Under the pieces are notes generated by a model that ran no database searches, was not told the origin of the DNA, and was given only the letters and a program-made list of their open reading frames with translations. From contig JAFZAB010000167.1 in NCBI GenBank assembly GCA_017548425.1, positions 2,202 through 66,201 on the forward strand: a stretch of 64,000 nt of DNA, read 5' to 3'. Numbering within the stretch: position 1 is the stretch's first letter; each line of letters starts with the position of its first letter. Below are positions 1 through 64,000 of the stretch, piece by piece. The translations under genes were made by a program, and so were the position numbers. The stretch comes from Victivallales bacterium. Lineage in GTDB: Bacteria > Verrucomicrobiota > Lentisphaeria > Oligosphaerales > Oligosphaeraceae.

Positions 1-1347
1 ACCCGCCGCCGTATCCCGTTCATAGACATTGTTCAACGTATTGTTGTCATGGATATCCAGAACGGCAGTCGTCGCAAACACGACTTTATTGCCGTCATCA
101 CTGACGGCGATTCGCTCAAATGTCGCATCCGCCGCGACCACGCCCTGCTTGACATCGACATTGTCGCATCCCGCCCTGTACAGATGTGGAACGGTTGCGG
201 CGGCGACACCTAGATTCGTCGCCGCGCTGGTAAATGTCGCATAACGGCCTTCCGGCGAAATCGCAGGCGTCTCGCAGTCCGCGTTGGACGGCACGCCGTC
301 CAATGCGCTCATGAGCGTCATTTCGTTCCGCAACGAATCATAGACGAAAATCTGCCAATGTTCGCCATCGACGGAATCCGCCGTCAGATTCGTCGCCTTG
401 CTGGCGAACACGACAAAACGTCCGTCAGCCGAACATGCAGGCGAACGGCTGTCGCCATTCGCCGCCAGTCCATCAATGCCTTGGCTGATCAGTTGTGTCT
501 TGAACATGCCGTCTTCATAGACGCCTTTCATGAGCATCGACTTCCCGTTCAAATAACTTGTAAAATAAACGATGTTTCCGTTGTCGGGGCAGGTCACATA
601 ATACGCATGTTGCGTACCATCATCGACTTTCATGACCGCCACGGTATTTTCCGCGCCGTCGTCGCCCGTTTCCGTGAACATCAGCCAGCAATCCTGCTCC
701 TGCCGTTCGAAACGCCACATCCGCTTCCCTTCATAATCCAAGGCAATGCCGCGGTAAAGTTCCGCCGTGAAATCATCCGTCTCCTTCACCGTATTCGTCC
801 AATTGCCATCGCTCCCCCGTGTAAACACATTCATCTCATGCGACGCGATTTGCGCCACCACAACCTTTCCGTTGCCACTGGCTGCAAGTCGCATGACGGC
901 CAATTCTTCTTCCGATTGCAACTTGCCCTGCAACGGAAGGCCTTCCACCATCAGGGCATAAACGCCCGCGCTATCATCGGAAACATACAGAAAAGCATTT
1001 TCATTGAAGGTTGAAATCGTCCCGTAAAGGCCACGATGCCCCATCGCAAACACATTCCAATTGTTATTGGCCTGCGCTCCAATATATGAAGCAATATATC
1101 CGTGACGCACGATGCCAATCCTGCCGTCAACATCAATCAATGTCGCCGTATAGGCCGTATTTCCGGAAGTCGGATTCCGTCCAATATACAACACACGTCC
1201 GTCATCCAGCGGCATGGCCTCACGTGAATACCATGTGTCATTCCGCAGAATTCCGCCTGATCCATTTGGCAAAACAGCGCCAATCGGACTCAAGGAAGCC
1301 CCATGCAAAAACAATGGGAGCAATGCTATCAACAATAATTTCTTCAT
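1..1347 (-). CDS. Secreted PD40/TolB-like beta-propeller repeat protein (C-terminus lies beyond the window start)
   Basis: Absent from the ORF track because the frame stays open to the window edge. My translation from the ATG at 1347 gives a signal peptide (MKKLLLIALLPLFLHGASL), with an AAGGAA box just upstream. PD40-type repeat motifs recur: SADGRFVVFASKATNL, SPEGRYATFTSAATNL, SDDGNKVVFATTA. I saw no in-frame stop down to position 1. Confidence 0.6.
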   Translation of the reverse strand, partial: MKKLLLIALLPLFLHGASLSPIGAVLPNGSGGILRNDTWYSREAMPLDDGRVLYIGRNPTSGNTAYTATLIDVDGRIGIVRHGYIASYIGAQANNNWNVFAMGHRGLYGTISTFNENAFLYVSDDSAGVYALMVEGLPLQGKLQSEEELAVMRLAASGNGKVVVAQIASHEMNVFTRGSDGNWTNTVKETDDFTAELYRGIALDYEGKRMWRFERQEQDCWLMFTETGDDGAENTVAVMKVDDGTQHAYYVTCPDNGNIVYFTSYLNGKSMLMKGVYEDGMFKTQLISQGIDGLAANGDSRSPACSADGRFVVFASKATNLTADSVDGEHWQIFVYDSLRNEMTLMSALDGVPSNADCETPAISPEGRYATFTSAATNLGVAAATVPHLYRAGCDNVDVKQGVVAADATFERIAVSDDGNKVVFATTAVLDIHDNNTLNNVYERDTAAG

Positions 1348-1375
1348 GGAGCGTTCCTTTTTGATAGTTACATTA

Positions 1376-1396
1376 AGCATTCAGCATTCAGCATTA
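1376..1396. repeat. Heptamer microsatellite AGCATTC AGCATTC AGCATTA
   Basis: Three tandem 7-mers read directly from the sequence, in the intergenic gap next to the terminator hairpin. Confidence 0.8.
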
Positions 1397-1438
1397 GAAA
1401 AAACAGCCGCCAGCCAAGGGAATCCTTGGGAGGCGGCC
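1397..1438 (-). terminator. Rho-independent terminator downstream of the beta-barrel gene
   Basis: On the minus strand: GGCCGCCTCCCAAGG-attc-CCTTGGCTGGCGGC, followed by TGTTTTTTC. Confidence 0.6.
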
Positions 1439-1465
1439 TAATCCATTCAAACTCTTGATCTTAAC

Positions 1466-2407
1466 TTAGAACTGCACCAAGAATTTCAAGATGGCGCTCC
1501 AAGAATCCAGATTCAAGTTCGCATACTTCGTGTCCGCATGCTTGAAGGCTTCGTCATAACGGATGTCGAACGAAAGACCATAGCTTTCGTTGAACCAGTA
1601 GCTGCTGCCAATCGCCGCATAGAGGCCGAAGATGTAGTCCAAGTCGTTGTCATGACGACCGCCGCTGGAGGACTCCATGTCCGCATAGGACAGGCTGGGG
1701 CCCGCCGCCACATAGAAGTCAAGACCGCTCGCCAAGGTATAACCAAGCTTCAGGCCCAAGTCGATTTCCAGCATCTGGAGATCGAACTTCGTGCGGCCAG
1801 AGCCAGAGAGATAGCCACTGCTGTACACAGCGTAGTCGGGATCCTTGTCCGCGCGGACAATCTGCCCCCAATTGGAGGCATCCGTCCAATAGACCTTCGT
1901 GTGGTACGTCGTTTCACCAATGGAACCGCCTTTGGCGGAGGAAGCCGTGTCCATGTTGTAATACTGCAGGTTGGAGATAACGGCCAACGTCCAGCTGTCG
2001 TTCTGATAAATATCGGCATCCAAAGAGACGACGGGAGCCATGCTCTCCATGTTGCCCCAGCTGCCATGGCCACCGAGATTGTAGCCATTGGAAACCGTGA
2101 TGTTCGCCGTGGCGGGCATGTAGGTGCCGACATTCGTGGCATTGCCGGAAACGATGTGCTGCACGCTGTCAGAAGTGTACGGAGCCATGGAGGTCTGGCT
2201 GTTCGTCCAGATGCCCACGAAGCTGTTCTGTGAAACGCCTTTCAAGCGAACCGTGTGGAAATTGCGGTAGCCGACGCCGACGCCCAGATGGGCACCACCA
2301 ATCGCCACGCTGTTAGTTGAACCAATTTTGGCCGTGTCCTGCGCATAGCCAACCAGGCCGACGAGCATCGCAGCAACCATTAGCGCTGTCAAAACATTCT
2401 TTTTCAT
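1466..2407 (-). CDS. Outer-membrane beta-barrel protein (porin/OmpA-like barrel, family not identified)
   Basis: 313-aa ORF with an AGGAG box upstream and a signal peptide (MKKNVLTALMVAAMLVGLVGYAQD). G/Y/S-rich with an alternating-strand pattern. The C-terminus ...LKFLVQF ends in an aromatic residue, as is typical of OMPs. Confidence 0.6.
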   Translation of the reverse strand: MKKNVLTALMVAAMLVGLVGYAQDTAKIGSTNSVAIGGAHLGVGVGYRNFHTVRLKGVSQNSFVGIWTNSQTSMAPYTSDSVQHIVSGNATNVGTYMPATANITVSNGYNLGGHGSWGNMESMAPVVSLDADIYQNDSWTLAVISNLQYYNMDTASSAKGGSIGETTYHTKVYWTDASNWGQIVRADKDPDYAVYSSGYLSGSGRTKFDLQMLEIDLGLKLGYTLASGLDFYVAAGPSLSYADMESSSGGRHDNDLDYIFGLYAAIGSSYWFNESYGLSFDIRYDEAFKHADTKYANLNLDSWSAILKFLVQF

Positions 2408-2439
2408 CTTGTTCTCCTTGATGTATTATCGTGTATCAG

Positions 2440-5400
2440 TTAATTTCTGCTTTCATTGATCAACAGCGTCTGATAGCTGCCTTGCGCCGTCGGACGAATC
2501 ATAATGTAGTTCGGGCCTTCGTACAGGCTCACGTCATCGCCCGTCAATTCGAGCAGCGTGCCGTCGGCATCCGCCCTGCCCGTGAACAATTGGTATGCCC
2601 ACTGGTTGTACTTCGTATCGAAGTAGATGACGTCATACTTGTACGTCGCGCCGGGCGTCAGATTTTCAGCGTCCAGAAGCAGCGTGTTGCCGGCGCCCAT
2701 ACCGCCCGTGATGACGGCGTTGTTGCCAGCGTTCTTGATAATCGTGAAGAGCATCAGCTCGCTAACGCCGCCGTTGCTCGTCTCGACGAGCCAGCGGTAG
2801 TTGCCAGCCGGCAGGTTGACGACCGCCATGTTGACCGCGATGCCATTGACCGTCTTCACGGCATTGCCGTCGCCGTCAAACACTTTCAGCGTGTAGGAAT
2901 CGGACTTCGCATCGACAGGCCACTTGAAGGTGACATCCATCGCGTTCGTGGCGATGGTCGTCGTCCAGTTCTGCGCGGGATAGAACTCGCCGTCGCCCGG
3001 CCATTCCGTGGCGGGGCTGTCCGTCAAGTCAATCACGAACTCTTCGCTGTTCTCGCTGTATTCACCCATCGGATTGACGCCTTGGGCAACAGCCTTGTAT
3101 GTCTTACCGGATTCCAAGCCAGTCAGCGTGACAAGCGCCGTCGATTCCATCAGTTCGCCGTCGGCGGCAGGACCGAATTCCTGCGCAACCGTCGTCACGA
3201 CGTTGCCGTCAGCATCATAAACCGTCAGAACAAAGCCGCTGGCAAGCGGAGCCGTGACCGTGATGGCGTTGGCGTCAACCGTTCCTTCGATGGTCGGTTG
3301 GCCAGGAGCCGCATAATCCGGAACAACGATGCCGTCCTGTTCCGCACTGCACTCTTCACCGGCTCCGCCCTTCGCCGTCCAATGATAGACGGTCACATCG
3401 CCCGTCACGCCACGTTCAAAGCCTTTGAAGCCGCTGTTGTAATAGGTGGCGGGAGTCAGCACGAACTTGCCTTCGTCGTTCTTTTCCTTCACGACGACAT
3501 CCGTCTGCTCACCGTCAGACGTGATACGGACCATCAGGCCTTCCACGTCGTCGTCACAATTCAAGACAAACGCCGGATACCACGGCGTGCCGCTGACGAT
3601 GACTTTGAAGGTGAACTCAGCCGTCTGCGCGGGATCGCCATCGTCCTGCAACGTGAAGGAAACTGTTCCGGTCGCGCCGTTTTCAGCATTTTCATCGATG
3701 GGGAAGTTGAAGATGATGGTCTTGGCTTCGTTATCGACTTCCGCCGTGGGATCGCCACCCATCAAAGCCTTGCCATCTACGGAACCCGTGTAGGCCCATG
3801 CGGCAAGCGCAAGCTGCTGGGCGGTTTCATCTTCCGGACCAGCGGCGATAGCGAACGAAGCCGTCACGGTAGTACCGACCTGGCTGGGCTGGATGTAAAC
3901 ATCCTGAACCGTCGCCTTCGGCGCGTCGTTCACCGCGGCCACGCTGATTTCGACTTCGACGGCATCCGTTGTCACTTCGCCGTCGCTGACCGTCACGCTG
4001 AAGGTCGGCAGAGCCTCAAGACCTTCCGTATTGTAGTCTTCCGCAGGCGTGAATGTCACGTTGCCGCTCTCCGCGTCATAGGTTAGCGTACCGACCTCTT
4101 CGCCGAAGTTCGGCGTCACCGTGTAAGCCAGCGTGTCAACGCCGTCCACCGCATCGGGATCAATCACCGTTACGAAATCGTTCAGCGCAAAGTCAACAGC
4201 GCCCTGATCTTCCGTGGCTTCCAGTTTCGCGCCTTCGACCTTCGCCAAAGCGGGAACCGTATTGGCGATCGCGATGCTCGCGGCTTCTTCCATATAGTCG
4301 TTTTCGACGTCTTCAGCAGCATAGGGCTTCGTCAGCGCGGCGGCCTTGACCGCAATCGTGTCGCCCTTCTTGAAGTTGGCGGCGGCCAGAACATCGCCAT
4401 CTTCAGCGACTTCTGCGCCATTGACCGTCCAGACAAACTTGTAGCCGATGATGTCATCGCCATCGGGATCAGCGGGCGTTCCATTGACCACTGCGGTCAG
4501 ATCATCTTCCGCCTTCGGCTCAGCAGGATCAAAAGCGATCGTGAAGTCGGCGGGAGCCAAGCGATCCACATCGTTCACGGTAACCGTAAAGGTCTCCGTC
4601 GTGGTGGCGCCGAGAGCGTCCGTCACCGTCGCCGTGACGGTGAACTCCTGGTTGGCGGGACGATCCGCACCGTCCAACGTCGTGTAACCGTTCGTCTTGA
4701 TGACGGCGGAACTCGTCGCGGCGAGCGTGTCCAGACCATCCGTTTCAATCGTATCGATGGTCAGGCCTTCATCGGCGGTCCATTCAATCTTCGTGATGCC
4801 GGCAGGCGTGACTTCTTCGGAATCCGTCGCCGAAATGGCAACCGTGAAGCTGACGGCGTCGCCTTTGTCATCGACTTCGTCAATCGCTTCCGGAGCCGCC
4901 GTCGTGATGGCGATCTCCGCAGGAGGATTCTCGCGGTAGGTGACCGTCAGCGTGTGCTCTTCGCTGTCGTCCGTGCCGTCGTTCACAACGAAGGTGACGA
5001 CGTCCGCGGCATCGTCAAAGAATTCGGTCGTCAAATCCGTGACCGTGTATTGGATGGCGTTGCCGACGACTTCCGCCGTACCCTTCGCGCCCTGCTTCTT
5101 GATGACGATTGTCAAGGCGTCGCCTTCCACATCGCTCATCGGAACTTCAACCGAGCCCGTGCCGTCGCCGCCTTCCAGTTTGCGGATGAACAGCGCGACA
5201 TCTTCAGCCGTCGGGATGTCGTTGACAGACGCGACGCTGATTTCAACCGCGACGGCTTCCGTCGTTTCCGTGCCGTCGCTAACGGCCACGCTGAAGGTCG
5301 GCAGCGTTTCAAGAGCCGCCGTGTTGTAGTTTTCAGCAGGCGTGAAGGTCACGGTAAGAGCTTCCGCGTCAAAGCTGAACGTACCGACTGTCGCATCAAA

Positions 5401-8097
5401 GTTGGGCGTCACCGTATAGGTCAGCGTATCGACGCCGTCCGTCAAGTCAGGATCAGTAATCGTCACAAAATCGGCCAAAGCGTAAACGCCAGCGGCTTGA
5501 TCTTCGGTAGCTTCCAGAACAGCGCCTTTAATCTTCGCAATCGTCGGAACCGTATTGACGATTTCAGCGCTGATTGCTTCGGCCGACGCTTCATTTTCAA
5601 CGGCGTCACCGCCATAGGGGGTCGTCAACGCAATGGCCTTGACAGCGATCGTCTGGCCTTTCTTGAAGTAGCTGTTATCCAGCGTTTCGCCAGTCACATC
5701 GTCGATGGCGGCGCCATCGACGGTCCAAGCGAACTTGTAACCAGTGATCACATCGCCGTCGGGATCGACAGGCGTGCCATTGACCACTGCGGTCAGATTA
5801 TCTTCCGTCTTCGGGGATTCCGGATCGAACGTCAACGTGAAATCAGCAGGAGCGAGACGATCCACATCGTTGACCGTGACCGTGAACTTCTGCGTCGTGA
5901 CGGCGCCCAGAGCGTCTGTCACGTTGGCCGTGACGGTGAACTCCTTGTTGGCGGGACGATCCGCGCCGTCCAGCGTCGCATAGCCGTTCGTCTTGACGAC
6001 AATCGTGCTCGTGGCGGCGAGCGTGTCCAGACCTTCTGTCGTGGTTGAATCAATGGTCAAGCCTTCATCCGCCGTCCATTCGATCGCCGTGATGCCGGCG
6101 GGCGTGACTTCTTCGGAATCCGTCGCCGCGATGGCGATCGTGAAGCTAACAGCTTCACCTTTGTCATCGACTTCGTCAATCGTTTCGGGAGCCGCCGTCG
6201 TGATGGCGACTTCCGCAGGAGGATTCTCACGGTAGGTGACCGTCAGCGTGGCTTCCGCGCTGTCGTCCGTGCCGTCGTTCACGACGAAGACAACCGTGTC
6301 GGCGTCATTGTCAAAGAATTCAGCCGCTTTGTCCGTCACCGTATATTTAATGGTATTACCGTCAACTTCCGCCGTGCCCTTCGTGCCCTGCGTCTTGATG
6401 ACGATTGTCAGTTCGTCTTCATCGACATCGGCCATCGTGATTTCAGCCGTGCCGACACCGTCGCCGCCATCCATCTTGCGGATGAACAGCGCCGCGTCCG
6501 CCGTCGTCGGAGCGGTGTTGCCGATTTCGATAACATTGCTTGCAAATTCCTGCTCGGCGGCGACTTCGTCGCCATACGGCTTCACCGTCGCAACAGCCTT
6601 GATCTGCCAAGCTTCGCCTTTCTTGACAGCCGTCTTCAATTCCAAAGCCGTCTCGCCCGCGACGGCCACGCTGTCGCGATACCACTGGTAGGTGATTTCC
6701 GCCGTGTCGCCGTCATCGTCCGTGATGTCATCGGTGAAAACAGCCGTCAGCTTGCTGCCATAGACGGCGGGATCAGGCGTCGCACTAGCCGCGATGGCGG
6801 ATGCGCCGAAATCCGTAGCCTGGTCAACATCATTGATCGTGACATCGGCATTGGCGGTTCCAATGGAGCCTTCATCGTCGATATTGTCGTCAATCGTCAC
6901 GACCAGAGCGGCCGTCTTGTCTTTTGCAGGATGCGCAACCGCATCAAAACCAACAGGTTCGGTAGCCGTGAAGGTATAGACGGGAGCCGTGCGGGTCGTC
7001 TCGACCTTGCCAGCCGTCCATTCGCCGGCGATGACAGCGCCGTCCAACGTGACAGTCTTCGTGAAAGCATCCCACGCCGTGTCGGGATCTTCGAACGTCA
7101 TCTCAAATGTCAGCGCTTCACCTTCGTTGACATTCAAAGGATCCGTCACGATGGCGATCGCCGGAGCGTCGTTGACGGCATTGACGACGACATTCACGGA
7201 ACCGGTAACAATGGCGGAAGACTCCGAGTTCGAGAGTTCCGTGAAATCCGCGATATAGTTCAGCGTGAAGCTGCCATTATAATCCGGTGCAGGCGTATAG
7301 ACAATCTTGCCATCGACGAAATCGAGCGTGCCGGCAGCCGAATCAATCGGATCAGCATAGACGAATTCGACAGCGTCCGTCGCAACCATCGCTTCGGCTG
7401 CAATATCCCACACTTTGGCCGTGAAGAGAGCCGTATCCGTCGCGTCAATCGCCACGGCTGCATCATCTTCGTTCAGCGTCACTTCCGCGCCATCATTCGT
7501 CACGAAGCTGTAGGAGTTGCGGAGCAGATAGAAAATGAACGTCAGGCCTTCATCATTGTAGTCTGAATAGTTGACTTTGTCAACTTTGCAAGCCGTGACC
7601 TGTCCGAACACGCTCGTGGCCTCCGCCGTCTCGTCCGTGGCGTCGATGTCAACCGCGAACGCGACATCGCAAAGTTTCGCCTTCACGCCGCTTTTCAGTT
7701 TAAGGATCGAGGGGACATTTCCCGCCACGGCAATACTCAGACTAATCGTTAGAACATTGTCGGTGACAGACGTCTTGACAACGGTCTGGCTCTTATCGAT
7801 TTCACCGCCGGACGTCAAGTAGAACAAATCCTTGTTCAGCGTCACGGACGCCGTGGTACCGGCCGTCACGCCATCAGCCATGGTCACACCATCGCCCAAA
7901 GCGATTTTCATAATCAGCTGCGTAACATTTTCGCCTGTCGATGTCACGTAAATGGCCGTTGACGGCGTCGTCGTCGAACTGTATCCCTTCACGACGGTCG
8001 CATCCACAGGATCGAACTCCAGCGTCAACGCCGCGAACGCACCCATGGAGCACGTCACGAAGATGGCTGTCATTAAGTTGAGCAATTTTTTCGTCAT
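2440..8097 (-). CDS. Giant secreted repeat adhesin (cadherin-like / tandem-95-type modules, FN3-like C-terminal modules)
   Basis: 1885-aa ORF with an AGGAG box upstream of the ATG at 8097 and a signal peptide (MTKKLLNLMTAIFVTCSMGAFA). Contains many acidic T/V/D-rich modules of about 95-100 aa ending in VNDAP, VNDIP or VNDVD. Two 432-aa super-repeats lie in tandem. Confidence 0.8.
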   Translation of the reverse strand: MTKKLLNLMTAIFVTCSMGAFAALTLEFDPVDATVVKGYSSTTTPSTAIYVTSTGENVTQLIMKIALGDGVTMADGVTAGTTASVTLNKDLFYLTSGGEIDKSQTVVKTSVTDNVLTISLSIAVAGNVPSILKLKSGVKAKLCDVAFAVDIDATDETAEATSVFGQVTACKVDKVNYSDYNDEGLTFIFYLLRNSYSFVTNDGAEVTLNEDDAAVAIDATDTALFTAKVWDIAAEAMVATDAVEFVYADPIDSAAGTLDFVDGKIVYTPAPDYNGSFTLNYIADFTELSNSESSAIVTGSVNVVVNAVNDAPAIAIVTDPLNVNEGEALTFEMTFEDPDTAWDAFTKTVTLDGAVIAGEWTAGKVETTRTAPVYTFTATEPVGFDAVAHPAKDKTAALVVTIDDNIDDEGSIGTANADVTINDVDQATDFGASAIAASATPDPAVYGSKLTAVFTDDITDDDGDTAEITYQWYRDSVAVAGETALELKTAVKKGEAWQIKAVATVKPYGDEVAAEQEFASNVIEIGNTAPTTADAALFIRKMDGGDGVGTAEITMADVDEDELTIVIKTQGTKGTAEVDGNTIKYTVTDKAAEFFDNDADTVVFVVNDGTDDSAEATLTVTYRENPPAEVAITTAAPETIDEVDDKGEAVSFTIAIAATDSEEVTPAGITAIEWTADEGLTIDSTTTEGLDTLAATSTIVVKTNGYATLDGADRPANKEFTVTANVTDALGAVTTQKFTVTVNDVDRLAPADFTLTFDPESPKTEDNLTAVVNGTPVDPDGDVITGYKFAWTVDGAAIDDVTGETLDNSYFKKGQTIAVKAIALTTPYGGDAVENEASAEAISAEIVNTVPTIAKIKGAVLEATEDQAAGVYALADFVTITDPDLTDGVDTLTYTVTPNFDATVGTFSFDAEALTVTFTPAENYNTAALETLPTFSVAVSDGTETTEAVAVEISVASVNDIPTAEDVALFIRKLEGGDGTGSVEVPMSDVEGDALTIVIKKQGAKGTAEVVGNAIQYTVTDLTTEFFDDAADVVTFVVNDGTDDSEEHTLTVTYRENPPAEIAITTAAPEAIDEVDDKGDAVSFTVAISATDSEEVTPAGITKIEWTADEGLTIDTIETDGLDTLAATSSAVIKTNGYTTLDGADRPANQEFTVTATVTDALGATTTETFTVTVNDVDRLAPADFTIAFDPAEPKAEDDLTAVVNGTPADPDGDDIIGYKFVWTVNGAEVAEDGDVLAAANFKKGDTIAVKAAALTKPYAAEDVENDYMEEAASIAIANTVPALAKVEGAKLEATEDQGAVDFALNDFVTVIDPDAVDGVDTLAYTVTPNFGEEVGTLTYDAESGNVTFTPAEDYNTEGLEALPTFSVTVSDGEVTTDAVEVEISVAAVNDAPKATVQDVYIQPSQVGTTVTASFAIAAGPEDETAQQLALAAWAYTGSVDGKALMGGDPTAEVDNEAKTIIFNFPIDENAENGATGTVSFTLQDDGDPAQTAEFTFKVIVSGTPWYPAFVLNCDDDVEGLMVRITSDGEQTDVVVKEKNDEGKFVLTPATYYNSGFKGFERGVTGDVTVYHWTAKGGAGEECSAEQDGIVVPDYAAPGQPTIEGTVDANAITVTAPLASGFVLTVYDADGNVVTTVAQEFGPAADGELMESTALVTLTGLESGKTYKAVAQGVNPMGEYSENSEEFVIDLTDSPATEWPGDGEFYPAQNWTTTIATNAMDVTFKWPVDAKSDSYTLKVFDGDGNAVKTVNGIAVNMAVVNLPAGNYRWLVETSNGGVSELMLFTIIKNAGNNAVITGGMGAGNTLLLDAENLTPGATYKYDVIYFDTKYNQWAYQLFTGRADADGTLLELTGDDVSLYEGPNYIMIRPTAQGSYQTLLINESRN
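3935..6526 (-). repeat. In-frame tandem duplication, 2 x 1296 bp (2 x 432 aa), diverged copies
   Basis: The LFIRK codons at 5179-5193 and 6475-6489 are exactly 1296 nt apart. Shadow ORFs 4448/5744, 4697/5993 and 4940/6236 are each offset by 1296. By eye the protein copies are roughly 70-75% identical with no indels. Boundaries are approximate. Confidence 0.8.
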
Positions 8098-8141
8098 AGT
8101 CTTTCTTACTCCTTCGCTTGCTAATTATATATAAGGTATGA

Positions 8142-9752
8142 TTAATTCTTTTTCGCGTACGCCTTGAAATTCGCCAACGCGGTAGCCGCGTCAACTTCGC
8201 CACTGACGCCCTGGATAATATCTTCTTCATACATGGAATCCGGATCGTCAATACCGCCCAACACGATGAAGTTGTACATCATGATCGCGTCATCATCTGA
8301 AATCGTTCCATTTCCATCATAATCCAAGAAAGCGGCAAGAGACCTCAAAACCGCCAACGCAGCGGTGGCATCAACTTCACCCGTGACGCCTTGGATGATG
8401 TCGTCTTCGTACATTGACATAGGATCGTCAACACCGCCCAACACGATGAAATTGTACATCATAATGGCATCGTCTTCCGTGATTTCGCCATTGCCGTCAA
8501 TATCCAGCGTGCCGCCGCTCAGAATCGTCATATAGACGGATTCCATTTCAATTTCTTCGCCATTGGCGGGGGTGATGGACGGCACCACGTCGCCGGCATC
8601 GCACTTGCCCGTCAACGTCGCCTTTACCTTTAAATAAATAGTAGCGGACGTCGCCGTGTAAACGGCACCGTCTTCCGGCAGATCAAGATAACTGCCGGCT
8701 CCGTCTTCGCTGTTGGTAAAATAATATTGGACGGCGTAGGCATCCGCATCGGGAGTAAACTTCGGCGTTCTGACTTTCAACGTCAAGGCTTTGCCGACCG
8801 TCGCGTTGTCCAATTCGATCTTGTATGTCAGAACCGTGCCTGCGTATCCCTCTTCGTCCGGATCGACCGCGACAACCGGGCCGCTGTATGTCGTGCCCGT
8901 GGCGGCATCCGTTTTCTTCACAAGAGACGTCATCAGGCTGTCCGTGACATCCACGAAAACAATCGCCTTTTCTGACGTACGCGTCCCATCCGTGAACCAA
9001 TAGTTGAAACGGATCTGATCGACGTTTGTCATCTTCGACATGGTCAGTGTCTTAGTACCCGCATTGAATTTTCCGTAAGTACCGTCCAATGCATTATATA
9101 CAGTCGTTCCGGCTTCGACGGAACGCGAGAAGGCGAGCACGTTGGAATCACCCTTGAGGGAACAACCTTCGGGAATGTCGAAATCAATGACAAGCGACGT
9201 CGTGCCGCGGCGCATCTGGACCTGTTTAACAGGCGGTGTCCCAAGAGCCTTCGTCGTCGAAGCGGTCTTCCGATAGTCAATCAGATAGGTTGTATTCGCC
9301 TTCGCATCGAGCACCATGCCATCCGTCCACTCAACGGCTTCGTCTTCCGCTCCTTCGGGATAGATTTTCAGAACGGCACCTGCCGGAACGGAGCCGGCGG
9401 CCAGCACGAACGTAATTTTCATGCTATCGCGCACATACAGTTGCCACAACGCGGCATCCGCATCCACCTTGATGTATTCACCGAGCTTGCTGAAGACATC
9501 GTCATTGCCGGTCGTGCTGACTGTGATGTCGCCAGGGCCTTCAAACCAGGCGAAATTCGGCACAACGGCTACAGGAGGCAACGGCACAAGATCGTTCGCG
9601 CTGCCCAAACCGAATCTCAAATGATACTCATTCAGATTCCATTCAGCGGGAGCCGTTCCAGTGTAATACAGATTCATGGAGAACTGCGCGGCATTCACCG
9701 CCAGCAGCCCGAACAACAACATTGCAACAAGCGTCAATTTGCGTCTGTTCAT
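8142..9752 (-). CDS. Secreted protein with C-terminal duplicated dockerin/EF-hand-type calcium-loop module
   Basis: 536-aa ORF with an AGAGGAAA box upstream and a signal peptide (MNRRKLTLVAMLLFGLLAVNAAQF). The C-terminus carries DIDGNGEITEDD and DYDGNGTISDDD loops, each followed by AIMMYNFIVLGG. Confidence 0.75.
   Translation of the reverse strand: MNRRKLTLVAMLLFGLLAVNAAQFSMNLYYTGTAPAEWNLNEYHLRFGLGSANDLVPLPPVAVVPNFAWFEGPGDITVSTTGNDDVFSKLGEYIKVDADAALWQLYVRDSMKITFVLAAGSVPAGAVLKIYPEGAEDEAVEWTDGMVLDAKANTTYLIDYRKTASTTKALGTPPVKQVQMRRGTTSLVIDFDIPEGCSLKGDSNVLAFSRSVEAGTTVYNALDGTYGKFNAGTKTLTMSKMTNVDQIRFNYWFTDGTRTSEKAIVFVDVTDSLMTSLVKKTDAATGTTYSGPVVAVDPDEEGYAGTVLTYKIELDNATVGKALTLKVRTPKFTPDADAYAVQYYFTNSEDGAGSYLDLPEDGAVYTATSATIYLKVKATLTGKCDAGDVVPSITPANGEEIEMESVYMTILSGGTLDIDGNGEITEDDAIMMYNFIVLGGVDDPMSMYEDDIIQGVTGEVDATAALAVLRSLAAFLDYDGNGTISDDDAIMMYNFIVLGGIDDPDSMYEEDIIQGVSGEVDAATALANFKAYAKKN
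8145..8504 (-). repeat. Tandem 2 x 180-bp (2 x 60-aa) duplication encoding the two calcium-loop units
   Basis: Units 8145-8324 and 8325-8504. The DNA segments ggatcgtcaa(t/c)accgcccaacacgatgaa(g/a)ttgtacatcat recur with a 180-nt period. Confidence 0.85.
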
Positions 9753-10055
9753 TTACGTTTCCTCTTGATTATAAGATATTAATTACTTGATTATTATTTT
9801 GATTATTGTCTTTTGCCCCCCATGCGGACATGAAGGGCGTAATCGATAAAACACCTACATTAAACCTACATTACTAGAAAATACATAAAATATACGACAA
9901 ACATTATCAACTTGCAACCACAAATGGAAGATTTTCTTTTTGACACGTGATTTTTGTAAAATATCCACAACAGATGGCTGTTTTTTCTTGATTTTTTGTC
10001 CACGACACATTATTATCCCCTTCATGTTATTATTTTTCTTCAAGGAATCATCGAT

Positions 10056-11033
10056 ATGAAGCCAATCAACCAGACGCCGGATCCGCGAAAATTAGAGAAA
10101 AATTGGCAGGAAGGCAAACTGCCCTGCCCCGAATGCGGCCATGACATTCCGCTTTCATCGCTCGAACTCATGAAGTTCAACGAATGCCCGAAATGCCATG
10201 CCCGATTTTTCGCGCCGCAAAAAATCAAAAACTACTATCTCTATGAACCGGCCGGCGGTGGCGGCATGGGCTCCGTCTATAAAGCCGTCTCGCCGCAATA
10301 TCCAGGCCGTCTTCTCGCCGTGAAAATTCTCTCGCGAGACGAACGCTCCAATCCCTCGAACATTCTGGCGTTGTTGAACGAAGCACATGTGTCCGAACAG
10401 TTTAAAGATTCCGAATTCATCGCCGCCTGCCTTGATTCCGGCTATGACAACGACGAATATTTCACCGTCATGGAATTCGTCTCCGGCGAACGGCTCGACA
10501 AACGAATCGCCCGTTTCGGAAAGCTCGGTGAGCAGGAGACCATCGCCATCGCGCTGCATGTCCTTTCCGCGGAACAACATATCTACAAATGCGGCTATCT
10601 TTTCCGCGACCTCAAGCCAGAAAACATCATCATCAACGAAAAAGGCTATGCCATTCTCATTGATTTCGGCCTTTGCATGACGCGCGAACACGCCTTGAAT
10701 CCAGACGAAGAATACGTTTCTGGATCGCCTTATTACATTCCGCCGGAGCGGCTTACGGGAGCTGGGGAAGACGCCTCGTCCGAAATCTATTCGCTCGGCA
10801 TGATCATGTATCAGGCTCTCACGGGAAAGACGTTCTTCGACGCGGCGGAAATTGATTCGCTCGCCAAACGGCATTTGTCAAAAGTGCGGCTCTCCGTCGA
10901 ATCGAAGTTGGACGGCATCAATCCCGCACTCGCCAAAATTCTTGCCAAAATGATCGCGCAGCATCGGGAAGACCGTCCGTCATCCTTTGCGGAGGTCTTC
11001 GGGATGCTGCAACCGCTGCTGGAAGCAAAATAA
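10056..11033 (+). CDS. Ser/Thr protein kinase (Hanks type) with N-terminal zinc ribbon
   Basis: Motifs CPECG...CPKCH, GGGGMGSVYKA, AVKIL, FRDLKPENIII, DFG and SPYYIPPE. Start placed at ATG 10056 (AAGGAA upstream) rather than the alternative start at 9996 in the track. Confidence 0.8.
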   Translation: MKPINQTPDPRKLEKNWQEGKLPCPECGHDIPLSSLELMKFNECPKCHARFFAPQKIKNYYLYEPAGGGGMGSVYKAVSPQYPGRLLAVKILSRDERSNPSNILALLNEAHVSEQFKDSEFIAACLDSGYDNDEYFTVMEFVSGERLDKRIARFGKLGEQETIAIALHVLSAEQHIYKCGYLFRDLKPENIIINEKGYAILIDFGLCMTREHALNPDEEYVSGSPYYIPPERLTGAGEDASSEIYSLGMIMYQALTGKTFFDAAEIDSLAKRHLSKVRLSVESKLDGINPALAKILAKMIAQHREDRPSSFAEVFGMLQPLLEAK

Positions 11034-11051
11034 TCTTTAAGGCATTCAACC

Positions 11052-12236
11052 TTAAGCTTCTGCGAGAGAAGCCGCTATGATTTCCAATCCGGCATCGATC
11101 TTATCAGCCGTGATATTCAACGGCGGCATCAGACGCAGGACCGATTCGCCGGCCGTGAGAACCAACAGGCCTTTCGCCTTGCAGGCGGCCGTCACCTTCG
11201 ACAGACGTTCCTTCGTATCCAGTTCGACACCGATCATCAAGCCGTAGCCGCGCACGTCGCGAACGAAATCGAATTTCTTCCGCAAACCATTCAGTTCGTT
11301 GAAGAAACGCCATGACTGATTCCGCACGTTGTCGATGATATTCTCTTCCTGCATGATATTGAACACTTCGCAGGCGACCGCCGAAATCAGCGGATTGCCG
11401 CCGAATGTCGTGCCATGGTTGCCCGGCTGCAGCACATCGCCATATTCCTGACGAACTTCGAAAACGCCCATCGGCAGACCGTTCGCGATGGCTTTCGCGA
11501 TTGTCATCGCGTCAGGCTTCACGCCAAACCGCTCATAGGCGAAATACGTTCCCGTACGCGCCATGCCGCACTGGACTTCGTCCAAAAGAAGCAGCAAGTT
11601 ATTCTCATCACACAACTTACGGACACCGCAGATGAAATCGCGCGTCACAGGCAGAACGCCGCCTTCGCCCTGCACAGGCTCCAGCATCACGGCGACCGTC
11701 TTGTCCGTAATCAGTTTCTTCACAGAATCCAAATCGTTCAAATTGGCGAATGAAAAGCCCTGCATGTCCGGGCCGAAACCTTCGCGATATTTCGTCCGGC
11801 CAGTCGCCGCCAACGTGCCCAACGTCCGTCCGTGGAAGGAATTATCCATGCAGATGATTTCGTTGCGGCCACCATTCAGCCAGCCCCACTTGCGGGCGAA
11901 TTTGATCATCCCTTCATTCGCTTCAGCACCGGAATTGCCGAAAAAGCAACGTCCTCCAAAGGAATGCTCGGCGATTTTCTGCGCCAAAACAGGCGTGTAT
12001 TCGTTGATGTAGTAGTTGGAGCAATGGACGAGTTTCGCCGCCTGCTCGGCGATGACTTTCGTCAACCGCGGATGGCAATGTCCTAGATTGCAAACAGATA
12101 TGCCAGACGTGAAGTCAAGATACTTATTCCCTTCGCCGTCCCAGATATACGGGCCTTCGCCACGCGTCACGACCATGTTCCGATTGTATGTATGAAGAAC
12201 ATGCGCTTTTTCCAAATTCAAAAGAGACTCTGTCAT
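11052..12236 (-). CDS. argD: Acetylornithine aminotransferase (class III PLP aminotransferase)
   Basis: Motifs GISVCNLGHCHP, FFGNSGAEANE, SFHGRT, DEVQCGMARTG and the PLP-lysine context MTIAKAIANGLP. Confidence 0.75.
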   Translation of the reverse strand: MTESLLNLEKAHVLHTYNRNMVVTRGEGPYIWDGEGNKYLDFTSGISVCNLGHCHPRLTKVIAEQAAKLVHCSNYYINEYTPVLAQKIAEHSFGGRCFFGNSGAEANEGMIKFARKWGWLNGGRNEIICMDNSFHGRTLGTLAATGRTKYREGFGPDMQGFSFANLNDLDSVKKLITDKTVAVMLEPVQGEGGVLPVTRDFICGVRKLCDENNLLLLLDEVQCGMARTGTYFAYERFGVKPDAMTIAKAIANGLPMGVFEVRQEYGDVLQPGNHGTTFGGNPLISAVACEVFNIMQEENIIDNVRNQSWRFFNELNGLRKKFDFVRDVRGYGLMIGVELDTKERLSKVTAACKAKGLLVLTAGESVLRLMPPLNITADKIDAGLEIIAASLAEA

Positions 12237-12272
12237 TTTCTTTCCTTATTAATATATGAATAATAATTGCTT

Positions 12273-13091
12273 CTATTTTCCGCCGTTGGACGAGACCGTT
12301 CGGACAATCTCTCGGTCGAAGTAATTGATGGACATGCCGGCGTCCACGACGATGGTCTGTGCATCCACGCCGCTGGATCGCGGCGACAACAGAAACGCCG
12401 CCACGTTCGCGGGCTCCTCCGTCGCCAACGCACTCTTTCGCGGAATTGCCTTCTCCGCATAGAGATACGCATCGATGTAGCCTGGAATTCCTGCCGACGA
12501 CGATGTCTTCAACAGCCCCGGCCCGACGGCGTTCACGCGAACGCATCGTCGTCGTTCCGAAATCAGCGATTTCGCCAGAAACGCCACCGTTGAATCCAAC
12601 GCCGCCTTGACGGGCCCCATGTAGCCGTAGTTCTCCGACGCCATCTTCGTCGTGGAGATGCTGATTGTCACGATGGATGCGTCTTCACTCAACAGCTCTT
12701 TTAGCTGGTTCGTTGTCTCCACGAGCGAAAAGCACGATATTTCAACAGCTTGCAGAAAATCCTTCCGCAATGTCTCATGAAACGGTTTCACGCCTTCCGA
12801 ATAATTCGCGAACGCGATCGAATGGACATATCCATGGACGACGGGAAACACATCCTGCACACGCGCGCCGAACGCCTGAATGTCCGCTTCCTTCTCCACA
12901 TCGCATACAATCGCCTTCGCATCCGCGCCGATCAAGCCGCGATTTTTCTCCAGAAGTTCTTCATCCTTAAAAACATACAGGATGTTCGCGCCATTTTCGC
13001 GAAGCACCTGCGCAATGGCCCACGCCACGCTACGGCGATTCGCCACGCCCATCAACACGATATTCCTATTTTCCAATTGCAGAAATGACAT
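12273..13091 (-). CDS. fabI: Enoyl-ACP reductase (NADH), FabI type
   Basis: N-terminal LMGVANRRSVAWAIAQ, plus Y..MGPVKAAL (the Y-x6-K motif). The ATG at 13091 overlaps the upstream gene's stop (TGATG). Confidence 0.75.
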   Translation of the reverse strand: MSFLQLENRNIVLMGVANRRSVAWAIAQVLRENGANILYVFKDEELLEKNRGLIGADAKAIVCDVEKEADIQAFGARVQDVFPVVHGYVHSIAFANYSEGVKPFHETLRKDFLQAVEISCFSLVETTNQLKELLSEDASIVTISISTTKMASENYGYMGPVKAALDSTVAFLAKSLISERRRCVRVNAVGPGLLKTSSSAGIPGYIDAYLYAEKAIPRKSALATEEPANVAAFLLSPRSSGVDAQTIVVDAGMSINYFDREIVRTVSSNGGK

Positions 13092-14266
13092 CAACGCCCC
13101 GTCTTCGACCCGCTTCTCAGCAGGCCATTGTACAATACCGCCAATTTATCCGCCTGGTTCGACAGACGGAAATCCGTTTTCATGAACTCCACGCCGAAAG
13201 CGGCCCGCTCTTTCGCCCACTCCGGCTCCTCCGCCGTCTTCTCCAACGCCCCCGCCAATGTGTCGATATCGCCTACTTCAAACGTCTGCAGGCAGTTACG
13301 CAAGTCTGGCCGCGGCACATTCGCCAGAATGTTACTGACAATCAACGGAATGCCCGATGTCAAACATTCCAGTAAGACATATGATAGTCCTTCATACAAC
13401 GACGGCAAGACCGCCATGTCAAAGGCCATCAGCAACGACGACAAATCCGGAACGAAGCCAAGAAACCTTACGCGATCGGACACGCCCAGACGGGCGGCCA
13501 ATTCTTCCAGTTCCGATTTCAACGGACCATCGCCACAGAACAGCACCTGCAGGCGGCCGCCCTTCTCCCCATGGCAACGTTCCAATGCCGCAAGTACCTG
13601 CTGCAAGCCTTTTTGCCGCGTCAACCGACATGGCACAACCGCCCATGTCTCATCGAGCGCCAAGCCAAGCCGCTTCCGCGCCTCATCGCGCCCTAGCAGC
13701 GTCTGCCCATAGTTTTCCGGAAGACCATTTTCAATCAAATGAAACTTTTCCGGCGGAAGGCAAAGCAAATTCGCGTCGCTGATTTCCGAACGGCCGACGA
13801 ACACATACGCATTCGTCCGATGCGCCCCCCACTGTTCAATCATGCGAATCGACATCCGCACCCATAACGGAAGGCTCGGATGAACGGCGAACGCATGCGG
13901 CGAATAAATGACTTTCACGCCAGGCAACGCCTTGCAGGCCAGACGGCCCACGAAACCCGCGACGCTTGAATGAAGATGCATCGCCTGAGGACGCACGTCA
14001 CGCAGAACTCCCCGCAACTGCCGCACGGCTCGCCATAGCGACATCACGCCGTTGCGTTCATAGGGAAACGACCAGACCTTGCATCCGTCAACTTGCTCAA
14101 AATGAGCAAGATCCGACGGGAAATCACGGTCATACCGCGCCCCGAACGCAAACACGCCGCAACGAATGCCGCGCCGTGTCAGTTCAGGCAGAATCAATTT
14201 CAGATGGCGCCGCACACCGCCACCGCACGCTTCTACGACATGCAATATGTCCAATTCGTCATTCAT
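13091..14266 (-). CDS. Glycosyltransferase family 4 (GT-B fold)
   Basis: ILHVVEACGGGVRRH N-terminus and an E-x7-E motif (EGLSYVLLECLTSGIPLIVSN). Start placed at ATG 14266 (MNDELDILHVV) rather than the alternative start at 14296. Confidence 0.7.
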   Translation of the reverse strand: MNDELDILHVVEACGGGVRRHLKLILPELTRRGIRCGVFAFGARYDRDFPSDLAHFEQVDGCKVWSFPYERNGVMSLWRAVRQLRGVLRDVRPQAMHLHSSVAGFVGRLACKALPGVKVIYSPHAFAVHPSLPLWVRMSIRMIEQWGAHRTNAYVFVGRSEISDANLLCLPPEKFHLIENGLPENYGQTLLGRDEARKRLGLALDETWAVVPCRLTRQKGLQQVLAALERCHGEKGGRLQVLFCGDGPLKSELEELAARLGVSDRVRFLGFVPDLSSLLMAFDMAVLPSLYEGLSYVLLECLTSGIPLIVSNILANVPRPDLRNCLQTFEVGDIDTLAGALEKTAEEPEWAKERAAFGVEFMKTDFRLSNQADKLAVLYNGLLRSGSKTGR

Positions 14267-14305
14267 AACATATGATATACCATTCGCCGACGGCAAGCCG
14301 TCGGC

Positions 14306-16555
14306 TTATTTTTTCTTCCGCTTCTTCGGCTTCATCCGCTGGGCCGAAGGAGCCTTGACGCGAAGCTTGTCTTCCCGCTTGTCCGTAAACACGCCGCTGA
14401 CATCATGATGACGGCCGCTGGCAACGGCGTCGTTGACAAGCAAATCCGTCACCAAGACACTTGGATGGACATCGGCCATCTCACGAAGAGCCTTGATTTC
14501 ACGATTCACTTTCTCTGCTTCATCCTGCGGAATTTCTCCGCCAAAATGTTCTTTCAATATTTGGCGCAACCGCAGCAGGCTGAGAATCTGCGTGGTCTGA
14601 CCATTCAGATCAAATCCGAAATCCTCCAGATGGTCGCGGAAGAAATTAACATAATAAATTGGTCTCGCCAAGGCACTTGCAGTCGCGAAATCCATGCGTC
14701 CCTGCATTTGGAAGACCAAATACGGGAGGGCCGAATGAAGCATCGCTTTCGCACGATCTGGCTCATCCCGCCGCGCAAAACGCTCGGCGAGAACAGAAAG
14801 CACCCACGAATGCTCGGCGGCCGCCGTCATGCTCGGCCAATCATTCACAATGCCGTAATGGTCGGCCAGAATCGGTCGCGCATCCCGCGCGGCATCCGCC
14901 GCCACGGCCAGACGAGTCAGTTCGACCATGTACTCGCCGCTGTTCCGATAATGGCAGATCAACGCCTCCGCCAACCATGGCGAAAGCGGATATTGTTCAA
15001 TATTCGCACGCTTCAATTCGCCAACCAAATAGTCCAGACTGGAATCCGCCAATTCCATCCACGACATCTCCTTGTAACGCCGCGCGCCACGATAAACCGC
15101 CAACGTCGCCAACGCTTCAGCTTCCAGTCGCGACGTCGGATCCGCCAGACTGGCCAGCTTCACTTCCTCAGACGGAATAATGCGCTGTTGCAGAAAGCCG
15201 CCAAGCGGCTGAGCCTGCCGAGCGACATGATCCGTCAGCAGCCGCAAGTCGTTCAGAAACACTTTGTCAGCCGCATCGCCCATGGCCACGGCCATTTCAT
15301 CCATCGCCAACGCCGCCAGGGCGTTCGTCCGCAAATGGCTGATCTTGCGCGGCACCGCAAGCGAACCTTCCGGAAGCTCTTCGTCCTCCACAATCGTCAG
15401 ACTTTGCCGCCCCGCCCCGTAACGGACAGCTCCCGCGACGACAGGCTTGAACGCCAGTTTCGCCGCTTCCAACCACTGCTTATCGCCAGTATCCGCCGCC
15501 AAACGGCAGTAGGCCAAAACCAATTCGCATTGACTGCCCAAATCTTCACGGCCTTTGTCATCATCCGCAAACCAGTCGGGGAACGGCGCTTTCAACCCGC
15601 CGTTCTTCGCATCCAGACAAGACAGCACGGCTTTTCCGCATTCAACGGCCGCCTGCAGACATCCGTCCGCCGACGGCAACGTCGGATAAGGATGGCCGCG
15701 ATACAACGGCGTCACCGTCTCGCCATCCGTGAAATAGCTGTCCAACTCAAAAAGCGACACCGTCTGCGGTGTTTTCATGGAGCACAGCTCCATCCAATTC
15801 TTCAACAGAAGCAGATTCAGCGTATCCGCAAGGAAATCACCGACTTGCCGCGCAGAAAGGCTGCGTTCCTCCGTCAAAAGACACCGTCCCGTCAACTGCG
15901 ACGGCGTGAAGGCGAAGCCAGCCCGCACATCAAAAGCGAGTCCGACCACACTTCCCAACGCCATCCGCGTCTCCTCCATCTGGAAGCCGTCCGCCTTGCG
16001 AGTAAATTGGACAATCTCCAATTTCAGCCAATTCCACGCTCCCGGATCTTTGTCACGCTCAATCCAGTCTTGGCTGACGGTCGTCCCCTCCGTTTTCATG
16101 TCTTTCTTGTTCTTGTCCGTCACGACGACGCGCCAATTCTTTCCGACGGCGTTCTCCCCGCCTTCGGTTCGAGCCTGTTCAAGCATCGATTTCAACTGGT
16201 TATGCAAGTCTTCGATACGCGATTTCTCCGCGCGGTAAAGATAATCGGCGGCTTTTTCAAGAGCGTCGCGCAACGAATATCCCGTGCCGATATATGTCCG
16301 GCAAGGCCATTTATCTTCGCCAATCGTCAGAAAAACAATGCGCGGCGTAGCATCTTCCGGAGCCAATGCGGCCAACGCCTTCGGCTTCATGCCCTTCTTC
16401 AGCCCCATGTGCAACTCCTTCGCGAGACGCGCGAAATCCTCTCGCGAAACAGAACATGGCCCTTTGATCTGCTCAAACCACACGGGAGCCAGCCCCTGCC
16501 CGAAAACCAATCCGGACAGCGTCAATATCGCAAACAGCAGAAGCGTCTTTTTCAT
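14306..16555 (-). CDS. Secreted protein of unknown function with lysine-rich C-terminal tail
   Basis: 749-aa ORF with a signal peptide (MKKTLLLFAILTLSGLVFGQG). The central and C-terminal parts look helical and repeat-like. The tail is RMKPKKRKKK. I recognised no catalytic motif. Confidence 0.55.
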   Translation of the reverse strand: MKKTLLLFAILTLSGLVFGQGLAPVWFEQIKGPCSVSREDFARLAKELHMGLKKGMKPKALAALAPEDATPRIVFLTIGEDKWPCRTYIGTGYSLRDALEKAADYLYRAEKSRIEDLHNQLKSMLEQARTEGGENAVGKNWRVVVTDKNKKDMKTEGTTVSQDWIERDKDPGAWNWLKLEIVQFTRKADGFQMEETRMALGSVVGLAFDVRAGFAFTPSQLTGRCLLTEERSLSARQVGDFLADTLNLLLLKNWMELCSMKTPQTVSLFELDSYFTDGETVTPLYRGHPYPTLPSADGCLQAAVECGKAVLSCLDAKNGGLKAPFPDWFADDDKGREDLGSQCELVLAYCRLAADTGDKQWLEAAKLAFKPVVAGAVRYGAGRQSLTIVEDEELPEGSLAVPRKISHLRTNALAALAMDEMAVAMGDAADKVFLNDLRLLTDHVARQAQPLGGFLQQRIIPSEEVKLASLADPTSRLEAEALATLAVYRGARRYKEMSWMELADSSLDYLVGELKRANIEQYPLSPWLAEALICHYRNSGEYMVELTRLAVAADAARDARPILADHYGIVNDWPSMTAAAEHSWVLSVLAERFARRDEPDRAKAMLHSALPYLVFQMQGRMDFATASALARPIYYVNFFRDHLEDFGFDLNGQTTQILSLLRLRQILKEHFGGEIPQDEAEKVNREIKALREMADVHPSVLVTDLLVNDAVASGRHHDVSGVFTDKREDKLRVKAPSAQRMKPKKRKKK

Positions 16556-16720
16556 TCTTGAAGGTCCATTGTCATGTCGTCAACCTCCCCTTGACATCAA
16601 TATACTATACCATATATATAAAGAATCACAAATCACCGCCCGACGCTTTCATCGTTTCCCCCGCCGTCCCCAAGCCGACATGATATCATCCTGCAAATAC
16701 AAGCATGAAGATGCAAAAAT

Positions 16721-16750
16721 TTGACAAGTTCCGCACAGGATTTATATTAT
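16721..16750 (+). promoter_or_regulatory. Candidate sigma-70 promoter (TTGACA-N18-TATTAT)
   Basis: Consensus -35 at 16721-16726 and a near-consensus -10 at 16745-16750, about 65 nt upstream of the small ORF that heads the adk cluster. A second TTGACA lies at 16591. Confidence 0.35.
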
Positions 16751-16814
16751 AAGTTTACAAAAAAAAGCGTCTTCACGGAAGACCATGCATCATCTTCACC
16801 ATAGGAGGTTTTGA

Positions 16815-17039
16815 ATGAACGAGGAATATCTGGCCAGAGCACGCGAAAAAGTCGATGACGTCCGTCTCTTCATCAATGGCGTTTCCGCACGCGCGGCGCA
16901 ATTGGCGAAAGGCGCGAAGCGGCTTGTCCCGCTCCCCCCGAACGACGAACAGTCCAACCTCGACATCGCCCTGCTTGAAGTCGCCGAAGGGAAAGTCATC
17001 ATTTCCCGCGCCAGCGAAACGGAAAAAAACAAAAAGTGA
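16815..17039 (+). CDS. Small hypothetical protein (74 aa) heading the adk-map-infA cluster
   Basis: A strong AGGAGG box lies 7 nt upstream of the ATG. I recognised no family. Confidence 0.45.
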   Translation: MNEEYLARAREKVDDVRLFINGVSARAAQLAKGAKRLVPLPPNDEQSNLDIALLEVAEGKVIISRASETEKNKK

Positions 17040-17110
17040 ACCATGCCCGTTAAACGGCACCGCATCAACAATCACCCCTAATACATAAAATAACATCAAA
17101 AGGCATAACC

Positions 17111-17773
17111 ATGGCTGACATCTATGTTTTCATCGGCCCGCCGGGAGCCGGCAAAGGCACCGTAGGCGAAATGTTCTGCGAAAAAACCAAAGCCGTCCAT
17201 GTTTCGACAGGCGACATCCTCCGTCAGGAGATGGCTGCAGGAACTGACCTCGGCAACAAGGTCAAAGGCATCATCGCGGCCGGTGGCCTCGTTTCGGACG
17301 ACATCGTCGCCGAAATGGTTGAAAACAGACTGAAGAAAGACGACATCGTCGCCAATGGCTGCCTTCTGGACGGATTCCCCCGCACCGTTCCGCAGGCGGA
17401 AGCCCTCAAAGGCATCCTGCAGCGCACGAATCATCGCATGGCCGCCGTCGTTCTCATCGAGGCCGACAACGAAATGCTGATCACCCGCCTGACCTCCCGC
17501 CGCATGTGCAGCAACAAGGCCTGCGGCGCCATCTTCAACATCATCGCCATGCCGCCCAAGAAGGAAGGCATCTGCGACCGTTGCGGAGCCAAACTCTATC
17601 AGCGGACGGACGATACCCGCGAAGCCGCCCTCAACCGCCTTGACGTCTATGCCAAACAGACCGCCCCGCTCATCGACTTCTACGAAGCCGAAGGCAATCT
17701 GGTTCGCACGACATCCACGAACGACACCCCCGAAGTCAATTTCGCCCGTCTGATGGATGCCTTGAAAAAATAA
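17111..17773 (+). CDS. adk: Adenylate kinase with Cys-containing lid
   Basis: P-loop GPPGAGKGT, LLDGFPRT, and a lid segment C..C...CDRCG...QRTDD. Confidence 0.9.
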   Translation: MADIYVFIGPPGAGKGTVGEMFCEKTKAVHVSTGDILRQEMAAGTDLGNKVKGIIAAGGLVSDDIVAEMVENRLKKDDIVANGCLLDGFPRTVPQAEALKGILQRTNHRMAAVVLIEADNEMLITRLTSRRMCSNKACGAIFNIIAMPPKKEGICDRCGAKLYQRTDDTREAALNRLDVYAKQTAPLIDFYEAEGNLVRTTSTNDTPEVNFARLMDALKK

Positions 17774-17806
17774 AGGGAAAACAAAAGGCGTCTTGCGAAA
17801 TCGGGC

Positions 17807-18580
17807 ATGAAAATCAACATCTACAAAGGATCGGATCTGGAGGGCGTACGCGTTGCCGCGCAGGCTTCGGCATACGTCCTGCAACGTCTGTGCGAAGCCG
17901 TCACCCCCGGTATGTCCACGCTGGATTTGGACAGACTCGCCGCTGAATTCATCAAAGAGACCGGCGGCAAAAGCGCCTTTCTGAACTACCACGGCTACCC
18001 GGCCCAGATTTGCTGCTCCGTCAACGAAGTCGTCGTCCACGGCATCGGCCGGGCGGACAAAGTCATCAATCCGGGCGACATCGTCTCCCTGGACGTCGGC
18101 GTGTCCGTCGGCGGCTTCACGGGCGACAATGCGCGCTCCGTCGTGGCAGGCGGCGTCTCCACCCCCCTGAAGGACAAGCTTCTCGATGCGACCCGTCGTT
18201 CTCTGGACGCGGGCATCGCCGCCGCCGTGCCGGGCAACCGCGTATGCGACATCGGCGCGGCCGTCGAGAAGGTCGTCAAGGAGGCTGGTTTCTCCGTCGT
18301 GCGGGACATGGTCGGACATGGTTGCGGCAGGAAGATGCACGAAGATCCCCAAGTGCCGAACTACAGGCTGCCGGGCTTCTCGCCCGAACTCAAGCCAGGC
18401 ATGATCCTCGCCATCGAGCCGATGGTCAACGTCGGCACTTGGCGTATTACCATAGACAAGGAGGACGGCTGGACTGTCCGTACGGCGGACGGTTCACTGT
18501 CGGCCCATTTTGAACATCAGATATTGATAACCCAGAAAGAGCCGGAGGTGCTAACATGCCCAAATCGTCAGATTGCATAA
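17807..18580 (+). CDS. map: Methionine aminopeptidase type I
   Basis: Motifs [30 protein letters not shown] and FEHQILIT. Confidence 0.9.
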
Positions 18581-18777
18581 AAGTGGAGGGCGTCGTCAAA
18601 GAACTGCTCCCCAACACACAGTTCGTCGTCACATTGGAGAACGGCCATGAAGTCATCGCGCATATCTCTGGAAAAATGCGCATGCATTTCATCCGCATCC
18701 TCCCCGGAGACCAAGTCTCCGTGGAGCTCTCCCCCTACGACCTCACGAAAGGACGCATTTCCTATCGGAAACGCTAA
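18556..18777 (+). CDS. infA: Translation initiation factor IF-1
   Basis: Typical S1-like IF-1 sequence: [50 protein letters not shown] box upstream. Overlaps map by 25 nt. Confidence 0.9.
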
Positions 18778-18815
18778 TCCACCCCTTTTGCGAAAGCAAA
18801 ATCGGCAAAAAACAT

Positions 18816-18846
18816 CCGGACGGCACGCCGTCCGGCGTTTTTTTCC
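18816..18846 (+). terminator. Rho-independent terminator after infA
   Basis: CCGGACGG-cacg-CCGTCCGG followed by CGTTTTTTT. Confidence 0.6.
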
Positions 18847-18855
18847 TGCCCATAA

Positions 18856-18884
18856 TTGGATTTTTCCAAATATGGTGGTATATT
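18856..18884 (+). promoter_or_regulatory. Candidate sigma-70 promoter for rpmJ-rpsM-rpsK-rpoA-rplQ
   Basis: TTGGAT (18856-18861), a 17-nt spacer ending in TGG, then TATATT (18879-18884). Confidence 0.4.
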
Positions 18885-18972
18885 TTTATTTTGCATATAA
18901 ATCATTAACATAAAAAACGCATTCCTCCGCACCCATGGCGACATGGGAAACCAATCAGAAAAGGATCAGGTC

Positions 18973-19086
18973 ATGAAGGTAAGGGCATCCGTAAAACGTA
19001 TTTGCAACAACTGCCGCATTATACGGCGCGCAGGCGTTGTTCGTGTCATCTGCACAAACCCCAAGCACAAGCAGAGGCAAGGCTAA
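18973..19086 (+). CDS. rpmJ: Ribosomal protein L36
   Basis: Below the ORF-track size cutoff. Translates to [37 protein letters not shown], with an AAGGA box upstream. Confidence 0.85.
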
Positions 19087-19132
19087 CCACAGCGAATCAA
19101 AACATTAACCATAGACAACACAGGACACGGAC

Positions 19133-19531
19133 ATGCCACGTATTCTAGGTATCGACATCCCAAACAACAAGCACATCAACATCTCCCTGCGCTACATCTA
19201 CGGCATCGGCCCCCATATCGCGGATGAAATCTGCCGTATGGCCAGCATCGATCCGTCAACGAAAGCGGGTGACCTCACCGAGGCAAATATCACCGCTATT
19301 CTGCAAATCCTCCAAGAACACTACACCGTGGAAGGTGACCTCAGACGCCAGGTGGCCCAGAACATCCGCCGCCTCATGGCCATCAACTCCTATCGTGGCA
19401 CACGCCACCGCAAAAACCTCCCCGTGCACGGGCAGCGCACCAAGACCAACGCCCGTACCCGCAAGGGCGGCAAGAAGACGGTCGGCGCCATCCGCGACAG
19501 GACCGAACGTAAGCAGGCCAACGCCAAGTAA
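19133..19531 (+). CDS. rpsM: Ribosomal protein S13
   Basis: MPRILGIDIPNNKHI...YRGTRHRKNLPVHGQRTKTNARTRKG. Confidence 0.9.
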   Translation: MPRILGIDIPNNKHINISLRYIYGIGPHIADEICRMASIDPSTKAGDLTEANITAILQILQEHYTVEGDLRRQVAQNIRRLMAINSYRGTRHRKNLPVHGQRTKTNARTRKGGKKTVGAIRDRTERKQANAK

Positions 19532-19564
19532 CAAATTATCATTTACAATAGGATTAATGTAATT

Positions 19565-19999
19565 ATGGCAGAAGAGCAAGTCACCACCACTCCCGAAACG
19601 ACAGCGGCGGCGCCGGCCGAAGTGAAACGCAAGGCCAAAGGCGGCAGACAAGTCCTCCAGGGCATCGTCCACGTCGATTCCACATTCAATAACACCCGTG
19701 TCGCCATCTCCGACATGCAGGGCAACATCCTGTCATGGTCAACCGGCGGCAAGCTCGGTTACAAGGGTTCCCGTAAATCCACCGCCTACGTCGCGCAGCT
19801 GATCGCTACCGACGCCGCGAAGAAAGCCATGGCCACCTACGGTCTCAAGGAAGTCGAGATCGAAGTCAAAGGCCCGGGCGCTGGCCGTGAATCCGCCGTC
19901 CGCGGCATCGCCGCCGCCGGCCTCGAAATCACCGTGCTTCGCGATGTCACGCCCCTGCCGCACAACGGCTGCAGACCGCCGAAAAGACGCCGCGTCTGA
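19565..19999 (+). CDS. rpsK: Ribosomal protein S11
   Basis: [16 protein letters not shown]...[13 protein letters not shown]...[18 protein letters not shown]. Confidence 0.9.
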
Positions 20000-20103
20000 C
20001 AGACCACTGTCCCGTTTTCGTCTTTCCCCCCGTCCGCATCATCTTTTGGATCAAGTGATTCAAATCGCGGACATCTGCAACGTTTTATACGAAGGAGAAC
20101 AAC

Positions 20104-21153
20104 ATGCCAGGCATTGAAGGATTCGAGCTCCCCCAAAAAGTCGATGTTGAAATTAGCGATGTGAATGAATTCGGCGTGCCGCTGAAAGCCACATTCACCA
20201 CGGAACCTTGGGCGCACGGATTCGGCAACACCATCGGTAACGCACTTCGCCGAGTCCTGCTCTCGTCCATGGAAGGGGTCGCTGTCTCCAGCATCCTCAT
20301 CCCTAAAGTCGCCCACGAATTCAGCTCCATTCCGGATGTTCTCGAAGATGTCATGGACATCATCCTCAACATCAAGAAACTGAAATTCACGTGCGACGGC
20401 GAGACGCCCCACACCGTGGAACTCTACGCCGACAAAGCCGGTCCAGTCACAGGCGCCAACATCCGTGAAGACGGTATCGTCACCGTCCTGAACAAAGACC
20501 AGATCATCTGCACATTGGATACGGACCGCCAGTTCGAAATGCATCTCGAACTGGATCGCGGCAAAGGCTACCGCCCGTCCGAAATGAATAAACGAGACGA
20601 CCAGCCCATCGGAACCATCCCTGTGGACTGCCTCTTCTCCCCCATCGAACGCGTTTCATACGACGTCCAGGCCTGCCGCGTCGGTTCCAACACCGACTAT
20701 GACCGCCTTGAACTGACGGTCTGGGCAGACGGCCGTATCGATCCGCGCGACGCCGTCAAAAAGGCCGCGCGCATCCTGACGGACCATCTCGCCGTCTTCG
20801 TCGGCGACGCCAAGGAATCCGGCCTCGGCAACGCCCCCGCGGATATCCCCGAATTTGATGAGGAAAGCCTTGATAAGATTCAAAAGCTGTGCCAAGGAGT
20901 CGATACCCTCGAGTTCTCCGTTCGTGCCGTCAACGTTCTCGAAGCCTTGCAGATCAAGCATATCTTCGAACTCGTTGAAAAGCCCGAATCCGAACTGCTC
21001 AAACATCGGAACTGCGGCAAGAAAACCGTTCAGGAAATCAAGCAGAAGCTGCAGGACATCAACCTCGGCATCGGCATGACCTTGACGGATGATATCAAAA
21101 ATGAAGTGACTCGCCGTATCGCGGCTGAGCAAGTTTCGAACAAAGAGGATTGA
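20104..21153 (+). CDS. rpoA: DNA-directed RNA polymerase alpha subunit
   Basis: GFGNTIGNALRRVLLSS in the N-terminal domain, and a C-terminal domain with LEFSVRAVNVL and CGKKTVQEIK. Confidence 0.9.
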   Translation: MPGIEGFELPQKVDVEISDVNEFGVPLKATFTTEPWAHGFGNTIGNALRRVLLSSMEGVAVSSILIPKVAHEFSSIPDVLEDVMDIILNIKKLKFTCDGETPHTVELYADKAGPVTGANIREDGIVTVLNKDQIICTLDTDRQFEMHLELDRGKGYRPSEMNKRDDQPIGTIPVDCLFSPIERVSYDVQACRVGSNTDYDRLELTVWADGRIDPRDAVKKAARILTDHLAVFVGDAKESGLGNAPADIPEFDEESLDKIQKLCQGVDTLEFSVRAVNVLEALQIKHIFELVEKPESELLKHRNCGKKTVQEIKQKLQDINLGIGMTLTDDIKNEVTRRIAAEQVSNKED

Positions 21154-21158
21154 CCTAG

Positions 21159-21620
21159 ATGAGACATCGTAAGCACACTTTTAAAATCGGCCGCACGTCC
21201 GGTCACCGCAAGTCATTGCTGGCCAATGCAGTCTGCAGCTTGATCGAGCATGGTCGTATCAAAACCACGCTTGTCAAGGCCAAGGAAATCCGCCGCGTTG
21301 CTGAAAAAATGGTGACCTTCGGCAAGATCGGCACCCTCCATACCCGCAAGCTGGCCATCGCCACCCTGCATCAGGTGGACAAAGTCCGCACACTGTTCGA
21401 CGTCATCGCCCCCGGATTCAAAGAACGCCCCGGCGGCTATACCCGCATCATGAAGCTTGGTCCGCGTATCGGTGACGCCGCTGAAATGTGCCTCATCGAA
21501 TTCGTTGAAAACGATGCGACCGTCAAAGCCCGCAAAGAAGCTCCCGCCGCTGCTGAAGAAGCCCCGAAGGCTGAAGAAGCCCCCAAGGCCGAAGCAGAAG
21601 CTCCGAAAGCTGAAAACTAA
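21159..21620 (+). CDS. rplQ: Ribosomal protein L17 with A/P/K/E-rich C-terminal tail
   Basis: MRHRKHTFKIGRTSGHRKSLL, GGYTRIMKLGPRIGD, and the tail EAPKAEEAPKAEAEAPKAEN. Confidence 0.9.
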   Translation: MRHRKHTFKIGRTSGHRKSLLANAVCSLIEHGRIKTTLVKAKEIRRVAEKMVTFGKIGTLHTRKLAIATLHQVDKVRTLFDVIAPGFKERPGGYTRIMKLGPRIGDAAEMCLIEFVENDATVKARKEAPAAAEEAPKAEEAPKAEAEAPKAEN

Positions 21621-21660
21621 TCGATACCAGCCTGAATGACCGTTCAGGCGGCGAATGAAA

Positions 21661-21699
21661 AAGCCGGCAGCATTTCCCGTTGCCGGCTTGTTTTGTCTT
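21661..21699 (+). terminator. Rho-independent terminator after rplQ
   Basis: AAGCCGGCA-gcatttcccgt-TGCCGGCTT followed by GTTTTGTCTT. Confidence 0.65.
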
Positions 21700-21715
21700 A
21701 AAAACTATTGCCTCC

Positions 21716-24601
21716 ATGTTCACCCTCTTCTCAACAACGGAAATCACGCAACTTGGCATCACGGCCAAGAGATTCCGCCATCCATGTGGCATGGAAGTGC
21801 TCAGCCTCGAATGCGACGACACGGAAAATCTCTGCGCGACGTCGTTTCTCACCATTCCGCAGGACAGTTCGGGCGTCCAGCATATCATCGAGCATTGCGT
21901 CTGCGAAGGATCGCTCCACTTTCCCGTGAAGTCGCCGTTCTCCGAACTCGAACGCACCAGCATGGCGACCATCCTCAACGCCTTCACTTACAACGACCAC
22001 ACGGTCTTCCCGTTCGCGTCAGTCAATCCAACGGATTTTTTCAACATCTTCGAAGTCTATTGGGACTGCGTCTTCCATCCGACACTCAAGCCGGAAGTCT
22101 TCCGCCAGGAAGGCTGGCATCTCGCCTTCCAATCCGCGCGCATTAGTTCAAAATTGATCGAAAACGGAATCGTCCTCAATGAAATGAACGCCACCATGGC
22201 CGAACTGGATTCCGTCATCGAAAACGAACTGCTGAAAAAACTTCTGCCGGAATTTCCGATTTCGAATAATTCAGGCGGCGATCCGGAGCAAATTGTCCGT
22301 CTTTCGTATGAAGACTTTCTCGCATACTATCGCGGCCATTACGTCCCGTCAAACGCCAAGATTCTCCTCTACGGAAACATCCCCACCAAGCGGAAGCTTG
22401 ATTTCATCGAACGCCATCTGGCTGATTTGGACACAACCGCTACAGCCGATCCCCAGCCTCCCAAGCCACGTTCACATACATGGCGAAGCCCGAAAAACGC
22501 CACCATTCCAACCGTGGCGCAGCCGGATCTCCCAGCAGAAGAACAAACGGCATGGGCCAAAGCATGGCTCGTCGATGCGCACGCCTCAATCCAGACAAGG
22601 CTGCTTGCGGATCTTCTCGATTCCATTCTCTTCGACAATGAAGGCGCACCGTTGAAAAAAGCGATTCTCGAATCCGGAATCGCCGACGACCTCTATTCGA
22701 ATTCAGGCTTCGACACCGAAACGCCGCAAGTCGTCTTCACGGTCGGCGCGACGGGCCTCAAGCAGGAAGACATTCCCGAACTGCGCACTCGCGTCATGGA
22801 CACATTGCAACACTTTGCGGCTGAAGGACCAACAACTCTTCAGCTCGACACCGCCTTCCGCCAGTTGAAAATCGAAAAACTCGAAATCGATGGCGCATTC
22901 CTCTACAATCTCATCGACGATGTCTTCGACGGTTGGCTGCATGACGACAATCCGCTCGTCACGCTCGACTGCGCCAAATCACTGGACGATCTGGAAACGT
23001 TGCTTCACAAACAGCCCGACATTCTCACGGATTTCGTCCGTAAAAACATCATCGACAACAAACGCTCCGTCGATCTTCAATACATCCCTGACTTCACGTT
23101 AGGCTCGCGCAATGTCAAGGCAAAGGAACAACGCCTTCGCGCTCTCAAGGCGAGCATGTCGAAAGAGCAATTGAAAACCATCGCCGAACAGCAGAAGCAA
23201 CTTCTCATACGGCAGACGACGCCAGACACGCCGCAGGCTCTCGCCGCCCTCCCCGCCTTGTCGCGAAAAGACATATCGCCTTATCCGCTAGAGTTTCATC
23301 CAGAACGGCTTACCTCTGAAGGGCAACCGCCCGTCCTATCGGAAGACGTCCGCACAAACGGCCTCCACTATCTGAAAATCGCCTTTCCTTTGGAGATTTT
23401 CAGCCAAGACGAACTGGACATCTTGCCGTTCTTCATCTCCATGCTCAACCATGTCGGAACAGCCAACCACGACTACGCCACCTTCGACGATCTGCTGGCG
23501 GCCGTCGGGGCCGACATGGAAATCGACTATTCGCTTGAAAGCGACATCGCCGCAGGCGGCCTTTTGCACGGCATCCTGTCCTGTCGCTTCAGCGCCTTGG
23601 CCGAAACATGGCCGCAAGCTCTTGAATATCTGGACGAACGGCTGACACGCACGGTCTTCACCGAACGCAAACGCATCATGGAGTTGCTTCGCCAGCGCAA
23701 CAGCAAATACAGGCTCTCCGTTCAGGAAGACGCCCACCTCTTCACCCGTATGCGTACAGGAGCGGGACTGACCACACAGGCGACCTGTGTCGAACATTGG
23801 CAAGGACTTACACATTATTTGGCATGCCGCCATGCGGCTTCCATGACGCCGTCAAAACTGACGCCGCTTTTGGAACGTTTTGAAGCAATGATGGCCAAAT
23901 TGGCCACCGCGACACCGCTCGCCATCGCGCATGTCGGCCCCGCCGCAGGCCGTGCTGCGCTGTTGGAGCGTTGGCAAAAGCCGTCGTTGCAACAACCGCC
24001 GCCGTTCGAGCTTCCACATGGATGGTCATTCCCTCAAAACGGACGGATTGAAGCCTATCCGCTCTCCTGCGACGTCGGCGCGACAGCGCTCTACCATCGT
24101 GCTCCCAAATTCGCATCTTCCGATTGCGCACCGCTTTGCGTCTATGCGGAACTGCTCGGCAATGGCCCCGTATGGGAACAGATTCGCATTCAACGCGGCG
24201 CTTACGGCGCATCATGCCGCTACTTCCCGTTTGAAGGCTTATGGTACATCGGTTCGGCACGCGATCCAAATCCATTGGAGACCATGGACATCATGACGGC
24301 GATTGACCAAACCGACCACATCTGGACGGATCGTGAATTGGAAGGCGCCATCATCACTCAGCTCAAGGAAGCGCCGCCACGTCCAGCAAGGCGTTGCGAC
24401 ACGCTCCTGTTCACCGAACTCACAGGCTACAGCTATGACTTGCGTCTGCAACACCGCCAACAGCTCCTGCAACTCAGTTTGCAAGACGTCAAACAGGCCG
24501 CTGAACGCCTTCGCGATTCCGTCGGAACCAACCGCAACATCTGTATCGCCGCAAGCAGACCGCTCCTCAAAAAATCTTCCTTGGACATCATATCTCTTTA
24601 G
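21716..24601 (+). CDS. M16C-family (PreP/insulinase-like) zinc metallopeptidase
   Basis: HxxEH motif in GVQHIIEHCVCEGS, followed by NAFTYNDHTVFPFAS. About 960 aa. Start placed at ATG 21716, after the terminator, rather than the alternative start at 21680. Confidence 0.8.
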   Translation: MFTLFSTTEITQLGITAKRFRHPCGMEVLSLECDDTENLCATSFLTIPQDSSGVQHIIEHCVCEGSLHFPVKSPFSELERTSMATILNAFTYNDHTVFPFASVNPTDFFNIFEVYWDCVFHPTLKPEVFRQEGWHLAFQSARISSKLIENGIVLNEMNATMAELDSVIENELLKKLLPEFPISNNSGGDPEQIVRLSYEDFLAYYRGHYVPSNAKILLYGNIPTKRKLDFIERHLADLDTTATADPQPPKPRSHTWRSPKNATIPTVAQPDLPAEEQTAWAKAWLVDAHASIQTRLLADLLDSILFDNEGAPLKKAILESGIADDLYSNSGFDTETPQVVFTVGATGLKQEDIPELRTRVMDTLQHFAAEGPTTLQLDTAFRQLKIEKLEIDGAFLYNLIDDVFDGWLHDDNPLVTLDCAKSLDDLETLLHKQPDILTDFVRKNIIDNKRSVDLQYIPDFTLGSRNVKAKEQRLRALKASMSKEQLKTIAEQQKQLLIRQTTPDTPQALAALPALSRKDISPYPLEFHPERLTSEGQPPVLSEDVRTNGLHYLKIAFPLEIFSQDELDILPFFISMLNHVGTANHDYATFDDLLAAVGADMEIDYSLESDIAAGGLLHGILSCRFSALAETWPQALEYLDERLTRTVFTERKRIMELLRQRNSKYRLSVQEDAHLFTRMRTGAGLTTQATCVEHWQGLTHYLACRHAASMTPSKLTPLLERFEAMMAKLATATPLAIAHVGPAAGRAALLERWQKPSLQQPPPFELPHGWSFPQNGRIEAYPLSCDVGATALYHRAPKFASSDCAPLCVYAELLGNGPVWEQIRIQRGAYGASCRYFPFEGLWYIGSARDPNPLETMDIMTAIDQTDHIWTDRELEGAIITQLKEAPPRPARRCDTLLFTELTGYSYDLRLQHRQQLLQLSLQDVKQAAERLRDSVGTNRNICIAASRPLLKKSSLDIISL

Positions 24602-24612
24602 AAACAAAAGAC

Positions 24613-25296
24613 ATGCCATCCATCACCCTCATAGACATCACAAGACCGGACGCAGATTTTCCATCGGAAGACGCCGTTCCCGTTCTGAATCTTCCAGACA
24701 GACAAGACCGCGACGCTTGGCTTCCGCGGCTCATCCGCGCCAAACATCCGTTCACGATTGCTTCATTGGAAGCCATTTCACAAGAGGAAGTTACGCGTCT
24801 GGCAGAGACTTGCAAACGCCGCAAGCTTCCCGTCGTTATTCTCAACGCCTACCGCCTCATTCCCGCATTCGCACGACTGCGGGAAGTAACTGTATCTGGC
24901 TGTCTTGGAGTAATTGATACCGTCCAAATCCATGTTCCAGCCGCCGCTTCCGCCGTTCTCTGCGCCGATTTGGCACGATGGCTTCTTCCCAACGCTTCCC
25001 CCGACGTCCTTTCAACGGTTGACGGCCATCGCATCGACGTTGCCGTGTCCGGCCCCAACGGCCAGGCGGAAGCGTCGCTCGACATGGCTTCACGCGATGC
25101 CTCACTCGTCATTCGCATCGGCGAAACAAGTCGCACAATCACCGTCCCATCAGTTACTTCCGCATATTCAGCGGAACGCGACATCCTGTCCAACACCCTC
25201 CCCTTCGCCCACCGCTGGCCGCTCCTCATGCATGTCGATGACGTGGCATCGGCCATCGCCATGGCCGATGCTTTCGCCGCAAACATCAAAAAATAG
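24613..25296 (+). CDS. Hypothetical protein resembling Gfo/Idh/MocA oxidoreductases but lacking the N-terminal dinucleotide-binding segment
   Basis: 227-aa ORF 11 nt after the peptidase gene. The segment KHPF..S..E...L...C....LPVVILNAYRLIPAFARLRE....G.LG resembles the middle of Gfo/Idh/MocA proteins. No GxGxxG motif is present. Confidence 0.4.
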   Translation: MPSITLIDITRPDADFPSEDAVPVLNLPDRQDRDAWLPRLIRAKHPFTIASLEAISQEEVTRLAETCKRRKLPVVILNAYRLIPAFARLREVTVSGCLGVIDTVQIHVPAAASAVLCADLARWLLPNASPDVLSTVDGHRIDVAVSGPNGQAEASLDMASRDASLVIRIGETSRTITVPSVTSAYSAERDILSNTLPFAHRWPLLMHVDDVASAIAMADAFAANIKK

Positions 25297-25387
25297 GCGT
25301 CCTTTCTTGAAATCACAAGATTATGGAGTAAATTAACAGTTCATCATAATTTCAAAACACATTCACATATAACCTCAGGTAACATTC

Positions 25388-25831
25388 ATGGAACAGAAGA
25401 CCTATCTTCCGAAAGTCAATGAAATTGAACGCAAGTGGCACGTTGTCAATGCCGAAGGCCAGGTTCTCGGCCGTCTTGCCGTTCAAATCGCGAACATCCT
25501 CCGTGGCCGCAACAAGGCCATCTACACCCCGCATCTGGATACCGGTGACTTTGTCATCGTCATCAATGCGGAAAAGGTCGTGCTGACCGGTCGTAAGAAC
25601 ACCAGAAAGATCTATCAGGACTACTCTGGCTACATGGGCGGTCTGCGTGAGCAGACGGCGGACGTCATCCGCAAGAAGCATCCTGAACGCATGATTCTGG
25701 ACGCCGTTTGGGGCATGATGCCGAAAGGCCGCCTCGGCCGTGAACAGTTCAAGAAGCTCAAAGTCTATGCCGGAGCGGAGCATCCGCATGCGGCGCAGAA
25801 GGCCGAGCCGCTTGAGATCAAATTTGCGTAA
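25388..25831 (+). CDS. rplM: Ribosomal protein L13
   Basis: [35 protein letters not shown]. Confidence 0.9.
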
Positions 25832-25872
25832 TAATCAATAATATATATAGTTAGGAGCCAAAAGGAACAAGC

Positions 25873-26271
25873 ATGTCCGAACCCAACGAAGTTTACATTG
25901 CAGTCGGCAGACGCAAGACCGCCAGCGCGCGTGTCCGTCTCATTCCGGGGACTGGTAAAGTCACCGTCAACAAACGCGCTTTTGAAGATTATTTCCCCAC
26001 CGAAGCCATGCGCGGATTCGCAGTTCAGCCTCTCGTCATCACCGGCAAACAGGCTGACTTCGACGTCATCGCCAATATCACGGGCGGCGGCAACATCGGT
26101 CAGGCCGGTGCTCTTCGCCACGGCATCACCCGCGCCCTCATGCTCTACAATGCAGAACTTCGCCCCACCCTCAAGGCCGCCGGCATGGTGACCCGTGACT
26201 CCAGAGAGAAGGAACGTAAGAAGCCCGGTCGTCCCGGCGCCCGCAAACGCTTCCAGTTCTCCAAGCGTTAA
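25873..26271 (+). CDS. rpsI: Ribosomal protein S9
   Basis: GRRKTASARV...GGG..GQAGA.RHGI.RAL...DSREKERKKPG..GARKRFQFSKR. Confidence 0.9.
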   Translation: MSEPNEVYIAVGRRKTASARVRLIPGTGKVTVNKRAFEDYFPTEAMRGFAVQPLVITGKQADFDVIANITGGGNIGQAGALRHGITRALMLYNAELRPTLKAAGMVTRDSREKERKKPGRPGARKRFQFSKR

Positions 26272-26293
26272 TTCGCCTTTCTGCTTCCTTTCA

Positions 26294-26328
26294 ACGGACG
26301 GTGCCTTTCGCACCGCCCGTTTTTTTTG
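26294..26328 (+). terminator. Rho-independent terminator after rpsI
   Basis: ACGGACGGTGC-ctttc-GCACCGCCCGT followed by TTTTTTT. Confidence 0.6.
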
Positions 26329-26481
26329 CCTAAAAAACGTCCAAAGAAAGTCCCCCGCCGCCATCTCATGACTTGCATATCGCCAAGATTCTGTTAAGTT
26401 ATGAATGAGTCATTTTGCCTGCATTCATGCAGTGCGTCCATCATTTTATAAATCACGTGTCCTTTCCATTCGGAGAACCTT

Positions 26482-28887
26482 ATGAAACACATGAAACAAT
26501 CGCGCACCAGCTTCCGCATGCTTTTCGGCCTGCTCGTCCTGTGCGCAGTCTGCGCTTTCGCAGAAAAAATCGAAAAAATCGCCGTCGTCGCGGATTCACA
26601 GGATTCCAATTATATACAGGAGTCATTGGCGGATCGCGTGTACCATCTTATCCGCACCGCCGCTGGACAGGAATTGAGCGACAAAGTTCTGGCGGACGAC
26701 ATCAAAGTCCTGATGCAGTCCGGCTCGTTTGACGACGTCAAAGTCGAACGCGTATCGCTTGGCGGCGGCCGCGTCGGCATCAATTTCATCGTCAAGCCGA
26801 AACCCGTCGTCACCAACATCACCATCACGGGCAACTCCATCTACAAGACGAAGAAGCTCACCAAGCTCCTCACGCTGGAAATCAACAAGACGCTTAACGA
26901 GCGGAAGCTCGCCGAATCTCGCAAGGCGATTCTGGAAAAATACCAGAACGCAGGCTATTATGGCACGGAAGTGACCACGGCGGAGGAAAGGAACGCCACG
27001 GGCACGGGCGTGAACGTTGTCTTCACCATCAAGGAGAAGCCCCGCTGCAAATTGAAAGGCGTCAATTTCATCGGCAACACGGTTTTCACGGAAAGCGAAC
27101 TGAAATCCGCCATCATCACCAAACGCCAATGGTGGCGCTATATCTTCCGCTTCGGCAATTACTACAATGAATATCAGCATGATCTCGACAAGGAAGCCCT
27201 CCAGAAGCTCTACCAGAACAAAGGTTATCTGGATTTCCAAGTCACCGACATTCTCGAAGACAAGCTGGAAGACGGCAAGTGGGTCGCCCTCACCTACAAA
27301 GTGCAGGAAGGCCTCCCCTACAAGGTGAAATCCATCACCATGACGGGAGCGAACACCTTCACGCCCGAAAAGCTCCTCTCCATGACGAGCCTCAAGGTCG
27401 GCGACTACTACAACGCCGCTCTCGAAGCGTCCGACACGGACATCATGAAATATGTCTATGAGGAAAAAGGCTATCTTGATCTCCGCCTCTATCCCACCCA
27501 TAAGATTGATGCGGATGCGCATTTGGTCGATATCGAATACCGCGTCACGGAAGGCAATGTCTCCAAGATCCGCGACCTCATCATCACTGGTAATGAATAC
27601 ACGCAGGACAAGGTGATCCGCCGCGAAATGGCGATCTTCTCCGAAGACCTTGGCGACAACTCCAAAATCCGCGCCTCCAAAAACCGCCTCATGAATTTGG
27701 GCTACTTCTCCCGCGTTGACATCGTTCCCGCCGTCACGGACACCCCCGATCTCCGCGACCTCCGCATTGAAGTCGAAGAAAAACCCACGGGCAACCTCTC
27801 CGTCGGCGCAGGCTTCTCGACTGAAGATTCCGCCATCGGCTTCCTGGAATTCAGTGAAGCGAACTTTGACATTTCCAAACTGCTGAATCTTGAATGGCCG
27901 CCGAAAGGCGCGGGACAGCGCTTCCGCTCACGCCTGCAGGTCGGTTCACAGGTTTCCAGCGCCAGCATCTCCCTCACGGAGCCTTGGTTCCTCGACAAGA
28001 GACTCGAGCTCCATACCGAACTGTTCCTTAACAACCGTTTCGAAGACGCCTATGATCAGCGCTCCGTCGGCGCCGGCACCATGCTTTCATGGCCGATCTC
28101 CTTCGTCGTCCCCTTCACGGAACATCAGGAATATTGGCGCATGGGCGTCGGTGTCCGCATCGAATACGTCCGCATCAGCCATCTTGACAATGATGAAGAC
28201 GACTTCGCCATGCTGGACGATGATTGGCTCGAACGCTGGTATCAGAATTCCGGCACTGTCCGTGGCCATAACATCTTCGACGACAAAGGCTCCGCCTGGG
28301 CGAACCGCCTGATCTGGCGTGTTTCCCGCGACACCCGCAACGCCTACCGCTTCCCAAGCAGAGGCTCCCTCATCTCCTTGCAGACGGAATATGTCACCGA
28401 AGCGCTCGGCAGCTATGAAAGCTACGGAAAGATCGAACTTTCCGCCGCCAATTACATGCCCGCCTTCAGCGATCTCGTCCTCAAGACCGGTTTCAACTTC
28501 GGTAGCGCAACCAGCGACAAAGTCGCCATCTTCGACCGCTACTTCGCAGGCGGAATCGGAACCATGCGCGGTTTCAAACGCCGCGACGTCGCGCCAGTTG
28601 ACGCCTTCGACGATCCTCTCGGCGGCAACACCATCCTCTGCGGTACGGCCGAACTGCTGAAGCCTGTCAAAGATTTCATGTACGTTTCCACGTTCATCGA
28701 CATCGGCAACGTCTGGTGGGACACCTTCGATTTCGACGCGGATGACCTCAACATCTCCATCGGTGTCGGCATCCAGTTCAAAGTCATCCCGCTCAACCTG
28801 TACTACGGTTATCCCATCCGGACTGGATACGACCATCTCGACCACCGTTCCGGCCGTCTCCATTTCAATATCGGTTATACGTTCTAA
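26482..28887 (+). CDS. bamA: Outer membrane protein assembly factor BamA (Omp85 family)
   Basis: 801 aa with a signal peptide, N-terminal POTRA-like repeats (I..I.I.GN......I), and a C-terminal barrel containing RGF and ending HFNIGYTF. Confidence 0.85.
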   Translation: MKHMKQSRTSFRMLFGLLVLCAVCAFAEKIEKIAVVADSQDSNYIQESLADRVYHLIRTAAGQELSDKVLADDIKVLMQSGSFDDVKVERVSLGGGRVGINFIVKPKPVVTNITITGNSIYKTKKLTKLLTLEINKTLNERKLAESRKAILEKYQNAGYYGTEVTTAEERNATGTGVNVVFTIKEKPRCKLKGVNFIGNTVFTESELKSAIITKRQWWRYIFRFGNYYNEYQHDLDKEALQKLYQNKGYLDFQVTDILEDKLEDGKWVALTYKVQEGLPYKVKSITMTGANTFTPEKLLSMTSLKVGDYYNAALEASDTDIMKYVYEEKGYLDLRLYPTHKIDADAHLVDIEYRVTEGNVSKIRDLIITGNEYTQDKVIRREMAIFSEDLGDNSKIRASKNRLMNLGYFSRVDIVPAVTDTPDLRDLRIEVEEKPTGNLSVGAGFSTEDSAIGFLEFSEANFDISKLLNLEWPPKGAGQRFRSRLQVGSQVSSASISLTEPWFLDKRLELHTELFLNNRFEDAYDQRSVGAGTMLSWPISFVVPFTEHQEYWRMGVGVRIEYVRISHLDNDEDDFAMLDDDWLERWYQNSGTVRGHNIFDDKGSAWANRLIWRVSRDTRNAYRFPSRGSLISLQTEYVTEALGSYESYGKIELSAANYMPAFSDLVLKTGFNFGSATSDKVAIFDRYFAGGIGTMRGFKRRDVAPVDAFDDPLGGNTILCGTAELLKPVKDFMYVSTFIDIGNVWWDTFDFDADDLNISIGVGIQFKVIPLNLYYGYPIRTGYDHLDHRSGRLHFNIGYTF

Positions 28888-28917
28888 TCTCGCCTGACGT
28901 GACATACAAGAAGAAAA

Positions 28918-28942
28918 ACGCAGGGGCGACAAGCCCCTGCGT
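28918..28942 (+). terminator. Stem-loop after bamA (possible weak terminator)
   Basis: ACGCAGGGGC-gacaa-GCCCCTGCGT. Only a short T-run (catgttt) follows. Confidence 0.35.
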
Positions 28943-28956
28943 CATGTTTCCAACCA

Positions 28957-30054
28957 TTGAAGACAATCACCCTGCATATCACGAAGAATATCATCGTCAG
29001 CACTTCCATAGCTTTGGGAGTGCTGACGTTTGTCATGTTGTCAGGCCATTTCTTCCGTGCGTTTGATCTTCTTTCCAAAGGCGTTGCGCCATCGCTTCTC
29101 GTCCGTTTCCTCCTGCTGATGATTCCGGACATGCTGCGGTTCACACTTCCGTTGTCCATTCTTGTCGCGACCGTTCTCATCTTCGGCCGAATGTCATCCG
29201 ACAATGAAATCGTCGCTCTCAAGGCCAGCGGCATCAACCTATGGCAGATCATCGCCCCCGGATTAGCCATTTGCACGGTGTGCTCGATCCTTTGCCTTGC
29301 AATCTCCCTAATCATCTCGCCAGTATGCCGTTACGAAGCGGATACATTGCGTTGGTCCGCGCTGTCCAGCGCCCCCTTCTCCTTGCTCGAGCCCGGTGTG
29401 TTCACGAAACTTTCGAACAAATGCAGCATCCGCGTCCAAAGGCGCGATGGTGACGATTTGGAATACATCCATATCCAACTTCAGAATGGTGAAGGCAACC
29501 TGCAGGACATATCCGCCAAACGAGGCCGAATCCATCTTGATCCGCAGTCGCTTCTTATCAATCTGGAGCTTCATGACGCGATCATCTCCGATATCGCATT
29601 CGGCAACGGATACGCCGTTGCCAAACGCCATCTGTCCGCTGAAACCATCACGCTTCCAATTGATTACGGTTCCTCCCAAGGCAAGAAAAATGTCACGAGA
29701 AAACCGAAATTCATGGATTTGAAAATGCTTTTCGGGCGGATGCGCCTCATGCAGGACGCGGGAGAAGACGTCACGCCGCTCATGATGAACCTTCATCACC
29801 GCCTCTCCCTTTCGCTTTCGCCATTCGCATTTCTTTTGCTCGGCATTCCGTTCGGCATCAGGGGGAAACGCTCCGAATTGTCCGTCGGACTGCTGATTTG
29901 CGTCATTCTCGCGCTCGGCTTCTATGTATTCCTGCTTCTGGCGGGCATGCTTGAAAAGAAACCGCAGTTCCATCCGGAGCTCATCGTCTGGCTCCCCAAT
30001 CTCCTCTATCAGGCTGGAGGGCTTATCGCCCTCCATAAAATAGGCAAACACTAA
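28957..30054 (+). CDS. LptF/LptG-family (YjgP/YjgQ) permease
   Basis: 365 aa with three N-terminal and three C-terminal TM segments flanking a soluble beta-rich insert. TTG start. Its stop overlaps the lepA start (TAATG). Confidence 0.65.
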   Translation: MKTITLHITKNIIVSTSIALGVLTFVMLSGHFFRAFDLLSKGVAPSLLVRFLLLMIPDMLRFTLPLSILVATVLIFGRMSSDNEIVALKASGINLWQIIAPGLAICTVCSILCLAISLIISPVCRYEADTLRWSALSSAPFSLLEPGVFTKLSNKCSIRVQRRDGDDLEYIHIQLQNGEGNLQDISAKRGRIHLDPQSLLINLELHDAIISDIAFGNGYAVAKRHLSAETITLPIDYGSSQGKKNVTRKPKFMDLKMLFGRMRLMQDAGEDVTPLMMNLHHRLSLSLSPFAFLLLGIPFGIRGKRSELSVGLLICVILALGFYVFLLLAGMLEKKPQFHPELIVWLPNLLYQAGGLIALHKIGKH

Positions 30055-31859
30055 TGACTGATCTCGCACATATCCGCAACTTCTGCATCGTCGCGCACGT
30101 TGACCATGGCAAATCAACCTTGGCCGACCGTTTCCTCCTTCATACGAAAACCATTGAAGAACGCACTTTCCATGACCAGATTCTCGACGCCATGGATCTT
30201 GAACAAGAGCGCGGCATCACCATCAAATCGCATCCAGTCCGCATGCGTTATGACGCCGACAACGGCGAAGTCTATGAATTCAATTTGATTGACACGCCCG
30301 GACATGTCGATTTCAGTTATGAAGTCAGCCGTTCGCTCGCGGCCTGCGAAGGAGCCATCCTGCTGGTCGATGCCGCACAAGGCGTCCAGGCCCAGACGAT
30401 GGCCAACGTGAATCTCGCCATCAAGCAGGAACTCGCCATCGTTCCCGTCATCAACAAAGTCGATTTGCCCGCCGCCAACATTCCGATGTGCATGGAGCAA
30501 TTCGAAGAACTGCTCGCCATTCCGTCGGAGGAAGTTCTCCAAGTCTCTGCAAAGACGGGCGTTGGCGTTCGCGAACTGTTGGAAGCGGTCATCCAGCGCG
30601 TTCCGCCGCCGCAGCCTACATCAGACCGCCTGCAGGCGTTGATTTTCGATTCCGTCTATGACGTCTATCGTGGCGTCGTCACCTATGTCCGAATCGTCAA
30701 CGGCTCCATCAAGCCAGGCGACCATATCAAATTCTTCGCATCTTCTTTGGACACAGATGTTAAGGAAGTCGGCTTCTTCTCGCCGGGCATGAAGCCGTCC
30801 GATTCGCTCAGCGCGGGCGAAGTCGGCTACGTCATCACGGCCATCAAGACGCCAACGGATATATCCGTCGGCGATACCATCACGCATGTCATCAATCCTG
30901 CAGACGAACCGCTGCCAGGCTTCCAGAAGATTAGCCCCATGGTCTTCTCAGGCGTCTATCCCATTGATACAGCGGATTATGAGGCGCTGAAATTCAATAT
31001 CGCCAAACTGCGTCTCAACGACAGCGCCTTCGTCGCCCAGCCAGAAAGCTCCATCGCTCTCGGCGCGGGTTTCCGCTGCGGCTTTCTTGGCCTGCTCCAC
31101 ATGGACGTCGTCCAAGAGCGCCTCACGCGCGAATACAATATGGATTTGATTCTCACCTATCCATCCGTCATCTACCATGTCTTCCTTAAGAACGGTACCA
31201 TGAAGGAGATAGACAATCCGCTCTACATGCCCGACCCGAGCACGATCGACCATGTGGAAGAGCCAATGATCAAAGCACAAATCATCTCTCCTGCGACTTA
31301 CATGGGCAATATCATGAATCTCGTGTTGGACAAACGCGGCGTCTGCCTCCGCACGGAAACGGTCGATAAACTGCATGTCATGATCACCGCGCGTATGCCG
31401 CTCCACGAAATCGTTCTTGATTTCTACGACAAACTGAAGACGTGCACACGCGGTTATGGTTCAATGGATTACGATCCAGACGGCTATGAAACCGCTCCGA
31501 CCGTCAAGCTTGAAATTCTCGTCAACGGCGAACCCGTTGACGCTTTCGCCTCCATCTGCCATGCGGACCGCGCCGTCGCACGCGCCCGCATGATTTGCGA
31601 ACGTCTTAGCGAAGCCATTCCGCCGCAGATGTTTAAGATCGCCATCCAAGGCGCCATCGGCGGCAAAATCATCGCCCGCGAAGATGTTCGTCAGCTCCGC
31701 AAGAACGTTCTCGCCAAATGCTACGGCGGCGATATCACCCGTAAACGCAAGCTTCTTGACAAGCAGCGCGAAGGCAAGAAGCGCATGAAGGAAATCGGCA
31801 ACGTCAACATCCCGCAAGAGGCGTTCGTCGCCGTCCTCCGCTCCAACGACGAGAACTAA
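30054..31859 (+). CDS. lepA: Elongation factor 4 (LepA)
   Basis: IRNFCIVAHVDHGKSTLADR, DTPGHVDF, NKVD, and the characteristic C-terminal YGGDITRKRKLL.KQ.EGKKRMK. Confidence 0.92.
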   Translation: MTDLAHIRNFCIVAHVDHGKSTLADRFLLHTKTIEERTFHDQILDAMDLEQERGITIKSHPVRMRYDADNGEVYEFNLIDTPGHVDFSYEVSRSLAACEGAILLVDAAQGVQAQTMANVNLAIKQELAIVPVINKVDLPAANIPMCMEQFEELLAIPSEEVLQVSAKTGVGVRELLEAVIQRVPPPQPTSDRLQALIFDSVYDVYRGVVTYVRIVNGSIKPGDHIKFFASSLDTDVKEVGFFSPGMKPSDSLSAGEVGYVITAIKTPTDISVGDTITHVINPADEPLPGFQKISPMVFSGVYPIDTADYEALKFNIAKLRLNDSAFVAQPESSIALGAGFRCGFLGLLHMDVVQERLTREYNMDLILTYPSVIYHVFLKNGTMKEIDNPLYMPDPSTIDHVEEPMIKAQIISPATYMGNIMNLVLDKRGVCLRTETVDKLHVMITARMPLHEIVLDFYDKLKTCTRGYGSMDYDPDGYETAPTVKLEILVNGEPVDAFASICHADRAVARARMICERLSEAIPPQMFKIAIQGAIGGKIIAREDVRQLRKNVLAKCYGGDITRKRKLLDKQREGKKRMKEIGNVNIPQEAFVAVLRSNDEN

Positions 31860-31876
31860 CTCCGCCATAGGCGGAG

Positions 31877-31996
31877 AGCTTAAAGCTTAAAGCCAAAAGC
31901 TTAAAGCTAAAAGACATACGTTATAATCCCTCACATCATAATCTCTTAAATCTTAACTCTTTGTTATTACTTTCAGCTTTTAGCTTTAAGCTTTAA
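31877..31996. repeat. Heptamer array (AGCTTAA-type x5) plus 18-bp inverted repeat flanking a TATAAT box
   Basis: AGCTTAA AGCTTAA AGCCAAA AGCTTAA AGCTAAA at 31877-31911. AAAGCTTAAAGCTAAAAG (31896-31913) is the exact reverse complement of 31977-31994. TATAAT at 31922-31927 lies between the arms. Confidence 0.8.
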
Positions 31997-32002
31997 TTCA
32001 TC

Positions 32003-33532
32003 ATGCCATTATACGTCCAAATCATCGTCGATCTCGCCGTCTTCTGGTTCTTCTTCGGAAACTATGTCCAGAAGTACTGCCGCACGCCGCAGGGAAAGCG
32101 CAAATACCAGCTTGCGCAAATCGAGAAGTTCTTCCACAACTATCTCCTTCGCGACCGCGATATTCTGGAACCACGCTATGTCCAACGTCTTACGGATATT
32201 TTGGACGATATTCGCAACGCGCGAAAATCCAATGACGACCAACTGATTTCCAAAACGTTGGAAAAGTATTCGAACGACATTCCAGGCCTCCCGCCCGCCA
32301 AGAAAGGTGCCAAAATTTCTGATCAGTTGGAAGTTCTCGTCGTCGCTCTCGGTCTCGCGTTCGGCGTCCGTTCGCTCTTCATCCAGCCGTTCAAGATTCC
32401 GACGGGCAGTATGCAACCCACCCTCTACGGCATCCACTTCACGCCAGCGGAGGAACTTCCCTCCACGAAAATCGGCAAGTTCTTCTCTTTCTTGAACTTC
32501 TCGCGACAGAACATCGATGTCGTCGCCAAAAGTGACGGACGTTTCGATTGGGATTCCATGCAGCCCGGAAAGAACTATCTCCCGTTCTTCCCGTCAACGC
32601 AGTTTCTCATCGGCATGGACGTCTATCGCGTGCCCGGTTCCGTCGCGGAAGTCCAACGGTCTATTTACGAATATTATCAGGAGAAGGCTCGCAAAGGCCC
32701 TCTCTCCTTCCGCCAGTCCGATCCGCTAATCATCTACAATCAAGGTGCTTATCCAATTTTCGTCCGCCAGTCGGGCGAACTCGACTGGAGCACTTTGAAA
32801 CTTGCCGCCAATTCGACGGCTGAACATCCAGTCACGACGCTGAAAATTGGATCTGAAACATATGAACTGCCCGGGCTGCCGGAGGATATCAAACGGAACA
32901 TCATCCGCCTCTATCTCAATCCCTCCACGTCGCGCTTCTTCGATTTGAAGGCGGGCGATACGCTTATCCGCGGCTTCCTTGAAACAGGCGACCATTTGTT
33001 TGTCAATCGCCTCAGCCTTGCGTTCAAAGAACCAAAACGCGGCGATGTCATGGTCTTCACGACGGACGATCTCGAAGATCCAGATGGCAGCGGTTTCGGT
33101 GGCCGCTACTACGTCAAACGGCTCGTCGGCCTGCCGGGAGACACACTAAAGATCGTTGATAGAAAGCTTTACGTTAAACCTAAAGGAGAAGCGGATTTCC
33201 GTCTGCTGGACGCTAACGACGCCAAAGGATTTGAACGAATCTATTCCGAAACGGGCGCTTATCATGGCTATGCCCACATGCCCGAACCCGCCATCCATCT
33301 CACAAGCAATTCCGCCGAAATGCAGATTCCGGAAGGACATTACGTCATGCTCGGCGACAACTCTGAAAACAGCAAAGACAGCCGCTACTGGGGCAGCGTG
33401 CCGCGCAAGAATCTCGTCGGCAAGCCAGGCGTTGTCTGGTGGCCGCTCAGCCGTCGATGGGGCTTCATCGACCGTCTTGATCCAGATCCCGCCATTGGCC
33501 CCACGCCCGCCAACTATCCCGTCATTCCATGA
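32003..33532 (+). CDS. lepB: Signal peptidase I with large insertion
   Basis: Catalytic Ser box IPTGSMQPTL, GDHLFVNR, catalytic Lys box YVKRLVGLPGD, and GDNSENSKDSRYWG. Confidence 0.85.
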   Translation: MPLYVQIIVDLAVFWFFFGNYVQKYCRTPQGKRKYQLAQIEKFFHNYLLRDRDILEPRYVQRLTDILDDIRNARKSNDDQLISKTLEKYSNDIPGLPPAKKGAKISDQLEVLVVALGLAFGVRSLFIQPFKIPTGSMQPTLYGIHFTPAEELPSTKIGKFFSFLNFSRQNIDVVAKSDGRFDWDSMQPGKNYLPFFPSTQFLIGMDVYRVPGSVAEVQRSIYEYYQEKARKGPLSFRQSDPLIIYNQGAYPIFVRQSGELDWSTLKLAANSTAEHPVTTLKIGSETYELPGLPEDIKRNIIRLYLNPSTSRFFDLKAGDTLIRGFLETGDHLFVNRLSLAFKEPKRGDVMVFTTDDLEDPDGSGFGGRYYVKRLVGLPGDTLKIVDRKLYVKPKGEADFRLLDANDAKGFERIYSETGAYHGYAHMPEPAIHLTSNSAEMQIPEGHYVMLGDNSENSKDSRYWGSVPRKNLVGKPGVVWWPLSRRWGFIDRLDPDPAIGPTPANYPVIP

Positions 33533-33561
33533 TGCCACATTAACATAACCACAACAGAATC

Positions 33562-35598
33562 ATGACCATACGAGCCATCATCTTAGGTCTTCTGGGCGCC
33601 GCTCTCATCTGCGGTTGCAGCTATTTCAACGACCAGATTCTGCAACAGACCTATCTTGTCGGCAACAACATGCCCATCACGGTCTATGGTTTTCTGATTC
33701 TCTTCTGCCTTATCGTCAATCCGTTGCTCAGGAAGCACGCTTTCAAGGGAAAAGAGCTCGCGTTGATTATCGCCATGACGCTTGCCGCCTGCTGCGTGCC
33801 GGGCGCGGGATTGCTACGGACATTTTCAACATCCCTCATCCTGCCGCATCACATTAATAAGACGGAGCCTGGCTGGAAGTCCAATAACATCTTGGAAATC
33901 ATCCCTGAACGCATGCTTGCGGATGTCTCGCAGGACGAAGGCACATCGCTGATTGGCTTCGTTCAAGGGCTCGGCGGTGTCGATAAGAAATTCACCCTCT
34001 TCGACGTTCCATGGAACGCATGGTCGCGACCGCTTCTCTTCTGGGTTCCGCTAGTTCTAACCGTATGGCTGTCGATGATCGCACTCGCGCCTATGTTTCA
34101 TCGACAATGGGCTCAGCATGAACATCTTCCGTATCCAGTCGCCGCATTCACAAACGCCCTGCTCCCCACGGAAAAATCCAATCTTTCAGACGTTTTCAAA
34201 AACAAATTCTTCTGGTTTGCGACGGCGTTTGTCTTTCTGATTCATTTCAACAACTTTCTCTGCTCATGGTATCCGGAATACATGATACCATGCAAGACGT
34301 CCATCAATCTCGTGCCGATGGCGAAGCTCGTGCCCGCCTTCCAACGCGGCAACGGCGCAGGACTGCTGGCTCCCGTCATCTATTTTTCCATCGTCGGGCT
34401 GGCGTATTTTCTCTCGTCTGACGTCGTACTATCTTGCAGTATCGGTCCTTACATCTGGTGTTATGTCTGCGGTTGCTTCGCCGCCTACGGCATTTCGCTG
34501 ACCGAAACCATCGACGGCACATACTATCTCGGCCTCAACTTGCAATCCATGCTGAATTTCGGTGCGTATTTCGGCATGTTCATCATCATTCTCTATTTGG
34601 GCAGACGGTATTACGCAAGCGCCTTCAAACGCGCAATTGGCCTCAAATCCGGCGACTATGTGGAGCCGCATGTCGTCAACGGCGTCCGATGTTTTCTCAT
34701 CCTGTTGCCGTTGCTGTTCATCCAGATGCTGGCCGTCGGCCTCGAATGGCCGCTCGCTATCCTTTACATCGCCGTCCTGTTCCTTTTCTACATCATGATC
34801 TCCCGCGTCATGTGCGAGACGGGCATCTTCTACATCCAGCCGTTCTTCATGCCGTCAGGCGTCGTCTGGGCATTGTTCGGTTCGGGAACGCTTGGGACAA
34901 AGCAACTGATGATTCTGCTGATGTTCAGCTTGGTTCTTGTCGTTGATCCACGCGAAACACTCATGCCGTTCATTTCCGGCTCGTTGAAAGTCAATGACGA
35001 CCAGCAGTTGAAGCTCGGCAAATCGATTTCATGGTGCACTGTCGCATTGATCGTCGGCATGGCCATCGCGATTCCGATGACCATTTTCCTGCAATATAAA
35101 TATGGTACGCCATGGGCCGACACATGGGCGAGCAAAGTCGTTCCACGAATGACATGCGACAACGTCAATGCCGTCGCCCAGAAGCTTTTGCAGCAGGACA
35201 AGCTTGAAACGACAGCGGCCTACACGAGTCTGCAACGAATCATGGCGATGCGCCCCGAACCGTCCGCCATGCTGGCGGGCATCATCGGCATCGCCTTGGT
35301 ATTGGTTTTCGCATTTGCACGACTCCATATCACATGGTGGCCCATCCATCCCGTATTATTTCTGGTCTGGGCGACGGAACCGCAGCGACGTATGGCGGGA
35401 GCCTTTCTCATCGGCTGGATCATCAAGTCGCTTGTCTCCAAATACGGCGGTGCCAAATGCTACCAGCTGTTGAAACCAACCATGTTCGGATTGGTCGCGG
35501 GCGAAATTCTCGGAGCTTTGATCCCCTGCATCATTTGCGCCATCTACTACGGCATGACGAAGGAAATCCCGCCCCGCTTCATGGTGCTGCCGTCTTGA
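33562..35598 (+). CDS. Large polytopic inner-membrane protein of unknown function
   Basis: 678 aa with many hydrophobic segments throughout (at least 12 by eye). I recognised no transporter signature motif. Confidence 0.6.
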   Translation: MTIRAIILGLLGAALICGCSYFNDQILQQTYLVGNNMPITVYGFLILFCLIVNPLLRKHAFKGKELALIIAMTLAACCVPGAGLLRTFSTSLILPHHINKTEPGWKSNNILEIIPERMLADVSQDEGTSLIGFVQGLGGVDKKFTLFDVPWNAWSRPLLFWVPLVLTVWLSMIALAPMFHRQWAQHEHLPYPVAAFTNALLPTEKSNLSDVFKNKFFWFATAFVFLIHFNNFLCSWYPEYMIPCKTSINLVPMAKLVPAFQRGNGAGLLAPVIYFSIVGLAYFLSSDVVLSCSIGPYIWCYVCGCFAAYGISLTETIDGTYYLGLNLQSMLNFGAYFGMFIIILYLGRRYYASAFKRAIGLKSGDYVEPHVVNGVRCFLILLPLLFIQMLAVGLEWPLAILYIAVLFLFYIMISRVMCETGIFYIQPFFMPSGVVWALFGSGTLGTKQLMILLMFSLVLVVDPRETLMPFISGSLKVNDDQQLKLGKSISWCTVALIVGMAIAIPMTIFLQYKYGTPWADTWASKVVPRMTCDNVNAVAQKLLQQDKLETTAAYTSLQRIMAMRPEPSAMLAGIIGIALVLVFAFARLHITWWPIHPVLFLVWATEPQRRMAGAFLIGWIIKSLVSKYGGAKCYQLLKPTMFGLVAGEILGALIPCIICAIYYGMTKEIPPRFMVLPS

Positions 35599-35607
35599 GG
35601 AAAAAGG

Positions 35608-36537
35608 TTATTTTTCCTCTTGTATCACATACGGGGGGCGGCGCTTCACTTCCTTGTAAATTTTGGAAATATAAAGCCCCATCACGCCGAGCATGATGAA
35701 TTGCAGGCCGCTGAAAAACGTCAGGCAGACGAAAATCGTCGTATAGCCAGGCACTGGTTCGTGGAAGAACAATGTCTTGATGATTGTCTTGACGCACATC
35801 ACCGCCGCAAACAGGCATGTCACCACGCCTAAGCCGAAAGACGCGGTCAGCGGAACCGTCGAAAACGACGTAATTCCTTCCATCGCATATCGTAGCAACT
35901 TCCAGAACGACCATTTGGTTTTACCGCTCTGACGCTCCTCAAAGTCGAAAGACAGCCATTTGACACGATGCCCAACCCAAACGAAAATGCCCTTGGAAAA
36001 ACGGTTGGTCTCTTTCAACGATAGCACGGATTGCAGATACGCGCGGTTCATCATGCGAAAATCACGGGCGCCTTCTTTCAGTTCGACATCCGTCATTTTC
36101 GTCATCAGCCAATAGAACATTCGTGCAAAAATATTCAGACAGAATGTTTTCTTGTCGCGTTGCGAACGGCAGGTCGCAACACAGTCGTATTCGCCGCTTT
36201 CCAATGCGTCGAACATTTCCGGCAGCCGTTCAGGCGGATCCTGCAAGTCAGCATCCATGACGGCGACATAGTCGCCTTTCGCACTTTCCATGCCAGCCAA
36301 CATCGCCGCCTCTTTTCCGAAATTTCGAGAGAAGGAGCAGTAGTGGACGCGTTCGTCATTCGCCTGCAACGACTTGATGGCATCAAGCGTCCCGTCGTGT
36401 GAGCCATCATCAACGAAGCGGAATTCCAACTGCGCCTTTCCTTCCAACGGCCGCAGGGCTTCCAAGACAGTCTTGTAAAGAAGCCCTAGGCCGCTTTCTT
36501 CATTATAACATGGGATGACAAGCGAAATCAGTTTCAT
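35608..36537 (-). CDS. GT2 polyprenyl-phosphate glycosyltransferase (ArnC/GtrB/DPM1-like)
   Basis: SLVIPCYNEE, VDDGSHDGT, DADLQDPP (DxD), and two C-terminal TM helices. Confidence 0.8.
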   Translation of the reverse strand: MKLISLVIPCYNEESGLGLLYKTVLEALRPLEGKAQLEFRFVDDGSHDGTLDAIKSLQANDERVHYCSFSRNFGKEAAMLAGMESAKGDYVAVMDADLQDPPERLPEMFDALESGEYDCVATCRSQRDKKTFCLNIFARMFYWLMTKMTDVELKEGARDFRMMNRAYLQSVLSLKETNRFSKGIFVWVGHRVKWLSFDFEERQSGKTKWSFWKLLRYAMEGITSFSTVPLTASFGLGVVTCLFAAVMCVKTIIKTLFFHEPVPGYTTIFVCLTFFSGLQFIMLGVMGLYISKIYKEVKRRPPYVIQEEK

Positions 36538-36565
36538 GGAAAAACCTCAAGAAAGTGGCGCGGTA

Positions 36566-36627
36566 GTAGCGATGGCCTCCCGCCGTCGGATGCGCGAATG
36601 ACGCCGACGGCGAGACGCCGTCGCTAC
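36566..36627 (-). other. GC-rich structured intergenic element with mutually exclusive hairpins
   Basis: GCCGTCGG (36582-89) can pair with CCGACGGC (36604-11). Alternatively CGACGGCG (36605-12) pairs with CGCCGTCG (36616-23). An outer stem is formed by GTAGCGA (36566-72) and TCGCTAC (36621-27). Confidence 0.5.
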
Positions 36628-36632
36628 ATAAT

Positions 36633-39600
36633 TTACTTCTGCTTTTGGGCTTTTTCCATCGCCTTAATCTGTTTCAATTCCTTCAAACCGCCGGAAAACA
36701 CCATATAGACGATCGGAATGAAGACCAACGTGACCAACGTGGAGGAACTGAGGCCGCCGATAACGGCACGCGCCAACGGTGCCGTCGATTCGCCGCCTTC
36801 GCCGAGAGCCAAGGCCATCGGAATCAGACCGAGAACCGTCGTCAGCGTCGTCATGAGAATGGGACGCAGACGGCGGCGCGCCGCCTCCAGAATCGCGTTG
36901 TAAATCGAAAGATTTTCCTGCCGCAACTGCTTGATTTCGTCAACCAGAATGATGGCATTGTTGACCACGATGCCGGCTAGCATGATACAGCCAATGGCCG
37001 ACTGCATGTTGATGGTCGTGTTCGTCACAAACAACATGATGAGAACGCCGATGGCGGCCAGCGGCACAGAGAACATGACGACGAACGGGTCTTTCAGCGA
37101 TTCATACTGGCAGGCCATGACCATGTAAACCAACACGATAGCCAACACGAACATCATCAACATGTCACGGAACGTCTTGACCTGGTCATCCCAGTTGCCG
37201 GACGGTCGGATGGAGAAGCCTTCAGGCCGCAGGATTTTGTCCAATTCGGGTTGCGCGACTTTGATGAGTTCGCCGATACTGGTATCCTTATTATCGAAGT
37301 TGCAGTACAGCGTCACAACACGCTCCTTGTCCTTGCGGTCGATGCGGACTGCCCCTTTGTGGGCATGCGTCTTGGTCACGTTGCGCAAGTTGATCAATTC
37401 GCCTTTGTCGTTGGAAACCAACAGGTCATGGATTTCGTCCAGACGACGGCGATCCGAATCCTTGATCTTCACGACGATTTTGTATTCATCGCCGCTTTCA
37501 CGATAGTTCGTGGAGGAAACGCCCGCCACTGATGTTTCCAGAAAATCGGCGATCGTGTTGACGTCCAGACCGAGCGTGGAAGCCTTCGTACGGTCGATGC
37601 CGAACAGCTGTTCAGGCGTTCCGGATTCACGGGAGATACGGACATCCGTCACGCCCGGAATGCCGAGCATGACTTCCTGGGCCTGCCGCGCCAATTCATC
37701 ACCCGTCTCCATATCATAACCGCGGATGTCGATTTCCAAACGCGAATCTGCGCCGCCGCCCATCATTCGGTTGAAGAAACCAAGAGATTTATCGACGCGG
37801 ATTTTCGCGCCTGGATAGCGTCCAGCCAACAACTTACGCAAATCCGTCGCGACTTCTTCACTGCTCCGTTTGCGGAATTTTGGCTTCACCAGATAAACGG
37901 TCATCGATGACGTATGCGCGGCGGATCCCATCCAGACGGAACCACCGATATTCGATTGCATTTTATCAAATTCGGGCACATTCTCCATGATAAAGGCTTC
38001 AACTTCCGCCGCCAGTTCGTTCGTGATGCCGACACGCGTTCCGACATCCAGATCGACACGAACGCGGATTTCGCTTTCATCCGTCTCCGGCATGATTTCC
38101 GAACCAATCAGCCGCCACAGTCCAAAGCAGATGACAACCAACGCTACGACGATGAACGAAACTCTCAGCCAATGGTGGAGGCAGTGAATCAAAAAGCTCT
38201 TGTACGCAACTGACAGCGAATCCAGAAAACGCCCGATTCCGTTATAAATTATACCATGCTTAACTTCTTTGATGCCAAGACGTTCCATACGACGGCGGGA
38301 GACTTCGCCTAACTGTGCCGTCAGCATAGGCACGAGTGTGATGGCTGTCATGTAACTACTCAGCAACGAGAAGCAAATGACGGACGCGAGTTCGGAGAAC
38401 ATGATGCCGACCATGCCTTCCACAAAGAACATCGGCAGGAAAATGACCAGTGTCGTCAGCGTGGAGGCCAGAATCGGCGTCGCCACTTCGCTCGTCCCTT
38501 TGTCCGCCGCCTCAAGATTTCCAAGATGCTCCTCGTCTCGTACTCGGTTGATGTTCTCCAACACGACGATGGAGTTGTCAACCAGCATGCCGACGCCGAG
38601 TGCCAGACCGCCTAACGTCATGATATTCAACGTGTAACCAGTGAAATAAATCAATGCGAACGTCGCGATGATGGAAATTGGGATGGATGTTCCGATGACG
38701 AACGTCGCCGCCCAGTTCCGCAGGAAGAACAGAATGACGATGACCGCCAGCAGACCGCCCTGCCACGCCGCATCGCCGACATTGCGGATGGAGTTATTGA
38801 TGAATTCAGCGTTCGTACGCAAAATCTGGATATTGATCTGCGGATACTCCTCGTTGATACGTTTCATCGCTTTTTCAACTCCCTCAACGACTTGCACGGT
38901 GTTGCGGTCCGACTGCTTGAACACCATGACGCGGATACCGTTTTTGCCGTTGATGTGGACGGATGTCGTCTCTTTCTCCCATGAGTCCTCCACGTCCGCG
39001 ATATCCTTAATGCGAATCGTCGAACCGTTTCGCACATCCACGACTGTCTCGCGGATTTCGTCAAGGCTTTCGTATTCGCCAGGCGTACGAAGCAGGACTT
39101 CATAATTTCCGGAATCAATCGTTCCAGCAGGAGCTGTCAAATTCTGCTTGTTCAAGACATTTAAGACAGTCTTCGTCGAAATCTTCAACGCCTTGATCTT
39201 TTCCGGATAGAGATTGACATGGATTTCGCGTTTGCGGCCGCCGAGAATGTTGACGTTGCCGACACCATCGACACGTTCCAGAATCGGTTCGATTTGGTCT
39301 TCGATGAAATCACGCAACTTCACAGGATCCAGATCGGACGCGCAGCCCAGCAACGCCACAGGAGCGGACGCCGCGTCGAACTTCATCAGTCGCGGACGAT
39401 CGACATCATCCGGCAAAGCGTTCACAATACGGTCGATACGGTCACGGACATCGTTTGTGGCGGCATCAATGTCCGTCCCCCATTCAAAGGAAACACGGAC
39501 GGTTGAGCGACCTTCCGATGAACTGGAGCGAATCTCCTTCACGCCTGGAACGGCACTGACGCCCTCTTCGATGGGGCGCGTCACAAGCTCTTCCACGTCT

Positions 39601-39773
39601 TCAGGGCTGGCGTCCTGATAGGTCGCGGAAACCGTCACGGCCGGAAACGTGATGTCCGGCATCATATCAACAGGTAGTTTCATCAACGCCACAAGCCCCA
39701 AGATAATGACAATCAAGGAGATCATGGTGACGAAAATCGGACGTCTTATTGAAAAACTGGCAATGGCTGACAT
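36633..39773 (-). CDS. RND efflux transporter, AcrB/HAE1-type inner-membrane pump
   Basis: 1046 aa with N-terminal [20 protein letters not shown] and the two-fold 6-TM plus large-loop architecture typical of the AcrB family. Confidence 0.9.
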
Positions 39774-39833
39774 GCTTATCTATCCTAAAACCAAACCATT
39801 ATTAACATGAGATTGCAGAACAGGCGGAATCTT

Positions 39834-41165
39834 TCAGTGACGCGGCAGACGGATCAACGTGTCTTCGCGAAGCAGGTGGTTGCCCATCGTCACGACTTTG
39901 CCACCGAAATACGACTCATCCTCTTCCTTCACAGGCTTCACTTCGATGATGTCCGCCGTCTTGAATCCTTCAATCACCGGCACGAAATGGACCTTCATAT
40001 CAGGCTCCGCGCCGACGGAAAAGAACACGCCAAGAATATCATTACGACGCACAACCGACGCACTTGGAACAAGATAGATGTCCTTATGGCGGTCGAATTC
40101 AATTTCGATCCGCACGAACATGCCGGGCTTCAGAAGGCCGTCTTTATTTTCGATTTCAACTTCCACACGGCCTTGGCGGGCGTTTTCGTCAATTTTTGGC
40201 GCGATGCGGATGATATGACCGCTAAAATATTTCTCCTTGGAGCCAGGCGCACCATTCGGATAGGCATCGACGAACACTTTCGCCAACTGCCCTTTCTGAA
40301 GACGCGCATAATCCTGCTCGACCGTCGAGACGATGGCGCGCATTTTGGACAAATCAACGACGCTGATGATCGGCGTGTTCACCGCCAGCATCGCGCCCGG
40401 ATCGACGAAACGGTCGGCCACGTAGCGGACTTTCGAACCGCCTTCCCACGCCGCCGCGATTTTCGTATAAGACAAACGCGCACGAGCGGCTTCCAACGCC
40501 GCTTTCTGCTTGACGACTTGGCTTTCCTTGATCGCCACATCCGTCTCGGCAATCGCGAGTTGCGTCTTCGCCAAATCAACTTTCGAACGCGCGATATCGA
40601 CTTCGGACACACGGACTTCATACGTCGCCTTCGCCGTATCCAATTCCGCCTGCGTGTTCAAATCGTCACGCCGCAGTTGCTCATGGCGCTCCAACTCCTT
40701 TTTGGCCAACGTCTGCTGCGCCAATGCGGACTTCACGCTTGATTCAGCGGACAAGATATTCGTCTTCGCGCTCATCACGCCCGCTTCCGACGATTTCACC
40801 TGCGCTTCGCAGACGACCAACGCGGCGGACTCTTCGTTCACGGACTGCTGCTGTTCGTCATCGTCCAGTTCAGCAACGGCATCGTTCAGCTTCACTTCAT
40901 CACCGATGTTGAAATTCAACGTCTTAAGACGGCCAGCCGTCTTCGGGGAGATGTTGAACAAGCTGTCCGCTTCAAGGGAGCCCGTGAAATTGCCGATGTC
41001 GGCCAACTCGCCTTTCACGACATCAGCTAACGCCACCGTCACAGGAGCCACGTTCTTCGCCTTCATCTCCTCTTTCGTCATCAATTTTTCCTTGACGCGA
41101 TAAGCGATCAAAGCACCAAGACCAATCAAAAACAAGATTCCGACAAACAACAGGAACTTTTTCAT
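39834..41165 (-). CDS. RND efflux periplasmic adaptor (membrane fusion protein, HlyD/AcrA family)
   Basis: N-terminal TM anchor, a long coiled-coil (AE..V..A....L.A), and lipoyl-like and beta-barrel segments. Lies 60 nt upstream of the pump gene. Confidence 0.85.
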   Translation of the reverse strand: MKKFLLFVGILFLIGLGALIAYRVKEKLMTKEEMKAKNVAPVTVALADVVKGELADIGNFTGSLEADSLFNISPKTAGRLKTLNFNIGDEVKLNDAVAELDDDEQQQSVNEESAALVVCEAQVKSSEAGVMSAKTNILSAESSVKSALAQQTLAKKELERHEQLRRDDLNTQAELDTAKATYEVRVSEVDIARSKVDLAKTQLAIAETDVAIKESQVVKQKAALEAARARLSYTKIAAAWEGGSKVRYVADRFVDPGAMLAVNTPIISVVDLSKMRAIVSTVEQDYARLQKGQLAKVFVDAYPNGAPGSKEKYFSGHIIRIAPKIDENARQGRVEVEIENKDGLLKPGMFVRIEIEFDRHKDIYLVPSASVVRRNDILGVFFSVGAEPDMKVHFVPVIEGFKTADIIEVKPVKEEDESYFGGKVVTMGNHLLREDTLIRLPRH

Positions 41166-41368
41166 AATCGACGAACTGCCACCCTTTTAATATATGTTAC
41201 TATTAATTTATTAACCTTTTGCACCTCACGTCGCGTTCACGACGATGATTCCATCTTGCCCGAACAGGCAAACCACGGAAAGGCGTTAATTAGTCAAACT
41301 AAATAATATGACCTGTTTTTGAACAATTTCAAGCCAACGTCAAAACATTTGTTTTACACTGCGCTTTT

Positions 41369-42541
41369 TCAAGACATTTTTTCACCCAAAAGGCGGAAAA
41401 GCGTCGGCTCAAAACCAAATTCCGCCATCAAGGCCTTCGCCTCCTGCAAGGCCGTCTGACGATGCTCTTCCGGCAAATCGCATTTGCTTCCACGAATCAG
41501 CAGATTTTTCGGCGTATGCGATAAATCCACGAATTCAAGAACTTGCGTTTTATATCCAACGGCCGTCAATAGATTCGCGCGAATCGCGTCCGTCGCCATC
41601 GCCGCAAACCGCTCCTGAATGATGCCGTAACGTGTCAGAATTGGAAACCGCCCATTCGTCATCTGCTTGTTCAACTCATGCTGGCAGGATGGCACGGAAA
41701 AAATATGCTTTGCGTTCCACGCGACGGCATTGTACAGGGCGTAATCCGTCGCCGTGTCGCAGGCATGCAACGACACGACAACATCCACACGACTATCTGG
41801 CTGAAACGCCGCAATATCGCCCACCACGAACGACAATCCGTCATAACCGTATTTTTTTGCCGCCTTGTCACAGTCCGCGATGACGTCCGCCTTCAAATCG
41901 ACGCCCGTCACGACCGCATGGATTTTCTTTACCTTATATAAATAATAATAAAGAATAAACGTCAAATATGATTTGCCACAACCGAAATCGACGACATGCA
42001 GTTCCTCGCCTTCGCCGATGCCACTGAGCGTGTCGTCCATCATCTCAAGAAAGCGGTTGATTTGCTTATACTTATCATAGCGAGACGGAACGACTTTTCC
42101 ATCTGGCGTGAAGATTCCCATATCGACCAGCGGCGGCACGACTTCCCCTTCGGGCAGGATGTAGTTCTTCACGCGGTTATGCTGTTCAGACGTAGCGGCG
42201 ACATTCTTGTTCGCCTTGCGGCTGAACATCGCCCTGCCCCGTTTCGCGACACGGAGATTGTATTCATACGATTCGCTCCACGCGTTCAGCTGGCGGTAGC
42301 CTTCCTCAAAACGCGACAAGACATATGGATACGTCTCTTCAGCAGTCAAATTCGACTGAAACGCCTGGCGGTTCACGATCCGTTCGGCTTGATAGCCGTT
42401 CGACAAACGGCGCAACGTCTCACGCATGCCGTCCGGCCCGCTCAGCACGAGCTTGAACGGATTGTCCGCCAATATCTGCTTCACATATTGCTGCAAATCG
42501 TTTTCCGAATCCATGCCGCTATATTCACAAGTCTTTGTCAA
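41369..42541 (-). CDS. Class I SAM-dependent methyltransferase
   Basis: Motif I VVDFGCGKSYLTF and post-I VTGVDL. The start is uncertain: TTG at 42541 overlaps the nadE stop, and ATG at 42514 is the alternative. Confidence 0.6.
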   Translation of the reverse strand: MTKTCEYSGMDSENDLQQYVKQILADNPFKLVLSGPDGMRETLRRLSNGYQAERIVNRQAFQSNLTAEETYPYVLSRFEEGYRQLNAWSESYEYNLRVAKRGRAMFSRKANKNVAATSEQHNRVKNYILPEGEVVPPLVDMGIFTPDGKVVPSRYDKYKQINRFLEMMDDTLSGIGEGEELHVVDFGCGKSYLTFILYYYLYKVKKIHAVVTGVDLKADVIADCDKAAKKYGYDGLSFVVGDIAAFQPDSRVDVVVSLHACDTATDYALYNAVAWNAKHIFSVPSCQHELNKQMTNGRFPILTRYGIIQERFAAMATDAIRANLLTAVGYKTQVLEFVDLSHTPKNLLIRGSKCDLPEEHRQTALQEAKALMAEFGFEPTLFRLLGEKMS

Positions 42542-44457
42542 TCATCCAATTCCTTCAACCACACGTTGAAAGACGCATCCGACGGCATCGCCAAACCGCC
42601 ACGCGGCGACAGGCTGATTTCCGTCGTTTTCACACCGTCGGGCATGCAGCTTCGCTTGAACTGCTGCGTGACAAAACGCCGCAGGAAGTTCTTCAGATAT
42701 CCCTTAAGTTGTTCCTTTTCAAACTCTTTGCCGAAAACCTGCTCCGCCAGAAACAAAATCTTCTTCGGCGACGCGCCATATTTGAAAAAATGATACAGGA
42801 AGAAATCATGGATTTCGTACGGTCCCAAGATGTCCTCCGTCTTCTGCTTGATCTTGCCCTGCTCGTCCGCCGGAAGCAGTTCGGGGCTGACAGGCGTGTC
42901 GATGATGTCCTGTAAAACCGCCTTCACCTTCGGTAGCTTTTCCGCGCCGACCCATGCGATGACGCTACGCATCAACGACTTCGGGATGGATCCGTTCACA
43001 CCATACTGCGAAATGTGATCGCCGTTGAACGTGCACCATCCCAATGCGATTTCAGACAAATCGCCTGTTCCGACGACCAGTCCATTATGCTTGTTCGCCA
43101 AATCCAACAGAATCTGCGTCCGTTCGCGAGCCTGCGCGTTTTCATAGACGACATTCCGGTCGTTCGGATCATGGCCGATATTCGCAAAGTGTTCCAAACA
43201 AGCATTTTTGATACTGATCTCCCGCAGTTCGACACCTAATTTTCTGCAAAGATTGCAGGCGTTTTCATACGTACGGTCGCTCGTGCCGAAGCCAGGCATC
43301 GTGATGGCCATCACGTCCGACGGCTTGCGTTTCAGCATTTTCATCGTCTCGACGGACACCAACAGCGCCAACGTCGAATCAAGACCGCCGGAAATGCCGA
43401 GCACAAGTTTCTGCGCGCGAGCATGTTCCACGCGTTTCGCCAATCCCGCCTTCTGGATTTCAAAGACTTCTTCACAGACCGCCGCGCGTTTTGCAGCGTC
43501 TTCCGGAATGAACGGTGAACGCGACAATGGACGGCGCAAGTCCTTCGCTTCCGGCCATTTGTCCAAATCATTGTTCCACCATGGCATCTCATCACGCGCC
43601 TCAAGGCTTGCCGCCGCTTCGCCAAAATCCGTATCCGCTACACGCAAGGCGGACAGCATCTCCACATCGATATCCGTCAGAATCAATTGCGAATTACGCT
43701 GGAACATCTTGTTTTCCGCCAAGATGACGCCATTCTCCGCGATAACAGCCTGACCGCCGCAGACCGTATCCGTCGTCGATTCTCCCACGCCTGCAGACAC
43801 ATACGCATACGCCGCCTTGCACCGTTCGCTTTGGACGCGAACCAAATCACGCGTCTTTTCTCGCGTACCGACATGATCCGTCTTCGCAGCTAAACAGACA
43901 ATCAGATTGGCCCCGTGCAAGGCTTTTTCCGAACTCGGCGGAATCGTCATCTCCAGTTCATCGCCGAATTCCACATCAAAACACAAGCCGGACACGCCTC
44001 TCCATCTATCAAAATCATACGCTCCCTTCGTGCTACAGAATTCCACGTCCTGTCCCGCATACGAAGCGCATGCTTTTTCGAGATACGGTCCTGCTGAAAA
44101 TACACGTCCTTTCTTTGTATTTGGAGCTATCCCTCGAATCCGCCCATTCTGCGCAACAACAGCGACATCAAACAGCCGATAATTCCAAACCATCGGCGTT
44201 CCGAACACGAACACAGGCCCTTTCGGAAGTTCTTTCAGCAGACGCACGACGCCGTTTTCCGCCGCCGTCAGCAACGCCTGACTGCGGAACAAATCGCCGC
44301 AACTGGCGGTTGTCACAGAGAGTTCCGGAAACACGACGACGCCCGCCTTCTCCTTCGCCGCCTGCTTCGCCAACGCCAGAATCTTGTCGCAGTTGTAATC
44401 GACATCCGCCACTTTGCATTCTGGCACGCACAACGCAATCCGCTGAAATCCGTACAT
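42538..44457 (-). CDS. nadE: Glutamine-dependent NAD+ synthetase (CN-hydrolase domain plus PP-loop synthetase domain)
   Basis: VVFPELS in the N-terminal nitrilase-like domain and GISGGLDSTLALLV (the SGGxDS PP-loop). Start placed at ATG 44457 (MYGFQRIALC). The 32-aa extension from ATG 44553 would read through hairpins and microsatellite DNA. Confidence 0.85.
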   Translation of the reverse strand: MYGFQRIALCVPECKVADVDYNCDKILALAKQAAKEKAGVVVFPELSVTTASCGDLFRSQALLTAAENGVVRLLKELPKGPVFVFGTPMVWNYRLFDVAVVAQNGRIRGIAPNTKKGRVFSAGPYLEKACASYAGQDVEFCSTKGAYDFDRWRGVSGLCFDVEFGDELEMTIPPSSEKALHGANLIVCLAAKTDHVGTREKTRDLVRVQSERCKAAYAYVSAGVGESTTDTVCGGQAVIAENGVILAENKMFQRNSQLILTDIDVEMLSALRVADTDFGEAAASLEARDEMPWWNNDLDKWPEAKDLRRPLSRSPFIPEDAAKRAAVCEEVFEIQKAGLAKRVEHARAQKLVLGISGGLDSTLALLVSVETMKMLKRKPSDVMAITMPGFGTSDRTYENACNLCRKLGVELREISIKNACLEHFANIGHDPNDRNVVYENAQARERTQILLDLANKHNGLVVGTGDLSEIALGWCTFNGDHISQYGVNGSIPKSLMRSVIAWVGAEKLPKVKAVLQDIIDTPVSPELLPADEQGKIKQKTEDILGPYEIHDFFLYHFFKYGASPKKILFLAEQVFGKEFEKEQLKGYLKNFLRRFVTQQFKRSCMPDGVKTTEISLSPRGGLAMPSDASFNVWLKELDD

Positions 44458-44488
44458 CGCCGTTTCCCTAAAAAGTTGTTTTTCATTA

Positions 44489-44538
44489 GGGGGGGACGCG
44501 CTCCTGCGCGTCCGGTCACGCAGGAGCGTGACCCTCCC
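44489..44538 (-). other. Twin perfect hairpins with complementary loops in the nadE 5' region
   Basis: GGACGCGC-tcct-GCGCGTCC (44494-44513) and GGTCACGC-agga-GCGTGACC (44514-44533), flanked by a G7 run and CCCTCCC. CGCTCCTGCG and CGCAGGAGCG are mutually complementary. Confidence 0.5.
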
Positions 44539-44542
44539 AGAT

Positions 44543-44570
44543 CCATAAGCCATAAGCCTTTAGCCATAGG
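44543..44570. repeat. Heptamer array CCATAAG CCATAAG CCTTTAG CCATAGG
   Basis: Read directly from the sequence; intergenic. Confidence 0.75.
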
Positions 44571-44571
44571 C

Positions 44572-44599
44572 GTTAATCATCGGCTCGCCGATGATTAAC
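44572..44599 (-). other. 13-bp perfect stem-loop spanning the stop codon of the isomerase-like gene
   Basis: GTTAATCATCGGC-tc-GCCGATGATTAAC. No U-tract follows on the minus strand. Confidence 0.5.
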
Positions 44600-45422
44600 T
44601 TAATGCATGGGCGACCGCCGCCACGGACTTCATCAATCCTGTACGGCAGGCTTCCAACGCGGGCATCGCCCAATAGTTGCGGTTGAACAATTCCAACGAC
44701 AGAATCGTGCCGCCGTTGCGATCGACCATCTGCAAAATCTTGTCCAGCGGGGCGATACCATCGCCGGGGAAGACGCGATCCGCATCTTTGATCGTCTCAC
44801 GCGGAGGATTCGAGGGGAAGTCGTTCAGATGCAGCACGGGAAGAGCCTGCTGGCTCAACAGCCGCATCGCCTCGTAGTTGCCGCCGCCTTTATATATATG
44901 GTAAACATCCAGCAAGACGGCTGCTTTCGGATGCGCGGCTGTCGCGGCGATTTTCAAAACCTCTTCAATCTTGCTCAAATTCGCGGAAAAGCCCCACAGC
45001 TCCAGAAGTGGTTGAACGCAAAATTCATCGCCAAGCTTCAAGACAGCTTCGTAACGTTCTTGAAAACGCGACAAATCAATTGGTTTATCGGTCGCGCCAA
45101 CAGGCGGGCAGGCCAGCCGTTTGCCGCCGAGCTCCGCCAACGCCTCCATGTCACGACGGACTTCATCCAGACCTGCGCGACGTTCCGCTTCGTCCTCCAC
45201 GGCCCATTTGCCAAAGCCAATGGCGCTTTCGACGGACAGTCCAAGATCTGCAACACATTCACGCAGAGGCTTCAACGAACCATTCGTCTTGCGGTATTCA
45301 TGGATTTCGCGCATCCACGGCTCGACTGAATCGAACCCCGCCTTCGATGCCGTCTTCAATTCATCCACCAGACTCAGCTTCTGACCGCTGATCGTTCCTG
45401 TATTGAGGCAATATCTGAACAT
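44595..45422 (-). CDS. Sugar phosphate isomerase/epimerase (xylose-isomerase-like TIM barrel)
   Basis: 275 aa. Pattern GFDSVEPW, LLELW, DVYH and VLHLNDFP is consistent with the AP-endonuclease-2/xylose-isomerase-like fold. Confidence 0.6.
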   Translation of the reverse strand: MFRYCLNTGTISGQKLSLVDELKTASKAGFDSVEPWMREIHEYRKTNGSLKPLRECVADLGLSVESAIGFGKWAVEDEAERRAGLDEVRRDMEALAELGGKRLACPPVGATDKPIDLSRFQERYEAVLKLGDEFCVQPLLELWGFSANLSKIEEVLKIAATAAHPKAAVLLDVYHIYKGGGNYEAMRLLSQQALPVLHLNDFPSNPPRETIKDADRVFPGDGIAPLDKILQMVDRNGGTILSLELFNRNYWAMPALEACRTGLMKSVAAVAHALS

Positions 45423-45502
45423 ATTCCACCTTTTTCTGATACAAGCGACAAAACGACAAAAGGGACATAAGCGACAACGATAGCAATCTTTATCAAGGCC
45501 TT

Positions 45503-45529
45503 GTCCCTTTAGTCCCTTTAGTCCCTTTA
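45503..45529. repeat. Nonamer array GTCCCTTTA x3 (plus a degenerate fourth copy)
   Basis: Read directly from the sequence. AAAGGGAC at 45459-45466 is complementary to each copy. Confidence 0.8.
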
Positions 45530-45548
45530 ATCCTTTTTATCTAACGTC

Positions 45549-47726
45549 TTACGCTTCTTCAAGCGTAGGTTCTTCGTTGAACCAGTCGATCATGTCCTGC
45601 GGCAGCGGGCTGATTTCGACAATCTGGCCATGTTCGCCGCTGGGCATTTCCAGACGTTCATCCAACTTGCGGCCAATCAACAGCTTGCCAAGAGGCGTCT
45701 CAAAGGAAATCATGTTGCGTTTCGGAACCGTGTCCAACAGACCCAAAACGTAATAGGTTTCTGTGCGGCCACCGGAGAATTTCACCGTAACAGCGCTTCC
45801 GAGAACCACCGTATCCGTGACTTCCACGTCACGGAAGTCCGTACCACGCAGATCCACGAGGCTGCTTTCATATTCGCGGCGCATCTTGCCGAGCAGGCTC
45901 TGCTGCTCTTTCGCGAACTTGTATTCGGAGTTTTCGCGCAAGTCGCCCAAGCTGCGGGCATGTTCCAAAGCATCCGCATTGGCAGGAATCTGTTCCTCGA
46001 CCAAATTCTTGAGCTGCATCTCACGCAGTTTGAGGCTTCTCCAACTCGTGATACGCGGCAACGCGGCACGCTGATGAATCGCCTTGCGCTCTTCAACCAG
46101 ATGCTTGAATTCCGGATACAGACGGATGATTTTCACTTCCAAACTCTGGCGGTCGCCGGCTTCCAACAACGGCATCCGCTTGATGCAATGGATGAATTCA
46201 GTCACCGTCTCTTCGTTACCGTAGTTCATAATCAGACGCTGGAACGGTTCGTCGTTCATCATCAGCTTGAACAGGTCGCGATGAGCCTTCAAATAATTGC
46301 CTTTCACGTCTTTCTGCAACGTACGGAACAACAGGACGGACTTCGTCAGATAGCGCATCTTCAAGTCTTCGTAGTCGGACTTCCAAAGCCAGAACATCGC
46401 ATCGGCCGTCACATCGCCGCCATCCATCGCCGCATCAACGGCTTCCGCCAGACGCGCACGTTCGTCGTTCGTCAGATTCTTCTCCGTGCCAGCCCACAGG
46501 CGATACGGGAGCTTGAGAGTACGTTCAATCAGATAATCCGCGCCTTTGGCCTTCTTCGTGACTTCAAACCACGGAATGACCAATTTGCCGGCCAGCTTGT
46601 CGCTCGCTTCAATGAAGAGCTCCTCGTTCTCCCACACAACCGCTTTCTTCTCGGCGAGCATGGCGATCGTCTTGTCGAGCTCCGGCTTCAAACCATTCGG
46701 AAGCATATGCTGCAAAGACGCGAGCGCCGTCGCAAGCAACAACACCATGTCGTCACGATTCGCGGCATATTCGAAGATGTTCATGATATTGTTAAGATCC
46801 GGCTTCGAAGATTCTTCGATAACGGGATTCAGCTTCAAGCGTTCATTCAATTCCAGCAAGCTTCGGCTCTGATCCCAACTCATCGTGTTGACCGCGCCGC
46901 CAGCCTGCGCATCGCCGCCCTGCTTCGCAGGAACGCCGGACGTCAAGACTTTGAACTGCGCTTCCGTCATCACGCCTGGAACCAGCAAGGCGCGGCCCGG
47001 ATTCAGCAACGCAGGACGCGCGCTCGTGATGTGGCTGTTCATGAATTCCGTCAGCGACTTCAAATCCGTCTTCTCAGGACGCGTCTTCTTCGTCATCCAA
47101 TTGTGGACTTCGGAGTCCATATCGACAACCATCAGATTGTCCAAGAAGTTACGGAGCCCCAACGTCTGGCGTTCAGCCTTCTTCATGCTGTCCGCCTTCT
47201 GGCCGGTGGCCTGACGTCTTACGAATGCGACACGGACTTGACCGCTGATTTCGTCAATCGAATCGACGACGCCGACGCCGAACGCGGGCGTATAGCAGAA
47301 CGCGCCTTTCTTCAGGGCGCGAAGGACTTCCAGACGCTTGCTGATTTTGTCCAAAGCCTCGCCTTCCTTATGGATATTGAGGTTGTCCACCAGACCGTCG
47401 GGATTCTCCCACGCGGGGAACATCTGCTTGGCAAGAGCCGCGTACAAGTTGCGGAGCATGACGCCGTCCAGACCAGCCGCCAGCATCGCCTCGACCAACT
47501 TGAATTCCGCCTCGTCAAGCGTCTTGAGCGACGCCTTTTCGGCGAATTTCTGCAATCCGCTTTCCCATTTGGCACGAACGCTTTCGTCCCATCCTGCGCA
47601 CTGCCGCGGTTCGGCCACTTTCAAAATTTCCGTCAGTTCCTCAATGGCCGAACGATCGGGAACCGCCGCGCCATCAAAAAGTTTTGCAAGCTCTGCACTG
47701 GTTGAATAAGTGTTGGAATCAGCCAT
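45549..47726 (-). CDS. greA: GreA/GreB-family transcript cleavage factor with an N-terminal extension of about 570 aa
   Basis: The C-terminal ~155 aa carries GDLRENSEYKFAKEQQ and a GreA-like C-terminal beta domain (VTVKF.GG..ETYY.LG, ISFETPLGK.L.G.K). The start is uncertain (ATG at 47726 or 47732, TTG at 47753); AAGGTG precedes 47726. Confidence 0.7.
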   Translation of the reverse strand: MADSNTYSTSAELAKLFDGAAVPDRSAIEELTEILKVAEPRQCAGWDESVRAKWESGLQKFAEKASLKTLDEAEFKLVEAMLAAGLDGVMLRNLYAALAKQMFPAWENPDGLVDNLNIHKEGEALDKISKRLEVLRALKKGAFCYTPAFGVGVVDSIDEISGQVRVAFVRRQATGQKADSMKKAERQTLGLRNFLDNLMVVDMDSEVHNWMTKKTRPEKTDLKSLTEFMNSHITSARPALLNPGRALLVPGVMTEAQFKVLTSGVPAKQGGDAQAGGAVNTMSWDQSRSLLELNERLKLNPVIEESSKPDLNNIMNIFEYAANRDDMVLLLATALASLQHMLPNGLKPELDKTIAMLAEKKAVVWENEELFIEASDKLAGKLVIPWFEVTKKAKGADYLIERTLKLPYRLWAGTEKNLTNDERARLAEAVDAAMDGGDVTADAMFWLWKSDYEDLKMRYLTKSVLLFRTLQKDVKGNYLKAHRDLFKLMMNDEPFQRLIMNYGNEETVTEFIHCIKRMPLLEAGDRQSLEVKIIRLYPEFKHLVEERKAIHQRAALPRITSWRSLKLREMQLKNLVEEQIPANADALEHARSLGDLRENSEYKFAKEQQSLLGKMRREYESSLVDLRGTDFRDVEVTDTVVLGSAVTVKFSGGRTETYYVLGLLDTVPKRNMISFETPLGKLLIGRKLDERLEMPSGEHGQIVEISPLPQDMIDWFNEEPTLEEA

Positions 47727-47789
47727 CTTCATCACCTTTTTTGTTTTGGACAACTATTTAAAATTTTAATCAATCTTCTTGAACGCCTT

Positions 47790-48296
47790 TTATCGATTCG
47801 CCTTCCGGTAGTTGGAAGGAACATGCGACGCGATCCGCCGCGCCTCCAACTCGCTCCAAAGCGGCGGAAGCATCAGATAACCACTTTCATCATATGGCGG
47901 AATCATCATCGTTCCGCAGAAATATCCGTCCAGAAGAATCACCATCGTCTGGCTGCCGTATTCGCCCGTTGCCTGCCGCCAGAGTCCTATCCCCTTGCGG
48001 TCCAGCCTCATCCGAAGGCCCCATTTTCCATTGTCGCCGCGCACAAGTTCCGCCTCGCCGAAGCAGGAGGAATCCACGATCGGGAAACGACTCACGAAAT
48101 GCTCGTTCCGCCCCATGACATCATAGACCGGCTGGACCAACGATGATTCAGGAGCGAACGCATCCCGCCGAACCTCCCTGTGGAGGCTCAGGTTAAACAC
48201 AGGCTTATATCTGTCAAAAAGCGCGCATCCCGTGCCGCCCATCAAAAGCCACCACAGGCCGATCACCCAAACAAATTGACGCAACCATTTCATCAT
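47790..48296 (-). CDS. Putative lipoprotein, unknown function
   Basis: Signal peptide with a lipobox-like LLMGGTGC. Starts 3 nt after the activator gene's stop. Confidence 0.5.
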   Translation of the reverse strand: MMKWLRQFVWVIGLWWLLMGGTGCALFDRYKPVFNLSLHREVRRDAFAPESSLVQPVYDVMGRNEHFVSRFPIVDSSCFGEAELVRGDNGKWGLRMRLDRKGIGLWRQATGEYGSQTMVILLDGYFCGTMMIPPYDESGYLMLPPLWSELEARRIASHVPSNYRKANR

Positions 48297-48299
48297 ATG

Positions 48300-49757
48300 C
48301 TACTCCGTTTCATCCAGCTTCCTGTACAGCGTCCCTTTGCTGATGCCCAAAATCTTCGCGGCCTTGTCTTTATCGCCGTCGCATTCCGCCAGCACCTGGC
48401 TGATGTATTCACGTTCGTGAATCCGCAGATACGCCTTCAATGTCAAATCCGCGTTCCGTTGCGGACGCCCCGCCAGAATCTCGGCCTTTTCAGCTGCATC
48501 CGCCTCTTCGTCCGCCTGCCGCAACTCTTCGGACGTCGGACGGAACTCATCCGGCAGATCATACACGCCAATCGGCATTCCGCCGCGGTTCGACAACGCC
48601 GCGATGCGGCGCAGCGAATTCTCCAATTCGCGCACATTGCCCGGCCAATCACGCCGTGAAAGCACGTCCATGGCCTCGTCTGAAAAACCGCCGAAACCGC
48701 CGCCGCCCTCTTCGCTCCACTTATCTTGGAAATGGCGTATTAGCAATGGGATGTCGCTCCGTCTCTCACGCAGTGGCGGCAGGTAAAGCGGAAAACCGCA
48801 AAGCCGATAATACAAATCCTCCCTGAACAGCCCCTCTTTCATCCGTTTCTCCAAATCTTCATTCGTAGCGGTCAATACACGTACATCCACCTTTGTCGCA
48901 GTCACGCCGCCGACCGGTCGAACCAATCCATCCTGCAAAACTCGCAGCAACGACCGCTGCATTTCCAACGGAATCGATCCGATTTCATCCATGAACAACG
49001 TCCCCCCGTCCGCTACTTGAAACAAGCCTTCCTTATTGCGAACAGCCCCTGTGAAAGCTCCTTTCACATGGCCGAACAATTCCGATTCCAGCAAATTGGC
49101 AGGTATCGCCGTGCAATTAATCGCCACGAAAGGACGGTTGCCGCGTCGGCTCAAACGGTGCAAAGATTTCGCCACCAGTTCTTTACCAGTCCCGCTCTCC
49201 CCGCGTATCATGACGGCCATGTCCGTCCCCGCCACCTTTTCCATCTGCTTGTACAACTCCTGCATCGTGGGATGCTCCCCGATCATCAGCCCGTAATGCA
49301 ACGTCTCCGTATCCGGTTTCTTGCTTTCGCAAGTCACCACCTCCTCCTTCTTTTCCACAACTTCCGGCTGCTTGCCAGTCCCTCCGCAAGCCTTCAGACG
49401 ATCACGGCGAACCAGCAAGACTTTCTCCAGCAGTTTCAAAGCCTCCTCCGAACGAATCGGCCTAACAAGAAAACCAGAAGCCCCCGCGTCAACAATGGCC
49501 TTACCCTCTTCAAGTTCCGCGTAATCAACCACTACCAGAATATCCGCCTCACCTGCGCCTGTCGGACGGTCAGCCAGTAACTCGCGTCCGAATTCCAGCC
49601 CGCAGACAACGACATCCCACGCCTCCGCGTGTAGGACGTCGCCTCGAGCCTCCTCTTCGCCACATGATTTGACGCGGTATTCCAGGCTCCTGAACAAACT
49701 CCGTAGAACGTCGCTCAGATTCGCGTCGTCAACGGCTATCAGTATCTTGGTCTTCAT
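48300..49757 (-). CDS. Sigma-54-dependent transcriptional activator (NtrC family) with degenerate receiver domain
   Basis: AAA+ core with GESGTGKE, ESELFGHVKGAFTGA (GAFTGA motif) and DEIG, plus a C-terminal Fis-type HTH (AAKILGISKGTLYRKL). The N-terminal CheY-like fold lacks the phospho-acceptor Asp. Confidence 0.85.
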   Translation of the reverse strand: MKTKILIAVDDANLSDVLRSLFRSLEYRVKSCGEEEARGDVLHAEAWDVVVCGLEFGRELLADRPTGAGEADILVVVDYAELEEGKAIVDAGASGFLVRPIRSEEALKLLEKVLLVRRDRLKACGGTGKQPEVVEKKEEVVTCESKKPDTETLHYGLMIGEHPTMQELYKQMEKVAGTDMAVMIRGESGTGKELVAKSLHRLSRRGNRPFVAINCTAIPANLLESELFGHVKGAFTGAVRNKEGLFQVADGGTLFMDEIGSIPLEMQRSLLRVLQDGLVRPVGGVTATKVDVRVLTATNEDLEKRMKEGLFREDLYYRLCGFPLYLPPLRERRSDIPLLIRHFQDKWSEEGGGGFGGFSDEAMDVLSRRDWPGNVRELENSLRRIAALSNRGGMPIGVYDLPDEFRPTSEELRQADEEADAAEKAEILAGRPQRNADLTLKAYLRIHEREYISQVLAECDGDKDKAAKILGISKGTLYRKLDETE

Positions 49758-49959
49758 CAGCTTTTGTTTTAAAATCCTATTCAGTCAAAATAATGTATTC
49801 CGTAAATCCAATCTCGCAAGTCAACAGCCCCCCATTTCATTAACAAAGTTGCCCATCTATTGACAAAAAATAAGAAAAAAATGAATGAATTATGTGAAAG
49901 TTTCAAAAATGGACGTATAGTTTACACTATGCGGTTAAAACATAAGGAAAGCAATTATA

Positions 49960-51669
49960 ATGGAAGAATACATTTGGGAACAAACAGAAAACAATGAAGA
50001 CAGGGTGCAGGCCCTGATCAATGAAGCAGGAGTCACAAGACCAATCGCCCTCGTATTGGACATGCGAGGCATCGGTCCGGAAAAAATACGGGACTTCCTA
50101 AACCCGTCCATATCGGACATAGGGGATCCGTATCTGCTGCAAGGCACGAAGGAGGCCTCCGCCAGACTCTGGCAGGCCATCCACAACGGGCAGAGGATTC
50201 TCATCCACGGCGACTATGACACGGACGGCATCACTGCCTCCGCCCTTCTCGCATGGGTGCTCCGCCGTAACGGCGGCAACGTGGAATGCTATTTGCCGCA
50301 TCGTATTGACGACGGCTACGGCCTCACCGTCGAATCCATCAACAAAACCCACGCCAACAAGGCGGACCTCCTCATCACCGTCGATTGCGGCATCACATCC
50401 TACGAAGCCGTCCAGGCCTCGAAGGATATGCAGTTTGACTTAATCATCACGGACCACCATACGCCGGGCGTCGAACCACTAGACGCATATGCTGTCGTCG
50501 ATCCGAAACTGCCAGGCTCCCCCGTTGAAATACAGGAGCTTGCCGGCGTCGGTGTCGCCTTCAAAGTCTGCCATGCCTTCTTGAAGTACGGTCGTGAACA
50601 CGGCTTCGGCGGAGAGGACACGGATTTGAGGCAAGGTCTTGATCTTGTTGCACTTGGAACGGTTGCTGATATCGTTCCGCTCCTCTATGAGAACCGAATT
50701 CTCGTCAAGCATGGTCTGAAAGTTCTCGCGGGCAAGCAACGCCCTGGAATCCATGCGCTTTGCGAAATTTCCGGCGTCAGCGAAGAACTCGCCACATCCG
50801 ACATCACCTATCGGCTGGCTCCCCGCATCAACGCCACCGGTCGTCTCGGCGCCCCGACGGATTCCCTCCGCCTGCTGGAAGCGGACAACATGGTTGATGC
50901 CGCCAATCTCGCCCGCAAGCTAGACGAACAAAACCGCGAACGCCAGACCATTGAGGAAGCGGTTGTGACAGACGCAGAAAACCAGATTGCAGCACGTTAC
51001 GACTTGAGTTCGACGCGTTCCATCGTCGTCTGGAGCGAAGGTTGGCATCAAGGCGTTGTCGGAATCGTCGCTTCTCGCCTGACCCGTAAATACCACCACC
51101 CGTCCGTCGTTCTCACACGCGATCCATCTGGACAATTCACTGGATCCGCGCGATCCATCCGCAAATTGAATCTGGTTGACCTCCTTGGCGTCTGTTCCGA
51201 TTCACTGATTCGTTTCGGCGGCCACGCCATGGCAGCCGGCCTTTCTCTGACGGAAGAGAATCTTGAGTTGTTCTGTAAGCAATTCGATGAAGCCGTCCAA
51301 AAGGTTCTCGGCATCGATTCCATGAAACCCGTCATCGCCGCCTGCGGCAACGTCGCCTTCAGCGAATTGGATGATGTTTTCTTCCAAGAACTTGAGATGC
51401 TTGAACCTTTCGGGCACGGTAATCCCGAACCCGTTTACATTACGAAAAACGTCATTCCGGAACGCAAAATGCCAGCCGGCAAGAACCACACCCGCGGCAT
51501 GGTGAAAGACGAATCCGGAACGCGCATGCAGTTCATCGCCTTCGGACGGCTGCCGGACCAGTTCCCGCCGCCGCCGTGGGACATCGTCTTCTCACCGCAC
51601 ATCAATCGCTTCAACGGCATTGCGATGCCGCAGCTTCGAATTCTGGACATCAAACCTGCACAAGGATGA
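49960..51669 (+). CDS. recJ: Single-stranded-DNA-specific exonuclease RecJ
   Basis: DHH-family motifs ILIHGDYDTDGITASA, ITVDCG, IITDHH and GGH.MAAG. Confidence 0.85.
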   Translation: MEEYIWEQTENNEDRVQALINEAGVTRPIALVLDMRGIGPEKIRDFLNPSISDIGDPYLLQGTKEASARLWQAIHNGQRILIHGDYDTDGITASALLAWVLRRNGGNVECYLPHRIDDGYGLTVESINKTHANKADLLITVDCGITSYEAVQASKDMQFDLIITDHHTPGVEPLDAYAVVDPKLPGSPVEIQELAGVGVAFKVCHAFLKYGREHGFGGEDTDLRQGLDLVALGTVADIVPLLYENRILVKHGLKVLAGKQRPGIHALCEISGVSEELATSDITYRLAPRINATGRLGAPTDSLRLLEADNMVDAANLARKLDEQNRERQTIEEAVVTDAENQIAARYDLSSTRSIVVWSEGWHQGVVGIVASRLTRKYHHPSVVLTRDPSGQFTGSARSIRKLNLVDLLGVCSDSLIRFGGHAMAAGLSLTEENLELFCKQFDEAVQKVLGIDSMKPVIAACGNVAFSELDDVFFQELEMLEPFGHGNPEPVYITKNVIPERKMPAGKNHTRGMVKDESGTRMQFIAFGRLPDQFPPPPWDIVFSPHINRFNGIAMPQLRILDIKPAQG

Positions 51670-51679
51670 ACGATTTCAA

Positions 51680-51714
51680 CAGACGCCCCGCCGAAAGCGG
51701 GGCGTCTGTTTTTT
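51680..51714 (+). terminator. Rho-independent terminator after recJ
   Basis: CAGACGCCCCGC-cgaaa-GCGGGGCGTCTG followed by TTTTTT. Confidence 0.75.
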
Positions 51715-51796
51715 CGCCATAAACTACGCAAGGCTTCCTCAACACCCAAATGGATAATACAACATAATATAATAATACGTTGACCATTCAACCGAC

Positions 51797-51925
51797 ATGA
51801 ATCTCATGCGCCATGCATTTCGCCCAAGCCTCTTGTTTCAACGGAGTCAGTCTATGATCACTATCGGCAATCCTTGGATAGAGGAAAGAGGCGATGACGT
51901 CTATCTTATGCAGTCCTATTGTTAA
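51797..51925 (+). pseudogene. Short 5' gene fragment homologous to the N-terminus of the adjacent island gene
   Basis: MITIGNPWIEERGDDVYL (from ATG 51854) aligns with MITIKRPHIENRNSSYYV of the 51970 gene: 9 of 17 residues identical, including the first 4. Differences at identical residues are synonymous and follow the GC shift. The fragment stops after 23 codons. An in-frame ATG also lies at 51797. Confidence 0.4.
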
Positions 51926-51969
51926 CGAAGTCCCACCCCAATTATCCCTTTTTGTAATAATATCCACAA

Positions 51970-53190
51970 ATGATTACCATTAAGAGACCACATATTGAAA
52001 ATAGAAATAGCAGCTATTATGTAATTACTGAGATTTCTAGCACGACTGAAAATATCAGTAAAGAAATATGGTATAGGACCACCGAAGAATATGCGGATTA
52101 TTTAGTGGATGAGGTCGCCGACGCTTTTGTTCTGCCAATGTTGCTTGTGGCTTTGAGGAATCAGGAGGATATCAAAGTTGAAGCTCCTATTTCCGAAAAG
52201 CTTTATTACAATATAAAAAATAATATTCTTTATACGTTAAGCATCCCGCTACATGTTAATTATAAGATAAATGTCGATTGTGAAGGTTATGTAACACCCT
52301 CCTTTCAACCGACAGCTGTTGGATGCGGATGTTCATTGGGCGTGGATTCATTTTCAGCGATGATCGGGCATATGTCGGCAGACTGCCCTAAGGGTTTCAG
52401 AATTACTCATTTGACCAACTTCAACGTAGGTGCATACGGTAATGATTTTGAAAAGACAGAACAATTTTTCCATGAGGCTTTACCAGATGTTAGAAAATAT
52501 GCTCAGGAAAAAGGATTGCCCCTTGTGCTATTGGCGTCTAACTTTGGACCATTCTTTGAGGGGGTTAATTTCAATTGGTGTGGTCCATTAAGAACAATGA
52601 GTGCGGTGCTGTCATTACAAAAGCTTTTCAAAAGATACTATTATGCATCAAGTTGCACCAACAAGGATTTCAATTTTGGAATGGGTATGGGTGATTTCGC
52701 ATCGCTTTTATTGCCTATGATATCTACAGATAACACGGAAATAATTGTAGCAGACCAAGATAAGACGCGCATTGAGAAAACTGCTTCAATTGTGGATAAT
52801 CCAGAAGCGCAGCATTATTTGGATGTATGTTGGAAAAGGATAAAGGCTAACAGAGGAGATACGCGTTATTTGCAGTACCCGTACAAGAATTGTACGCGCT
52901 GTTCAAAATGTCAAAGGACATTGCTCACTATCGACATACTTGGATACACCGATAACTTTAAGGAAGTCTTTGATGTAGAGTATTTTAAACAGAACAGGGA
53001 TGAAATTGTAAGAAACTATGTGGCTAGAAAAGACGAGAACCACCATTTTCATGAAGTGTATCAATTTATGATTGATAAAGGGTATCCCATCCCCCAAGAA
53101 AGAAAAAAGAAAAAAATAAAGAAATTTTTCAGGAGTTTTCTTAATGAAATTATTAAAAAAATTAAGAGAATTTTTAATAGTGCCTTTTAG
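51970..53190 (+). CDS. Hypothetical protein, possibly a divergent QueC/PP-loop (adenine nucleotide alpha-hydrolase-like) enzyme with an extra N-terminal domain
   Basis: 406-aa ORF in low-GC DNA. It has a PP-loop-like AVGCGCSLGVDSFSAM (aa 116-131) and, about 190 aa later, C-x20-C-x2-C-x2-C (DVCW...NCTRCSKCQR), reminiscent of the QueC zinc site. This is a motif-level call only. Confidence 0.4.
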   Translation: MITIKRPHIENRNSSYYVITEISSTTENISKEIWYRTTEEYADYLVDEVADAFVLPMLLVALRNQEDIKVEAPISEKLYYNIKNNILYTLSIPLHVNYKINVDCEGYVTPSFQPTAVGCGCSLGVDSFSAMIGHMSADCPKGFRITHLTNFNVGAYGNDFEKTEQFFHEALPDVRKYAQEKGLPLVLLASNFGPFFEGVNFNWCGPLRTMSAVLSLQKLFKRYYYASSCTNKDFNFGMGMGDFASLLLPMISTDNTEIIVADQDKTRIEKTASIVDNPEAQHYLDVCWKRIKANRGDTRYLQYPYKNCTRCSKCQRTLLTIDILGYTDNFKEVFDVEYFKQNRDEIVRNYVARKDENHHFHEVYQFMIDKGYPIPQERKKKKIKKFFRSFLNEIIKKIKRIFNSAF

Positions 53191-54226
53191 AGCAAGAGAA
53201 TATTCCAATCAATATTTCTCGGGGGACTTGCGACTGAAAATGTATAATGGAGAGAGTTATGCCGATGCACTTGCTGACGCAGTGGAAACTTATTTGCCAG
53301 AACAAGCCAAAAAGGATCAAAGAATTCTAAGAAAAATCGTGACAAAGGCCATAAAAAGCAATCTATTGTTTGGGTTCAAGCCTCACGAATATTTTATGTA
53401 TGATTTGTCGGACAAGAGTGTTGCGGAATGGTCTGAATACTTGCCGGAAAAGGAGAGAGTTGGAACGTTGAATCGAGCCTTCGGGTTGGATTTGAAAACA
53501 CAATTACGTGACAAATGGATTTTTTACCAATTGGCCAAACCATTTTTCAAGAGAGAGATATTTCATCTGACAAAAGACACCAAAGTAGATGATTTTACTT
53601 CTTTCGCCAAAAGGATCCGTCATATATTCTGCAAGCCGACAGATGGACACATGGGAATTGGCGTAAGTCGTCATGATATTGATGAGCAGACAGATATTGG
53701 ACAAATATACCATGAGCTGTTGTCCATCTATCAGAACTGGGTTATTGAAGAGTGTATAACCCAAGGAAAAGAAATGTCGATGTGGAATGAGAGTAGTGTC
53801 AATACCGTCCGTTTCCCTTCGTTCTTTAAAGAAGGAACACTCACTCCATATTATCCTCGCATTCGCACTGGTCGCCAAGGGCAAATTGTCGATAATGTGG
53901 CGCAAGGGGGGCTGATAGCTTTTATCGATGCCAAAACAGGAATAATCAATACGGATGGTTTTTACAAAAAGAACCAAACAAGCAGTGTTCATCCAGACAG
54001 CGGAATCACATTTAAAGGAACTGCAATTCCTCATTGGCAGGAGTTGCTAAAATATGCTGAGGATTTGCATAAGGCATTGCCCCAGCATGTTTATATTGCA
54101 TGGGATTTTGCTTATACAGACAAGGGATGGGATGTGGTGGAAGCCAATTGGGGGCAAATGGATTCCACACAAATGATCATCGGACATGGAATACGAAAAG
54201 AATTCCATGAATTATTAGGAAGGTAA
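53144..54226 (+). CDS. ATP-grasp ligase of the sugar-transfer-associated (ATPgrasp_ST-like) type
   Basis: AGGAG box 8 nt upstream. Motifs FCKPTDGHMGIGV, WVIEECI.Q, NTVRFPS, VAQGGLIAFID..TG, HPDSGITFKG.AIPHW and IAWDFAYTDKGWDVVEANWGQ. Overlaps the previous gene by 47 nt. Confidence 0.65.
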   Translation: MKLLKKLREFLIVPFRAREYSNQYFSGDLRLKMYNGESYADALADAVETYLPEQAKKDQRILRKIVTKAIKSNLLFGFKPHEYFMYDLSDKSVAEWSEYLPEKERVGTLNRAFGLDLKTQLRDKWIFYQLAKPFFKREIFHLTKDTKVDDFTSFAKRIRHIFCKPTDGHMGIGVSRHDIDEQTDIGQIYHELLSIYQNWVIEECITQGKEMSMWNESSVNTVRFPSFFKEGTLTPYYPRIRTGRQGQIVDNVAQGGLIAFIDAKTGIINTDGFYKKNQTSSVHPDSGITFKGTAIPHWQELLKYAEDLHKALPQHVYIAWDFAYTDKGWDVVEANWGQMDSTQMIIGHGIRKEFHELLGR

Positions 54227-54233
54227 AAATGGT

Positions 54234-55340
54234 ATGAAGATTTTGTTTGTTGGCGATGTGATGCCTGGAGGCGTTTTGCCTTATCAAAGCACATATATTG
54301 ACAAAGAACTTTTGTCCTATATGCAATCTTTTGATTTACGAATCGGGACATTGGAATGCGGAGTCGGAACAAACATTCCATTCGATTCGCGAAAGATGGA
54401 TACCTATAAGTCCATTGTGTATGTACGCAATGAAGATATCCACAGAATTTCTGAAATGGGATTCAATATAGTCTCTTTGGCCAACAATCATGCGTTTGAT
54501 TTGGGCGTTGATGGATTGAACAATGCCATCTCTCTTTTAGACAAGCTGGGAATACAGCATTTTGGAGCAGGCGCCAACAAAGAAGAGGCCCAAAAGCCTG
54601 TCGTAATCAACAACGGGAACGAGAAAATTGCCATATTTGGTTGCATGTTCGATTATCGTGTGCCATATATCTTTTATACCGCAACCGAAAGTAATCCAGG
54701 CGTTTACCATGCAAATATCGAAGATGTTGTCTTATATATCCGTGAATTGAAAAGGAAATTTGACAAGGTCATTGTAATGCCTCATTGGGGTGAAGAACAT
54801 AAATATCTTCAGAATAAACTATTTAAGGAATATGCCTGTCGCATGATAAAAGCCGGAGCTGACGCAATCATAGGCAGCCACCCCCACATCATCAATCCTG
54901 TCGTGAGTTTCTCTGGGAAAAAATGCTATTTCAGCCTTGGCAATTTCCTTTTCCCTGAAAAATGCATGCAGGTTCCACGCCCGATGTATTATCCCGAAAC
55001 GAAGGAGGAATACCTGTCGCTGAAGCGAATGTGGACCTATCCCAAGAGTATATCGGAACCAATTGTAGCAGTTTGGAAACCAAAGAACCGCATTGGCATG
55101 ATGGTGGAGATGGATGTCAATGATAATTTGAAGAGCCACTATCATTTAACCTGTTTGACAGCAGACAATGTATTGCATCGCTACTCATCTATGGCAGTGC
55201 GACTTCGCATGGCTTTCTGGGCACTCCTTATGCATCTGCCCAAATACGGATTGGCGCTCCGTTTATACAATCATCGATATAATTTGTTACGTCGCATAGT
55301 GGATAAATTACCGGCTTTCAACATTCCTGTAAAATTATAA
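54234..55340 (+). CDS. CapA/PGA_cap-family metallophosphoesterase-like protein
   Basis: Motifs ILFVGDVMPGG, SLANNHAFDLG, HFGAG.N..EA, VMPHWGEEH and GADAIIGSHPHI. No N-terminal TM anchor; the C-terminal end is hydrophobic. Confidence 0.7.
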   Translation: MKILFVGDVMPGGVLPYQSTYIDKELLSYMQSFDLRIGTLECGVGTNIPFDSRKMDTYKSIVYVRNEDIHRISEMGFNIVSLANNHAFDLGVDGLNNAISLLDKLGIQHFGAGANKEEAQKPVVINNGNEKIAIFGCMFDYRVPYIFYTATESNPGVYHANIEDVVLYIRELKRKFDKVIVMPHWGEEHKYLQNKLFKEYACRMIKAGADAIIGSHPHIINPVVSFSGKKCYFSLGNFLFPEKCMQVPRPMYYPETKEEYLSLKRMWTYPKSISEPIVAVWKPKNRIGMMVEMDVNDNLKSHYHLTCLTADNVLHRYSSMAVRLRMAFWALLMHLPKYGLALRLYNHRYNLLRRIVDKLPAFNIPVKL

Positions 55341-55376
55341 GAATGACTAAAAAATCATTCGGGAACCATTACTGAT

Positions 55377-57092
55377 TCAGTCCAATATGATGTTCTCGCA
55401 TGTCCCGCCACTTGGAATCATCGGCAAGACACTTTCCGCCGCAGTTATATGAATGTCAAGCAGATACGGTTCCTTCGCGTCAAGCATTTCACGAAGCGCC
55501 GCATCCAATTCATCCTTTTTCCAGACGTCTCGCCCCGCGATTCCATAGCCTTTGGCGATTTGCACAAAATCCGGATAGGAGCGTTTCGCACGCTTCACCG
55601 CCATGTCCGTATCCGCATGGACACCGCCATAGAACTGATCTTCCCACTGCGACACCATGCCCAATATCTGATTGTCCAAAATGATCATCTTCAACGGCAG
55701 ATTCGTGGCATAAACCGTCGCCAGCTCTTGAATGTTCATTTGGAAACCGCCGTCACCGTCGATGAGCACGACAGTTTCTTTGGGAGCGGCCAATTTCGCT
55801 CCAATAGCCGTCGGTAGCCCGAACCCCATCGCGCCGAGACCGCCGCTCGTCAGCAACTGCCTTGGGCGGTTATAGTTATAAAACTGCGCGGCCCACATCT
55901 GGTTTTGGCCGACGCCCGTCACAATCGTCGCCTCGCCATCCGTCAGCTCCGCCAGACGACTGACCACCTGCTGCCCCTTGATCTCCTTTCTGTAGTCGTC
56001 TTTATATTTGAACGGATGTTCCGCTTTCCATTTGTCCGTCAGTTCCAGCCAGAACTCATGGCGACCGCGTTCAGGCTTTTCCAACATTGCACGGAAAAGC
56101 TCCTTCGCATCGCAGACAATCGGCAGATCGGCATGCTTGTTCTTGTTGATTTCCGACGGATCGATGTCCGCATGCACGATTTTCGCACGCGGCGCGAATT
56201 TCGCGATATTGCCTGTCACGCGGTCGCTAAAACGAACGCCGACGCCTAGCAATAAATCACATTCATGCACCGCCTTGTTCGCCGCATAGCAACCATGCAT
56301 GCCCAGCCATTTCAAACTCAGACGATGGTTTTCAGGAAACGCGCCGATGCCCATAAGCGACGTCGCAACGGGAATCTGATAAGCCTCCGCAAAAGCCAGA
56401 AGTTCCTTGCTCGCATTGGAATGGATGATTCCGCCGCCAACAAACATGCATGGACGGCGACTCTCCTTCAACATTGTCCGCAACGCCTCGACGCTTTCCG
56501 CCTTCGGCGTAGCATCCACTGTGCTTTTGCGCATGCAAGGCTTTTGAGAAAACACGGGATTGCAGACCGCCTGCTGGACATCCCACGGAATGTCGATGAC
56601 AACTGGGCCAGGCCGCCCGTTCTTCGCCAGATAGAACGCCTCCGCAAACACTTGCGGCAATTCCATCGGATCAAGCACGAGATAGCTGTGCTTCACGCAA
56701 AGCCGCGTCATACCAATGATATCCGTCTCCTGAAAGGCATTTTTTCCAATCAAATGCTGATTCACCTGCCCCGTGATGACGACCATCGGCACGGAATCCG
56801 CGCAGGCGTCCGCGATGCCTGTCACGAGATTTGTCGCTCCAGGCCCGCTTGTCGCCATGCAGACACCGACTTCGCCTGTCTTCCGCGCATAGCCGCCCGC
56901 CGCAAACGCTCCGCCTTGCTCATGACGCGGCAGAATGACGCGCACACCTGCATCATGCAACGCATGATGCAACGCCATCGACGCGACACCAGGATATGCG
57001 AACACAAACGGAACGCGCGCTTCCAACAGGCAGTGCGCCACGATCTCCGCGCCGTTCATGCCGGAGCCGTTCTTCTGTTCTTTCAGCTTCAT
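55377..57092 (-). CDS. ilvB: Acetolactate synthase large subunit (ThDP-dependent)
   Basis: MATSGPGATNLVTGIADA and the ThDP motif IDGDGGFQMNIQEL. The start is uncertain (ATG at 57092 or 57059, TTG at 57101). Confidence 0.85.
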   Translation of the reverse strand: MKLKEQKNGSGMNGAEIVAHCLLEARVPFVFAYPGVASMALHHALHDAGVRVILPRHEQGGAFAAGGYARKTGEVGVCMATSGPGATNLVTGIADACADSVPMVVITGQVNQHLIGKNAFQETDIIGMTRLCVKHSYLVLDPMELPQVFAEAFYLAKNGRPGPVVIDIPWDVQQAVCNPVFSQKPCMRKSTVDATPKAESVEALRTMLKESRRPCMFVGGGIIHSNASKELLAFAEAYQIPVATSLMGIGAFPENHRLSLKWLGMHGCYAANKAVHECDLLLGVGVRFSDRVTGNIAKFAPRAKIVHADIDPSEINKNKHADLPIVCDAKELFRAMLEKPERGRHEFWLELTDKWKAEHPFKYKDDYRKEIKGQQVVSRLAELTDGEATIVTGVGQNQMWAAQFYNYNRPRQLLTSGGLGAMGFGLPTAIGAKLAAPKETVVLIDGDGGFQMNIQELATVYATNLPLKMIILDNQILGMVSQWEDQFYGGVHADTDMAVKRAKRSYPDFVQIAKGYGIAGRDVWKKDELDAALREMLDAKEPYLLDIHITAAESVLPMIPSGGTCENIILD

Positions 57093-57201
57093 GTCTTTCA
57101 AAAAGTGTTCATTACATGTCTTCTCTCCCTATATTAATGTAATTAATGTATGGCTGTCTGCAACTCCGTCAGACTACATGTGTGACTATATGTGACGACA
57201 G

Positions 57202-58761
57202 CTACCACTGCTGACGATCCAAAATGCGGTAGTTCGCCGCCTCCTGAATATGACGCCGTTCGATTCTCTCCAATCCGTCCAGATCCGCCAACGTCCTGGC
57301 GACACGTAAGATACGATCATATGCACGGGCCGATAGTTGTAGTTCCATGATCAGTGACTGCAATGCGGCCGCGCTCTCCGTGTCCAATTCGCAGAATTGA
57401 TCCATCATCTTTCCGCTCAGGCTCGCGTTGTCACGAATTCCAGTTCCCGCATAGCGTCGCCGCTGGATTTCACGAGCCGCCATCACCCTTGCACGAATGG
57501 TCGCGGAATCCTCTCCACAACGCTTTTGTGTGAGCATCTCGCTGTCCAGCGGCGCCAATTCGATGTGCATATCCACCCGATCGATCAATGGGCCGCTGAT
57601 TCTGCTTCGATAGCTCATGATCATGCCCACCGTGCAATGGCATGGACGGCGTGGATGACCGTAATAGCCGCATGGGCATGGATTCATTGCCGCCACCAGC
57701 ATGACACGCGCAGGAAACGTAAAGGTTCCGCTTGCACGGGCCAAGACGACTTCTCCTGTCTCAAGTGGTTGCCGCAGAACCTCTAACGTGTTCCGTCGAA
57801 ATTCTGGCAGTTCGTCCAAAAACAACACGCCGTTATGGGCCAGACTCAATTCGCCCGGCCGTGGGTTCGCACTGCCGCCTACCAGCCCCGCGTCGCTTAC
57901 CGTATGGTGCGGCGACCGAAACGGCCGCCGTACCATCAGGCCTTTCTTTCCGTCCAACAGCCCCGCGATGCTGTAGATTTTCGTCACCTCCAGCGCCTCC
58001 TCCACGTCCAACAGTGGAAGAATACCAGGCAACCTCCTGGCAATCATGCTCTTACCGCAACCTGGGCTGCCAATCATCAGCAAATTATGATTGCCGGCCG
58101 CCGCCACCGTAATCGCACGTTTGGCACTCTCCTGTCCTTTCACATCAACAAAATCCATCACCTCCGCCATTGATTCGACAGTGTAAATCGACTGGATGTC
58201 AACCGTTGTCGCTAACTGCCGCCCCCTGCCCTGCAAAACATCGACCGCCTCCGCTAATGAATTGACGCCAAACACCTCAATACCAGACGCCAACGCAGCC
58301 TCCTTCGCGTTCTCCGCCGGAACAAGCATCCGCTTCAAACCATGATCGCGAGCATACATCGCCACCGCCAATGCGCCTTGAATGCCACGCACTTGTCCGC
58401 TCATTGCCAATTCGCCAATGATCATTGCATTATCCAAGCCTGTACAGGCCAATTGCCCATCGGCTTGCAACACCCCCAACGCCATCGGCAAGTCATATGC
58501 ACTGCCACTCTTGTGCAAATCAGCCGGAGCCAGATTCACAATCGTCTTGCCCCGCGGCATCCTATATCCAGAGCTCTGAACCGCCCCCCTGACTCGCTCG
58601 CGGCTCTCCCGTATCGCCATGTCTGGAAGCCCTACGACTATCATCGTCGGCCCTTGCTGCTCCACTTGTTCCGGCGGCGGTGGAACCAAATTCACCTCTA
58701 TCTCCACTCCTTTGACATCCATTCCGCGTATCGCCGCGCTATTCACATGCATAATCATCAT
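57202..58761 (-). CDS. comM: YifB/ComM-family Mg-chelatase-like AAA+ ATPase
   Basis: Lon-protease-like N-terminal domain, Walker A GSPGCGKS, GVLFLDELPEF, and a C-terminal Cys cluster CPCGY...CHC. Confidence 0.85.
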   Translation of the reverse strand: MMIMHVNSAAIRGMDVKGVEIEVNLVPPPPEQVEQQGPTMIVVGLPDMAIRESRERVRGAVQSSGYRMPRGKTIVNLAPADLHKSGSAYDLPMALGVLQADGQLACTGLDNAMIIGELAMSGQVRGIQGALAVAMYARDHGLKRMLVPAENAKEAALASGIEVFGVNSLAEAVDVLQGRGRQLATTVDIQSIYTVESMAEVMDFVDVKGQESAKRAITVAAAGNHNLLMIGSPGCGKSMIARRLPGILPLLDVEEALEVTKIYSIAGLLDGKKGLMVRRPFRSPHHTVSDAGLVGGSANPRPGELSLAHNGVLFLDELPEFRRNTLEVLRQPLETGEVVLARASGTFTFPARVMLVAAMNPCPCGYYGHPRRPCHCTVGMIMSYRSRISGPLIDRVDMHIELAPLDSEMLTQKRCGEDSATIRARVMAAREIQRRRYAGTGIRDNASLSGKMMDQFCELDTESAAALQSLIMELQLSARAYDRILRVARTLADLDGLERIERRHIQEAANYRILDRQQW

Positions 58762-59194
58762 TGACTCCTATTCTACACGATTTCAAATATTTTCTCTAAT
58801 AATATATCACTGAATTTTATATATGCAATTCATAAGAATTCTTATAAAATCTTATAAATTCCTAAAGAATCATAAAAAGTCATAGGATTTCTTATGATTT
58901 ATATAATATCTGCAATATTAATTTGACATATATTTTACAAAATTCATAGTTAAATTTTGCAATTCACTCATTTCCTAAATTCTAACCATCATTCATATCT
59001 CATACCCAATAAATTTTCATATTTATTTCTTTTCATGCAATAATATGACACAAATCACAAGAGATATAATGGATCCGCATTTGGATTTTTTCAGCCTCTT
59101 AATTGGAAAATTCAGCTTATGCATAAATATTAAGGTTATGTATTGTCCATTAAACATGGTCATCAAGCAAGACACATAATTAAGGAGTACGAAC

Positions 59195-60520
59195 ATGAAA
59201 AAACTGTTGTCCATTCTCTTCTGCCTCACATTCGCCATGTCCGCTTTCGGCGCGGATTGGTATGTTTCCGCTGGCGTCGGTAAGAAAAAGAACGAAGGCA
59301 CTTCCAAAGATGCGCCGTTGAAGGCCATCTGGAACGCCTTAGAAAAGGCCGCCCCTGGTGATGTTATCCACGTCGCACAAGGCAATTACCACGGCAAGAC
59401 ATCCTGCGGTTGGATTCTCATTGACAAACCGATCACCATCATCGGCGGTTATTCCGACGACTTCAGCGTCCGCGATATCACCAAATATCCGACGATGCTC
59501 AAACCCACCAATGAAATGAACCAGACCAAACCCGCCATGGATATCGGCACAGTCGGCTTCAAGATGTGGGCCTCCGCCAACCAGGCTGATGCGTTGAAAG
59601 GCACAACCACCGTCATCGACGGTCTTTACATCGACCAAGGCGATGCGAACAGCTACCACGCCGTCAAAGGCAAGCCCGAAGGCGTTGAAACCGGTATGTA
59701 TCTCGATCCGCCCGCGAAAGGCAACACGCCGTTCCCGTCCATCAACTCCGCCGAAATGAAGGGCAAGACCGCTGGCAATCTGACCATCCAGAACTGCGTC
59801 TTCCTGAACGCCTCCAACTACGGCATCCAGATCAGCCATCACGAAGGCGACGTGAAGATTCTCAACAACCTCTTCATCAACAACCGCATGCAAGCCTGCG
59901 ATCTGCTCTGCACGAAGAATGAAAACGGCGCCGTGAAATTCGAATTCGCCTACAACACCGTCCTCTTCACATGGAGCCGCACATCTGAAATGACCGACAT
60001 GGGCTTCGCCGTTCGCGCCAACGCCAAAGTCGATGCGAACATCCATCACAACATCCTCGGCCTCAGCATTCTGTATGGTTTCGACAACACGAAGGGCGAT
60101 GACAAAACCAAGAAAGTCTCTCTTGACAACAACATCTTCTTCCTCAACAAGAAAGGCGACGCCGCCGTCACCATCAGCCCCAACATCAAGCCCTTCTTCG
60201 TCACCGACGATGCATGGGAAGATTTTGAAGACTGCACGGGCATCGAAAGCCTCGAAGGCAACAAATCCCTCACCGATCCCGCCCTCTTCAAAGACATCAT
60301 CGACAAGGCCTACTTGGAAGGCTTCCTCGCCGCAAGTTATTCCGAGAAAACCGATTACAACGAAAATTCCGCCGCCAACGTGTTCCGTGAAGCCATGGGC
60401 ATGAACAAAGTCGGCCAGATCGAGACGAAGGTCTCCATGTTCGCCAACCGCTATCCGTCTGAAAACGTCCTGAAGTTCTTCGGTGCCGTCCAAGGTGCTG
60501 GTGCCCAGGCCGTTAAGTAA
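59195..60520 (+). CDS. Secreted right-handed parallel beta-helix protein (pectate-lyase-fold-like)
   Basis: AGGAG box upstream and a signal peptide (MKKLLSILFCLTFAMSAFGA). Repeated beta-helix turns are visible (NLTIQNCVFLNASNYGIQISHHEGDVKILNNLFINN). Confidence 0.55.
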   Translation: MKKLLSILFCLTFAMSAFGADWYVSAGVGKKKNEGTSKDAPLKAIWNALEKAAPGDVIHVAQGNYHGKTSCGWILIDKPITIIGGYSDDFSVRDITKYPTMLKPTNEMNQTKPAMDIGTVGFKMWASANQADALKGTTTVIDGLYIDQGDANSYHAVKGKPEGVETGMYLDPPAKGNTPFPSINSAEMKGKTAGNLTIQNCVFLNASNYGIQISHHEGDVKILNNLFINNRMQACDLLCTKNENGAVKFEFAYNTVLFTWSRTSEMTDMGFAVRANAKVDANIHHNILGLSILYGFDNTKGDDKTKKVSLDNNIFFLNKKGDAAVTISPNIKPFFVTDDAWEDFEDCTGIESLEGNKSLTDPALFKDIIDKAYLEGFLAASYSEKTDYNENSAANVFREAMGMNKVGQIETKVSMFANRYPSENVLKFFGAVQGAGAQAVK

Positions 60521-60544
60521 TGGTTGACTAACCGTGCAAAATCC

Positions 60545-60580
60545 AAGCCCGACGTCGGTTGCGGCGTCGGGCTTTTTGCT
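60545..60580 (+). terminator. Rho-independent terminator after the beta-helix gene
   Basis: AAGCCCGACG-tcggttgcgg-CGTCGGGCTT followed by TTTGCTTTT. Confidence 0.65.
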
Positions 60581-60662
60581 TTTCAGACCGTCTTTTCCAA
60601 TCTTGCCCTCTCTTGTCGCGTTTATCCATTGACAAGAGTATTCACTCAGATAGGAGATTCAC

Positions 60663-63600
60663 ATGACGCGCCCCATGTTGCTCATCACCATGCTTTCCCT
60701 CAGCCTGACAGCCCAGCCGCTCCCGTTGCTCACGCCTGAAATGTGGGCACCGCACGAAGACGGCGGCAACGCGCCATCCTATCAGAAGCTTGACGACGAT
60801 TCCGTTCGTTTCTCTTTCAATACACAGAATGGCAAATACGGCTGGGGCAACATCCGTCTGTCACCGCTGACATTGCCGCCGAAATCCACGGGGCTTTCTT
60901 TCGAAGTCTTCGTGGAGGAAGCGGCGGACAACGCCGTCATGCACGTCTGGCTCTTCGAAAAAGACAAAGACGCATGGCTCTCCAGAGTCAACTTCATGGA
61001 CGGAAAGGGATTAAGCGAAGTGAAGAACACATGGCGCAAGGCCAATTTGCCGTTCGCGTCATTCCGTTTCGAGCCGCGTGGCGCCAAAAATCGCAACTTC
61101 ATGTCCGTCGAATACATGCTGTTCGGTTTCAATTTCGGCAACCAAACCGTCCGCGTCCGAAATCTTGCTTTCACTGGAGAGGAGGTCGAATCCATTACCC
61201 AAAAACCGTCTCTTTCGCAAGACTGGAAACATGAAGATCCAGTCGGGCAGCGAATCGCCATTTATTCAGACGAATCCGTTGAAAAACTGCCGTCCCATGC
61301 CGATGCGCAACGGCTCGCCAATCTTTTGAAAGTCAAAGGCTTCCATCCACAAATCATGACAAGCGGTGATCTTTCGTCGCCGAAGTTCCTGTCCAAACAA
61401 GCCATCGATTTACTCATCCTTCCGAACGCGCCATTCTTCCCGCTAAACGCCGTCCAAAATTTCCGTAAGTTCCTGAAAGACAAAGGCTCGTTCATGTCCA
61501 TCGGTGGCTATCCGCTGGATCGGCCTGGCGTGCCGTCGAAAGACGGTTGGGCGACTGTCGATTCCGGCGTGACGGCGGACAAAGTCGGCACGGGCGAATC
61601 GATTGACGCACGTCTCAACACGCGCTACGGCACCCATGGCGACACGATGCAGCTTCAGCCCGACCAAATTGGGTTGTGTGATCCATCTTTCCTCCTGTTA
61701 CGGACACGTTCTCTCCGTCCCGCCCCCAAGCAAAAATGGTTTAACGCATCATGGTCTTTTGGTGAAAAAAGACAGGAAGACGGTTCCGTAGAAGGCCCCG
61801 CCGCAGTCGCCATGACAGGCTCCAACAGTCCGGTCTTCCCCAATGTCCATGCACGTTATATTCCTCTTATCCAATCACTTGACTTCTGGCGTCGCAACCG
61901 CGGCCCCGCCGCGGCCGCCGTCCTAAACCACGCAGGCCCGTATAACGGCTCCAATTGGGCGATGTTCACGCCGACGAACCGCAATCTTTTCGATGGATCA
62001 CAGCCTGTTCTCGATGAACTCTTCGTCGATCTCTGCCGCAAATTGCTTGCACCAACATACCTTATTAATACATCGTCGGATAAGCCATGCGCACGGCGCG
62101 GCGACGCCGTCACCTTCACCGTCAGTGGCATCAACGCCACTGGTCATCCGCTTCGCGTCCGTTTTATAATCGACGACAAAGAATTCGCCACCGCAACGGC
62201 GGATTCAGACCGTTTCCAAGTCTCTGCCAATTGGAATGTTCCGCAGGACGACCATCAGTCGTTCCATACGTTCACCGCCGAACTGCTCGACGGCGAAATG
62301 GCTATCGACATGCTTGAAAATGGCATTTCCGTCTGGTCACAAGATGCTCTTTCCAAAGGGCTTAAGTTTGAATTAAAAGACAACTACTTCAATCTCAACG
62401 GCCAGCCGACTTTCTTCATCGGCGCCAACACAACGGGCATGATGTGGTATTCTGCCAACGAAAATCCGCTTGTCTGGAAGGAGGACTTCGCCGCCATGCA
62501 AGACTACGGCCTTAACTTCCTGCGAATCTTGCACTTCTCGCCGTTCGCCCATCTGCCTGTCAACTTCCGCTGGAATTCACAGGCCCTTCTGGAGCAACCG
62601 CCCTATACGCAATATCAGACGGACGCCATCGTCCAACTTGCGCAGGAACATCAGATCATGCCGTTCCTCAGCCTCCATGACTGGATTGGACTGGATTTGA
62701 GCCAATCCGATCTTGACGCGCAGAAGACGTGGAACAAGTTCTGGGTCAATCGTTACAAAGATGTTCCAGGCATGTTCTATGACATTCAGAATGAACCGAC
62801 TACAGGCCTTGGTAATACAGAGGCGCTGATGCCGTTGTTCAAGGAGTTTCTTGCCAAACAATACGGTTCCGTCGAAAACGCGCAGCAAGCCTGGAAGGAA
62901 TCCGGAGCGGATACGGAGCTCACGCTTTCGGCGAAAGCAAAAAACTGGCAGGACCTCCGCGCACGTGATATCGAATTGTTCCGCTCCGCCGTTTTCACAC
63001 GTTGGGTCCGCGAAAATCAAGAAGGCATCAAAGCTGGTAATCCCAAGGCTTTAGCGACCGTCGGTCATCTGCAGACATTGACGTCTTGTGACAAATTCGA
63101 CGGCGCGGACGAACAGGATTTCGTTAATGTCCATCACTACGGTGCGCTCACGAACATGCGATCCGTCATCAAAATGATGGATCGCCGCTTCGACGGCAAA
63201 TCCATCTCTCTTGGCGAGATGGGTTCCGCCATCGCCCACAGTGCACGCAATTCCGGCCAGTGGGGCGACACCGCCGAAGCGTCCATCCGCCACTATCTGG
63301 CCGTCGGCCACTGCTCGCTCGGCATGGGTGTCTCCTTCATGGGCTGCTGGTCGTGGAAAGACTTCCAAGACTGTGTCTTCCCATGGGGCATCAACCACGC
63401 GGATCTAACCGCCAAGCCCGTGCTTGAAGCCTACCGCAACATGGCATTGCTCTTCCGCAACGCCCATGTTCGCTACGAATCGCCGTCGCTTTTCATCGTC
63501 ATTCCAGACGGCATCCGCTCCGGCTACGCAACGCCGCAAATCCATGAAAACCTCCGCGTCGCCATCGACACGCTGTTGACGCTCAACGTCCCGTTCGGTG

Positions 63601-64000
63601 TCATCAACGAATGGAAGCTCAACAAACTTCCGAAATCCGCCCAAGCTCTCGTCTGGCCGCTCGCCTATGGTGCGAAGGATGAGACATTTGCGCAAATCGC
63701 CAGTTTCGTCGCAAACGGCGGTCGTCTTCTTATGACGGGCGATCCGCGTTTCGGTTGGTCACGTCAGCCAGACCGTCTAGATCGTCTGGCGAAGCTCGGC
63801 CTGAAGGCCGATTTCACGCCAATCGGACTGCCGGATGCCAAGGCATTCATGGCCAACATTCTGTCGGAAAACAAATCCGTCCTCTGGCAGCCAGCGGCGG
63901 CGGAAATGCTTGACCGCAAGCAACTTCGCGTTCTCTATCAGGACTTTCTCGATAACGTCTCAGGCCTGCAGCGCATCCGTCTGAACATAGATAATGGGTC
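60663..64000 (+). CDS. Secreted multidomain clan GH-A (GH5/GH42-like) glycoside hydrolase, 3' end beyond the window
   Basis: Absent from the ORF track because the frame is open to the window end. No other + ORF in the track shares its frame. TAG stop and AGGAG box lie just upstream, and there is a signal peptide (MTRPMLLITMLSLSL). TIM-barrel motifs LNFLRILHF, FYDIQNEPT (acid/base NEP) and SLGEMG are present. Two flavodoxin/GH42M-like segments occur (IAIYSD...LLILPN...GGY and LFIVIPD...LVWPL...GGRLLMTGD). Confidence 0.6.
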   Translation, partial: MTRPMLLITMLSLSLTAQPLPLLTPEMWAPHEDGGNAPSYQKLDDDSVRFSFNTQNGKYGWGNIRLSPLTLPPKSTGLSFEVFVEEAADNAVMHVWLFEKDKDAWLSRVNFMDGKGLSEVKNTWRKANLPFASFRFEPRGAKNRNFMSVEYMLFGFNFGNQTVRVRNLAFTGEEVESITQKPSLSQDWKHEDPVGQRIAIYSDESVEKLPSHADAQRLANLLKVKGFHPQIMTSGDLSSPKFLSKQAIDLLILPNAPFFPLNAVQNFRKFLKDKGSFMSIGGYPLDRPGVPSKDGWATVDSGVTADKVGTGESIDARLNTRYGTHGDTMQLQPDQIGLCDPSFLLLRTRSLRPAPKQKWFNASWSFGEKRQEDGSVEGPAAVAMTGSNSPVFPNVHARYIPLIQSLDFWRRNRGPAAAAVLNHAGPYNGSNWAMFTPTNRNLFDGSQPVLDELFVDLCRKLLAPTYLINTSSDKPCARRGDAVTFTVSGINATGHPLRVRFIIDDKEFATATADSDRFQVSANWNVPQDDHQSFHTFTAELLDGEMAIDMLENGISVWSQDALSKGLKFELKDNYFNLNGQPTFFIGANTTGMMWYSANENPLVWKEDFAAMQDYGLNFLRILHFSPFAHLPVNFRWNSQALLEQPPYTQYQTDAIVQLAQEHQIMPFLSLHDWIGLDLSQSDLDAQKTWNKFWVNRYKDVPGMFYDIQNEPTTGLGNTEALMPLFKEFLAKQYGSVENAQQAWKESGADTELTLSAKAKNWQDLRARDIELFRSAVFTRWVRENQEGIKAGNPKALATVGHLQTLTSCDKFDGADEQDFVNVHHYGALTNMRSVIKMMDRRFDGKSISLGEMGSAIAHSARNSGQWGDTAEASIRHYLAVGHCSLGMGVSFMGCWSWKDFQDCVFPWGINHADLTAKPVLEAYRNMALLFRNAHVRYESPSLFIVIPDGIRSGYATPQIHENLRVAIDTLLTLNVPFGVINEWKLNKLPKSAQALVWPLAYGAKDETFAQIASFVANGGRLLMTGDPRFGWSRQPDRLDRLAKLGLKADFTPIGLPDAKAFMANILSENKSVLWQPAAAEMLDRKQLRVLYQDFLDNVSGLQRIRLNIDNG

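Follow-up and report, generated by a model that had tools for sequence, protein, structure and literature searches.

O-antigens and capsules commonly bear amino acids or peptides as substituents, some in the D configuration, which shape antigenicity and recognition by phages and the immune system; to our knowledge, few of the enzymes responsible for attaching them have been identified. PP-loop enzymes are found in such loci, among them the WbpG/PseA-type N-acetyl sugar amidotransferases (TIGR03573) and the AsnB-like uronate amidotransferases; these amidotransferases act by activating a sugar substituent at its carbonyl or carboxyl group. ATP-grasp ligases also act there: in the Campylobacter jejuni capsule, the TupA-like C-terminal domain of Cj1438 (PF14305) forms an amide on the C6 carboxylate of GlcA (PMC11800379). 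The best-known role of the CapA family is in the production of poly-gamma-glutamate by PgsBCA (CapBCA), in which PgsA influences D-Glu content, the polymer shifting from 75% D to 95% L upon removal of pgsA (PMC6029982). One PGA_cap homologue, MslH, is a Ca-dependent epimerase of the C-terminal residue, a Trp, of a lasso peptide (PDB 8GQ9), with His88/Asp91 and His295/Asp11 as catalytic dyads and Glu44, Asn87, His259 and His261 as Ca ligands (PMC10406935). In the O-antigen cluster of E. coli SD2019180, an anchor-less CapA-family gene was left unassigned by the authors (PMC10606467).

The locus described here, from a gut Victivallales bacterium, brings proteins of these kinds together. In the window (the whole 64,000-nucleotide stretch of DNA analysed), three packed genes lie on the + strand: P1 (51970-53190, 406 aa), from an unannotated family; P2 (53144-54226, 360 aa), an ATPgrasp_ST amide ligase; and P3 (54234-55340, 368 aa), a cytoplasmic CapA/PGA_cap metalloenzyme of the calcineurin fold. 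The 47-nucleotide overlap of P1 and P2 and the 7-nucleotide gap between P2 and P3 are exactly those given in a preliminary description of this DNA. Like PgsBCA, the trio combines a PGA_cap (CapA/PgsA) domain with an ATP-dependent amide ligase. Unlike PgsBCA, it has an ATP-grasp ligase and no PgsB (Mur-ligase family) or PgsC, the island holding no further genes than P1, P2 and P3; its CapA-like protein lacks an N-terminal anchor and is cytoplasmic, and it includes a third, putatively PP-loop-type protein. The absence of PgsB, PgsC and the anchor had been noted beforehand and holds, as does the statement that the trio is uncharacterised: we know of no characterised member of the P1 or ATPgrasp_ST families, and literature searches returned none.

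The trio sits in a low-GC block flanked by recJ and an ilvB-like gene, with a comM-like gene and a sigma-54 regulator as further neighbours. GC content is 0.33-0.43 within the island versus 0.52-0.59 in the flanks, and averages 0.396 versus 0.539 in the rest of the window (z = -7.7 relative to all other stretches of the same size, none of which falls below 0.499); the tetranucleotide distance (z = +8.3) deviates as well. Third-position GC is 0.37-0.46 in the trio versus 0.62-0.65 in recJ, ilvB, comM and the sigma-54 regulator. The low-GC island and the foreign origin proposed earlier are thus both borne out, the latter by composition and by the empty sites of sister strains. The extent needed partial revision: the block does run to the ilvB-like side (about 55376), but its left edge is near 51727, some 200 bp upstream of where it had been placed.

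We define the island as about 51727-55376 (3650 bp, no strand assigned). It is a true, horizontally acquired insertion of foreign DNA, because sister strains carry an empty site with recJ and ilvB only 84-98 bp apart. Homology of the flanks to three such sites (L044, L047 and L048) ends at about 51726 and restarts at about 55383; an empty strain (L044) and an occupied one (L046) encode an identical sigma-54 regulator protein. The left limit of conserved host sequence is marked by the intrinsic terminator hairpin of recJ (51678-51710, + strand; inverted repeat I3), whose directly read sequence shows a perfect 14-bp stem and then a T-run; it belongs to the host flank and is also present at the empty sites. 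We found no tRNA and no flanking direct repeats or target duplication at the island, and it contains no integrase, nor any ORF large enough to encode one.

At the 5' end of the island lies what had been called a gene stub. The stub is real and is read here as the decayed remnant of a second P1-type gene (51854-51925, + strand; 23 codons, MITIGNPWIEERGDDVYLMQSYC and a stop), with a tblastx match to the N-termini of P1 homologues (E = 0.002 to that of locus L017); in the sister island of L046, a CTG stands in place of its start codon. Is the whole island, then, a non-functional relic of gene transfer, passively carried? In favour of this, the island represents a piece of a larger locus and has a second, decayed P1 copy at its 5' end, no partner genes lie nearby and its composition has not moved towards that of the host. 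However, each of the three ORFs is intact and equally long in both lineages compared, which are separated by a dS of 0.38-0.81, similar to that of flanking genes, their catalytic residues are conserved, and their dN/dS ratios against the sister island are 0.116, 0.135 and 0.066. With ratios of 0.07-0.14, the trio appears to be maintained by purifying selection with its function retained, and we consider a relic very unlikely.

P1 has no sequence match in Pfam, NCBIfam, PADLOC or the PDB; the window protein matches no NCBIfam model at E <= 0.1, and none of 53 family members has a credible Pfam match at E <= 1. Its family is large, comprising 6137 clusters, and has no Pfam or NCBIfam model. The architecture consists of an N-terminal domain (residues 1-110), a Rossmann-like core, a Cys4 cluster and a C-terminal helix (385-402), which is amphipathic and cationic (hydrophobic moment 0.77, net charge +5). 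In the AF2 model (pLDDT 94.5), S122-L-G-V-D-S127, part of the motif G120-C-S-L-G-V-D-S127, lies in the core between strand 116-120 and helix 125-135, which is where the PP-loop superfamily carries its SGGxDS-type motif (first strand and first helix of a Rossmann-like fold). Among 266 relatives the motif reads S-[LGCA]-G-[VI]-D-S, with S/T, G, D and S invariant or nearly so and the canonical SGGxDS in 52; R267 and the four cysteines (C287, C308, C311 and C314) are invariant. Three of the four best Foldseek matches are PP-loop enzymes (Cap9, TilS and NcsA), all non-significant (E 0.1-0.3, TM 0.25-0.51). The presence and modelled position of the motif, together with these non-significant fold and profile matches, make it probable that P1 is PP-loop-type. 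Its family is separate from the known PP-loop amidotransferase families.

The preliminary description had called P1 QueC/PP-loop-like, an interpretation that is too specific as regards QueC. The motif is real, but membership of QueC (PF06508) is not supported: neither P1 nor 52 relatives match the Pfam model, and hhalign, which places the P1 motif in register with the QueC PP-loop, gives a non-significant probability of 0.7%, or 9% with deeper profiles. P1 shares with QueC, Cap9 (type IV CBASS) and QatC an S-x-G-x-D-S at the strand-helix junction followed by C...CxxCxxC, a cysteine pattern that we take to recall the QueC zinc site. It differs from them by its extra 110-residue N-terminal domain, by its C-terminal amphipathic helix and by its context, which is glycan synthesis, neither queuosine synthesis nor defence. 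The suggestion that the trio serves in phage defence or conflict with a QueC-like enzyme at its centre, as in Qat or type IV CBASS, could draw on the PP-loop motif, on Cap9 as the top structural match (E = 0.1, not significant), on the variable presence of the island between strains and on an AAA_15/AAA_21 ATPase pair adjoining the block homologous to the trio in loci L042 and L043. Against this, P1 is not a QueC, PADLOC gave no match for any of the three proteins, no QatA/B/D, CD-NTase, TGT-like (Cap10) or effector gene was found around the trio, searches of IMG/VR viral contigs and phage records yielded no relatives, and the homologues lie in glycan loci rather than defence islands. We therefore give this idea almost no credence; of the two functions put forward earlier, defence and decoration of a surface polymer or glycan, the latter is strongly favoured.

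The domain assignments of P2 and P3 made on first reading were confirmed by profile search. P2 is a bona fide member of PF14397 (126.2 bits versus a gathering threshold of 31.4; E = 1.8e-36; residues 121-356). K124, K164, R223, D321 and E333-x-N335 are invariant in 23 locus homologues and, by analogy with other ATP-grasp enzymes, would serve as nucleotide and Mg ligands. No solved structural relative of P2 was found. The relatives of P2 share loci with TupA-like ligases, Wzx flippases and glycosyltransferases, and the amide that the Cj1438 C-terminal domain forms on capsular GlcA is the type of reaction that we propose for P2. The trio differs from the Cj1438 pathway in that its ligase is coupled to the P1 family, with which it is fused in some genomes (in-frame P1-ATPgrasp fusions in L015, L018 and P0198), and in that a CapA-like enzyme is also present. 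It departs from polysaccharide-locus amidoligases in lying outside any glycan locus.

P3 matches PF09587 with 170.6 bits (gathering threshold 27; E = 5.7e-50) over residues 2-241. This match from residue 2 onwards, together with a maximum Kyte-Doolittle value (19 residues) of 1.03, shows that there is no N-terminal anchor. The only PDB relatives are MslH entries (E = 1.2e-16). Seven residues of P3 invariant in 18 homologues (D8, E41, N85, H86, D89, H184 and H218) correspond to MslH D11, E44, N87, H88, D91, H259 and H295 (PMC10406935), D8 and E41 being matched by position and not from a printed alignment. P3 thus keeps seven of the eight catalytic or metal residues of MslH, including both His/Asp dyads and most metal ligands. 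The differences are a glycine (Gly186) at the position of His261, an extra invariant His216, a chain 72 residues shorter and no RiPP genes nearby; P3 also scores 76.2 bits against the MslH equivalog NF038314, below the cut-off of 700. Epimerase activity has been demonstrated for MslH only.

The likeness to MslH, whose substrate is a ribosomal peptide (PMC10406935), raises the question of whether the trio modifies a protein or ribosomal peptide after translation, the ligase attaching a residue to a carboxylate of a protein, the MslH-like enzyme epimerising the C-terminal residue and P1 activating the C-terminus. There is precedent in Klebsiella, where the TupA-like ATP-grasp CfmP drives modification (oxidation) of the fimbrial subunit FimA, independently of cell-surface polysaccharides (PMC12632600). 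In addition, Cap9 was deposited in complex with a CdnD protein bearing an NDG modification, and the trio is an orphan here. However, the Cap9 match is the non-significant one given above, the island has no precursor-peptide gene, its sole small ORF being the P1 remnant, which is decaying and has lost its start codon in the sister island, and RiPP recognition, protease and cyclase genes accompany none of the homologues inspected. A modification cassette of this kind seems to us quite improbable.

P1 relatives from many phyla lie in polysaccharide loci, beside Wzx flippases, ATP-grasp ligases, CapA-like genes and glycosyltransferases, as well as TupA-like ligases, pyruvyl transferases and UDP-sugar enzymes. 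Within three genes of P1 on either side, in 24 species-level genomes of many phyla, the most frequent neighbours are ATPgrasp_ST (11), PGA_cap (8) and Polysacc_synt/Wzx (7). Four to eight genes away we mostly find GT1/GT2/GT4, Wzx, TupA-like ATP-grasp, sugar epimerases, FemAB and UDP-glucose dehydrogenase. An ATP-grasp and/or CapA-like gene stands beside P1 in 21 of 29 non-redundant loci. The idea that the trio travels together is supported by the order Wzx-P1-ATPgrasp_ST-PGA_cap in L042/L043, with 54, 48 and 65% identity to the window proteins, and by Wzx-P1-PGA_cap-...-ATPgrasp_ST blocks in Rikenellaceae and other contigs.

These neighbourhoods also bear on whether the trio could be a free-standing maker of oligo- or poly-amino acids or small peptides, an alternative to PgsBCA involving no glycan. 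The ATP-grasp enzyme would then polymerise or ligate amino acids like RimK or PgsB, the CapA-like protein would set the D/L content, as pgsA does for poly-gamma-glutamate (PMC6029982), and P1 would prime or cap the chain. This would suit a trio that is both isolated and under purifying selection: flippase, polymerase and sugar-nucleotide genes are all absent within 15 kb, and the nearest glycosyltransferases are at 13091-14296 and 35608-36537. Mur-ligase-like (PgsB-like) genes do occur beside P1 in some loci, and P2 weakly matches TIGR02291 (RimK-related alpha-L-glutamate ligase; E = 1.7e-6). That match, however, is partial, with 27 bits versus a cut-off of 314, the island has no exporter or membrane component, transmembrane segments are absent from all three proteins, and almost all relatives found of the three genes lie within polysaccharide loci, by Wzx and glycosyltransferases. 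On balance we find this alternative unlikely.

We consider it probable that the island is a fragment obtained by horizontal transfer from a capsule or O-antigen locus of the Wzx/Wzy type, and that this Victivallales lineage has kept it functional as a self-contained module for attaching amino acids or peptides to a sugar polymer. The chemistry and the acceptor in this host, as we infer them, would be as follows. All three proteins would work on the cytoplasmic side of the membrane, their substrate being a sugar, linked to a lipid or a nucleotide, that bears a carboxyl group, for example a uronic acid or a pyruvyl/lactyl substituent. P2 would form an amide between a carboxylate and an amino acid via an acyl-phosphate, converting ATP to ADP and Pi. 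P3 would act like MslH, epimerising the alpha-carbon of the newly added residue from L to D, with the free carboxylate of that residue binding its metal. P1 may be a new PP-loop-type ATP pyrophosphatase, with a Cys4 metal site and an amphipathic C-terminal membrane helix, which would form an acyl-adenylate (ATP to AMP and PPi); this second carboxylate activation could start the side chain or cap it as an amide. In what order the three reactions take place is conjectural. The completed unit would be flipped by Wzx, and in this genome the acceptor glycan would have to be encoded elsewhere.

Observations that count against this module of a glycan pathway are that the trio is an orphan here, outside any glycan locus, that P1 occurs without ATPgrasp_ST or CapA-like partners in 8 of the 29 loci, and that it is found as a solitary gene on Paracoccus plasmids. 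Six of the eight had their immediate neighbours scanned, and these were Mur-ligase-like, TupA-like, AsnB-like, Wzx or GT genes.

A bolder version, which we put forward only tentatively, is that P1 stands for a new and very large clade of adenylating enzymes, PP-loop-type and devoted to surface glycans, and forms, with the cytoplasmic CapA-like epimerase and the ATP-grasp ligase, a portable three-enzyme machine for amide or peptide side chains containing D-amino acids on lipid-linked sugars, the residue being epimerised in place after ligation and not drawn from a racemase-made pool of D-amino acids. If true, this would provide a general function for the long-enigmatic CapA/PgsA family. The analysis links three gene families as one recurrent cassette and offers a testable function for anchor-less CapA-family genes in O-antigen clusters. 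It also brings to light the P1 family, with more than 6000 sequence clusters, no Pfam or NCBIfam profile and a flippase neighbour in many capsule loci of gut Bacteroidales. The strain-variable orphan trio of Victivallales is a minimal natural version of the cassette that can be directly expressed and assayed.

Besides its fusions to ATPgrasp_ST, P1 is found fused to two GT2 domains and to a pyruvyl transferase, and in one locus (L016) it is adjoined by an AsnB/QueC-like PP-loop gene.

Three tightly packed genes on the forward strand lie between recJ (49960-51669, + strand) and a convergent ilvB-like TPP enzyme gene (55377-57101, - strand). They are P1 (51970-53190, 406 aa), encoding a putative PP-loop-type protein, P2 (53144-54226, 360 aa), encoding an ATPgrasp_ST ligase, and P3 (54234-55340, 368 aa), encoding a CapA/PGA_cap-like metalloenzyme. 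P1 and P2 overlap by 47 nt, and 7 nt separate P2 from P3. Along the window, GC content is 0.33-0.43 within this island versus 0.52-0.59 outside it; overall, the island has a GC of 0.396 versus 0.539 for the rest (z = -7.7 against all same-sized windows elsewhere), a tetranucleotide distance of z = +8.3, and a GC3 of 0.37-0.46 in the trio versus 0.62-0.65 in neighbouring genes. The packed, low-GC three-gene island of the preliminary description is thus borne out. A promoter and terminator scan of the island gave a result no better than shuffled sequence. The remainder of the window consists of housekeeping genes (RpoA, LepA, BamA, LptF/G, NadE, an RND pump and others), and its only two glycosyltransferases are isolated and more than 15 kb from the trio.

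The trio proteins are recorded from a Victivallales (Lentisphaerota) MAG as MBR5079681-83, annotated as hypothetical, hypothetical and 'CapA family', and the same trio occupies the same position in six further metagenome contigs. Using the sigma-54 regulator cluster to locate sister sites, we found three contigs (L044, L047 and L048) where recJ and the TPP-enzyme gene are 84-98 bp apart, with no gene between them. Another sister contig, L046, carries the trio, and its sigma-54 regulator protein is the same as that of L044. Aligning empty and occupied sites sets the island limits at about 51727-55376: the island starts directly after the recJ terminator hairpin (51678-51710) and its right end is the ilvB stop codon. 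A tRNA, a flanking direct repeat and an integrase were each sought as signatures of mobility and none was found. Between the window and L046 the trio genes have identical lengths, dN/dS ratios of 0.116, 0.135 and 0.066, and dS values (0.38-0.81) similar to those of flanking genes; the trio is therefore resident and under purifying selection.

The gene stub noticed earlier upstream of the trio corresponds to a 23-codon ORF, MITIGNPWIEERGDDVYLMQSYC* (51854-51925), similar to P1-family proteins at their N-terminus; in L046 CTG replaces its ATG, so that the start codon is lost there. It looks like what is left of a decaying second copy of P1, and suggests that the island was excised from a locus carrying P1 genes in tandem, as capsule locus L041 does. 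The closest relatives are on metagenome contigs (54-72% identity, GC 0.41-0.44), and the best relative assigned to a taxon is from a Rikenellaceae MAG (42% identity). The island probably came from a gut anaerobe of low GC whose capsule loci were of the Bacteroidales type (locus GC 0.38-0.44).

What kind of protein is P1? Neither Pfam nor NCBIfam gave a credible match for P1 or for 53 relatives, PDB sequence and profile searches returned only noise, and even a 53-sequence profile found no match in Pfam, NCBIfam, PADLOC or PDB sequences. The family nevertheless comprises 6137 clusters (50% identity, E <= 1e-3), or 1399 at E <= 1e-30, and such a large family lacking a profile model is itself new. 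A very confident AlphaFold model built on the family alignment (pLDDT 94.5) begins with an alpha/beta domain (residues 1-110), continues into a Rossmann-like beta-alpha core and ends in a helical region; it places the motif G120-C-S-L-G-V-D-S127 precisely at the junction of the core's first strand and first helix. Across 266 relatives this motif reads S-[LGCA]-G-[VI]-D-S, with invariant Gly and Asp, and takes the canonical PP-loop form SGGxDS in 52; R267, C287, C308, C311 and C314 are invariant as well, and K270 nearly so (259 Lys, 7 Arg). With the full-length model, three of the four best Foldseek matches were the PP-loop enzymes Cap9, TilS and NcsA, at non-significant E-values of 0.1-0.3, and the same run also gave spurious matches to PTP1B and RNase H.

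P1 had been described as QueC/PP-loop-like. Of this assignment the PP-loop-type motif holds, with its register and its position in the model; membership of QueC, for which Pfam gave no match, is rejected. Alignment with hhalign against two PDB QueC sequences gave a probability of 0.7%. A deeper QueC profile, still shallow since all 120 matches listed were at least 79% identical, reached only 9%, yet aligned the P1 motif, in register, to the PP-loop of QueC and to the strand that comes after it. We read P1 as a nucleotide-binding enzyme of PP-loop type, belonging to a new family distinct from QueC. Its C-terminal helix is strongly amphipathic and cationic (hydrophobic moment 0.77, net charge +5), as is typical of peripheral membrane anchoring.

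The other two proteins have clear family assignments. P2 belongs to ATPgrasp_ST (PF14397, E = 1.8e-36), and the residues it shares with all homologues compared are consistent with the lysine and Mg-ligand positions expected in an active ATP-grasp enzyme; we found no solved relative, and literature searches on PF14397 and ATPgrasp_ST gave no result. P3 belongs to PGA_cap/CapA (PF09587, E = 5.7e-50), with a match beginning at residue 2 and no transmembrane segment found. Its only solved relatives are entries for the lasso-peptide epimerase MslH, a Ca-dependent calcineurin-fold enzyme acting on the C-terminal residue of a peptide with catalytic residues D11, E44, N87, H88, D91, H259, H261 and H295 (PMC10406935). 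P3 and 17 glycan-locus homologues retain D8, E41, N85, H86, D89, H184 and H218, but all have Gly at the position of MslH H261.

One genome per species was scanned, which yielded 25 P1 loci distributed over Bacteroidota, Cloacimonadota, Verrucomicrobiota, Lentisphaerota, Cyanobacteriota, Acidobacteriota, Bacillota and Deltaproteobacteria. Within three genes on either side of P1 (24 genomes), the top families are ATPgrasp_ST (11), PGA_cap (8) and Wzx (7), followed by Ddl-like and Mur-ligase-like ligases, GT1/GT2, acyltransferases, pyruvyl transferase with FrhB-like partners, AlaDh-like, DegT and AsnB. Four to eight genes away are GT1/GT2/GT4, Wzx, TupA-like ATP-grasp, sugar epimerases/dehydratases, FemAB and UDP-glucose dehydrogenase. 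An ATPgrasp_ST and/or PGA_cap gene adjoins P1 in 21 of 29 non-redundant loci; among the remaining eight, the direct neighbours scanned in six are Mur-ligase-like, TupA-like, AsnB-like, Wzx or GT. Does the trio travel together? Both partners adjoin P1 in 8 of the 29 loci, and the order Wzx-P1-ATPgrasp_ST-PGA_cap recurs: one metagenome contig block has the exact trio order of the window (54, 48 and 65% identity to its proteins). Other blocks read Wzx-P1-ATPgrasp_ST x2-PGA_cap-TupA-PGA_cap, Wzx-P1-PGA_cap-ATPgrasp_ST-PGA_cap-P1'-ATPgrasp_ST x2-pyruvyl transferase-GT, Wzx-P1-P1'-PGA_cap x2 and, on a Rikenellaceae metagenome contig, Wzx-P1-PGA_cap-AlaDh-ATPgrasp_ST x2-TupA-GT2.

Two Akkermansia MAGs carry in-frame fusions of P1 with ATPgrasp_ST, and elsewhere P1 is joined to two GT2 domains, to a polysaccharide pyruvyl transferase or to Mur_ligase_C+LRR+VanY (fusions at L015 236-2560 and L018 7508-10555, and in family sequences P0198, P0237, P0249 and P0192); six more fusions carry an unassigned N-terminal domain of ~270 aa. 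A distant homologue in a Gloeothece EPS cluster is flanked by pyruvyl transferase and GT1. A solitary, N-terminally extended homologue is present on Paracoccus yeei plasmids; the copy on pYEE4 (L052 11380-13056; 558 aa, 29% identity) is surrounded by catabolic genes with no glycan genes nearby, so that the P1 family is not confined to polysaccharide loci.

Several P1 capsule loci also contain genes for organic-acid enzymes (L012 7372-10001, also in L011 and L014; L041 1680-7253; L042 3759-5874 and 15956-18589): MaoC hydratase, HpcH/citrate-lyase-like, PrpD-like, class I fumarase, 2-hydroxyacid dehydrogenase and AlaDh/opine-dehydrogenase-like. These enzymes suggest local synthesis and ligation of unusual substituents of acidic or opine type.

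The preliminary description weighed a surface-polymer or glycan role against a conflict system. The Wzx, glycosyltransferase, ATPgrasp_ST and PGA_cap context of P1 relatives strongly favours the former. We rejected an anti-phage role for the trio: PADLOC gave no match, and relatives sought in IMG/VR and phage records were not found. Separately, in capsule loci L042 (13606-15834) and L043, an AAA_15/AAA_21 ATPase gene (494 aa) and a 245-aa gene directly follow the Wzx-P1-ATPgrasp-CapA block; this pair may be a small defence insert.

The trio is quite likely a glycan-type decoration cassette acquired by transfer, and we lean towards regarding it as a portable part of the toolkit with which capsule/O-antigen loci add non-carbohydrate substituents. 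Because it is an orphan here, two other acceptors are possible. The product could be a free peptide or polymer, with no glycan acceptor. Alternatively, the trio could act on a protein target, as does CfmP, a TupA-like ATP-grasp acting on the fimbrial subunit FimA with no need for cell-surface polysaccharides (PMC12632600).

For a glycan-decorating trio, a three-step chemistry can be tentatively sketched, although its specifics are rather doubtful. Judging from motif and fold alone, P1 would be a PP-loop-type enzyme that activates a carboxylate by adenylation and so starts or caps a side chain. P2 would form an amide on a carboxylate, much as a TupA-like ATP-grasp amidates the GlcA carboxylate of a capsule (PMC11800379); a prediction cited in PMC12632600 has such ligases attaching amino acids to surface polymers. 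P3 would epimerise a residue with a free carboxylate, as MslH, a PGA_cap homologue, does (PMC10406935); the D-Glu content of poly-gamma-glutamate is controlled by pgsA (PMC6029982). Known chemistry supports the proposed P2 and P3 steps. That ATP-grasp ligases put amino acids on glycans is already an existing idea. The recurrent three-way association of P1, ATPgrasp_ST and CapA-like proteins is new, as is the implied role for anchor-less CapA proteins in glycan loci, left unexplained by the authors of PMC10606467.

Other features of the window deserve mention. Apart from the island, the last 20 kb contain a single strongly AT-rich stretch, 430 bp of intergenic sequence (58762-59194, GC ~0.25) that separates a comM-like gene from a DUF1565/Pel9A-like beta-helix gene. 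A ~730-aa protein (45549-47753) carrying the N- and C-terminal GreA/GreB domains greatly exceeds canonical Gre factors in length and is conserved beside the sigma-54 regulator in all sister contigs. Finally, an 1885-aa protein (2440-8097) contains Big_9 and cadherin-like repeats and is probably a surface adhesin.
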